Origin: Lytechinus pictus
Lineage: Eukaryota
NCBI RefSeq assembly: GCF_037042905.1
Contig: NC_087252.1
Span: 4,280,001 to 4,340,000 of the forward strand
Reading direction: 5' to 3'
Length of the DNA stretch: 60,000 nucleotides
The position numbers were made by a program, and so were the translations under genes. How positions within the stretch are numbered: the stretch's first letter is position 1; each line of letters opens with the position of its first letter. Shown here piece by piece: positions 1 through 60,000 of this stretch. The notes below the pieces were generated by a model that saw only the letters and a program-made list of their open reading frames with translations, was not told where the DNA came from and made no database searches.

Positions 1-260
1 GAAGTTTGATTTTAGAGTGAAAATGCTTGATCACATAGACCTACAACAACTTTTTTTATTTTCCGTCTTACCTTTTCGATTTGACCTTTTAATGAAACGT
101 TTTATCCCCGTTTTTTTTTAAATACTCAGAATTTCACTCGTGTGTTTTATGATATTGTATTTAGGCCTATTCCATTTTATCTGACTCAATTCAAACATTG
201 AAAATGAATTTTCAGGTTTGCCAAAATCTTTATCAAACTGTTTTTTATAACCTCTGCAAG

Positions 261-496
261 CTTTGGCAGAGCCCCTGGAACCAGTCATCAAGTTATGTCA
301 TGTGACAACGCCAGGACACTGTACTTACTTCATTGACAAGAACCCACCTGAGCAGGTGAACTTGGTTTGTGAGCTCCATCAAGTTCGACCCCCTGTAAAC
401 CTTACCTGGAAAAAGATCGACGGCATATTGCGGGAAACTGATCCACCGCTTGTATATGATCAAAATGGACTCTACACCGTCTCATCTGTATTACAG
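261..496 (+). CDS. Gene A exon: N-terminal part of Ig C-type domain
   Basis: ALAEPLEPVIKLCHVTTPGHC...VNLVCELHQVRPPVNLTW...NGLYTVSSVLQ; acceptor aag at 258-260; phase-0 donor GT at 497; paralogous to 46480-46712. Confidence 0.85.
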
Positions 497-3400
497 GTTA
501 AGTGACATAATGAAACAGTTTATGCTGTAGTCACATTCCCTCCACGGCCACCGTACGGCGAGTCCAAAAAAACGTTTTATTTAATTTTATTCAAACTACC
601 TACATGTAGCAGGTACAAACATGTAAAAAAAGGCTGTTTTCAAGTCGCCGTTTGGCGACCGTAGGGGAAATGTGACTGCGCCATTACTACAAAAAAGAAA
701 TCATTCGAGTTTAAACCAAAAGAGTTGAACATTAATTTGGAAAACATATGTTTCATGGTTTTTGAAGTACAAAAATTTATAATAAATATTCAAACTAAGT
801 ACTGAAATTACCAAAATGAATAAATCCTATTAAGACAATTTGATGAATGGTAATATTTAGTCAAAGATATTCATGTTTATGCCATTCACTTATACATTAT
901 CATGTACTTGTACTTTTTTCTTTTTGTCTGAATAATATGCCGTAAACTTGATATTTCAGCTTTCACAAAGTAAAAGTGTCAGAAATTAAATAGTATTCAT
1001 GCCGATGCTGCATTCTTTATTATCAGATATCCAGGTCCGAGTTCGATCATCAGTATAAATGCGAAGCGAGAGGACAGGCGGTAAATGGGGTCTCTTCCAC
1101 GACAGCGTCCTTTGGTAGTAAAACTACGGAAACCCCCCAAACAGGTACTATCCTTAACCCTGATGCAAACTTTTCAGGGTTTTTCATTTGATTCATTTAA
1201 TTAGTGACGCATTCTATTATTTTTCAAATTCTTGTTTGTTATATTGATTTTATCAATAACACGTAGTCCTACATTTTTTATCAGTTAAATCATAAGTGGC
1301 ATCTGGGAGAAGATGCCCTGTGTCGATTTATGAAGCAATGCAATATTATTTGGTTAAACAAACACAAACAAAGGCGTAGAAAGATGCGAGCGCGAAGCAC
1401 GAGCCAATTTTTTTTTATTTTTTTTTTTGGGGGGGGGCGGGTTAAGGTTGATGCTATTCTTGCCTGAAAACAGGTCCGGCAGTTATCATAGAGACCAGGG
1501 CTGCTCAACCAATAATAAACAAGGCTTTATCTCGAGTTTCATTTCAGCGCTCGTGCGTTCAAGGAATTAATCCTGCTGGGTACCCATTTACCTCACCTGG
1601 GTCGAGTGCAGCACAGTGAGGATAAATTTCTTACCTTAAGGAAAACACGACATGGCTAGGATTTGAACCCACGACCCTCTGTTTGGAAAGCGAGAGTCAG
1701 ATATATAATCCTTCATCAAAGGTTATACGTCTCATTCAGTAATAGCAAGGATCAACATTTTCACGAAAGGTTAGGCTACACGTCCACCAGACCCGACGCG
1801 ATTATCCAATTGAACAGAACAATCGCATTATATTAGTTCAATCAGACTGCTTACTTATTAAAAAAAATAAGACTTTTTCTTTTCATCTTGTCGTTCTATC
1901 TATTTCAGGGTTACATCCGGGATATATAGTTCTCATAACATTTCTCATATTAGGGATAGTCATCATACTTGTTTTAATCGTAGTGTTCTATCACATAAAG
2001 GTCGGCATACCCTGCTTATCACGAGGTAAATATTGACATTTCCTTGTAGTTATTTAGAAAATATTTGAGAACCATATTCAGTACAATCTCTCAATATCAC
2101 TATTATAAAAAAAAACAACTTCAGATGTAGTTTCAGCGGAGTGATCAAGCAAGATACTTGAGAAATAATTTTATCATTTGATGTTCAATGTGCCTCTACA
2201 TTTTCGGAAAAATATACGTCACAAAGATCTCTTTTCGTTTTGGAGTGGCAGTGCAAGTATATTTTGATAAAAGTAAAATTACCTGAAAGTCATGACACCT
2301 TTTTTCTCGATTAAATACGAGGTAGTTTTCGCATTTACTACGAGGAATGTCTCTACAATTAAGGCATCGATTCACTTGAAAATGCAATTTAACTCACAAT
2401 GGAGAGCTGAGAGGCTTTGTCGAGGACAGAAGATCATCCGAAGACTTGCACCGGTCGAAAAATTACAAATATTTCGTTGTCAAGAATCCAGACATTCTGA
2501 TACTGTCCCGGTCCACCAACTTTCGACAAAAGCCTGTCAGCTCTCCATTTTCTGACTGTCTTTTCTTCTCTCCGTTCTTTCCCCTTCTTTTCCAATACTT
2601 GGAAAATATAAGAGTGCTGCACCTCCCCCCCCTCGTGCCCCTGTTCCTGTCTGAATAGCCAACATACTCATTTGTTTTTTCTGCATTAATATTTTTATAG
2701 GGCCTTTCTAGAACTTGTATACCCGTTTTGCAATTTATTTATATTGATGACATCATCTCTGTTGGATTTTCTCGTTTGTTTTTCGTCTAGACGATTGTGT
2801 GCATCGTGGTGAAATGGAAAAAAAACAAGACATAGATTCTAAGACATGCAACATTGGTTAACAATTACTAGATGAATACGTGTTAATTGCTTCGCTTAAA
2901 CAGTTAAAGGAACACGTACAGAATTTTCCTCTGTAATAATTGTCATTGATAGGACATGAGCTGAAGCCACATCATAGCAAGTTTACATGAATATCATTTG
3001 ATAATTTCATTCCCAATCTAGATGGAGCTGGATCTGCAAATCTTGACAGTATACCTTTAAACGAAGTACAAAGTAAGATTGTTTCCAATACCTCTGTTAT
3101 GTTCAATATAAACGAAATTTTGCAAAATATCGCTAAAAAACTGGCGTAATTGAGTAAACCCCATCAAAATCACAAAAACGTTCTATAGGCCTTCGTTATT
3201 TCTGAATCACCAGGTGCATCACGCTTTCTTATTACCAACAAAAAGTTTCAACTGTGCTCCTTTAAAAATTCCAATCTAATTTATGAAACATTGCACGTTA
3301 CCATGCCAAAAAGATGCCGAGAATTTATGTTGGAAAGTTTTGCATTGCTAATGGTTCAAATATATACTGTTTTCTTGAAAGTGCATTTCACAGTCTAGGG

Positions 3401-6400
3401 TAATAATTAATAAAAAGGAATGGTCGGGTCAGTTAATATCTGCGTGAAGGACATGGCCCTACTCACATGATAACACGTGATGAGATCCAGGATTTTCCAA
3501 AAAGGGGTAAGAGGGAACAAGCAAAAAAAGGTTTTTAAGAATTGGATTTAGAAATAGATCTATAAAGCCTACAAGACCTGAGTAAGGGTACCGGTAATGT
3601 GAGGGAGCCAGGAGCTGATTCATTCCTGGCAACGTGAAAGTCCACGCTCGTGCATACTCTTATTACATCTTAAAGACGCAATATAAAACTAATCCAATTA
3701 TCATTTATCCATTATTCTATTTATATTAAGATACATTCATTTTCTAGTGTTAACTAGTTGTTGCCCTCCTTATCCTGTACTGATTATTTTATATGAATAT
3801 ACAATTTGATCTTCTTTTAAAAGACTTTAAAGAATAAAATTAACTTGAATTTGAATTAATCATTTATTCAATTTGATGTTAGGTAGGCCTATTTCATGAA
3901 CGTCATTAATCATCATTACCAATACTATCGTTATTACCATTTCATTATTATCATTCTCCTTATCAAATTTTGCATCAATTCTACATTGGAGGTCTTCGAA
4001 GAAATATACGGGACTACAGCCCTGGATCGCTAACGGACAAGGTTCTTGCGCGGGGTACATATCCAAATGCACCTACACGAATGGCAATCGTTGGTCTTAC
4101 AGGTGCGGGGAAATCATCCTTCATACGGTCCTTGAAATGTGCGTACTCCGGTGAGTTCTGTAACTATTTCCAGCCCGAGACCTATGAAAAAGAACTACCA
4201 TAATAACACTAGAGGCAACACAAGCATTTACAGAAACAAAAACAAAAACAAGAATAATGATAACAGCAATGGTATAATGGTAAATAATGATCAAACTAAT
4301 TAGGATGTCGAAAATCATGATTGTAATGATAGAAATAATCATTAAGTTGAAAACACGATGATGATACTATACTCCTGATGATGGTAAGAATAAAAATGAG
4401 ATGGTAATGATATTAACGATGATGAGCATAGGTGTAGTGGTTCTTAGTCTCGGCTTTTAATTAGAAGGTTGTGTGGTCGAATCCAACTGTTATTATCTAG
4501 CGTCCTTTGGCAAGGCGTTAATCCACAATTTCCCACTCTGAACCCAGATGCTAAATGGGTACCCAGTGTGATGTGAAAGTTATCGTGACTTGTCTAGTAC
4601 GGTGTGCACCTCAATGGCGACATACTGGAATGCTCGCCAGGGAATATACGATGTGTGTGCAGGAATGACTGATTGAATTCGATGACCGGGGAAATGATAT
4701 AATCTGAAAAGCGCTAAGACATGTTTAAAACAAATGTATGTCTTAAACGTATTACAAATATCATTATTTAGAACAACAACAATAATAACAATAACAACAA
4801 TAACAATGATGATTGTAGTAAAAACAATAATACTGATAAATGTAATTGATAATGATGACAACAGAAGTAATAATGGCGATGTTAAACAATGGTGGGTAAA
4901 ATGTTCTTTCTCTTATTTTTTTTGAAGGTGTGTATAACAAAGAGATAGAGGTCGTCGCAGGATCATCTTCTGGTGGAGTCACATTAGAACCAACCTTCTA
5001 TAAAATCACGGATAACATACACATACAAGACAACAAAGGAATGCGTGACTTAGCTATTAATAAGATTAATAAGACGATAATGACAAATATAAGTAAGATA
5101 ACATTTAATTAGTATATATCATATCTCAATAATATAATACAATAATGTAGGCCTATTAACATTTAAAAGATATCTCAGAAAGCTTCAATTCATTTGTAAA
5201 CGTAAATAATGATTCTCACTTTACTTTTAATTTGATGTGAATATATATTAGTATATATGTTAATCATTCACGAATTATCATGTACTCTAACCATGCCATA
5301 TTCAGCCGTCTGTTTTCTTTTGTGAAACGATGAATATATACACAAAGTATTAAAAATATTTATTATTTGTGAAGAAATCGGCATAACCCCAATCCTACGT
5401 ACACATTGCAGATCAAATAAAACAGAATGGGTAATGGTACGTCTATTATAAGTATTCATTTAGAATGGAGAAGGATAAATTATAACTTGTAATGTTACGC
5501 ATGGCCCGCTGGAAGAACAAATAACCGAAGTGGTTTTCCTGGATAAATAAGAGTTATCATTAATGTTATCATTATCATTATTATCATTATCATCATTATT
5601 ATCAATAATATTATTGTTATCATTATTATTGTGAATATAATTATTACAATTCTTTTCATTATTATCATTATTTAATCTCCGATTTTTTCCCTTCCTGTTA
5701 TCCTCTTGACGTTTTGTCATGGATCTGCCATCAGAAGAGAAAGTGATATCTCTCCTTATATTTGTAATTCGGTGAGTAATTATTTTTCAATAAAAAAACA
5801 TGTCCTGAACTTTGGTAAAGGATTAAAGATATGAACTATTCTAAATCTCTGTCCTTAAAGTTATCGTATAACACATAGATCGAACGCACTCTCATGGGTA
5901 GGTTTTTCTTTAATAAAGAACTTCATTTTGACACTTCCTGAAAATTAAAACAAAATCATGTTAGAAGGCTTTACGAGTAAAGCATCCTGAATTGTTCGAT
6001 TTCATAGTTAGGGATCAATTTAATATTTTTTTTATTAAAGAAAAATTATTTTGCCAGGGACCCAAAGCGTTCATCCTTTGCGCAACTTATGGTTTATGAT
6101 ATATACATTTATTCACTAGATGTTTTACATATAATTGATTTCAAAGTGTGTAACGGAATAACTTCACACTAACAAAACTTAATACAGGTTTTGTATTATA
6201 GTTAACTCTGATGAATTGATTATACTTATTACGAAATGAATAAAGAATTAAAGCGTGGAAATTCACCCATTCCTCATTTTGGTGAAATAATCACGCATCA
6301 GGTAATACCGAGATCCCACTTTCATGATTCGCCATAATGGTAGTATTTTATTTTTTGTATGGTGTCTTGGAAAACCATTTCTTAATCATTTCAAAACTTG

Positions 6401-8635
6401 GTAGTGATGCAGAATATTGTATTCATCAGCATCACCCATACTTGCTTGGGGCTCATTTTAACATTGCTGTTTGATTAACGGTTTTGGCCTTGAGCGACTT
6501 GGCCTTCGAAATACATTTCTGAGTTTCCCCGAATTGTCAATTTTTAACTAAAAAATAACAATCCATTCTCTTCCCATTAGTCCAAATGATGTACAAAACG
6601 ATGTTGAGACCGTCACCAAATTTCTCACTAAACTATCCAAAGCGGTGAGGACCGAGTTCGGTAAGGATTCCTATTTTTATATTTTTTATTTTTTATTTTG
6701 TTTTTCGACTATTTATATGGTTTTAAAGCAATGGCGTTAACCGTTACAGCAACAGTCCAAATCTCACTAGTCCCTTCTAGTGGAGCGGTTATGTGACAAA
6801 AAATGGCCAAGATGCTCGGATCTGGCAGAAAGTGTGAAATTTGGCATACAGGGGTATTTTTGGGCGCTGATTTAAAAAATTGCCGGCCCCAAGCGATTTG
6901 ACCATCGGGTCGGCCGCCATTTTGAAATCCAAGATGGCCGCCATGAAATATCATTAAATGTCAATTTCTTGAGTTTTACATGGCATGTGACACTGAAATT
7001 TGGCATATAGGGGTATTTTGAGGCACTGATTTCAAATATTGCCGGCCCCCAGCAATTTGACCATTTGGTCGGCGGCAAAATGGCCGCCATCTTGAAATCC
7101 AAGATGGCCACCATGATATATTATTGCAATCATTTTCTCGAGTTTTATATGAACTGCGGTATTGAAATTTGGCATATAGGCTTAATTTGGGGTGCTGATT
7201 TCAAATATTGCCGGCCCGCGCGTTTCCGTTTTACACCCTGGCGAAGGCATTTTCCGGAAAAATAGCCACAAAGCGACTAGTGAAGAGTCTACGTCTACGT
7301 TTGTTTACAAAATCAGCTGGGCGCGCGATCCAAAAGTCCGCGCCGAAGATATCCGCAGAACATACGTGCAAATGCAGCTGAGCAGACCAAAAGCTTCAAT
7401 CTCTGTATTTTGGTTGTTCCGCTGAACTATATACGTTGGCTTCATGATTTTTTTTTACTTTATCGCACATGATCGTTTATATGAATGAAAACGAATAATA
7501 GCTAAAATATTGAAAAATAAAACACATAATTACTTTTTTTCATATTATATCTATCCTTATATCTATCATATCTGTCTATCCACTATCTATGATATAAATC
7601 AATATATGGTACTACATGATATATCTATCTGCTAATTTGTCTATCTACTCTGTCTCTCTCATTCTCTATCTACCTATCTATCTGTCTATCTATCTATCCA
7701 TCTAACATCTATCTCTCAAATTCTTTATCTATCCATCTGTCTCTCTTTTATTTCTCTCTATCCATCTGTTAATCTACTCATGTGCAATATCACCACTGCT
7801 TCGACTTCCTTCGGGAGTCTATTTCCTCAGCTCTACTTTTCCCTTTTTTGTGCTCGATTTGATTCAATTACTACTTTATTTACTTGTTACCATTGTTAAA
7901 TGTCTTGTATTGCATAATGAGTTTTTTTTCTGAAGGTTGCTTCCTATTCTCTTTCAAATTCCACCTCTTACTTTCCCTTCTCTTTGTCTTATCCCAATTT
8001 CTTTCCCTTTTCTCACCTCTTTCTTCTTAATCTTTCATTCCGCCCTTTTCTTCTTTGGTGACACTTTACTTTTGGCCTTTTGTATTTATTTATGATACAT
8101 TTCTTTTTTATCTGTATGAATTTGTATTGTATTTGATATTTATTTATAATGTTTACTTTATATTTTGTTATGATTCTATTTGTATGTAAACATTCACTTA
8201 TTTCAGTCTTTGACTGCTTGTGATTGTATTTTGATAGTTTTTATTGCAATAAAATCCAACACATTTATAGGCCTATATATATATATATATCTCAAATTCT
8301 CTCTATCTATCCATCTGTCTGTCTTTTTCTCTCTCTCTCTGTTTCTCTCTATCCGTCTATCTATCTCTCGAATTCTCTCTATCCATCTGTCTGTCTGTCT
8401 CTCAAATTCTCTCTCTCTATCTATCTATCCATCTGTCTGTCTTTTTCTCTCTATCCGTCTATGTATCTATCTCTCAAATTATATATCTATCTATATATCT
8501 ATCTATCTATCTTCTATCTATCGATCTATCTATATGTAACTGCAGTATCTATCGATCTGTTAATTTGTCGCTCTTCTCTGTCTCTCTCATTCTTTATCTA
8601 TCTAACATCTATCTATCTCTCTCTATCTCTCTCCC

Positions 8636-8681
<46 letters not shown>

Positions 8682-8778
8682 CATCTGTCTTGTTTTCTCT
8701 CTTTCTCTCTTTCTCCTTTTCCGTCCATATATATATCTATCTATCTATAACATCTCTCCCTCTCTCAAGTTCTCTCCC

Positions 8779-8841
<63 letters not shown>

Positions 8842-9129
8842 CTATCTATATTTATCTATCTATGTAACTACAGTATCTATCTATCTGTTAATTTGTATAT
8901 CTTCTCTGTCTCTCTCATTCTTTATCTATCTATCCATCTAACATCTACCTATCTCTCAAATTCTCTATCTCTCTCTCTCTCCCTCTCTCTATCTATCTAT
9001 CCATCTGTCTGTCTTTCTCTATTTCTCTCTATCTATCTATCTTCTATCTATCTATCTATCTATCTATCTATGTTACTACAGTATCTATCTATCTGTTAAT
9101 TTGTCTATCTTCTCTGTCTCTCTCATTCT

Positions 9130-9201
<72 letters not shown>

Positions 9202-9488
9202 TTATCTATCTATCTATATATCTATTTAACATCTATCTATCTTTCAAATTCTCTATCTCTCTCTCCATCTATCTATCTATCCATACGGTCTGTCTTTTTT
9301 TCTCTCTCTCTATTTCTCTTTTTCCGTCCATATACATATATCTATCTATCTATAACATCTCTCCATCTCTCAAGTTCTCTCCCCCATCTATCTATCTATC
9401 TATCTATCTTTTATCTATTTATCTATCTATGTAACTACAGTATCTATCTATCTGTTAATTTATCTATCTTCTCTGTCTCTCTCATTCT

Positions 9489-9523
<35 letters not shown>

Positions 9524-9835
9524 ACATGTACCTATCTCTCTCTCCCCCCTCTATCTATCTATCCATCTGTCTGTCTTTCTCTATTTCTCTCTATCTATCT
9601 TCTATCTATCAATTTATCTAGCTATCTATGTAACTACAGTTTCTATTTATCTGTTAATTTGTCTATCTTCTCTGTCTCTCTCATTCTTTATCTATCTATC
9701 TATCTAACATCTATCTATCTCTCAGATTCTCTCTCTCTCTCTCTCTCTCTCCCCCTCTCTCTCTCTCTTTCTCTCTCTATCTATCCATCTGTCTGTCTTT
9801 TTTTCTCTCTCTCTATTTTTCTTTATCCGTCCATA

Positions 9836-9894
<59 letters not shown>

Positions 9895-9996
9895 GACATC
9901 TCTCCATCTCTCAAGTTCTCTTCCCCATCTATCTATCTATCTATCTATCCATCCATCTATGTCTTTCTCTCTCTCTCTCTACTTCTAGCTATCTAT

Positions 9997-10080
<84 letters not shown>

Positions 10081-13000
10081 GTCTCTATCTATTTATCAGT
10101 CTTCTATATCTATCTTTCGGCATCTAAGTGTATCAATCCATCAAACTTCAATTTTCTTTCTATTATATGTATCTGTTTATTTTTATTTTGTCTGTCATTC
10201 TATTCATTTAGTTAATAATTTATATTTAGAAAAAAAAAAATTTCATAACTATTCATTAAAAAAACGTTACTGCAAAAGCATGTTCGGATTTCACTCATAA
10301 GACTGCTCTCTGTACATGAAGTGCCGAGGAACTCTATGCTCTGATCAGTAACTGTGCAGATTGCATGCGGTTGTGTGGGACTCGCCTGTGTCGCACGCTG
10401 CAACCAGCGACGTGTGTAGACTCTTCACTAGTCGCTTTGTGGCTATTTTTGCGGAAAATGCCTTCGCCAGGGTGTAAAACGGAAACGCGCTGCCGGTGTA
10501 GCGGCGGATTTGGTCCACCGGCGGATACCGTATCCGCCGGCAGATATGGTTCTAAATGGCCGATATCGTTTTTAATCGGAACCATATCCGCCGGGTTTGA
10601 CGCGGCTTGATGTTTGCAGATTTGGTTCCTCGGCGGATTTGGTTCTATTGACTATACGTTTAATGTTGATTTGGACAGACAACCTCGGCAGCGCGCGCAT
10701 GCGCGGCTCTGCAGCTCGATCGCAATGGGGGGGGGGGGGGGGTTTCGTCCGCCTTTAGTGAATTCTTATTCAGGGGCGGATCCATACAGCTTTTGACAAA
10801 GGGCTCGATGGGGATAAGGATTAATAGGAGAAATGATGTCTCGATATTTCATGTATTACATAGACCTGGCACATACGCCAAAACTATGCTATTTATTATA
10901 AGATTTTGATGAAATTTTCATCATTCTATTTTGTGAATTTTTATACTTCTTTCAGTCCGCAGTATGCATCGACCTCTTTAACTGTGCTTTTTCACACCAT
11001 GTTTAGTGTCAGTTTGCCAGACTGTTTGGCGAAAATTTGCACCCCATATAGGCCTATAGGTTTTTTAAACTACAAATGTTTAGAAAAATTTCAACATATT
11101 TCAAAATAAATGATGCAAATTATGTATGAAAATAATTATGTTTTGCTGTTTGCTCATAATATTATTGCTTGTAGAATGCTAATTTTGGTAAAAACACAAA
11201 TTTGATATTTCTAACAAACATCAAAAAAAAAATGTCAAAACGTGATCAACTTCTAGTGTAGTTAATTGTAAGCCTATTTTTAATTTTTCATGTATTTAAA
11301 AAAAGAATTAAAAAAAACATTCTTTTTTTTTCAATGTTAAGGAATCTGAATTAATTAAAGGGGACCGGAAGTTCACCCGGACAAAAGTTAGATACGCCAC
11401 GTACCGTTTGGTGCTCCCTAATTTACCTCTCAGTCATCTAATTTTAAGATCAATATGGGATCTTTAGTGAAATATAATTTCTCCTTTATATCTTTTGTTT
11501 CTCACTATACCCCTCCTGGTTTTCATTTCTTTATTTGTTTTGCCTTTCTTTCTATCCCTGCTCATTTCGCCCCTTTTGCCTCTTTTCCAGTTTCGTAACC
11601 TTTCTGGCACATTATGAATAATATATCTGGGGCGTATACGCGTGGGTAATATAGCACCAAAAAGAAGCAACAGAAAGAGGAAGGGGAGGGAGAGAAAATA
11701 AAAAAAATATACGAGAAAATGTGGAGGAAATAATAGTAATACATTGGAATTGCGTAAATCAAGAATTTCATTTGCAGTGATCATTATTTATACTTCCCTT
11801 TAGAAAGCTTAAAGGGATGGTCCGGGCTGAAAGTATTTATAGCTTAACAAATAGAGTAGAATTCACTGAGCAAAATGCCGAAAATTTCATCAAAATCGGA
11901 TAACAAAGTTATTGAATTTTAAAGTTTAGCAATATTTTGTGAAAACAGTCGTCATGAATATTCATTAGGTGGGCTGATGATGTCACATCTCCACTTGTTC
12001 TTTTGTATTTCATTATATGAAATTAGGTTTATTCAAATTTTTTCCTCTAAGAACTAGAAAAATTGATTTGTGCATTAAATATTTATTGCTGCAACTTATT
12101 TCATTATAAAAGAGACATATTATTCACACAAGTATGAAATAATGAAAAAAATATGATTTTATGTAATAACATAAGAAAACGGAAAGTGGAGATGTGACAT
12201 CATCAGCCCATCTAATGAATATTCATGACGACTGTTTTCACAAAATATTGCTAAACTTTAAACTTCAATAACTTTATTATTTGTTATCCGATTTTGATGA
12301 AATTTTCAGCATTTTGCTCAGTGAATTCTACTCTATGTATTAAGATATGAATATTTTCAGCCCGGACCATCCCTTTAATACAAAATACTGATTTTAATTA
12401 TCGAAACTGCCATTGTTTGCCTTCATTTAATACTCTGTATTAATCGATGCATATTGTGCCCAATTTATTCCTTAAAATTGTGATAAGAAGGATTTTTCAT
12501 ACTGCAATAAATTAATAGGTATGAAATAAATTAACAAATGCATGTTATTTGAATACAAGCATTATCTTGGGGGAAAATTCTTTGTATACTAGTAGTGCAG
12601 CAGACATTGACAGTTGAATGAAGACTAATGGGGCGTTGCAAGAAACTTGCGATCAATTGCAAGTCTATTTTCATTCCTGAAATCAAGCATATACCGTGCA
12701 ATTAATTGCAAATTTGCGATTGATTGCTAATCTGTTCCATGAAACAAGGAGTGTAATCTGATTTGCTATAGTTAAATGTGATCAATCAATGGAAAAATTG
12801 CAACAGAATATTTGCAATTGAACGCAAATATTTTCTTGCAACACCCCCTAAGTGTGGACTATTTAAAGACCCAGACCAGACCCCAAAATTTAATTGATAA
12901 ATCAGACAAATCGAAAGCTATTAATTTAAACTAAAAACAGAAATGCAAGTTTCATGCAGTCATCGCTTACAGCTCAATATATCGGGTTTCGAAAATGCTT

Positions 13001-16000
13001 TCACCGGCCTCGCAATGTTAGAAGTGGTGTAATTCCATAATCCATAGAGTTGTAACAAGAAAATGCGTTATTTTCCCCTTTCAGATTACGCATTTTATTT
13101 TTTCACTCATATCACATAGAGATAACATAAATATCTTTTTCTGCAAGCTTTAATTGATGAAATCTATCGCTTTTGACTAGTTTTCTCGTACCACGTGACG
13201 TATGTGAATGAAGGATATCGCGATAGCGCAAGAACGATATCTTCCGAAGAGAGTGGTACTGAATCCGCCAGAGTAGAACACGATCCGCCGGCGGATTTGG
13301 TGCCTAGAACAGTATCTGCCAGGCGCAGGATCCGCCGGTACACCGGCCCCAAGTGATTTGACCATCGGGTCGGCCGCCATTTTGAAATCCAAGATGGCCG
13401 CCATTTTGAAATCATAAATGTCACTTTCTTGAGTTTTACATGACGTGTGACACTGAAATTTGGTATGTTGGGGTATATTTAGGCACTGATTTCAAATATT
13501 GCCAGCCCCCAGCAGTTTGACCACTTGGTCAGCGGCTAAATGGCCGCCATTTTGAAATCCAAGATGGCCGCCATGAAAAATCATTAAATGTCATTTTCTT
13601 GAGTTTTACATGATATGTAACACTGAAATTTGGCATAAAGGCTTGATTTTGGGTGCTGATTTCAAATATTGCCGGCTCCAAGTGATTTGACCATCGCGTC
13701 GGCCGCCATTTTGAAATCCAAGATGGCCGCCATGAGAAATCATTAATGTCATTTTCTTGAGTTTTACATGACATGTGACATTGACATTTGGTAAGTTAAG
13801 GTATTTTTAGGCACTGATTTCAAATATTGCCAGCCCCCAGCAATTTGACCACTTGGTCAGCGGCTAAATGGCCGCCATTTTGAAATCCAAGATGGCCGCC
13901 ATGAAAAATCATTAAATGCCATTTTCTTGAGTTTTACATGATATGTGACACTGAAATTTGGCATATAGGCTTAATCCGGGGTGCTGATTTCAAATATTGC
14001 CGGCCTCAAGCGATTTGACCATCGGGTCAGCCGCCATTTGAAATCCAAGATGGCCGCCATGAAAAATCATTGAACTAATTTTCTTGAATTTTATATAATA
14101 TGTGCCACTGAAATTTGTAGTATATCGGTATCTGGGTGAGTTCATTCAAAAAGTTGCTGGCTCCAAGCAATCTGACAATTGGTCGGCGGAAAAATGGCCA
14201 TCATCTTGAATTCGAAGCTGGCTGCCATAGAAATATTGCAATTATTTCGTTGAGTTTTATATGATCTGCGGTATTGCACTTTGACATATAGAAGTAGTGT
14301 GGGGAGCTTATTTCAAATATTGCTGGCCCTCAGCGATCTGATCCCCTGATTCAGGGTTATACGGGCCAAAGATATTCATTCGAGCCAACCCATTTAATTC
14401 TAAATTTTTAATTTTGATATTGCTGATTGACAAAAATGAATGAATATGATTGATAATCTGACACTGATAATAGGGAGGGTAACTTTAATGAACTTCCTTT
14501 TTTCAAATTGGGAAGATATATCACCACTTTGGAACTATTTTTATACTGGCGGGAGAAGTATTGCCATTTTACTGTCTCAAGTGATGAATTTGATCCTGTC
14601 AGGTGTAGTCTTCATAAATGCCGATTTATTTTTAAAATGAGCTGGTCGAGGTACCCTTTTCTGGTCAGATATGGAATGTCAGACATATATCCTATCCACT
14701 GGACAGGTAGTAAACATTCAATTCTCGAATTTCATCGTTATTTTTTTTAGAGCGCCTCTTTAACACATGAGTCTAGGGAAATGTTTTAGGCCCGTGATAC
14801 CTCAGCTGCAAAATGGCAGCCATCTTGGAAATCCCAAAAAATGAAAATGTTTTTTATTGAACCCTCAGTATATCGACAAACAAATGATTTCACACCCGCT
14901 CCAGAAAGAAAAAAATTACCCATGATGAACCATTTATGCATTTTATATCACACAACATAATGGGGCAGCTGCTCGTACAGTATATGACGTCACAAATCAA
15001 AAACTTAATATTCTGATATCTTAGATGGATTTACCAATATCTTTTTAATATCATATTTTCTTGTGTTTTTACAAAAAACTTTTCTCCGGGGTGAACTTCC
15101 CTTTTTAAGGGATAGAGCAACGTCCGATGTGGCGCTGCTAAGTTGCTGCCGGGCTCACGATCTACAGGGTATGGGCAAAATAAATTTTCGGAGCATTTCT
15201 GTTACTGAATTCTATTTTGAACAATAAAATATGTATTATCATCATCCATCATTAATATTAATTCATCATCATCATCATCATACCACTATATAACCATTAG
15301 TACTTCAAGTCTGGAGCAGTTTTCTTCATGTCGATTTGTAATAAAATATCACAATTATTGGAACAATATTCTGAAACCAGCAGGCCAAAAACCTGCTTGT
15401 ATGTCTAAAATGCAGTGCCTCAAATTATTTAAAACCAAGAAAATAATTTTAATGAAGTTTCATGACAGTCGATCCTCTCTAGATTTCAAGATGGTGGCCA
15501 TTTTGCAGCATATCTATTGGACAGATTTTAAACTTTTAAAATATTACATAACATCTTTTTTAATGGCAGCCATCTTGGATTTCAAGATGGCTGACATTTT
15601 GCTTCTGACTCAGGGGATCAGATCGCTGAGGGCCAGCAATATTTGAAATAAGCACCCCGCACTCCGTCGATATGTCAAAGTGCAATACTGCAGATCATAT
15701 AAAACTCAAAGAAATAATTTACAGCCTCTCAACAGAAAATGATTGTTCCGGGTGGTTATTATTCAACCAAAGCCACTTCAAATGTGTAAACTGCAGAAGA
15801 AGCTAGCTGGTTTGTGTATTCATGGTGCTTCATAATTACGTAACATCTATATCAGCAATTAAGGGTGCCAAAGTATTATAATCCTTGCAACGGACAAAGA
15901 TGTGGTTGTGTTGGATTTGTTTTCGGTGCCAATACAATGGGTTTTATTCACCATTATAATGTACATCATTCAAACTTGGTAACCATATTGGAATTCAAAA

Positions 16001-19000
16001 TAGCATATATTTATTATGTTTTTTTTCATTGATCAAGGATGCAAAGATCAAGTTTTTCTCCAAATTCAAAGTGTTAAAGGCTGTACGTAAGACTTGAGCA
16101 AATTATCTTTCATGGCGGCCATCTTGTATTTCAAAATGGCAACCAAACAGGGGTCTGACAATAATCAGTGCCTAAATATATGCCTATATGATAACTTTCA
16201 GGGCCAGAGTTCATGTAAAACTCAAGACAATTATCATTGCTTTTAATTCATGGTGGTCATTTTGCCGAAACCCGGTGGTTACATTGCTGGTGGCCGGCAA
16301 AAATCAGTGCCACGTACTTCTGTATGCCAAAGTTTGGTGTCATATATAATGTAAAATCCAAGAAAATTATTTTGATATGGTTTTTCATGGCAGCCATCTT
16401 GCCGCTGAACTGATGGTCAGATCACTTGTGGCTGGCAATATTTGAAATCAGCACCCAAAAATAGGTACTCTATTTGCCAAAGTTCAGAGCACATGTAAAA
16501 TTCAAGAAAATGATTTTAGTGATTTTCATGGTGGCCATCTTAGATTTCAAGATGGCGGCTGACCTGGTGGTAAGACTATTTGAAATAAGTGCCCTAAACT
16601 ACACCTACACTGTATATGCTAAATTCCAATACCATAGCTCATACAAAACTAGAGAAAATTATTGCAACGATATTTCATGGCGGCCATGTTGGATTTTAAG
16701 ATGGCGGCCGTTTTGCCGCTGACCTGGAGGTCAAATTGCTGGGAGCCGGCAATATTTGAAATCAGTGCCTCAAAATACCCCTATTTGCCAAATTTCAGTG
16801 TCACATATCATATAGAACTCAAGAAAATGACATTTAAAGGACATGTCCACCCCAACAAAAACTTAATTCAAATAAAAAGAGAAAAATTCAACAAGCATAA
16901 CATAATAATTTCATCAAAATCGGATGTAAAATATGAAAGTTATGGCATTTTAAATTTTCGCTTCATTTCACAAAACAGTTATATGCACATCTCGGTCGGT
17001 ATGCAAATGAGGAACTGATGACATCACTCACTCACTATTTCTTTTGTTTTTTATTATAATTATGAATTATGAAATATTTTTATTTTCTTGTCATTGTCAT
17101 GTGAAATGAAGTTTCATTCCTCCCTGAACACATGGAATTCCATTATTTTAACATTTTGTGCTTCAGGCAAAGAGGTCCTAATCGTCAAATTCGTAAAAAT
17201 TGAAATATTGTATAATTCAAACAATAAAAAACAAAAGAAATAGTGAGTTAGTGACATCATCGACTCTCTCATTTGGATGTAACTGGCTCGTTCATATAAC
17301 TATTTTGTTAAAAATAAGCGAAACTTTTAAATGTCATAACTTTCTTATTTTACCTCCGAGTTTGATGAAATTTTCAGCATTGTGCTTGTCTGATTTTTCT
17401 TTATTGATTCAAATCAACATTTTTCTGAGGTGGACTTGACCTTTAATGATTTTTCATGGTGGCCATCTTGGATTTCAAAATGGCGGCCATTTAGCTGCTG
17501 ACCAAATGGTCAAATTGCTGGGGGCCAGCAATATTTGAAATCAGTGCCTAAAAATACCCCTATATGCTAAATTTCAGTGTCACACGTCATGTATAACTCA
17601 AGAAAATGACATTAATGATTTCTCATGGCGGCCATCTTTGATTTCAAAATGGCGGCCGACGCGATGGTCAAATCACTTGGAGCCGGCAATATTTGAAATC
17701 AGCACCCAAAATCAAGCCTTTATGCCAAATTTCAGTGTTACATATCATGTAAAACTCAAGAAAATGACATTTAATGATTTTTCATGGCGGCCATTTAGCC
17801 GCTGACCAAGTGGTCAAACTGCTGGGGGCTGGCAATATTTGAAATCAGTGCCTAAATATACCCCAACATACCAAATTTCAGTGTCACACATCATGTAAAA
17901 CTCAAGAAAATGACATTTATGATTTCAAAATGGCGGCCATCTTGGATTTCAAAATGGCGGCCGACCCGATGATCAAATCACTTGGGGCCGGCAATATTTG
18001 AAATCAGCACCCCAAATTAAGCCTATATGCCAAATTCAATACCGCAGTTCATATAAAACTCGAGAAAATGATTGCAATAATATATCATGGCGGCCATCTT
18101 GGATTTCAAGATGGTGGCCATTTCGCCGCCGACCAAATGGTCAAATTGCTGGGGGCCGGCAATATTTGAAATCAGTGCCTCAAAATACCCCTATATGCCA
18201 AATTTCAGTGTCACATGCCATGTAAAACTCAAGAAATTGACATTTAATGATATTTCATGGCGGCCATCTTGGATTTCAAAATGGCGGCCGACCCGATGGT
18301 CAAATCGCTTGGGGCCGGCAATTTTTTAAATCAGCGCCGAAAAATAACCCTGTATGCCAAATTTCACACTTTCTGCCAGATTCGAGCATCTTTTTCACAT
18401 ATCTACTGGACTATTCTACCTATACCTTATCCATGATAACCCATAATTCATCATTTCTAACACAAGGGCGTAGGCTGTGGGCGCACTATGCACGTGCATC
18501 CTCACGCCGAGGCAGGAATTCCGACACTTAAAACGAAATTTTTACCCCTTCTGCTTTAAACAGCTGATTTTCCAAACTTCAGTTCCACCTCCCCAAGATG
18601 TGCACCCCCATACCATTTTCGTTCCACATCCCGAGGATGTGCACCTCCCCATGCTCAAACCCACGTCCTTTATTTCGGTGGCCCAGTGTATAGTCCGTAC
18701 GTACAGTACATGCACAGGATATATGTCCTTAACCGACCAATCAGAGAATGGCTAACGTGCTGTCTTTAACGGGACGTCTCAAACCAGCCTACGCCCTTTT
18801 TATATGAAGTCAATATGAAGTTTAACATCTGATGGGGCATTACCGTGGACCGGGGCGAAATTGCGGTAGATCTATACCTCTAACGTTAGTTAACGATGCT
18901 TCAGGGGTTCCGCAATTCGGCGAGGCGTTGTAAAGTCCTGAAAATTAAATTTCCCGAGATCCACTATGTCGTGATGTCCCTTGACGAGGGATAAGCTATA

Positions 19001-22000
19001 CTTGAATTGTTTATGTACTAGCCTACTAAAGTTAGGCCTATACTATTTGATCCGAGACCGGCTTGATAGCGGACTAAAAGTTATCGTCTTGCATCCCCAG
19101 TGCTGAGTTGAGAACATTGGCGGCGGAAGCCCAAAAATTAAGGGGGTCCACTTGAAATTTTGTGATGGACACAGGTAAAAAATTTGACAAGGAAAAAAAA
19201 AAAAGGTCATCAACATACATTTTAGCGGGGGGGGGGGGCAGAGAAATTTTAGGGGGGGTCCACTTGAATTTATGGGGGGGGGGACGCAGGAAACAAAATT
19301 GACAAGCAAAAAAAAAAAAGAAAAAAAAGGTTATCAACAAAAAATTTAGGACCGTCCCCCCGCTTCCGCCGCCTATGATTGAGAATAACATGCATGTGTT
19401 TCATATAATCTGTCGCGTACTGCGCACGTCCCTGAATTCTTTCAACTCATTCCATTGGCTCTCTTAATCGGGCGTACAGCGTGTGGCTACGTTGCCGTTA
19501 CCTAGCTGTCAACATGGACGCTGCGTTACGGAGCCGACCATGCCGTGCTCAGCCAATCACATACCTTCTGCTGGAGGTGTGTCCGTGGAGAATTCCCGTG
19601 GTATCACAGGCACGCGCATTGACATTTGAGGGCCGTATATTGCTTGCCAATAATGGTTTCCTCCCCCCCCCCCCCCCCACTCCGGGGTCAGAAGGACCGC
19701 ATGCGTGTTCCCAAAATGTCCGGTAATGGGGTACTTTTTCGTGGGACAAGTCCGGCCCGCGAATTGTAAAAAAGGGGGTTGTATTTTCACCCGGAGATTT
19801 CTTTAAAAAGGGAGTGTTTTTTTAGCTCATCCGGCCCGAACGGCCAAATGAGATTATGCCGTGGCGTGGCGTCCGTCGTCCGTCCACAATTTCAAAATGC
19901 TACTTCTTTGCCATTTCAAGTCCGATTTCAATTCTGTTTGCTTTATATGATAGCACTAGGTGGGGGATTCAAAACTTCTACACAGAATTTTGAAATTCAT
20001 GAAATATGCTAATTTATGCGCATTTTTCAAAATTCACAAAAAATGCTTTATTTGTTGACCGATTTTGAATTTTTTGCTTCCATCTGGTAGAACTTAATGA
20101 GGTTCACCAAACTTCTACACAGAATTTTGAAATTTTGACCAGAATAATTTTTATGCTGATTTATACGAAATTAGTTTATGCAAATTTTTAAAAATTCACA
20201 TAAAATGCTTCTTCTTCTTTATTTGTTGACCGATTTTGATTTTTTTTCTTCCATCTGGTAGAGCTTCATGAGGTTCACCAAACTTCTACACAGAATTTCG
20301 AAATTTTGACTAGAACAATTTTTATGCTAATTTATGCGAAATTAATTTATTCATATTTTTAAAAATTCACATAAAATGCTTTTTCTTCTTTAATTGTTGA
20401 CCGATTTCGATTTTTTCTCTTCCGCATCTGGTAGAACTTCATGAGGTTCACCATACTTCTACACAGAATTTTGAAATTTTCAGTAGAAAATTATTTATGC
20501 TAATTTATGCGAAGTTTATTCAGAAATCACAGAATATGCCTCTTCTTTTTTATTTGTTGACCGATTTTTTTTTCTTCCATCTGGTAGAACTTAATGAGGT
20601 TCACCAAACTTCTACACAGAATTATGAAATTTTCAGTAGAAGATTATTATGCTAATTTATGCAAAATGTATTCATAAATCACAAAAAAAATGTTTTTTCT
20701 TCTTCATTTGTTGATCAATCTCAATTTTGTTTGCTCTATATGATAGCTCGAGGTGGTGATACAAAATTTCAACACAGAATTTTGAAATTCATTAAATATT
20801 CTAATTTATTCATATATTTTCAAAACTCACAAAAATTACTTATTTATTTGTTGATTGATTTTGATTATTTTTGTTCCATCTGAGAGCTCATGAGGTTCAC
20901 CAAGGTTCTACACAGAGTCAAGAATTTTTGACTAAAAAGTTATTTATACTTAATTTATATGAAATTTATTCATAGATCACAAAAAATGCTACTATGTCAT
21001 TTCTTCATTAATTTCAATTCTATATCCTCAATTTATGTCACCAATATAATTCACTACAGTGTCAACTGGGCTGAAATTAAAATTGTGTTAGATTTCGTTG
21101 CGAGATGCCGGATGAGCTCCACATCATTGATGTGCTAGTTTATCTCTCTCTTTGGCCCCCTGAGAAATTTTTAAAGGGGGCTATCAAATATTTTGAATAC
21201 CATAGAAAAATTGATCAAATCCCGAAATCAAATTCCTGAAATTCCTGCTAGTTTTGAAAGCTCATTCGAATGAGCCTGAATAATCCTGGATTCAGGATTA
21301 TTTCATTTTGAAAAGTAAAGTACGGACCTTTTGTTGGAATGAGAGCTCACCTGAGATAGGGGGTACATTGAGAAGTGTTCCGGATTTAGGGGGGTCTCCA
21401 AGGCAGAAAAAGCCCGCGAAAAGCCCTCGAAAGGGGGGTTCAGAAATTTTGGCAGACCTTCGATAGGGGGGGGGGGTGCTTTAAAAGGGAGGGAACGACC
21501 ATAGGCGTACCCTAAATAACACTGAGTGGGGGGGGGGGGCGCGGGGGTTTCCTGTATTAAAATACCCGTCTTCTCTCGCAAACGTTCTTATTTACTAATT
21601 CGAATAATCTTTATTTTTGCGGCTCGCTGATTATAAAGGCGTATACTGTTAGTGTTGTACACTTTCAACACTCGGCATCAAGAAGTGATTTTGTGGTGGG
21701 GTTCACTCACTTTTGATCACAGCTGTATACTCACGAGGTGTCCGTACAGCCTAATAATATTCTCTTGATTATCTCTTTTGCAGCTACCTATCCAATGGTT
21801 ATTGTGACGCATCGGGACATGATACCAGATCTGACCATAAGGGAGGCGATACGCAATAAACTCGTCAACATGGATATAATCCAAGATAAAATCATTTTTG
21901 TCGAGAATTTCACAGAAGAACCAGAAGACAAGTCCAATAGTAAAGACTTAATTGAAGAGTTCTTGAAGATTTTAGAAACAATGCTCGTTATGGCAGATGG

Positions 22001-22043
22001 CAATCTTGTACATCAGTTGAATAAAAAATCTTTATCTGAGTAA
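261..22043 (+). CDS. Gene A (5'-partial): Ig-domain type I membrane protein with a cytoplasmic IFI44/IFI44L-like P-loop GTPase domain
   Basis: Ten exons with AG/GT boundaries and compatible phases give one open frame of about 428 codons ending TAA at 22041-22043: 261-496, 1027-1144, 1909-2025, 2791-2856, 3022-3072, 3992-4150, 4928-5092, 5735-5771, 6581-6660, 21784-22043. They encode an Ig-C-like domain, a TM helix, then G1 GLTGAGKSS, G3 DNKG and G4 THRD. Confidence 0.85.
523..683. mobile_element. Tourist/Harbinger-type MITE
   Basis: Imperfect TIR tgctgtagtcacattccc / gggaaatgtgactgcgcca, flanked by TTA on both sides. Confidence 0.6.
1027..1144 (+). CDS. Gene A exon: Ig F/G strands and stalk
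   Basis: ISRSEFDHQYKCEARGQAVNGVSSTTASF...; tcag acceptor, GTACT donor; paralogous to 48953-49052. Confidence 0.85.
1480..1700 (-). mobile_element. tRNA-derived SINE (partial)
   Basis: Reverse complement of the SINE family at 47541 (gggtacccatttacctcacctgggtcgagtgcagcacag...ggatttgaacccacgaccctctg). Confidence 0.75.
1909..2025 (+). CDS. Gene A exon: transmembrane helix
   Basis: GLHPGYIVLITFLILGIVIILVLIVVFYHIKVGIPCLSR; polypyrimidine tract plus cag acceptor; GTAAA donor; phase 1-1. Confidence 0.85.
2791..3072 (+). CDS. Gene A: two short juxtamembrane linker exons (2791-2856 and 3022-3072)
   Basis: DDCVHRGEMEKKQDIDSKTCNI (66 nt) and DGAGSANLDSIPLNEVQ (51 nt); both are phase 1-1 with tag acceptors and GT donors. 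Confidence 0.65.
3992..4150 (+). CDS. Gene A exon: GTPase G1/P-loop
   Basis: LRRNIRDYSPG...TRMAIVGLTGAGKSSFIRSLKCAYSG resembles IFI44 LRTYEP...RILLLGPIGAGKSSFFNSV (recalled sequence); GTGAGT donor; uncommon GAG acceptor. Confidence 0.85.
4425..4700 (+). mobile_element. Degenerate tRNA-derived SINE
   Basis: A-box-like ggtgtagtgg, B-box-like ggtcgaatcc and core aacccagatgctaaatgggtaccc. Confidence 0.6.
4928..5092 (+). CDS. Gene A exon: GTPase G2/G3
   Basis: VYNKEIEVVAGSSSGGVTLEPTFYKITDNIHIQDNKGMRD contains a G2 Thr and DxxG; GTAAG donor; phase 1-1. Confidence 0.85.
5735..6660 (+). CDS. Gene A: two GTPase core exons (5735-5771 and 6581-6660)
   Basis: KEKVISLLIFVIR (37 nt, GTGAGT donor, phase 1-2) and PNDVQNDVETVTKFLTKLSKAVRTEF (80 nt, GTAAG donor, phase 2-1). 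They bridge the frame exactly and match the IFI44 IHCVAFVFD strand and the following helix. Confidence 0.75.
7218..10490. mobile_element. MULE/MuDR-type non-autonomous element filled with microsatellite
   Basis: About 75-bp near-perfect TIRs (GCGCGTTTCCGTTTTACACCCTGGCGAAGG...); 9-bp TSD TGCCGGCCC (7209-7217; right copy split by a later insertion). Confidence 0.75.
7545..10140. repeat. Compound (TATC)n/(TC)n microsatellite with higher-order repeats
   Basis: Long CTAT runs interspersed with recurring gtaactacagtatctat...ctgttaatttg units. Confidence 0.95.
11813..12374. mobile_element. Kolobok-type MITE (palindromic)
   Basis: TTAA TSD; AGGGATGGTCCGGGCTGAAA / TTTCAGCCCGGACCATCCCT TIRs extending about 190 bp. 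Confidence 0.8.
12629..12848. mobile_element. Harbinger-type MITE
   Basis: TAA TSD; gggcgttgcaagaaa / tttcttgcaacaccc TIRs. Confidence 0.65.
16838..17442. mobile_element. Kolobok-type MITE
   Basis: TTAA TSD, AGG...CCT termini; it precisely interrupts an Academ subterminal unit (aaaatgacatttaa|tgatttttcatgg). Confidence 0.8.
18464..18798. mobile_element. Short TIR element (MITE)
   Basis: Perfect 14-bp TIR aagggcgtaggctg / cagcctacgccctt. Confidence 0.6.
19820..21140 (+). mobile_element. Non-autonomous Helentron (HINE/DINE-1-like) with internal ~170-bp tandem repeats
   Basis: T-run insertion site; subterminal IR AGCTCATCCGGC (19824) / GCCGGATGAGCT (21107); GTCC repeats; 3' hairpin CACATCATTGATGTG followed by CTAGTT. 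Confidence 0.8.
21784..22043 (+). CDS. Gene A terminal exon: GTPase G4/G5 and C-terminal helix
   Basis: ATYPMVIVTHRD...KIIFVENFTEE...FLKILETMLVMADGNL resembles IFI44 VALLTHVD...ISVVSNYSSE...LSALRRMLWAADDFL; ttttgcag acceptor, phase 1. Confidence 0.88.
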
Positions 22044-22777
22044 AACGCCAGCATGTCTGCTGACAGGGGCGTACGCGCGGGGAGGGGGGTGGGTTACATG
22101 GGTTCACCCCCCTTTATTTGTTTGTAATCCATTATGTACGCAGGGATGGGGGTCACAGGGGTTCAAAACCCCCCTGAAATTTTGTTAGGTATGAAACAAC
22201 CTCAATTTTGTTTTTGAAGACCTCTTTTGGCTTGTCAACATTTCATTCAGCTTGAACCCCTACCCTGCGTGCGCCCCCGGCCTGCTGCTGCATCAACAAC
22301 TAAGCATGGGGAAAAGTTTCAAACACTCACATCGTGTTTCAAATGAGACACTGGGTCAGAGCAGCGGGGTTGATATTCTAGCCATTTGAATAATCTTGGC
22401 TATAGGGTTACCTCAGGCTGAAAATCAAAGGTTAGTACGAACAAAGTTTGACACACGGAATATTGGACATTTTTATTATGTTTTATTCGTTTATTTTATC
22501 CAAAAACAGAGGTATATTTTTAAACGAAAAATTTTAAAGGGAGCCTATTTTAACTTTCTCGATGCATTCTAATTTGTACATTTTACACATACGTATCTGA
22601 CTTCAGATCGAATCGCTCGCACAATATGCATGTACTTCGTGACATACTCTTTCATTTTACCTCTAGCAATAATCTCAAGCACAAAAATGAAGACCTTTTT
22701 ATTTGTTGTAGTGTTGTTATATAAAAGAGTTGCGTGTGTAAAAAGTTTTAGACTAGTTTTAATTGATTATGCGCTCC

Positions 22778-22887
22778 CACTAGCGTACCTACGGGGGGGG
22801 GGATTGAAGACCTTTTCTTTTTTTTTTTTTTTTTTTTTGGCGGACGGTTTTGCCACCCCCCTGTAAAAAATCCCAGGTACACCACTG
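22778..22887. mobile_element. 110-bp hAT-type MITE
   Basis: 8-bp TSD TGCGCTCC on both sides; CA...TG imperfect TIRs. Confidence 0.7.
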
Positions 22888-23574
22888 TGCGCTCCACAAT
22901 ATTACTTTCATTTTTATCGAACAAAACATATTCGAAGATTTGTTTAAAATATTATGCTAATGGCTCTGTATGTAATATTGATGACAAAAAAATTGATTTT
23001 AGTTTCAGCAACCGTTGGCTTTATGTCAACATGCAATTTGATTAGGAGTGACAGACTAAGCTGTCATTTTTTTTTCAAAAAAAGAAAATTATAATTCGTG
23101 GCCTTGGCAATCTGGCAATGGCTATTCGTAGACCAACGTGCAATTTAGTCATGAAGTGAACTTCATAATCAAATGCAATTGTAATTTCGCTTTCATACCG
23201 GTACTAACAGCCTATGCTGTTATTTATTTCTTTCCTCAATCGGTCGTACCTCCCAGCAGTTCTCAACAGTGCGGGTTAATAATGAAGTGACGTTTACATA
23301 CACACGATTTGAATCCAACTATCAAACTTTTGTTGTTATACCTGTACAACATATGCAGTTATTAATTAATACAATGTTTTATTACGTATATCTAGTCTCG
23401 ACATTCTTTAATTTTATGCCGTTATGCAATTCAGTTATGAGGTTAACTTCATATTCAGAGATGCAATTACCAACCATTTGCTTTCAGATTTTCTTTAAGA
23501 GTTCGTAGTTTCAGCAATCGTTAACCAACGAACATAGATGGCTGCAACACTGCCGTGTGTTGCTGCCCTCCATG

Positions 23575-23802
23575 TTCGTTGTCGTTAACCATTTGCACTC
23601 TTCCGGCCTCTGTGAGATGTGCAAAGAATTTGAGACTATTGAACATTATGTTTTATTTTGTTCAAAATATGTAAAGGATAGACGCATTATGTTTAATAAA
23701 CTTAAGATGAATGACCCGAATCTTAAACAATTGTTAATTAATCCCGATTATACACGGGAACTATTATGTTTTATGTATGCCACTGACCGTTTTTACAGTT
23801 AG
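23575..23802 (+). mobile_element. 3' fragment of a non-LTR retrotransposon (C-terminal zinc-knuckle region)
   Basis: SGLCEMCKEFETIEHYVLFCSKY fits the CxxC...ETxxHxxxxC motif at the end of LINE ORF2. Confidence 0.65.
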
Positions 23803-24127
23803 GTGTGTGTCCTTTTTTTTTTTTTTTTTTTTCTTTTTCTTTCAAACACAAGAAGGATTTAAAAATTTTATTAATAAGAAACTAAGAAAAGACAAGACAA
23901 ACGAATAAGAAGGACGTGTAATTGTATGTGATATCACATTTGAATTGTTATTTGACGAATATTTTAAGAAATTCTATAAATATATAACTAGTAGCCGATT
24001 GGTTAGCTGGTGTGCCCTTTTTCACGAACAATCATTTAGCACGCGCGATATTTAATTTCTCTATTTGTATTGAAGTATTATTCCTCGAAGATGTTTAATC
24101 TTGTAGGACCTACTAATATAATAGGTG

Positions 24128-26237
24128 CATGGGCGGAAATCTGTCCTGAAAGGTAGGGGGGACAACAGGGGCGGATCCAGCCTTCGCCAGGCGGGGGGCC
24201 GAAATTTTTTTTCAGCCATAATTTTATGTTAATCCCCGATCGGCCGCTCAAAGGTGATTTTTGTTTGTTTCATTGAAGGAGTAGTCCTCATGGTCAGTTT
24301 TAGCTTTATTCTTAAATCAACATAAATATATAATATCATAATCCTTATTTATATAATGCGAGCGCGAAGCGCGAGCAAAATTTTTTGGTGTTGAAAATTT
24401 ATGTATTTTTTACTAAAATTTGAACATTCTGGGCAATGTTTATCCTGAAAAAAATGTATATACAACTAAATAATTACTACGAATGCGAAGTGCGAGCAGA
24501 GGTTAACTGATGGAAAAGAATTGAGATTTACACCTGAGAACGAGACACTCTATTCATGTTTTGTAAATCATGAAAAGGATAGGTAATTGGGGGTCTTCCT
24601 TACATCCGGTCTTTTCATTAATAATGCAAGTGCAAAATGCAGCCAGAAAATGTTCATATACGTTTAATTTGAATTGATCGAAAAGGTACTTGTTCAGGAC
24701 TGCTTGCACTTAGCCATGAAGACGTTGCATATTTCAACAATCAAATAATGCTAGTGCGAATCGCGAGCTAAAAAATTTTGACATTTCTACAAAAAGAATC
24801 GAAAATTTTAATCAATTTTTGTAATCGTGAACAGGGTAGCTATATAACTAAACAATTATTGATGCAAGCGAAGCGTGAGCAGAAAAAAAATCGAGATTTA
24901 GACCTAAAAATGAGACACTCTATTCATTTGTAAATCATGAAAATGATGAGTAATAGGGGATTTTTCTACATTAATAATGCGAGCACAAAGCGCGAGCAGA
25001 AAATTTTTGATATTGTGATCTGAAACTGGATAATGATTTAAAAAGAGAACAAGTTGAATATCTGAAAAAACATGCGCGTATTTCAGATTTAGACCTAGAA
25101 TCTCGGCATTCTACACATCTTTTATCATGAAAAATCAAAGCGAGCGCGAAGCGCGAGCTTAAAATATTTGATATTCCGATCTGAAAAAAAGAGTCAATTT
25201 CAGCTATATATTTCAAGCACTTTGTAGGAAAATTGTGAGGTGGATATGGATCGCACTTAATAAAGAGCTGATATTTTTCATTATTATTTGAGTTTTGACA
25301 TAGAACCGGGACATCCTTAGGACAAGTCATATGAAAATGATGACTATCTTCCTATTCCTCTTGCTAAGCGCGAGATGAAACAAAAGGGACAATTTAATCA
25401 TTAAATTAATATCTTATTTATTAATGCCTAATGAGGGCAAGAAATCTGATGATATTATGGCCTGAAAACTGGACATTTCAAGCACTTTTGTAATTATGAA
25501 TAGAATAATGCATCAGTTAAAATATTTTTTAACCATTAATGCGAGCGCAAATCGCGAGCCAAAATCTTTGATAAACTGTCATGAAAATCAATATTGAGAC
25601 ATACATAAATCGCCAATCAAAATGCGAGTAGCGCTATCTGCTACGTTTTGACAATCAGACTTGAAAAGGGATATTTTTCAAACTAAATGGAATACACAAA
25701 AATAATAGGTACTTAATAAATCGAAATTTGCGAGCGCTCAGTGCGAGTACAAAATGTCAATTTTCAGACCATAAAGCTGTCACTTTTACAGAGCACTTTT
25801 TAAAAATCAGTTTTTAAATCACACAAAATAATGAAAGTTCGATTTCCGAGGTGAAATGTGTAATGTATATTGACTTCCAAACTTATAATTAAGCTCCATA
25901 TTGAAAAATCACCTAACAGGCAATGCGTGCGCGAAGCGCGAGCGAAAATTTTATATAGTGACATAAAAGATTCTTTTTATTTTCCAAGTCTTCCCCTCAT
26001 CTTATTTTATTCACTCTGGAAAATTTGACAAGCAAAAAAAAGAAAAGAAAAGGTTTTCACCCAAAATGTAAGGTCATTTAGTCCAAAATACATGTATTAT
26101 TTCGAATGTGAATGATGCATTTTTCTCCATCATAAAAAAACAAAAATAGTAGGGGGGACATTTGATATTGTGTCCCCCCTACTATTTTTGGTAGGGGGGA
26201 CACGTCCCCCCTGTCCCCCCTGGGATTTCCGCCCATG
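24128..26237. mobile_element. hAT-type non-autonomous element
   Basis: TIR CATGGGCGGAAATC / GATTTCCGCCCATG; perfect 8-bp TSD AATAGGTG; internal GCGAGCGCGAAGCGCGAGC repeats. Confidence 0.8.
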
Positions 26238-29200
26238 AATAGGTGGATGGGTGACTAATCTATATTAATATGTCATATAATCACCAATGGTTTAACGTCG
26301 TATGGATCTCCTTTGCCGACGACGTCCTACTTACGAAAGTGACTGGCGCGTATAATCTGGAGAGATTGAAGAGCGCCATCATATCCAACAACAACAACAA
26401 CAAGCTAACATGCACGCAATATAACTAGCCATTGAGTGAAAATATAATTCAAATGCCATAATCAATCGTGTGCGTTGTTTACTGTATATTTCTTGTAGGC
26501 CCCCTATTTATTTTGTTTTTAATTGTAGAATGTGCTTGTTTATCGTATTATATATTGTGAATTATAATGGGAAATGTGAAGGTACTGTGGTTCTTACTGT
26601 CAAGTCTTTCATTTTTTTCTCACCTGCATAGCAGAAGCGAGACATAGTCTCTCGTGCTTTTTCCGATGGTGGAGGCGGCGTTGTATGCTTTGAAATTACA
26701 TGTATTACATTATATACAAAGTGGCAATGAAAAAGAGAATATGTTGGATTATTCAATATCACTTAGTCCAACACTCCCGTTTGATTGAATGGCGAAATAC
26801 AAGGGAGATTGCAAGGAGTGGTATGGGCTCTCTAACACAAAGGTTTGCAATCAATCGCTACATACCAAAAATCAATCAAGATCATCGTTGAAAGAGCACT
26901 ATGTTTAACATACTCACCGGGAACCAATCAGTGCGGTTCTTTTATATTTGCAATTCATCGCAAACCTTTGTGTTACGACACTGGGCCCTGGTTGTTTATA
27001 TTATAGTGTATTTACACAGGGTAATTGTTGAAATAATGTGACAGATGTATGTTGTATTTTGGTGTCATGGTGAGAATATTGCTCCGTACTTACTCACATT
27101 GAAAAAATGCATTCTGTGTATTGATAGGATATGTATTTTGTACTACCGTATATCTTGAAATGTAGGCCTATATGTATAATAACTACAATGTCTTTTTAAT
27201 TTTATAGCAATGATTTATGGATGTGATCTTTAGATTCTCTTGTGTGTTATCTCTACAGTATCATGGAAACTTATAATTGAATTGCACGTAACGTGTGTGT
27301 TTTTGGTACTTTATACAGAAGACCTCTTCAAAAGGGAATAATAGGAATCGTTAGTCACAGAGACTTGGCTCAGACAAACAAACTCTTCATTGTGTATTGG
27401 AAATGAATAACTTACAACATTATAGTCTTGTAGATTAATGTATCAATTAGCTAGATGTGAATTGTGAACGTTAACATTTTTCAAAATAAATGATACATAC
27501 ATGGATCAACTACTGAAATTAAAAGGTTATATCGCAAATTCTGTTTAGTTATGAATCAATGAGCTCGATGTGTAATTAAAAACGTTTTCATCTTCTCAAA
27601 TAATCATATACTAGACCGTTTGCAATAAATGTCGCCCCTGCATCAGGTTTAAGTGGAAAAATGATAACAGCTAGTACCCCTCAGCCCAACGAGTCAATAG
27701 TTGTCACCGTTTTACTTTCCAATATTATACAGTACATGTATATTGTTTGTTGTATGATCTTCACAATATTCTTATTTGAATGATAAGCGATATTATATGG
27801 CACTGAGATAGTAGATCCCTGTCATTTGATTAGTTCCATGGGTGTCGATCGGTATTCTTGGTTGGGGGGGGGGGGAGATTGACACAAATGTTCTTGTGGA
27901 TGGGGGATCTTTCAACACTACCTCCACTAAAATCACAAGTTAGGACATTTGGGAGTGGTTGATATGCATGGTGTTCTTGGAAATTCCTTCATTGTTGCAG
28001 TGTACTGTACTTATATATTTTTTTTTTATTTTACAAGTAAGCCTATATTGTAAACTCATACGAAAGAAAAAAATGACAAAAATTGTCTGGAACATGTACA
28101 AAGTGATCTGTTTATTGAGCATGATGTATAAAACTTCTCTCTTAAATCTAACCCGACTGGCAATATCTTTTTCTTCTTAATGCATGATGATAAAAATGCA
28201 GATTCGGACAAATTAAGACTAGCACAAATTACAAACTGTGTGGCTTCTCGTGCGCCATCGGGCTTACCGTCATTCCTTAGACGATTTTAACCCTGGATTT
28301 TAACATGTTTTAAATGCTTTATAAGTGCATGAAACAAAAACAAAAACAAACATAAAAACAATTAAAACTCAACTGTCATGTTATGATATTTCTCCAACAT
28401 TTTCTTGAACCATCAGTGTGTAATATCAGCTAATATATGTGTTAAAATGAAATTTACGTACTGCATGAGTGTGCTCATTAAAATGCAAAACTGTCATCCC
28501 TTTCCAAACTCAAAAGAGATTTCTTTTTGCCAAAATAAGAAAAATCAATCAAGTTTAGTTATTCAAGTCCATAACAATTACAAGAATAACATGGAAAAAA
28601 CATCCGATGTTCATATCCGAAGATACGCGTTAGAGAGAAATGAATTATTATTCTTTCTGAAACCATTAATTGATTTCACTTATTAAAAAATTGTAAAAAT
28701 ATGATCATATATATTGAGCTCACTGAACCTCAATATTTTCATGAGAGGTACCTGATGGGGTCACATGATAAAATGTTTAATATTAATTACATCCAACCGC
28801 ATACAACAAAAGCACCATACATATGAGCTACTGATCACCAAACGACCATTATGACTTTTTAAAAGTGAAATTTTTGCATTTGATATGGGCTCACTCTTTC
28901 ATGACTATAGGCACCTCGTTTCCACAGATAGGTAATGAGGACATCAATGCTCTCCTGCAAAATATAATTGACCAAAACTTATTGTTCACGTCAAGGTATT
29001 TGGATATACAAGTAGGGCTGACTTTCGTTTTGTGCACATATTTCTTTTGGTATATTTTCTTGTTCAAAGGTTTACTGAATGCCGAACTTAATTTGTAAAC
29101 TACCATGACATACATCGGTAAAGTGTATATAACCAGGCAAATAAATGAAGTGATTAGCCTATACTCTATAGAAACGCAAAGGTATTTTTGCTTTTTGAAT

Positions 29201-32200
29201 TTTCTGGGAATGAATAAGAAAAAAGGTGATATAGAACAACATCTATTTCAGGTAGTCTCAATAATGTCCAAAAATCTTTCGCCTCATGTCAGACCTCATT
29301 GCAAATAACTTTTTATGACAGTGATGCCTGGTGATTTACTTATTTTACATAACAAAAATGAAGTGATATTCAAAAAGGGTTGTAGATTAAATGGGACAAA
29401 TATCATACACTTGGATGTGGGGAGGGGTAAATCTGAGAAAAGTTATTTGTACTTTTTCAAGATCTACCCCTCTGGGATATACGTCCATGGGGTTTTCCCC
29501 ATTTATCTTGCCACCCTTTTACTCCCGTTTATTTTTCCTTTTGAATTAATTGATTTATTAAAATTTTATTAAAATGTCAAATAACTAGGTTCTATTTTAG
29601 GCGTCATGTATACATGTAAAACAAATAATGATTTATTTTTCTTTATTTTTTCTTCAATGGACAGAATTATTGTTTCGGTGAGAGATGAATGGTTCATTCA
29701 GCCCGACTGTGCCTCATTGAATGGATCATCATCTTTCCCCTCATGAAGTCCATGATTGCACTCATGAAAATTCATTATTTGAATATCATTTAAGTTTGCC
29801 AACCTGATTACCAAACAATGCCTTTTAGAGTTTCCTCAGCTATCCGTCAATAACGTCATTATACTTGTTCAATTCGTTAAATGCAGTAAACCAACGTATA
29901 CGGTTGTGTTTTGTGTTATTTCAAGGTATAGTTGGACTGCTGTATTCTGAATTTGCAATTTACAAGTGGATTTTTGTACTGTTGAAATAAAGGAAATGAA
30001 ATAAAATTATAATTATGGAAACCCTTTTTTTTTTATAAACGATACTTAAGGAATACCAATGTTATGCATTTACCATTTAGCATTATTTTATATCATTGGA
30101 CCTTGTACATTCTAATAAATTAACATGTACGTTTTAAAGAAAATAAATGTTGGGGTTTTTTTTGAGTGGATTTGTAGTTATGTGAGATTTGGGCCAACTC
30201 CCAAACACCTATTCTGATACCGTCAAATCGTAAAAATATAAATTCTGATTATGTATACTATCAAATAAAATAATTCAAAATTACTTAAGTTCTGTATTAG
30301 TATTTTAGAAATGATAACGTTCTGAAAGAGTATTTCACTCTCTTTACCAAACGCTCTTTAAGCGCTGAAAGTCTGTATAATGCTTGCCATCGCATTCATG
30401 ACATTGTAGCGAGTGGATCAGGATTATGAAAAATCACAAAATTTTGATAATGTTTGCAAATATTTTTATTTTCATAACTAGGGGTATTAAAGATTATTAT
30501 GCAATAATGATCACATGGTCATTCATTCAAACTAACTTTCATTTTTAACATCCCTGACAATTTTGACTATGCATGAAATTATATCTATATTTTTACAACT
30601 AGGAAAAAACATGAAATATGGAATATTGATCGGTTGCATGGTTACATCTCATGTATTTGTCACTTGAAGTTGAATATTTTTAGTTGAGAACTTTACCCTC
30701 TGAATCCTTAAATTGTGATAAATGACATCATAATTATCAAAATCACTATGTAATTTTATTAATGTTCTCTTCATGTCTTTGGCATTGTGGGTTTTTTTTT
30801 TGGCAGTACCCCGGATGTTGGTTGGTGTTAAACAATGGAGAAACGTACGAAAAATGACAAAATTTTCTATTTTTTTTGTCAAGATTCTCGGGACAGAAAT
30901 AACCTCCATTTTGTAGTGATTATTTTAAGGTTGTCAAATTAACATCAGCCCCCAGTTTAAGAAAAAATTGGTCCCAGGGCCCTGTATGGTTAATTATCAA
31001 TTTTAACCGTAAATATCCGGCAAATTGATGCGAAACTTTCAATCCAATCTTTTCACTGTTTACCGTATTTTCACCGTAAGATGTGGCCTAACGTAAAGCT
31101 AAAATACATGTATACTTGTTCTTATTATCTTCAGTTTATTCTTGAAAATACGAGATTGTTATTATACAGTGATCGATAGTGCAAAGAGATGTATGTCCTA
31201 TGTGTCTTAGTTTTGCTAATAATACCATGAGACATAATTCTCGTTATTATGGAAAGACAAAATCTTGGGATATCTGTACATACCCCAAAATTACTTCGAG
31301 ATTTCACTGGCATGCAAGTCTGTGAATGTAGTTGGAAAAGCATAAACGACAAGCGATAGAACATGATATTAATCGGAGAGGTGGATTAAACTTTTTAAAC
31401 TAGATTTCTCTGCTTGATTGGCGCCCGTTACAGAAAGAGATGCGATCAAACGTAACTGAAAAATCAAACGTAACCTTATTTTAAACCAATAAAAACGTAT
31501 TTCGGGACTTTCGATTGATTACATGAGTTGCGTCTAAACACAATTCTTTCTGCAACGTGCTCTCATCATGCTAATGCTATAATAAGTCAAACCAGGGGGC
31601 GCATAAATAAAAACCGAACTCGTAAATTGGCTCCGAGGGTGGGGCGGGCAAATCTTCAGAATTCCCTTACTAGAATTTAGAATAGGGTCGGGTTGTCAGT
31701 TGACTCATTTCACAAAATGACGCTGCTGTATCTGAACAATTTTTCAATGAGGTAATGTATATATACTCATAGGGCAGTTCTAACAAAAGAAAGAATAGTG
31801 GAGAGCGCTGGGACAGCAAAGGAGTTGAAGATCCAATGTCTTCACCGACCACTCCCTATATCAGACCCATACCAATATAATTATCGGTTTTCCTGCATAC
31901 AAATGTTGTTTTCACACGCGATATCTCATCTTAAAGGGCGTTTTAAGGGGCGATCAGACAACTGGCTTTGATTTAAAAAATGGAAGATATTGATAAAGGT
32001 TCGATAAAAATCGGCCAAAGAAAAAGGGAGTTATGATTTTTTTTTGTAGTCACAGATGAGCAACTCCTCCGTAATATGTCGTGAGATATCAAATTCCCCA
32101 AAATGCACTCTCCTCAACAACAAAAAAAAATCAAAAGTGACTTCATTAATGCGCCGGGTGTATCATCAGACACATTATTTTGTATCCCCTTTTATAACAA

Positions 32201-33041
32201 CAAATATATAAATTGCATACTTCTGGTGCGCCATGAAAAAATGAATTTATTGAATTTACAATAAAGGGAGCTGCGTAACATCAGAAATTACTCACTTTCT
32301 TATTTTATGACGTATTTTCTTCAAATCTTCAGCAATATGTTTCTCTTATTTTCTGCTATTATTCAAAAACCAACTTTGTGTCGTGGTAAACTCCTCCTTT
32401 AAATGGCGGGTTATAGTAGTTCTCAAACTACGATGTTACCATAGCAACTACCGCCACCTTCGCGCTCATACCGTATTTACATCGGGAAGGTCAGGGAGAA
32501 AAATCTGACTGGCCGTTTGGAACAAGTTCAATAAAAAAAAAAACTAAGAACACCACCAAAAACATGTTTAATTACGTTGGCACTTCCCTAGGATTCTTAA
32601 GATTTATAGCAGATGAGTGACGGATGACCAGGTTTCATGAACGGCGTCAACACGGTCTTTAGCGGAGCTCGGCGAAAACCCGAACCGCTATGAACCACCA
32701 TCTTACCTCTGATGTGTGATCTCCCCTTTGATAATATTTTCTTTGCGCGATATTGCACATTGCATTATTTGCATTTGTCATTTGTCGACGTCTTATAATT
32801 CATTTCTTAGATAACGCGTCGAAAGTTCAGATTATTATACAGCCAATATCGAGGAATCAACAAGACTTGCCACATTATACACTTATTATATCTTGCTTTA
32901 GATAATCAATTGTTATTAAATGGCTGACGCGACTGTTTCAAATATGACAAAGGTTTATTTGCAAATTCGAAATATGCGTGTTAGTAATCTGCAAATTATT
33001 GTTAGTCTAAAAAGTTTTATCACAAAGCATACATAGGCCTA

Positions 33042-35349
33042 CAGAGTGAGTCAGAAAAAAATGTCCCATTTGTGTAAAGTTGTCTTGTCTGAGGTAAGAA
33101 CATTTAATCATTGATTTATTGATATGTCCTGATAGAGTATTACCCCTCTTATTTTTGTAACATTTTCACAAGGATTTCTGCATGCATGACTGACTACACG
33201 AGATGATCTCCAGAGGGGCGTAAAATCTTAGTTGCGTCAAGTTACTGGGTGAAGAATAAAAAAAGGTGCGAAAAATGTGTGCATACAGAAAAACACCTAC
33301 TCATCCTTACAAACACACCCTTACACACACATAAGCACACCCTGGTAGACACACCCTCTTGCAGACGGACACCATCCCCCACTTGCTTTCCTATAGATTT
33401 ACTCACACACTTGTGAAGCGCTCAATTTAAGTAACTGCTTCCATATCAGGCATTCCATTTTGAAGTTAAACGATTGGGCAGTTGCTGATCAACGAAAGAC
33501 AAAACCAATAAGGGGAATGACGAAATATAAGCACTGATTTATGAAGTGTTTAAGAAGTTTTTATGAAGCGTTGTGTGGGTATGGGAGGGAGTATGGTTGG
33601 ATGTGTGGGTGTGTGTTGTGTGCTCGAGAGAGAGAGAGAGGGGTAATGTGTCATGCGTGGATGTGTGTGTTGATGGGGTGGAATATGGGCAGGCGCGTAG
33701 CCAGATGGGGCGGTGGGGGCGGTCGCCCCCCCCCCCCAAAAAAAAAAAAAAAAAAAAAAAAAAAAACGTCCTCAAAAATAAAAAATAAAGGAAAAAAGAG
33801 AGGAGAAAAGGAAAAGGGAAGGGAGGAAAGGAAAGGAAAGAAAGGTAGCTTTGTGTTTTTTCCTATTTATTCTTCTTTTTTTTTCTCAAAAGAGAAACTC
33901 CTTCATTCTTACTTTATATTTTTATATGAATTTTGCTTCCGCGCTGCGCGCGGCTAAATGACAATATTAAAGTTCTCCATTGTTTCCCCACCCTTTCTCT
34001 AACCCTTTTTTTTCTACCTCAGCTATATGTGTTTCTTGCCAGTTGAAGTTTAAATGTATACATTAGGGCATGGATTTAGAGTAAGGTTAGGCCGAAGTAC
34101 ATGAAGTTATCTTTTTTGTAATTGATCGCGCGACTTCTGGTCGGGTCAGGTAAAATCTTTAAATCAATTTCTGCCGTCACCTCCATAAAGTGAACCTCTC
34201 CCGCTTTTCAGCTGTTTCCTAAACAACCATAATTTTGGGGCAAACAGGTTCCTAATTTAAAAAGAGGAAGGTATAAAATTCGTGTCGTATAAAATAAAAA
34301 AGTAAAATATGTTTTTTATCAAATTCTGTTCATGTAATTTCCCTGCACATTTATATCCTGTCCTGTTTTGCGCCCTCAGTTTGAAATTTTGAATGACACT
34401 TACGTTTCTTTATAATTCAAAATGAAGCGCTTCAGGATAAGTCAGAGAAATTAGGCATCCTTTTTTTAATATATAATTTCAATAAATCACAGAAGTTTCA
34501 ACTTTTTGCGCACTATTTTCCTTGTAATGAAGTTTCAAAATCAATTGAAAAGCATTTGATGAAACGTCCGCCCTTTGATATCTTCCTCCCGACATATACA
34601 CTTTTTCTCCTCTGTTTTGCGAGTTAAAGATATGCACTGTCGCAAAATTGTTTGTAATCAAATCTGATCTTTCCAAGAGAAGTATTCAATATATCTTTGA
34701 GAATAACCTTTTCTCGGGACCCTTTCATGGATAAAATTGATAAAACGCTTTAGCTTCCGCGCTTCTCGCGGGGTTATTATTATTTTAATTTCCTCCATTG
34801 TATTCCTTTGTTGTGCGTTCACAATCACTTATGAAATCAAGGTTCATGAAAACAAGGTTCAAAATCGTCAACTGAATTGGAGCTGATATAGGTACTAGAG
34901 ACAAGAGAGACGGCTCCTTTTCATTTTAAGTTATGAAACACTAAAAGCTTCGCGCGGGAGGGGGAAACTCCCCCTCCCTGCACCCACCCCCTAGGGAGCG
35001 CGCTTCGCGCGCCCTGTGAGTGTTGGCACGCTACGCGTGCATTTACCGCCCCCTCCAAAATGAAATCCTGGCTACGCGGTTGAATATGAGTAGGAGTCTT
35101 TCCGCTTGCATCAATTAATCTTTCAACATTTTGTTTCATCTTCACCAGCCACTTGGCGCAACTAAAAAATTTACGTCCTTCTGATGATTGTCTAGTAGTC
35201 AGTCAGTCATGAAAATATCTTTATGAAAATTATCCCAAATTATGTAGGGAGGATTTCTACCAGGACATATCATTACAATCAATAATTGAATGTTCACACT
35301 GCAGGCAAGACAACTTCAAGCTGATGAGACTTTTTCCTTACTGACTCTG
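33042..35349. mobile_element. Tc1/mariner-type non-autonomous element with nested hAT-type element (33690-35082)
   Basis: TA-flanked CAGAGT...ACTCTG ends with about 200 bp of degenerate inverted similarity; inner element CAGGCGCGTAGCCAG / CTGGCTACGCGGTTG with TSD AATATGGG/AATATGAG. Confidence 0.6.
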
Positions 35350-36369
35350 TAAACTACGTTCCCAAAGTTCGAGTATAATCAACAAACCTTGCTTCGTTAA
35401 ACATAAACTGATATTTTGCTTCTGTTCATAAATTATGATAAAAAACGATTGATATGACTGTTAGAATATGACAAAGGTTTATTTGCACAGTCGGAATGTG
35501 CATGTAAATAAATTTCCAAACTCTTGTTATTTCGGTGAAATTTATCACAAGAAAGAGGAGGCCAGAAAAGGGGTTTTATTAGGTGATAGGAATGGAGGAC
35601 TTTAGTATCATTAATTGGCTGATTACATTTGATATTCCTAGCAATAATGATGTTATCAAACAGAACATATTCCGAATGTGCATGTTAATAATTGACAAGT
35701 AAAAGCACGCCAGAATAACAAGCCAAAGGGTTTACCTGGGTAAAGGTAACGAAGATTTTAGAATCAATACTTCTAAATGATATTTGATATTACTAGCAAT
35801 AATGATAAGCCAAAGGTTCACATCAGATTACAGATAGTTTAATAAAGTAAACACAATCAGAACAAAATTTAACAAACGGAATATAGTAATCGATTTCAGT
35901 GTCATGATTGACAAGCATTTTTCAGAATAAACTTTTTTTGTGATGCGGCGATTTGTAGTTGTACAGTTAAGTTGGCATATCGTTTTATTTTGATATTCTA
36001 TAGTAACAAGAAAACCAAATACCAATTTGCAATCCACTCATCATGGTGACCGATAAGATCTAGGAGGCGTATAGATGTTGGAAGGCGAGAGTCAAATGCT
36101 TATACATTATTTCAGTTCGCTTCAGTTTAGTTTCATTTCATTATTCAAGAAAATCATATCACATGTCTATTTGAGGCGTTAACTATCTTTAATGGGGGGT
36201 ACCAAATTATAAATTGTATGTAAGGTACTCTGAGATTGAAGGTTATTTCTTAAAGTTAATTGAATAGAAAGGGAAAGATCTAACAAGCATAACTTAAAAT
36301 TTCATCAAAATCGGATGTAAATAAAAAGTTATGACATTTCGCTTGATTTCGCACAACATTTGTATGCAC

Positions 36370-36907
36370 GGTTACACTTCGTAATTCCGAAGGTTCGTAA
36401 TTCCGAAACACGTAAATTGCCTTTACCTCGATGTTCGTTAATCCAAAAATGTAAAAGGGTTCGTTAATCCGAACATTTGTGGCGTTATTCCGAAGGTTCG
36501 TTATTCCGAAGGTTCGATAATCCGAAAACGAAATAAGGTTCGATGTTCCGAAGGTTTGTTAATCCGAAACGAAATAAGGTTCGATGTTCCGAAGGTTCGT
36601 TAATCCGAAAACGAAATAAGGTTCCTTAGTCCGAAAACGAAATAAGGTTCGTTAATCATTTCGTTTTTCGACTAACGAACCCTCGGAATTACGAACCTAT
36701 TTCGTTTTCGAATTAACGAACCTTCGAATCTCACTTCGTTTTCGGACAAACGAACCTTCGGGTCCGGGATTACGAACCTCATTTCGTTTTCGGACTAACG
36801 AACCTTCGAAATTACGAACCTTCGGAAATACGAACCTTCGGAATAACGAACCTTCGGAATATCCGAACCTGCGGAATAACGAAGCTTTGGAATTACGAAT
36901 GTATGCG
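36370..36907. mobile_element. Short foldback element with TTCCGAAGGTTCG tandem repeats
   Basis: Inverted arrays of TTCCGAAGGTTCGTTAA; TSD GTATGCAC; inserted in a Kolobok-family MITE related to 16838-17442. Confidence 0.75.
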
Positions 36908-39564
36908 GTATGCACACCCTTGTTAGGTATGCAAGTGAGGGGACTGATGACATCACCCATTCACCATTTCTTGTGTATTTTATTGCATGATATAATAACT
37001 ATTTTAATTTTCTCCTCATTGCATGTAAAGTAAACTTTTATTCCTCCTTACTTACTTGTATTTACTTATTTACATGCCATGTAAAAACATCATATTAAAA
37101 CAACAAAGTTTATAAGTTTGAGGCCATGCGTTTTATGTTGGGCCCGCAATAGGTGGTATTGTTACATTTGCACGACAAGCACAGAAATAATTAATGGTAT
37201 AAAACTTGAAATACATGTGCTACATGGGTATATTTGGTATCATATTGAAGGGAATTTTTATACCAATTACTTGAAAGAAAAAGAAATACTTGAGATTACT
37301 TCATTTACCAATAATTAGCAATTATGTAACATCAATTGTCCATTTTTGCATGGTGGTAGACGAGGGAGCATGACGAGGGGAGCAAAATTTTTTATTTCAT
37401 TAAGAAACTAAATGTGTAACATCACAGTACCTAAATATGTAATAGTTTGGGGGCTCACTGGATTATTCTTCAATCATAAGTGGGCCAAATTTGAAATTTT
37501 AAGTTTAAAGGATACCTAATTAAGCTAATTAGTATTATTAATTGATGTAAATCATGAAATTAACATGATTGGAATTGTGGCTGTCTGATGCATAGGAAAT
37601 GAGGAGAGATAAAATATAGTTGTGGATTACATCTTCTATAAAATTTAATAGAAGCTGCAAAAATTTCAAAAAGAAAAGCATAAACTAATTAAAGCCTTCA
37701 GAAATAAATCAATCTATTGTTAATTATGACCTCATGGTTTCAATTTTGACAGCGTAGACTGACAGTGGTAACTTTGATGTGTCCGAATCTTCAGATTATT
37801 CTGGTAACATAACATAGAAAATACACCTTTTATGCAATTGTAATTAATGAAAACTTTTTTGTAGCAATAAAGCCCTCATCTGATGCTATTTACTTGTTTT
37901 CTCAATGTTACATCACACTGCGTCTATGAATCAGTAGATGACACATATTTGGCTGGCACAAAGGTGTTCAGAGAATATTTTTCCAAATTATAAAAAAACT
38001 ACTTGAGAATGAAACTGATACAAAGATTACACTAAACAGAGGCAATTGTACCCATACAATGTGTTTTGTGCATTGACATTCAATTGAACCAGTACCAAAA
38101 GACCATGTCCTGCAGAAAGTCGAGCAAGAGGATATATTTAAAATATACTGTAACACTATAAAATAACACAATCAAAGTAGTTTTCCCAGGTGTATACACT
38201 GTATGGATTTGTTTATAACATGCTACATGTAGTTGTTTTTGTTTACTAAGTTTAAATAAGCTAAAGCAGTAATGAGAACTATTCATTGTGCATTTACATT
38301 TTTCCTATATTTATATGTTAAACCTGACTCTCAGTTGTCAATCTGTGGTCCACCGGTCTTTGAGCCAAGAGGTGACAAATCCCACGATTTGAGTCATAAT
38401 AAATCATTTTTTATTCATAATAACCAAACTAAATATATTATAATATACTAGTTAGTGTTTGCAAGTGTATTTATGCAACTAAAGGCATGACTACATAATA
38501 TTTTATGAGTAAATCAAGCATTGATACATATTTACCCGAAAAATTGTTATGTGAAATTTGGTCTCAAAAGATGATCGCGCCCAATTATTTTGGTAGAGTT
38601 ATCCCTAACAAGTTATATATCACTGGAAAGGAGGTCTCACTCTAAAGAGTTCAAATATGCATGTTATTTCCCTATAGGGTGTAAAGTTTATCTGATTCTC
38701 AGATTTATTCGGAAGTATATTTTTTCACAGTTTTCCACATACTTCGACCTTTAAATTTTTATGACATTACCCTATGTCTTTTCTGATTGCATTTTTGAAT
38801 TCCTCAGACAATTTCCTTTCAAAATATATATACTTTTATGGGTATAGGATGTCAAACATAAGAAAAAATACAATCGTATGAAATGGTGCGATTTTTGAGA
38901 AAAATTTGAGTTGTAACGGAAACGGGCCCAACTCAAAACGCATGACCTTTTACCCGTGTAACATTAACAAATTACAATACAATCTACATTTGGAAAATGA
39001 CAAGAAACATAATATTACTAACACATACACTCATTTCAGTACTTAACTGCAATAAAAAAAGAGGAATCAAGAAACTATAAAAAGTCATATACTTATTTCT
39101 TATCAGTAGATAAACGTAATTATATCGATACATTGGTAAACAAATTGTCATTAAAGCGATTAAACGTGACTATCTGTATGTTACAAAGATTATTTGCATA
39201 TTCGAATGTGCAGGTTAATGATTTACAAATTATTGATATTCTGAAAAATTAATAACTTGATTACAGCTGCAAACAACCGATGCAGTCATTTCATTTCTAT
39301 GATCTAAGCACTGTTCAATCTAAACTATATTGGATAAGGTCTGCAAGCGTCTTTGTTGATGAAAATTTCACGAACGAGAATTTCTTCATGTTTTTTTGTT
39401 CCAGATATCGCTCCATCAGTCTTTTGATTTAGCATCACGCAGAAATATCGAATGATGTTATTTCCAGCCCATTAGGAAGGCTCAATAAGGATACAGTTTG
39501 TAGTTGTTTATGAAAATGGACTAATGAATTGGTAGCCCTACTCGGGTCTGGGCCTGCTGCCAGC

Positions 39565-39610
39565 ATGTTGACTCCTTTGGTTTTCTGTTGGATGTTCGTC
39601 GGAGCAGCGT
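39565..39610 (+). CDS. Gene B exon 1: signal peptide
   Basis: gccagcATG; MLTPLVFCWMFVGAA followed by a GTAAGT phase-1 donor that matches the V exon. Confidence 0.7.
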
Positions 39611-42600
39611 GTAAGTGTCATTTATCTCCCTTGACAATACATTTTACTGTGGGTGCGGGTGGGCGGACGGGCGGGTGTGTGTGTTGCCTTTGGGGTGGCG
39701 GGAGTTCCTTCTTTTTTCTTTAAACTGTGCAATCTGATGCATATCTAAGGAGGATATTTTATACTAAAAATGTGCAAGCTGGGGCTACCCAGAAATCGGG
39801 GTACGCTTGTAACGATTCGACCAAACTGGAAAATAGCGCATAATTTTATGAAATCGGAAGAGTAACTATGAAAATATGCACGCCCAAAAAATCTTTGCAA
39901 ATAAAAAAAAAACATACTAACGTTATATTATATGCTACATTTCTTATTATCCAATAGTAGGAACAAAATACCCAGACATATGAAACAATGGAACAAAATG
40001 ATCAAGTATGGGAGGCAATGGTGTCGGTTTGTTTTGGCATGTTTGGTGATGGGGAGGTGATCATCGATATTTCCAGACACATGAATTTAAGGTGGCACAC
40101 AGTAATGGTTGGCCTATCATGATAATGACAGTTATTTGAATAAGGAGAGAGAGCCATTTTGAATAAGGAGAGAGTCATTTTGAATAAGGAGAGGGCCGTT
40201 TTGGATAAGGAGAGAGTCATTTTGAATAAGGAGAGGGCCGTTTTGGATAAGGAGAGAGTCATTTTGAATAAGGAGAGGGCCGTTTTGGATAAGGAGAAGA
40301 CCATTTTGAATAAGGAGAGGGCCACTTTGAATAAAGAGAAAGCCATTTTTAATAAGGACAGAGCCATTTGTAATAAAAAGAGTGTCATTTTGAATAAGAA
40401 TAGCACCATTTCGATTAAGAAGAGTGCTATTTTGAATTCAGAGAGAGAGAGAGAGAGCCATTTCGAATAAGGAGAAAGTCTCTTTTCATAGGGTGATACC
40501 AGATTTGAATAAGGAAAGAGTAATTTTGGATACTGAGAGAGCCATTTTGAATAAGGGGAGAGTCATCCTGGATAAAGAGAGGGTCATTTTGGAAACTGAG
40601 AGATTAGTTTGAATAAGGACAGGCCCATTTTGAATAAGAGTGATTTTGAATAGGGAAAGCGCCATTTTGAATGAGAGAGTGGTTTGAATTTATTAATAAA
40701 CCTCATTCACTATAAGACTTGAATATTTCGTTTTACAATGTATGCAAAAACAACATAAAAATAATTATCAGAGCTTATCGTATACAACAGTAATACGTCC
40801 TTTAATTTGTACGCATCATGAAATTTAGAATGATTTTCCAATTAATTTAAGGAAAATTAGATTTGTATATACTTCTATGTGAAAAAAGAAAACAATGTTT
40901 TGAAATATAACATAAGGAAAGTATGACATAATACAATATAACAAAAATTTGCTACTAAATTAATGAATTTTTAATCTAACTTTGTTGGATGCAACATTGA
41001 AGATCGATTTAAATACACCGCCTTTTAGTTAGGGACGAATCCAGGATGTTATGATCATTGAGGGGAGGGTGACGGGGGAATGAATCTAAAATCTTGGGAG
41101 AATATTTTTGGCGGCGTATAGGCAAGGGCGGAAATCTCTCCCCAAATGTAGAGGGACCAGAGGCTGGAAAATTTGACAAGCAAAAAAAAAAATAAAGAAA
41201 AAAAGGTTATCACCCCAAATGTAAGGTCATTTCGAACGAAATAAATTTTACAAGCAAAAAAAAAGGTTATCATCCCAAATGTAAGGTCGTTCTGATCAAA
41301 ATAAATTTGACAAGCTTAAAAAAAGGAGGGGGGTATTACCCATATTTTTAAGGCAATCTTAAATAGATGTTTCATTTCCATTTTAGGTGATCTATTTCTT
41401 TCCATCATAAAATACCAAAAAATAGTAAGGGGATATTTGGTATTGTGTCCCCCTACTATTTTGGGTAGGGGGACGCGTCCCCCCCCCCCCCCCGCCCTGG
41501 GATTTCCACCCATGCGTATAGGCCCAACTGGCATAACGCATCAGGATCAGGTGGTCACTTCTAATCAATTGATTGGCAATAGCTTTATCACGTGAAGTTG
41601 TTTTAAGCTAATATAAAAATTTGCTTATGACTTTAACGGCTGGTTCTATTTGCCGGTATTAATGTTTTGGATGAAAATGTTTCTTTTTAGACCAGGATCC
41701 ACTTCACTATTTTGTAAAACATTATGATCCCGATTATGATAATCTTATTTTGATCGGGCGTGTTAGAACTGCTACAGGGGTCAAGTTAAACCGCATACAT
41801 TCGTAATTCCGAAGCTTCGTTATTCCGAAGGTTCGGATATTCCGAAGGTTCGTAATTCCGAAGGTTCGTTTATCCGAAAACGAAATGAGGTTCGTAATTC
41901 CGAAGGTTTGTTAATCCGAAAACGAAATAAGGTTCGTAATTCCGAAGGTTCTTTAATCTGAAAACGAAGTGAGGTTCGTAATTCCGAAGGTTCTTAATCC
42001 GAAAACGAAACGAGGTTCGTAGTTCCGAAGGTTCGTTAGTCTGAAAACGAAATGAGGTTCGTAAGTCCGAAGGTTCGTTAATCCGAAATCGAAATAAGTT
42101 TCGTTCATCCGAAGGTTCATTAGTCCGAAAACAAAACAAGGTTCGTTAATCCGAAAATTAAATAAGGTTCGTATTTCTGAAAATGAAATTAATTCATTTT
42201 GGTAACAAAAACGATGTTGTCCTTACAAGATAACAGGATATTATGCAATAATAGTTATAACGAACGATGATACACGTGTGTGTTGTGGTCAAAGCATGTA
42301 TTGATTTAAGAATAGGCGCCCGGATCAAGCATACGCTTAATTACGATTCTATCTGAGCAATTGCTGCCCAAGCAAATGGTTTAAAGATGCAGGGGATTAA
42401 GTGTGTTGGTCGCGTGCGAGTAACCTCCAGATAATAGGATTTGTATTGGAGGGGATGTCATTTTTAATAAGAGCTTCTGCTGGTAATAAAATAAAAATAA
42501 TCCTAATGATGATCATAATAATCCCAAACGATGATCATAATAAAAATGGTGATAAAGAATATAAATGTTAATAAAATTATATTGATCGTTACGCCTAGTG

Positions 42601-45600
42601 TAACAATTTTTAATCCGTTTTTCATGATTACAAAAAATGCTCGGAATGTTTACTTTTTATGTGGTAGTTGTGGCCCAGTGGATTAGTCTTCTAACTATGA
42701 AACAGATGGTCGTAGGTTCGAATCCCAGCCATGGCGTAATTCCTTCAACAAGAAATTTATCCACACTGTGCTGCACTCAACCCCCGTGAGGTGAATGGGT
42801 ACACGGTATGAAGAAATTAATTAAATGCCTTCCTTTGGGCGCCTAGCTAGGCAGCCCAGCTAATGCCGTGGTAATAATAATAGCAGGGCCCACTAGGAGA
42901 ACAGTTTTCAGAACTGAAGTGACTACCCTTGGTAAATAATACCATTATTATTATTATTATATTATTATTATCATGTCTTATTAGGCCTACATGAAATCTC
43001 CAAAGTTTGAGCTAGTGATTCGCTCGCAATATCTCACAAGGATGCCCCAGTAATTAGGTCCATAATTGACCAAAAAGCGAGTTTTATAACTTCAGATTTG
43101 ATTTTTTTCCAAACCACTTGCTCGCTACGCTTGCTTGCGAAAATAAAACCTTAATATTTATCTTATCAATCAAAAATAAATTTAAAAAACTTTGCTCAAC
43201 TCAATTAATGCCAATAAATCCAACTTTACACAAATGATAATCTTATGGTGAAAATATCCGTTTGCACCAAAATGCCCGTTTTGGCATATAAGTGCACCTT
43301 TTTTGGCTTCCCCCAAAAAAAGGAAAATACGTTCCGCCGGCCTTGGTTGAAACATGTATCGTCTTCATGGCTAACTGCAAAAATCCTTTGACATGTCCTT
43401 TTTAGATCAGGTCAGAGCTTACAATTAAAATTTCTGTTCGCGCTTCTTGCTCGCAGCTGTTATCTAGTTATATAGCCATCTTGTTTTGAAGATCACAAAC
43501 ATATTGCCCATCACATTTTCAACAAAATATATAGCTCGCGCTTCGCGCTCGCATTATTTAAAAAGGGTTTATGATATTATTACATATTTACTTTATTTTA
43601 TAAGAATATAGCTAATTATAGGCTGTTAGGACTACCCTTTCAAAGAAATAAACAAAAATCAACTTTAAGCTGCTGATCGGGGAAATTATGGGTGAAAAAA
43701 AATTCGCCTCCCAACTATTGGCGAAAGTTGGATCCGCCAGGGGGAGGGTAGCAGGGGGCACTTGCACCCCCCTAAAAAAAAATTACAGGGAAATGCTATT
43801 TGTGCACAATGGTAAATTCCCTTTTTTCAAAATAAATACTCTTTTTAAAATATACATTTTAGATTAATTTTTAGGAGAAGCTCTTATTAAAAATGACATC
43901 CCCTCCAATACAAATCCTATTATCTGGAGGTTACTCGCACGCGACCAACACATTTAATCCCCTGCATTTTAAACCATTTGCTTGGGCAGCAATTGCTCAG
44001 ATAAAATCGAAATTAAGCGTATACTTGATCCGGGCGCCTATTCTTAAATCAATACATGCTTTGGCCACAACACACACGTGTATCATCGTTCGTTATAACT
44101 ATTATTGCATAATATCCTGTTATCTTGCAAGGACAACACCGTTTTTGTTACCAAAATGAATTAATTTCATTTTCGGAAATTTGAACCTTATTTGATTTTC
44201 GGATTAACGAACCTTATTTCGTTTTCGGACTTATGAACCTTCGGATTAACGAACCTTATTTTGTTTTCGGATTAATGAACCTTCGGAATAACGAACCTTA
44301 TTTCATTTTCGGATTATCGAACCTTCGGAATAACGAACCTTATATAGTTTTCGGATTAACGAACCTTCGGAACAACGAACCTTATTTCGTTTTCGGTATA
44401 ACGCCACAAATGTTCGGATTAACGAATCCTTTTTCGTTTTCGGATTAACGAACATCGATGTATAGGCAATTTACGTGTTTCGGAATTACGAACCTTCGGA
44501 ATAAAGAACCTTCGGAATTACGAAGTGTAACCAAGTTAAACGTCATTTGTTTTTATCTTCGTCTACAGCATTTAACCTTTTAACCGAGGAATCAATTACA
44601 GCAGTGCTTGGGAGAAACGTCTCGCTTCCCTGCAGTTTCTCTGTTCCTGTACTTGCAGTTTACTGGTATAAACATGAGTTCAGTGGAGCTCCAGACGATG
44701 ATGCAATACTCATTGCAAGTGACTATATGGGATTTACAGATCCTATACCAGGTTTTGAGCGGTTTAGAATTGGAGACGACTATAGATTGGTGATAAACGA
44801 TGTCTTGCTTCTCGACGAGACAACCTATTCATGTATTGTTGTACCTCACCACTTTGACAATCAAAGAGGATATACCGACCTGAGGGTCATAGGTAAATGT
44901 AACAGTTTTTAAGAAATATTTATACAATTTTCTTATCTGTAAATAAAGGTTTGAGCACTGAGTGAATTTTTAGTTGGCCCTGTTACCAAAATGTCAGGTA
45001 AACAAGTCAAGGGGGTATGATTATCTGAAAAAAATTAAGGCGAAAATATCACATGCAAAATGTCAGAGAAATCGTAATTAGAATGTTCAAATAAGAATGT
45101 ATGAAGGAAATTTTGAAGGAACATTTTCTGAGAGAAGATTCCTTGGGGAAGGTGTCATTGGTTAAACATGTCAGCTTTATAAATTAAAAAAAAAACTATA
45201 ACAGAATTACATGTACGTTTTTTAATTCATCTCAGTTGAAGGCAGGGGCGTTACGGGGGTCGATGGCAGGGAGGGGGGGGGGGGCAAGAGCCAAACATTT
45301 CCCTCTCATATCATGTGAACATAATTTCGACGAATGTACGCGAGCATCAGCGAGAAGCTCTATGCGGGAGTAGCGTGGTGAGTAAAAAAAACTGACGGTG
45401 CATCGATCAGGTGTGCGAAAAGTTTCTTAATCAAAAGTCCCGAGCGAACAAAGCGAGCGCGACAAAAAAAGTCCACCTTCTTCTTACAATCTTATATAGC
45501 TCTTGACATGATACTCAGATAAATAACATGTTTTACACGGTTCCTTTCTTTTATTTCTTTTCGCCTTTTCTTTGTTGTTCTTGGTCGTAAAACTTTTGGG

Positions 45601-48600
45601 GCCGAAGCCTTCCGTTTGTACGCCAGTACTACTTGGATGGAGTCTGGGTGCACACCTCTTGAGATTCAGTCATTTTCAATCAAAGATGACCGATATTCTT
45701 AACGAAATCCCGGGTGCACATGTAGGTTAAACCAAAAAAAAATATTACTTCAACGCAGTGGCGTAATAAGCCAAATATTTTGAAGGGTACAACAGATGGT
45801 GAATGTAGGGAAATTTCTAAGACACGGCGAGCGAATGAAGCAAGAGAGAATTTTTGGCATTTAAAAAATGAAATTCTGGCCTAGCAAGGGATAAAGCCAA
45901 TGCATGGGCGGCATTGACTGCGTCCGTTATAGAAATTTAGCAAGCCTATAATAATATACTTCATAAACAATGTCATATGCCATCCCATTCTTTCTTCACG
46001 TTCTGTATTTCTAATCCTCGACAGCCCCTCCGTATTCTAAATCCACCTTTTTCCCTTTTGTTCATTTTTTCAGTTTAGCTTTTCCCCTAGGATTTCAGCA
46101 AAATCTATTCTACATCATTTCCTGTTTCTTTTTGGATCTTTTCTTTCCCTTTCCTGCAATGAATACCCGTTCCATTTTGCCATCTCTTTTCCCACTCATT
46201 TATGAGTAATTTGGGATGCCTTGTCCTTTCTCACTAGTCATGTTCTTCTTTCCTTTCTTTTTACCTTTCTACTCTTTATGTTATTCATTTACCTTTACTT
46301 TTTCCCTTTTCATTTCCTTTTTTTTTCCATTTTCCCTTTTTTCATTTTCCCGGCGATAACGCAGGCCATCCTGGGGCCACCCCCACTTGAAATATTGTGG
46401 GAGATATACCCCCCCCCCCTCCCCTGTGATCAGCATCCATTAATGACATACACACCCTCTCAATTTTTTTGCTTGATAGCTTTAGCTAATCCACAAGTAC
46501 CAATTATATCATCATGTGAGACTACTGAGCCAGGTAGATGCTCCTTTATTATTGAGGAGGACGAAGAAGGAGTTACACTTGACTGCAATATTTATAATGC
46601 CCGACCTCCAGCAAATGTGACGTGGACGAGCAGTGATGGCAGTGTGAAGAACAATACAGAACAACAAATTTACGAGAAAGATGGGGTTTTCAACATATCA
46701 TCACAGCTTTGGGTATGTAGCCTTTTTTGTTATCTACGTTCAAAGTTTGAGTAAAGGTAAATATGTGTAATCTACGATACATATCTATTCATTTATCGGT
46801 TTTAATTATTTTATACTGCAGGGTAGGCCTGTTCAGTTATGCAAAACTGCTTTCCAAAGGCGCTTCAACATCATAGCAAATCAATGTATGTAACATATGA
46901 TATAGTAAAAACAGAAAACATTATATACATATAGAGTGAAATCAACAATTACTCATGGAATCATTACATTTAGATCAAGTTATTCAGTTTAATTACATGT
47001 ATGACAGTCAGAATTTTAATGATTTACAGTGTTTTTCAAATGCATGGAGGGACGTGCATTTTGTGTATACAATGGAGAGAATTAAATACGACGGCAGCAA
47101 CATATTCAAAAGATTTTCTTTAATAATCTGCCAGCGTATTGGAAGGGGACATAGTTCAGAATGTCGTGTTTTATAAGTTACATTACGTTTGCAGATAAGG
47201 CTAAATCGTTTTGTGTTTTGAAAGCAAGAACACAAAATTGATATTTGATACGTTCCTCCACTGTTTGCCATTTGAGTGTAGACAACCATTCATGTTGGGG
47301 AGTAAGATAGTCCTTATTCAAAATTATTCGGGCATACTTATTTTGCAGTTTTTGTATCTTATTTTTGTACAATAATCAATGTAAGGTAAACTCATGCCAA
47401 AATATAAATTCTTATGAATTTATATCTGAGAGCAGGACATTTTTAAGCAGCATTTACATTCGTGAACATTTATCCGGAACTTAATGAATAATAGGAGCGC
47501 GAAGCGCGATTTGATTTTTTAAAATTATCTTTATCTCAACGTGGAGCGTTGTGGCCCAGTGGATTAGTCTTCGGACTTTGAAACAGAGGGTCGTGGGTTC
47601 GAATCCCAGCCATGGCGTAATTTCCTTCAGCAAGAAACTGATCCACAGTGTGCTGCACTCAACCCAGGTGAGGTAAATGGGTACCGGTAGGAAGTAATTC
47701 CTTAAAAAGCTGTGTGCGCTATGAACGCCTAGCTTAGCCGGGTAATATAGGAGCGCCTTGAGCACCTAACAAGGTGGATATGTGCGCAATATAAATACCC
47801 TATATTATTATTTATCCTTCTTCGTATTATAATTATTTTTTTTTTCAAATACTACTTCTACTGCTACAGGTACTTCTTCTATATTTTTCTTCTCCTCCTC
47901 CACCTCCTGCTCGTCTTTGTCCTTCTTTTGTCTTGTTTTTCTTTTTTTCTTCTTCTTTTTCTTATACTCATCTTCCTCCTTCTTATTTTTTCCCTTATTT
48001 CTTTTACTTGTTTTACCCCCGAACCCCGTTTACTGTTTACTGCTGTTTAAACATAAAAATCATAGGCTAAGTACTATTTTAATATTACTTAAATTCTTAT
48101 TCAATATTGTATTTGAATATTCGGTCCTATTCCTTGTTAAGCGAGATAGTATTTAGGGGTACGATTAGTTATGCCAACACTCTGGAAAAAGGGATTAGTG
48201 TTCGCTATATTTTTGTCAATTTGTAGGTAAGCCCATTAACATGTAAAAGTCACAATTTAAAAACACACTGCTCATTTAAAAATTGTGTACCTGGATGCTA
48301 TCCCCGTTAACACAAACGCATCATAAAAACATAATTATGCTAGCTCAAACCTATGGATATATTTCTTAAGTATTTTTTTTTTCTAAATGTATGGCCTTAA
48401 TATTAATTAAACATTTTTTGCATAAATTTTTGCTATTATATTTTGAACATGTAATTTATATGTACATGTGCGTTTCTTTCTTGGGAACATTATCAAATAT
48501 CTTTTTAAAGCCTAAAGAGAACATTTTTTTAAACAATTTCAAACAGTTCAGACGCAACATTATACAAAAATATTCATAATAAATATAACGTCGTATCATT

Positions 48601-51600
48601 GCTTTAAAAACAAATAAATGGAGAACAATTTTGAAACCTCTTGGAAGTGTTTATTAACATTATTTTCTAGGTGGGTACATCGTTCGTTCGCAGATTGTCT
48701 TTTCACGTCGTATAGAAGTATAATATCGCTCTTTAAAGCAGTGAGAGCCAGAAAGTACTGGAGAGTGGGATCTAAGATGAATTGAATAAATGAATAAATA
48801 GATAAATGAAATGAAATAAAATAAATGTAATAAAATGAGAGTAATATAAATGATTACATGGCGGTCCTTTTCTACTGAGGTCAATAATAATGTCAATAAT
48901 TAATTTCTTTTTCGACTGATGTCATAACAACGTTTTCATTGATCCTAAACAGGTATCAATAAATGAAATAGGAGAGGATTTCGTATGCGTAGCTACTGGT
49001 GAAAGTGTCAATGGCACGTCAACGCTGGTGGTGACTGTCAAGTATTTGCCAGGTACGTCATATCTTGATATTTCGTCAAATTAATGATGATTATATAAGA
49101 CAGCTATACAGAATTATGACACATTACTTATGTTACTTGCTCGAATAAACCCTTACCCCTATATTTACATTATTGTGAACCAAATACTCTTTTGCAATCG
49201 TAACTATAACCATATGTCATCTAAGACCGGAGCTATTGCTGCAGTAGAAAATGCCGTATCACCTTTATTTTGGGGGACGAAAATTATCTTAATTTCATGG
49301 TGAACCATTTATTTATTTTTTAAAATAAATATTTATTTATTATATTTCTTTGCTTGTCAATTTCCTTTTCTTGCTTGTCCAGTTTAAACCAGCATCCCTG
49401 TAAAACTAAAAATCGTTTCCAGGGCCCTGGACAAATCCCTCCCTTGGAAAAAAGCTAAATCCGCCCCTGTGTAGGATTCGTTCTGTATTGGCTTCATTTC
49501 AATCGCTATATTTAGATAAACGTGTAAGTCTTCAGCACAAATTACCTTAATGTTTTGCATATTTAAAGCAGTGGTAGTTCTAATGTATATCTATCTATCA
49601 ACAGAGATTGGTCTATCAAGCGGAAGTACAGCTTGGATTGCAACAAGCCTACTTTTCTTAGTCATTATTGCTGTGCTTACCATCGTCTATATTCTTCGGA
49701 AAAGTGAGTTCAATTTTCAATTTAAAAATGAAATGAATGAAGTTTCTCGGTCATCTTTGAAAATATATTTGAAATGAACTATTTAAAGAAATTTGAAAGG
49801 ACATCATTTCAGTTTATCTTACATTCAAATTTATTTTGATTATAACATATTTTAAAAGGCGGCCGTTACTTAAACATTTTGATTTGTTACATCAGTATTG
49901 GTTTTAATCTTATTAAGATACCTAAAGTTCTGTCAAACGGAATTTTCAATATCGACAGAAGGAGAGAGAGGAGAAAAGTCAAGGAGCTTGGACAATATAT
50001 ATAACTAGGACCATCGATTCATATTTCCATCGACAATGGGGGCGAAAGTAAAACAATACACATGTATTTATGTATTGAACTTTTCGGAACGCTTTGTGTG
50101 CCAAATTGTAATATAGAATTACAATTTTGTAAGTTCAACTACTATTTTTATGCCAAGCTTAGTAGGGTTTTTGTATATTTATTTACATTTTACATATTAT
50201 GAATTGTTTTGTTCAAGTTGTCAAAATGATGTTTAGGGCAAATAGATATGTTTGCGCCAATATTTCCATTAGGGTTATCCTCCCCCTCCCCCCCCCCCCC
50301 CACGGATGTATTCCTCTGGATATGAACAGTATTTAAAGGTAAATGCCAGTTTTGGTAACGATATCAAAATGAGTTCGTACAGAATCCAATGAAATGACCA
50401 CCAAAGTGTATGTTTGTATAAATAAAGAATGTGCTAAAGGATTCTGGAAGAAATTGTGTAATTGCTGAGAAATTAGCAAATAAGCACAGGGGTCAAGCGT
50501 CGGGCACGACATTCAAAGCAATAACAACACACTGTCCCACGTGCGCTTATCTGTGTTGGTGATCTTCAGTGTGAATATTTTTCAGCGTATATTTCAAGAT
50601 TTCACAAAGTTCAGTTTATGTAACTGTACCAGATCTACATCCTCGATGATATACTGACAATTAAGCCTGGTTTTACAGACTTTCTCATGAATCAGTGTTT
50701 ACTGCAACTACTGGCATTTCTCTTTAAATAACATAGATTTAGATATAGCCTAGATTTATGCGGTAATGGGTTTGCTCCTCAGAAATCATGTCTCCGCTCC
50801 ACAAGGGTTCGCAATCCTTGGTTCAATGAGGAAATCCTTACTGCGCATCAAGAAAGAAGACGGATTGAACGGAAATGGATCAAAAGTTCTTCAGACACTG
50901 ATCACACATCTTTTAAGCTAGCTAACAAGCATGTTAACGACCTCATAGTTAAGGCTAAGCAAAATACTATACGGAGTTACTCTGTAAAGCCAATGCCAAA
51001 ACAGTTTAATTTAATGTTGTTAATAATCTGCTCCACAAGAATGTTAAATTTCTCCCTGTGTATGATAATCCTCTTGATCTAGCAAATCGTTTTTCTTTGT
51101 TCTTTGTCAAGAAGATAAGTGATATCCGCAACAATGTCACAAATACACCTGAACCAAGAAGTGTAGATAGTCAAGAAGTCAGTTCTTTTCATGAAAGTAT
51201 GTTGAATTGTTTTGAAGTTGTCAGTGAGGATAATATCGAACGCATTGTGAGCAATATGTCTAATGCCACTTCTTTAACAGATTCTCAACCAATTGCAATA
51301 TTCCTTCGCTCATTATCATCGGGTACATTTCCAGATGGTGTTCATCAGGCTATAGTGACACCAATATTCAAGAAAAAACAATCTGAATAAAGACACATTA
51401 TGTAATTATAGGCCTGTTAGTAATATTTCACATATTGCTAAAGTGATAGAAAAGGTAGTATCAATTCAACTAACAGAACACGTAAATTATAATGGTTTAT
51501 ACGATCCAATGCAGTCAGCATATAGATCCCATTTCAGCACTGAGACAGCCCTTTTGATATTGCAGAATGATGTTCTTTCATATTTTGATCAGCATAAGTG

Positions 51601-53110
51601 TGTTTTCTTCGTCACATTGGACCTAAGTGCAGCTTTTGACACTGTGGATCATACCATACTACTGAATCGCTTAAAATCTCGATTTTACATATCTGGTCTA
51701 GCTCTTAAATGGTTTAAGTCTTACCTGACTGGTTGGTCATCTAGGGTAAGCATAGCCGGAGAGTTGTCTGACCCGTGGGTCACTGAGTTTGGGGTACCCC
51801 AAGGGTCAGTTATCGGGCCGATTCTGTTTAGTTTGTATATCACTCCCATCTCTGACATTATCAATAAACATGGTCTACAGTATATTTGTTATGCAGATGA
51901 TGTACAACTGTATTGTTCCTTTGACCCGCGCTCTTTTGATAACATAAATAAAACACTTGAGAAAACCTCTTTTTGTATTTCAGAAATAATTAGGTGGATG
52001 TCATCTAATTATCTCCAGCTGAATAATACCAAAACTGAATTCATAGCTCTCTGTTCTTCTGCCCGCCATCTGCAATCAATATCACATATTCAGCTTAATG
52101 TTAATGGTCAATGCATCCCCATCTCCACTAAAACTTCTGTTCTTGGAGTATGCATTGATAACATGTTCACACTGTCTGCTCAAGTAAATCAGGTTGTCCG
52201 CAATTGTAATTATCATCTCAGCAATTTGTGGAGGATTCGTAGATTCATTGATCTTAAGACATGTCACCGTGCTGTGCGAGCACTTATTCTTTCTCGGGTA
52301 GATTACTGTAATAGTTTATATACTGTTTTGTCAGCTAGAGATAGAAGAAAACTTGAGGTTATTCAGAATCGTGCCGCTCGATTAATTTTTGGCTTTGGAT
52401 CCCGAACTCATACTACACCCCTACTTAAGAAACTCCACTGGCTACCTCTATTCCAAAGTATTCAGTTTAAAGTCTGTTTATATGTATACAAAACTCTAAA
52501 TCATCTAGCACCTGAATATTTTAATAATACCATCAAATTATACACACCATCTCGTAATCTTCGTTCAATCACTGACACATGCAGACTTTACATTCCCTTG
52601 TCAAAACTCTCCTCTGCCGAAAAACGGTTTGCTGTAGCAGCTGCCAAGACTTGGAATACTATCCCTCTTTCAATAAGAAATGCTTCCAGTGTTCTTGGCT
52701 TCAAATCTTCCCTTAAGACATACCTTTTTCCTCAATAATTAATTTCCCTTTTTATCTTGAATATTGTAGTAATTATTGCAAATGTTAAATTGTTATTCCT
52801 ACATTGTACGCGCTATGGTACTTTTTGTTTTTAGCGCCTCTAAATACCCATTATTATTATAGGCAGTTCAACAATTTCTTTTCAAAATATAATCAAAGTA
52901 ACAATACATATTCAATATAATACAGACAGATCAATGAAATTTCTTAACAAATGTTGAATATAAATTAAACAAAACTACAGTGTGTTGCAATAATTTTATC
53001 TATGAAAATAATGTAGAAATGAACGGAGGGACTTGCCAAGAAAAGCAAAAACTTGTAGAGAAGGCAAGCCCCTAAACTTAGTTTCAATACTAATTATAAA
53101 CTATATATGT

Positions 53111-53179
<69 letters not shown>

Positions 53180-54782
53180 TTTCTTTTTAGGTGAATTATG
53201 AAGAACAAAATTAAATATGTGTTTAAGAACTTAAGAATGATTTAACATGTTGATTTTTTTATAACGTCTTCATATAGGAAAGAGGCAAGATCAATTAGCG
53301 GACCTAGAAGATGAGCTCCTGCCCTTAGTAGCCCCAAAACAGGGTAAGACTCATTATTTTGAATATTTATATATTTACATGGAGGCCATTATAAAATAAA
53401 ATGTATGTAAAACGTATCCTAGATTTTTTAATGGGGGGGGGGGGGAGCTAACATGTTACCGATCGAATCATGCATTTATTCGATTGTCGTTTACTTCGTA
53501 CCTCTGGACAGCGCCTATTCCCTTCACATGATTATAACATATTATACAGGGGTTGATCAAGCTTTTGCCTAAGGGGGTATAATTCATACACATTTTCTCG
53601 AATTGGCCGCTATAGCTAATTTTTGTTGGATTTGAGAGGGCAGGGTTGAAAATAACAGAGGTAATAAATGACAGAGGATAAAAATGGCAGAGTCATCTCT
53701 GCTACTTGTACCTCTGCTATTTTTTTACAAAAATGTCCAGCTCGCGCTACGCACTTGCATTATTTAATTAGCTAGGTATATATACTCTTTATTCATTGAA
53801 GGGCAGGTCACCGAACAAAAAATATCAGTTTGAATAAAAAGAAAAAATCAAAGAAACCTAACTGTACACTGATATCCCATCGAAATCCGATGTAAACTAA
53901 GACAGATTTGACATCACACTTATTATCACACACATCACGTCATATTATATTAAATATAAGCATTTATTTGATGGAAATTTGTATTGTTTACATGTAATAA
54001 TTGTGCGAAAAAAATCAGAGACAAGTTACCTCTAGGATATGTTGAAATTATGAAACTATCCGCTGATATATTTTCTCGTCATTGATACGAGGGAAAACAT
54101 TTCAATGCTTTTTGCGTGATATTTTCCCTCGAAAATGCTCATTACTGACTGCAATACGTTATTAATCGTTGGTGCATAAGGCATGCGTCACACTGACCAT
54201 GATTCCTACTGGAAATACAAATATGGACAATTTCGAACTCGGGTAGATATTGGGGACCATTTCATGAAAGTTGTTAGCACTGCATGATAAGCTTTCTTTC
54301 TCTTAATAACAATCAGAGACAAGTACTTGCCTTCTGGGCCAATCTAATGTCAAGAAAATTATAAGCGTTGGCAGTTTCATCATTGCTGACAACTTTCACG
54401 AAACGCCCTCTCTGAGATCGTTGGTATATCTGAGGTCGTTGGTATTGCCAATTAGGTTCACTTCTTGTCACACCAATTACAGGTATGCAACAGTTGACCG
54501 AAACCGACATACTTGACGTGACACATGAAACAAACCTAGATCACGGTCAACTGAGGAATTTACTGACTGAACTTCATATCGAAGCAGCTGATATGCTTAC
54601 TGAAAAGGACAGAAATACACGTGCGAGTGATCTAAAGCTCAAGGCATTCCACGTCCTGTGCGTCTGGCGGAAAACCGAGGGCATCAACGCCACCAGAGGG
54701 ACATTGCGTAATGCGTTACACAAGTGTGGATACATTGAAGCACTCGGGATCTTGGATGAACGATGGGGTCTGAACTCTCAAG
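39565..54782 (+). CDS. Gene B: type I membrane receptor (signal peptide, IgV, IgC, TM, Death domain); 3' end uncertain
   Basis: Exons 39565-39610, 44569-44892, 46480-46712, 48953-49052, 49605-49703, 53278-53343 and 54483-54782 splice in frame (389 codons). The last exon ends at a GTAAAT donor, so further exon(s) are expected. Confidence 0.85.
40137..40680. repeat. 21-bp minisatellite (GAATAAGGAGAGAGCCATTTT)n
   Basis: More than 20 degenerate tandem copies in gene B intron 1. Confidence 0.9.
41792..44532. mobile_element. Foldback/MULE-like element with ~690-bp TIRs
   Basis: Same termini as the 36370 copy, in inverted orientation; 9-bp TSD AAGTTAAAC; 41792-42480 is inverted-repeated at about 43880-44532. 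Confidence 0.8.
42660..42970 (+). mobile_element. tRNA-derived SINE
   Basis: gtggcccagtgg A box, ggttcgaatccc B box, conserved core and (TTA)n tail. Confidence 0.8.
44569..44892 (+). CDS. Gene B exon: Ig V-set domain
   Basis: GRNVSLPCSF...VYWYK...RFRIGDDYRLVINDVLLLDETTYSCIV...TDLRVI shows the canonical B-strand C, C-strand W and DxxxYxC. Confidence 0.92.
46480..46712 (+). CDS. Gene B exon: N-terminal part of Ig C-type domain
   Basis: ALANPQVPIISSCETTEPGRC...VTLDCNIYNARPPANVTW...DGVFNISSQLW; phase-0 GTATGT donor. Confidence 0.9.
46800..47372 (-). mobile_element. 3' fragment of a CR1/L2-group LINE
   Basis: KIQKLQNKYARIIL...LSTLKWQTVEERIKYQ is a typical post-RT C-terminal region. Confidence 0.65.
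47541..47812 (+). mobile_element. Full-length tRNA-derived SINE
   Basis: GGAGCGTTGTGGCCCAGTGG A box, GGTTCGAATCCC B box, core gctgcactcaacccaggtgaggtaaatgggtacc and TATTATT tail. Confidence 0.85.
48953..49052 (+). CDS. Gene B exon: Ig F/G strands
   Basis: VSINEIGEDFVCVATGESVNGTSTLVVTVKYLP; cag acceptor, GTACG donor. Confidence 0.85.
49605..49703 (+). CDS. Gene B exon: transmembrane helix
   Basis: EIGLSSGSTAWIATSLLFLVIIAVLTIVYILRK; GTGAGT donor; basic stop-transfer residues follow. Confidence 0.88.
50337..50723. mobile_element. Kolobok-type MITE
   Basis: TTAA TSD; AGGTAAATGCCAGT / ACTGGCATTTCTCT TIRs. Confidence 0.7.
50760..52860 (+). mobile_element. 5'-truncated L2/CR1-group LINE (reverse transcriptase, frameshifted)
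   Basis: ORF 51443-52738 has QSAYR..STETAL, DLSAAFDTVDH, GVPQGSVIGP and YADD; upstream frameshifts; (TTA)n 3' tail. Confidence 0.92.
53100..53176. repeat. (TA)n microsatellite
   Basis: Direct reading. Confidence 0.95.
53278..53343 (+). CDS. Gene B exon: juxtamembrane linker
   Basis: RKRQDQLADLEDELLPLVAPKQ; 66 nt, phase 1-1, GTAAG donor. Confidence 0.75.
54483..54782 (+). CDS. Gene B exon: Death domain
   Basis: LTETDILDVTHE...LRNLLTELHIEAADM...LKAFHVLCVWRKTEGINATRGTLRNALHKCGYIEALGIL fits the Death-fold pattern L..W...G..AT...L..AL...G; 300-nt phase 1-1 exon. Confidence 0.85.
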
Positions 54783-55699
54783 GTAAATGTAATCATAAAC
54801 ATTTTATCTGTAGGAGGATAAATATTCAAACTTGGTCTAGGATTTGAATTTGCAAAGATAGGCCTTGCCCGAATTCAACCTCCATGCTATTTGCAGAATT
54901 CAGCTTTTGGCACTATCACATACTATACATTTCGTTGGCGTTCATCCGAACCGTCGTATCATTCGATTTTGGTCGAAATATCAATTTTGAGGTTTTTCAA
55001 AAAATAAAACTTCATATGGGGATTTTTAATTTGGGTATGTCAAACACAAAATGCGCAAATATCCCATTGGAATCATGTACGTGATAGCAATGTAAACAAT
55101 GGTTGCGCGCAGTTTAATACGCGGTCAGCAAGCTTTCGACTTTGCAAGTGAAATAGAAAACAAAATTGTCAGATAAATCATTTGTATCCATTAATATGTT
55201 TCTATAACTTTAGAGATTAATTGCATATGAAAAATTGTCAGTTTGAAGTAAGACTAGCAAGTAAAGGTTTGTTCTGCTATTCAAGTAGTTTCGATGAATT
55301 ATTGTTGCAACACTGAATTTAAGAGGGCGCTTCATCCAGCTGCTGCCCGCTGCACAGATTTTTGATGTTTTCATGAATCAGATAATAAGGAATGTAGGAT
55401 ATGTTTCAAACTGGCTTGGCTGTTTTTTATAATTATGTACTCTTAGCAGTGCTGTTTTACAGAAGAGTACATCCTTTGGAGTGCCCACAATGAGTTAAAA
55501 GACTATGGCTTGAATTATGAGATTGACTAAGGGTCTTATAAGGATTAACACATTTGAGTAGAATCTTAGCTCATTGTCATCACTTCTCAGCAGTGGCGAC
55601 AAAGCACTCCTAGTATATAAAGGACTAGTCCCACTTGCCGACGGACACAAAACGTATTCATAACGGAAACAGAGGACAAGCACAATTTCGGGGTGGCTC

Positions 55700-58015
55700 C
55701 ATCCGTTTTCATTCGATCCAGACAATGGACAAAATGGGCGAACATGCAATGGAATGTGAACGGATGCTCGATGGATAGAGCGTATGTCACACGTATGCAA
55801 AGAGGACACAACGGATACATAACGTTTTCCAACGAATGGCAAGATTCTTTTCCGTTATACATCCTCTCTGCATCCGTAAGTGCAGTGGGACCAAGCCTTA
55901 AGATCGATCCTTTTGAATTTGACAGCTTCATCTGCATACTGAATCAGATACCTGGGAAGCTTATTCTCGTTGGAGATTTAAACGTCCACCATGATTGTCC
56001 TAAGATATATGGTGTTAAACAGATTGAAGATATTCTGCAATACTTAATCAATACATGTATAAGCCAACCCACAGACTATTTCACACGTTGGATGTAATTA
56101 TAGCAAGAGAGGATGAGAATTTTCTGTGTTCCTTAATAAGGCCACCGCACACCTTACGACTGGTCTCCGACCCGATTTCAGAATAAAATGTAATAGAATT
56201 TGATGCTAATATTGAGACTTGGAATAAGTTACTGTGTAATGTTCGAAATCATCGTACGAATACCTATGATCAAATTTGTGACTATGCTATCATCATTCTT
56301 AGAATAAAAGCGAATTTAATATCTAGTCGTAATGACGTCATAGCAGTCTTACGATTGGCTACGATTTGAAACTAATTTGGACTTTACTCCAAAATAAGGG
56401 CTTGCAATTTTTCAAAATTGTTATAATATAATTATTTCAATTAATTCTAACCTCAAATAAAATGATATGTTCCATTCACATCTTCAGATAATGAGCAAAA
56501 CGTGATTTGTTCCAAAATCGGGTCGCAGATCAGTCGTAAGGTGTGCGGTCGTCTTGTCTGACCATGTTTGTAAGATGAACAGTCCGAGGTGAAATACCAT
56601 CAGCTGATGTACAATCTAGAGAGTATCGAAAGTTTGGCAAATGAATCATTCGTCATTTGCCGAGGATTTCTACTACTTACTTGACAAAGACTGTGTTACC
56701 GAGGATGTTAACAGTTGTGTTCAAACCCTGGATAGGGATATTGATAATCTCCTTGATGTCCGTGATCCGATTCGTACCCTCACCGCACCTGTTTATCACA
56801 GACCGAGATAGTAATGAGGAGGTGCATGTAGCAACGTGTGAACGTCGGAGACATGGGCGGAAATGAGGAAAATCCTTGAAGAGCAACACAGGCAGTGATA
56901 AAACGGCCTTCAAAGATGCTAAAGCTGCTGCAGTTGAAACATTATATCAGGCCAAACGTCGTATTATCATGACCTCTTCGTTGAAAGTGGCCCAAAGGAC
57001 ATGTGCAGAGAACTTAATGATCTTTTGAACACAAACAAACGTTGTCTTAGGGATGCACATTCACCTGCTATGCCAGCTGCATCTTTATGCAGATTCTTTA
57101 AGGAGAAGATTAGTAACGTGAGGAATTTTTTAATCTCAATGTCAATGCTCTGGAAGTTTCGAGTTTCAAAGATAGAGATGTTCCCTTACTCTCAGATCTT
57201 CGATTAGTTACAGTGAAAGAAGTCCAGAATATGATAAAATGTTCTTAAAATAAAACAAGTCCCTTGGATCCTCTTCAGACATGGTTGCTGAAGCGTCACC
57301 TCCATTTTTTTCTACCCAAGCTGACGCATATTATCAACACATCGCAGACAGGTGAATTCCCACAATGTATTGGAGTTGCATCAGTGGTGCATGTACTTAA
57401 AAGAAGTGACTCAATGAAATAACAGGCCTATCCCAAACATCAGATTCCTCGCTAAGCTTCTTGAAAGATTGTCTCGGCCCAACTGTTGGATCACATTGAT
57501 GATAGCAATTTTGGAGACTCCAAGACAATTTGCATATAAAAGGAATCACACTTCTGACACAGCGTTTGTTAGTCTGCAGAACAATATTATTTGCGTTCTT
57601 GATAATCGAAAGTGTTTCATTTGTTTTCGTTGACATGTCATTTGATTTTGACACCTTATACCACAACATTTTGATGAAAAGGCTTCAAGATGACCATGGG
57701 GTTACTTGTAGAGCACTGAGCTGGCTAAAGTTCTATCTCATGGGACAAGTATAGAATTTGAACATCGATGGGGAGAAGTCAACTAACACTATAGAGGAGT
57801 ATGGTGTTCCACGGGGATCAGTAATGGGTCCACTGCTGTTTACGATGTACTCAAAGCAAGTATCTGACATTCTCCACAGATGTGGAGTAGACTATCATGT
57901 ACGTGTATATGCTGATGACATCCAACTTTTCCCGAAGATTGATCCATCAATAATGGACTATATTGACTGCAAAATGCACATTTATACAGGTCGTGCAAGA
58001 ATTTCAAACATGGAT
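55700..58015 (+). mobile_element. Highly degenerate L2/CR1-group LINE (APE and RT remnants)
   Basis: LILVGDLNVH (APE); FDTLYHNILMKRL, YGVPRGSVMGPLLFTMY and YADDIQL (RT); many stops and frameshifts; interrupted by a MITE and a Gypsy element. Confidence 0.8.
56139..56554. mobile_element. MITE inserted in LINE remnant
   Basis: About 38-bp TIR accgcacaccttacgactggtctccgacccgattt / aaatcgggtcgcagatcagtcgtaaggtgtgcggt. Confidence 0.7.
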
Positions 58016-60000
58016 TGTTATGTTTTGGGGTTCATCCAGCCTAATAATGACAAATTAAAGTCTCCAGTTTTGCTTAACTCAAAATGTCTGTTGACTCTTT
58101 ATTGCTCCTTCATTGTACAGTCTCTCTGTGTGTGTTGTACAATCTCCACTTATGCATGTGTATACATAATACAGATTCATACATGTTGCTAGTCTGTACA
58201 TGCAGACCTTATTACACATTTATGTTATTCTTTACATTCAAACCTTCATATATAACATTCCTCCCCCTTACATAAATGTACATGAGTAATTTTTGAAATA
58301 TAACAATTTCCACTGTCGGTGTTCCATGCAATTAAGGAATTATAATTTCAACCACTATTTCACTTCCATACTTCAACTTGCAACATTTCATGTAAGAAGT
58401 TTTAGTTATTTGGCTTCAAATTTCTCAATCCTCAGTATTCTGATTTAAAATAATCTCTGCAAAGTGTTCCTTACACTTGTATGTAATCAAACTTTCTGTT
58501 ACAATTGTAAAATATAACACAACTTTAACAAAACATATATGCCAAGTTACAATTAACACCTTTTTTCTTTGCTGTTACAAAAACTAAGTCCACATTTTGA
58601 ATTCTTCCTTACTGTTATCCAAAATGCAAGTCATTTTGGCTTGTACAATTCTTATCTTACTTTATGTTAATACCAACATAATCATACATTTCATGAATTA
58701 CTGTCAGTTGCAAGACACATTACAACATATTACATTTTTTTTTTTGGTACATCTGGAACTAAGTATAAGGCAACCTTTTACTTTTGTACATAACAATTGA
58801 ACCAAATATTTTACTTGCAGAAATACACCACATAATCCTGAAATCTTGTTGGTGTGCTCACATTTCTACGAGACATTCGTCTTTCTGGTTTTGTGTCTAT
58901 GTTTTGTGGCATATTTTGTTTTGTTTCTTTTGTATTTTCTTCATTTGTTTGTGTTGTTTCACTTTCTGGAGCATTCTCTGGCTCTGGATTAATGTCAGGC
59001 ATAAGGAACACAACTGGTGGTTCCTCTGGAGGTTCTTCTGGAGGTTGGAACTCCTTCCTCTCACTGTTGGCATGTTCACTGGATGGAAAATACTTCCTCA
59101 TCTGGTCAATATGACGGCGGACAACTCTACCATCTGTTAGTTGTACATTGTACATGACTTCATTGATAACTTCAAATACTGTTCCATAAAGCCATGTTGT
59201 ACCTGAGCTGAAGTTTTTGACCATCACTTGATCATTTACAGCAAAGACCCTTTCTTTGCTTCCTCGATCTCCTGTTTTATTCATGGTAGACTGTTTCCGT
59301 CTAGCCGATTTGCTCAGATCTGGACGCAAATTGTCGAGTCTTGTGCGGACTTTCCTCTTGAACATCAGTTTACTGGGCGTCTTTCCTGTTGTTTCCTGTG
59401 GAGTGACTCTGTAGGTCAACAAAAACCTTTGAAGTTTCTTTTCCAAGACACTTCCTTGTCCCTTCTTCATTGCTGTTTTGACAGTTTGTACACCTCTCTC
59501 CGCAAGTCCATTGCTGGCTGGGTGCTTGGGTGCTGTCTGGATATGGCAAATGTTGTTGTTGTTCATCAGAGTGGCAAACTCTTCTGAAACAAATTGTGTG
59601 CCACTGTCTGTCACCACGGTCTCTGGTAATCCATGTGTTGCAAACAACCGTCCAAGGGCAATCACTGTGGCATTGGCTGTGGCTCGCTTCACACTAATAG
59701 CTTCGAGCCATTTACTGTGCGCATCTACGACGATCAAGATATTCTCGTCACCAATGGAGGCATAATCACAATGGATCCTACTCCACGGCTTCTCAGGAAA
59801 CTCCCACGGGTGTATGAGTACTGCTGCTGGGCTGTGCTGATTCTGTTGACAGCTTTCACAACATCTCACGTGCTGTTCCAACTGGTTGTCTATATTGGGC
59901 CACCATACGTACGACCTGGCTAGTGACTTCATTTTCACGATCCATGGGTGCGTACTATGTAACTCATTCAGGATTCTCTCCTTCATTTGTAGGTTATCAG
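58016..60000 (-). mobile_element. Gypsy/Ty3 LTR retrotransposon, 3' part (integrase, PPT, 3' LTR)
   Basis: Integrase with HHCC and DDE motifs; minus-strand PPT AAGGGGGAGGAA (58258-58269) adjacent to LTR 58016-58257 bounded TGTTAT...ATAACA with an AATAAA inside. Confidence 0.88.
58811..60000 (-). CDS. Gypsy pol integrase domain (partial)
   Basis: LHSTHP...CESC zinc finger; IHCDY, VTDSGTQF and SNGLAERGVQT catalytic core. Confidence 0.9.
   Translation of the reverse strand, partial: DNLQMKERILNELHSTHPWIVKMKSLARSYVWWPNIDNQLEQHVRCCESCQQNQHSPAAVLIHPWEFPEKPWSRIHCDYASIGDENILIVVDAHSKWLEAISVKRATANATVIALGRLFATHGLPETVVTDSGTQFVSEEFATLMNNNNICHIQTAPKHPASNGLAERGVQTVKTAMKKGQGSVLEKKLQRFLLTYRVTPQETTGKTPSKLMFKRKVRTRLDNLRPDLSKSARRKQSTMNKTGDRGSKERVFAVNDQVMVKNFSSGTTWLYGTVFEVINEVMYNVQLTDGRVVRRHIDQMRKYFPSSEHANSERKEFQPPEEPPEEPPVVFLMPDINPEPENAPESETTQTNEENTKETKQNMPQNIDTKPERRMSRRNVSTPTRFQDYVVYFCK

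Follow-up and report, generated by a model that had tools for sequence, protein, structure and literature searches.

Splicing joins a sea urchin Death-domain exon to a giant GVIN/VLIG GTPase, probably behind an Ig-type transmembrane front end

A 60,000-nucleotide stretch of the Lytechinus pictus genome, hereafter the window, contains seven in-frame exons for two Ig domains, a transmembrane (TM) helix and a Death domain (Table 1). We find that splicing connects the last of these, the Death exon, with a GVIN/VLIG GTPase exon that lies 30.7 kb further on, outside the window. The first-pass annotation of this DNA had noticed the Ig-TM-Death order and proposed either an Ig-type death receptor or the front half of a membrane-anchored NLR, with its NACHT exons lying past a block of transposons. 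Its expectation that the gene extends past the Death exon, with a large phase-1 exon on the far side of the transposon block, holds (that exon begins at 85456); the partner, however, was misread, being a giant GTPase and not an NLR. Our favored reading, which we hold with moderate confidence, is that of one gene coding for a membrane-tethered, single-pass Ig-TM-Death-VLIG receptor of 2,830 aa, likely a surface receptor with a built-in effector, in a family of Ig receptors whose tails are interchangeable.

Table 1. Features of the Ig-TM-Death-VLIG locus. Window: G000:C8:4280001-4340000; positions above 60000 continue the window numbering.
Feature	Position	Strand	Support or remark
Exon 1, predicted signal peptide, aa 1-15	39565..39610	+	by hydropathy, KD19 1.69
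Exon 2, IgV, aa 16-123 (C37, W48, C104)	44569..44892	+	Pfam V-set E=1.1e-8
Exon 3, C-type Ig first part, aa 124-201 (C159, W172)	46480..46712	+	Pfam C2-set_2 E=1.5e-5
Exon 4, C-type Ig end, aa 202-234 (C213)	48953..49052	+	
Exon 5, TM helix and basic stop-transfer residues, aa 235-267	49605..49703	+	KD19 peak 2.8
LINE reverse-transcriptase remnant, intron 5, outside the protein	51359..52735	+	RVT_1 E=1.4e-32
Exon 6, cytoplasmic linker of 22 aa, aa 268-289	53278..53343	+	phase-1 donor GTAAGA
Exon 7, Death, symmetric phase 1-1 module, aa 290-389	54483..54782	+	Pfam, PDB matches, two RNA-type contigs
Intron 7, first 5.2 kb (inside the window)	54783..60000	+	
Terminal exon proposed in the first-pass annotation	55463..55530	+	open reading only; without RNA or homology support
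Terminal exon of RefSeq P0001, 24 aa, in a repeat	56488..56561	+	possibly a short isoform or an artefact of the model
Gypsy-type integrase frame	58811-60000	minus	
Exon 8, single-exon GVIN/VLIG GTPase, aa 390-2830	85456-92780 (G000:C8:4365456-4372780), outside the window	+	RNA joint, Pfam
Parts of exon 8: MACPF-like region (~aa 500-800), URGCP domain, GTPase domain			

The seven window exons are genuine. They have GT donors throughout and AG acceptors in exons 2-7, stay in frame with phases 1,1,0,1,1,1,1, and together give 389 residues that match residues 1-389 of RefSeq model P0001 exactly. Both the V-set and C2-set_2 matches lie above the Pfam cut-offs, and a single hydrophobic segment (~aa 244-266) is seen in the seven-exon product as well as in the whole 2,830-aa model. 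Pfam, hydropathy and the identity with P0001 bear out the order V-set, C-type Ig, TM and Death. The hydrophobic N-terminus expected of a signal peptide is also present, as judged by hydropathy, and the ectodomain has five N-glycosylation sequons. The donor of exon 6 is of the same type as that of the linker exon in an upstream sibling gene. The LINE and Gypsy block is likewise present, as indicated by the RVT_1 match and a Gypsy-type integrase frame. In RefSeq, P0001 is labeled 'nectin-2-like [Lytechinus pictus]'; however, nectins have three Ig domains and a short tail that binds afadin, whereas this protein has two Ig domains and a tail that opens with a Death domain.

The Death exon is 300 nt long and ends in a phase-1 donor, as had been described. 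Its Pfam Death match is weak (E=0.005, below the cut-off), and its top sequence matches in the PDB are the death domains of THOC1 and RIPK1 (E 6e-4 to 1e-3). Dozens of Death domains in the database match it and define a large family. In P0069, P0083 and P0133 domains of this family occur internally with the same Gly-Met start; hence, the Met of exon 7 need not be a start codon. The genome itself yields one further match to the exon, a weak one.

The evidence for the downstream joint comes from four contig sets (X1, X2, X3 and X4) compared with the Death exon alone, of which X4 is, by our guess, a probable RNA run, and from 200 kb of DNA beyond the window. The second X4 contig (depth 3.9) follows positions 54746-54782 without a difference, leaves the exon at its GT donor and continues for 255 further letters. 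The first 30 letters past the donor agree at 27 of 30 positions with the 30 bases that follow directly on the AG at 85456, which is the sole match in the whole genome at up to three mismatches, as it is in the 450 kb searched around the locus. The joint falls exactly at the donor and the acceptor across an intron of 30,673 nt, as expected from splicing. It is seen in one contig from one of the four runs, and in an allele differing from the assembly; X1, X2 and X3 yield no contig there, a result that does not amount to evidence of absence. At the position where RefSeq sets the start Met of the VLIG protein the X4 allele has Ile, which fits 85456-92780 being an internal exon. The joint also has a counterpart in another species: P0159 (XP_041471828.1) of L. 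variegatus has a Death domain 55% identical to that of exon 7, followed by a VLIG part with a homologous junction, and is the only one of 24 VLIG relatives with a Death-first architecture. In a quick tree, built from the C-terminal 1,500 aa of 19 proteins, P0159 falls in another VLIG clade, and the Death-VLIG module is therefore probably older than this locus.

Exon 8 supplies 2,441 codons from an enclosing open frame of 2,446 codons (85440-92777) with a phase-1 acceptor, and the eight exons joined give 8,493 nt coding for 2,830 aa with no stop. This exon has the sequence hallmarks of the GVIN/VLIG family: a URGCP domain (PF25496, E=4.5e-68) and a VLIG-type GTPase domain (URGCP_GTPase, PF25683, E=2.9e-124) in a single very long frame of ~2,400 aa, with the GTPase motifs G1-G3 (GxxxxGKS, RCT and DTEG) intact and aligned with those of relatives. 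Over its first 700 aa the urchin VLIG is ~26% identical to a bat GVIN. Other VLIG matches in the genome lie at 23.6-26 Mb on the same contig (C8), and there are two VLIG exons on C9, near which, in 200 kb, no Death exon of the exon-7 family was found. RefSeq holds two versions of the VLIG gene, XP_054761083.1 and.2 (P0152 and P0151), which are 74-89% identical along their length and ~80% overall, with both frames whole. This suggests that they represent very different haplotypes in which selection has kept the frame open.

Against this background, we considered whether the assembly might be a young or decaying chimera devoid of selected function. Some features point that way: the VLIG of exon 8 has lost the invariant residue at 25 of 384 positions, compared with 10-18 for four relatives; it lacks ~150 N-terminal residues that P0159 keeps; exons 4-5 are covered, by our estimate, to a depth of roughly one read across three raw RNA runs; and non-synonymous changes are in excess in the Death exon of the X4 allele. 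In the latter, the 16 listed of 21 differences affect 14 codons, of which 12 are changed non-synonymously and two silently, with no stops, a pattern that fits relaxed as well as diversifying selection and does not indicate constraint. However, a stop-free 8.5-kb frame with intact splice sites and GTPase motifs, together with a second version that is 20% different and equally whole, makes a decaying chimera quite improbable. A far weightier competitor, and the main one, is that two genes are present: a short-tailed Ig-TM protein whose end lies at exon 6 or beyond it, and, independent of this, a cytosolic Death-VLIG GTPase with a 5' exon of its own or a repeat-borne promoter. It turns on the joint between exon 6 and the Death exon, which no read or contig shows among the RNA runs and contigs compared with the locus; over 39000-58500 the runs X21, X22, X23 and X2 are swamped by repeats, with no exon joint among the 15 listed joints (571 more exist). 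The first X4 contig, the sole one over the 5' part of the Death exon, covers 54491-54773 with 21 differences in 283, and is preceded by 37 foreign letters, 21 of which match a dispersed repeat with at least 40 copies; no copy of this repeat was found in the intron between exon 6 and the Death exon. These letters could stem from a 5' exon, brought by a repeat, of a distinct Death-VLIG transcript, from a rearrangement of this allele, or from a chimera. Two genes would also accord with P0159, whose annotation begins at the Death Met and includes neither Ig nor TM; with read-through from exon 6, which meets a stop after 17 codons beside an AATAAA; and with the database, where none of 173 relatives combines Ig and VLIG in one protein (one of the 173 has Ig with a weak Death match). 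On the other hand, the joint in the first X4 contig lies 8 nt inside the exon rather than at the acceptor and its allele is 7% different, so that a rearranged or chimeric sequence may underlie it; AATAAA is common in the window (1.5 per kb); and from the consensus phase-1 donor of the linker it is only 1,139 nt to the next in-frame exon, the Death exon, whose acceptor is intact and which RefSeq joins to exon 6. The sibling-like donor of exon 6 and the internal position of such Death domains in other proteins also favor the join. Taken together, we regard the join of the Ig-TM part to the Death exon as likely, and give the two-gene alternative a smaller but real chance.

The remaining alternatives concern what follows the Death exon. 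In one, the gene would mainly yield a short Ig-TM-Death protein of ~410 aa, a receptor signaling through an adaptor, with the VLIG join being minor or allele-specific. RefSeq P0001 does end in this manner, and the transposon frames that fill the 30.7-kb intron could trap transcripts. However, the terminal exon of that model sits in a repeat, the sole joint observed from the Death donor leads to VLIG, and the Death-VLIG junction is shared with P0159, which together render this rather improbable. Among proteins of 241-2000 aa, only P0001 of 227 candidates was found to have a Death domain of the exon-7 type (the 2,830-aa fusion exceeds this range), and none of 38 candidates of 85-272 aa was a short TM-linker-Death protein. 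The weak terminal exon that the first-pass annotation had offered does exist as an open reading, but it lacks homologs and was set aside. Neither this exon nor the terminal exon of P0001 appears in RNA, although a short-tailed form may occur as an isoform. The other alternative is the membrane-anchored NLR itself, with the Death exon joined to a NACHT exon. The search beyond position 60000 that had been suggested for a phase-1 NACHT exon did find one, starting at 134265 on the same strand, 79 kb downstream, and Ig-TM-NACHT relatives exist in Diadema (P0029 and P0039). Nonetheless, the RNA joint goes to VLIG, and the VLIG exon with its stop codon lies between, on which ground the Death-NACHT join was rejected. 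Moreover, 11 kb in front of the NACHT exon lies another Death-like exon (~122709-122968; a weak Pfam Death match, E=0.03) with a matching phase-1 donor, so that the NACHT exon reads as part of a separate Death-NACHT-LRR gene. With VLIG rather than NACHT at the observed joint, we consider the NLR interpretation highly implausible.

Returning to the single membrane-tethered receptor, its likely architecture can be set against several known systems. It resembles the death receptors of the TNFR and UNC5/p75 types in being single-pass with a cytoplasmic Death domain; however, its ectodomain consists of IgV and IgC domains in place of the cysteine-rich repeats of the TNFR type, it lacks TSP and ZU5 domains, and its Death domain is not terminal. 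P0159 shares its Death family and the homologous junction but has no annotated Ig or TM part and belongs to a different VLIG clade; the accession numbers adjoining the L. variegatus orthologue P0162 revealed no Ig gene. To our knowledge, no family of interferon-type GTPases is less well understood than the GVIN/VLIG proteins. The only functional GVIN study that we found, a preprint, describes soluble human GVIN1, modeled from a 1,808-aa frame, as coating cytosolic bacteria; it proposes dimerization and polymerization for these coats, the dimers being modeled only (10.1101/2025.03.24.645074). Relative to human GVIN1, the urchin gene has a Death exon spliced in front and, likely, also an Ig ectodomain and a TM helix. 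Closer to home, the sea cucumber proteins AjNLRC4 and AjNLR-new are likewise echinoderm membrane receptors that unite Ig domains with a normally cytosolic immune NTPase; there, however, the NTPase is a NACHT rather than a VLIG, and the descriptions consulted include no Death domain (PMC8699970, PMC13133943). For AjNLRC4, the Ig part is reported to bind microbes and drive phagocytosis, with two TM helices (PMC8699970), and for AjNLR-new the opposite topology is reported (PMC13133943).

The N-terminal part of the VLIG protein looks MACPF/perforin-like, on sequence evidence that is weak to moderate. One of 19 VLIG members, the relative P0161, has a Pfam MACPF match above the cut-off, whereas exon 8 itself has none in Pfam. 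The ESM Atlas gives MACPF feature clusters with a score of 0.97, and a nine-sequence profile run against the PDB has pleurotolysin B as its top match (E=0.022), aligned over the signature motif. The MACPF signature takes the form (Y/F)G(S/T)H...GG, and a YGSH...FGG at aa 671 corresponds to it and is kept in all 19 aligned VLIGs, including those of bat and vole. On the other side, phmmer of the region against the PDB returned nothing relevant, a genome search with the MACPF family gave three matches among 16 candidates, with exon 8 not listed, and the single-sequence AlphaFold models (pLDDT 38 and 46) are too poor for judging a MACPF fold. The newer Pfam families found on VLIG proteins (PF26771-PF26773 and PF25974) may already name this region. 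As to the literature, none of the matches listed, drawn mostly from outside the subscription journals, deals with a VLIG that has a TM or Death part, or with a MACPF in GVIN; one paper, PMC8875540, contains both GVIN1 and MACPF, and the words MACPF, perforin and pore do not occur in the main text of the GVIN1 preprint (10.1101/2025.03.24.645074).

These features allow a tentative proposal for how such a receptor might operate. With two Ig domains outside the cell and the Death domain, the predicted MACPF-like domain and the GTPase inside, the Ig domains may recognize a ligand of microbial or other non-self origin, either on the cell surface or within a phagosome, by analogy with what is reported for AjNLRC4 (PMC8699970), and ligand binding would cluster the receptor. 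Clustered GTPase domains could then dimerize and polymerize on the membrane into a membrane-bound GVIN coat, in the manner proposed for the coats of human GVIN1, while a death-fold adaptor would dock on the Death domain and the MACPF-like domain would come to lie beside a membrane that it could damage. In its full form, we put this forward as speculation: a surface Ig receptor whose tail is a complete effector, uniting a Death domain with a functional, perforin-like pore domain and a GVIN giant GTPase, in which ligand binding directly assembles a membrane-damaging coat, and with full-length GVINs generally, including those of rodents and bats, possessing an overlooked MACPF domain. If true, the membrane-tethered Ig form would link sensing of the outside to the GVIN machinery and provide a handle on how the latter is triggered, and a MACPF-like region common to mammalian GVINs would suggest a route to membrane damage.

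Finally, the front end of this gene belongs to a family in which the tails vary. The IgV exon has 27 matches in the genome, 11 of which, besides itself, are close and lie on the same contig, and the closest sibling ectodomains are 40-51% identical with the same exon plan. Two upstream neighbors have P-loop GTPase tails of the P0179 and P0009 type, here labeled IFI44-like, Pfam giving only MMR_HSR1. Three copies at 5.3-5.45 Mb have P2RX7_C tails (P0005 type), other siblings have coiled-coil tails (P0003 and P0007), and the Diadema relatives mentioned above combine the same front end with NACHT tails. Near seven of the 11 IgV paralogues, in the stretches at 5.1-5.46 and 8.2-8.46 Mb, there is no Death exon of the exon-7 family; of the other four, two lie within the 450 kb around the window and have different tails, and two are at 5.52 and 5.58 Mb, outside the stretches covered. 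None of the sibling IgV-IgC-TM genes has a Death or VLIG tail within the regions examined. Given a shared front end with varied tails and a Death exon nearly unique in the genome, the simplest history is probably one of exon shuffling, in which the Death-VLIG module was placed behind one copy of the Ig-TM front end. The public annotation splits the locus into a 'nectin-2-like' protein and a stand-alone GTPase and so masks this joint architecture. The locus thereby offers an example of exon shuffling in echinoderms in which a single Ig-TM front end is found with at least five kinds of tail.

The MACPF-like region, the predicted perforin-like part of the VLIG front, is retained together with its (Y/F)G(S/T)H...GG signature motif in alignments of the full-length bat and vole GVINs (P0168, P0169 and P0170; residues about 165-495). 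By comparison, the human GVIN1 frame, as modelled in a preprint (bioRxiv 10.1101/2025.03.24.645074), is approximately 600 aa shorter than these full-length mammalian proteins. Among echinoderms, the VLIG of the sea cucumber Holothuria leucospilota (P0157/P0181) is a short-branched neighbour of its sea-urchin counterparts in a quick tree of the last 1,500 aa of 19 proteins, with 56% identity across the first 700 aa; this closeness may reflect strong conservation or else transfer. Within L. pictus itself, two single-exon VLIG copies on another contig are convergently oriented, with no Death exon found near either, and the reading frame of the forward-strand copy is interrupted by a stop once 2,188 codons have been read.

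A separate gene downstream combines a Death-like exon, a NACHT frame of 540 codons and LRR-like exons. Relatives of the ectodomain include an upstream sibling with a P-loop GTPase tail, and a second IgV-IgC-TM/P-loop GTPase gene is located approximately 20-39 kb 5' of the window. In three further tandem genes, the tails match the cysteine-rich domain found on the intracellular side of P2X7 (P0005, Pfam E=8e-17). A 2-kb stretch immediately 5' of the IgV exon is bracketed by a tandem-repeat element present there in inverted copies, and nested LINE and Gypsy remnants occupy much of the 30.7-kb Death-to-VLIG intron.

Related genes and repeats (window positions, or genome coordinates where prefixed G000)
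Feature	Position	Strand	Protein
IgV-IgC-TM sibling, P-loop GTPase tail	260-22040, on upstream to about -9246	+	RefSeq P0179, 541 aa
Tandem-repeat element, further copy	near 36300-37000		
Tandem-repeat element, inverted copies	41800-42200 and 44180-44530		
Nested LINE and Gypsy remnants	57400-60000, on to about 77000		
Death-NACHT-LRR-type gene	G000:C8:4402709-4424526 (L009-L011)		
Three tandem Ig-TM genes, P2X7-type tail	G000:C8:5340000-5450000 (L056-L066)		P0005
IgV paralogue, frameshifted V exon	G000:C8:8335032-8335359	-	
Single-exon VLIG copy	G000:C9:9796855-9804120	+	
Single-exon VLIG copy	G000:C9:9839767-9847053	-
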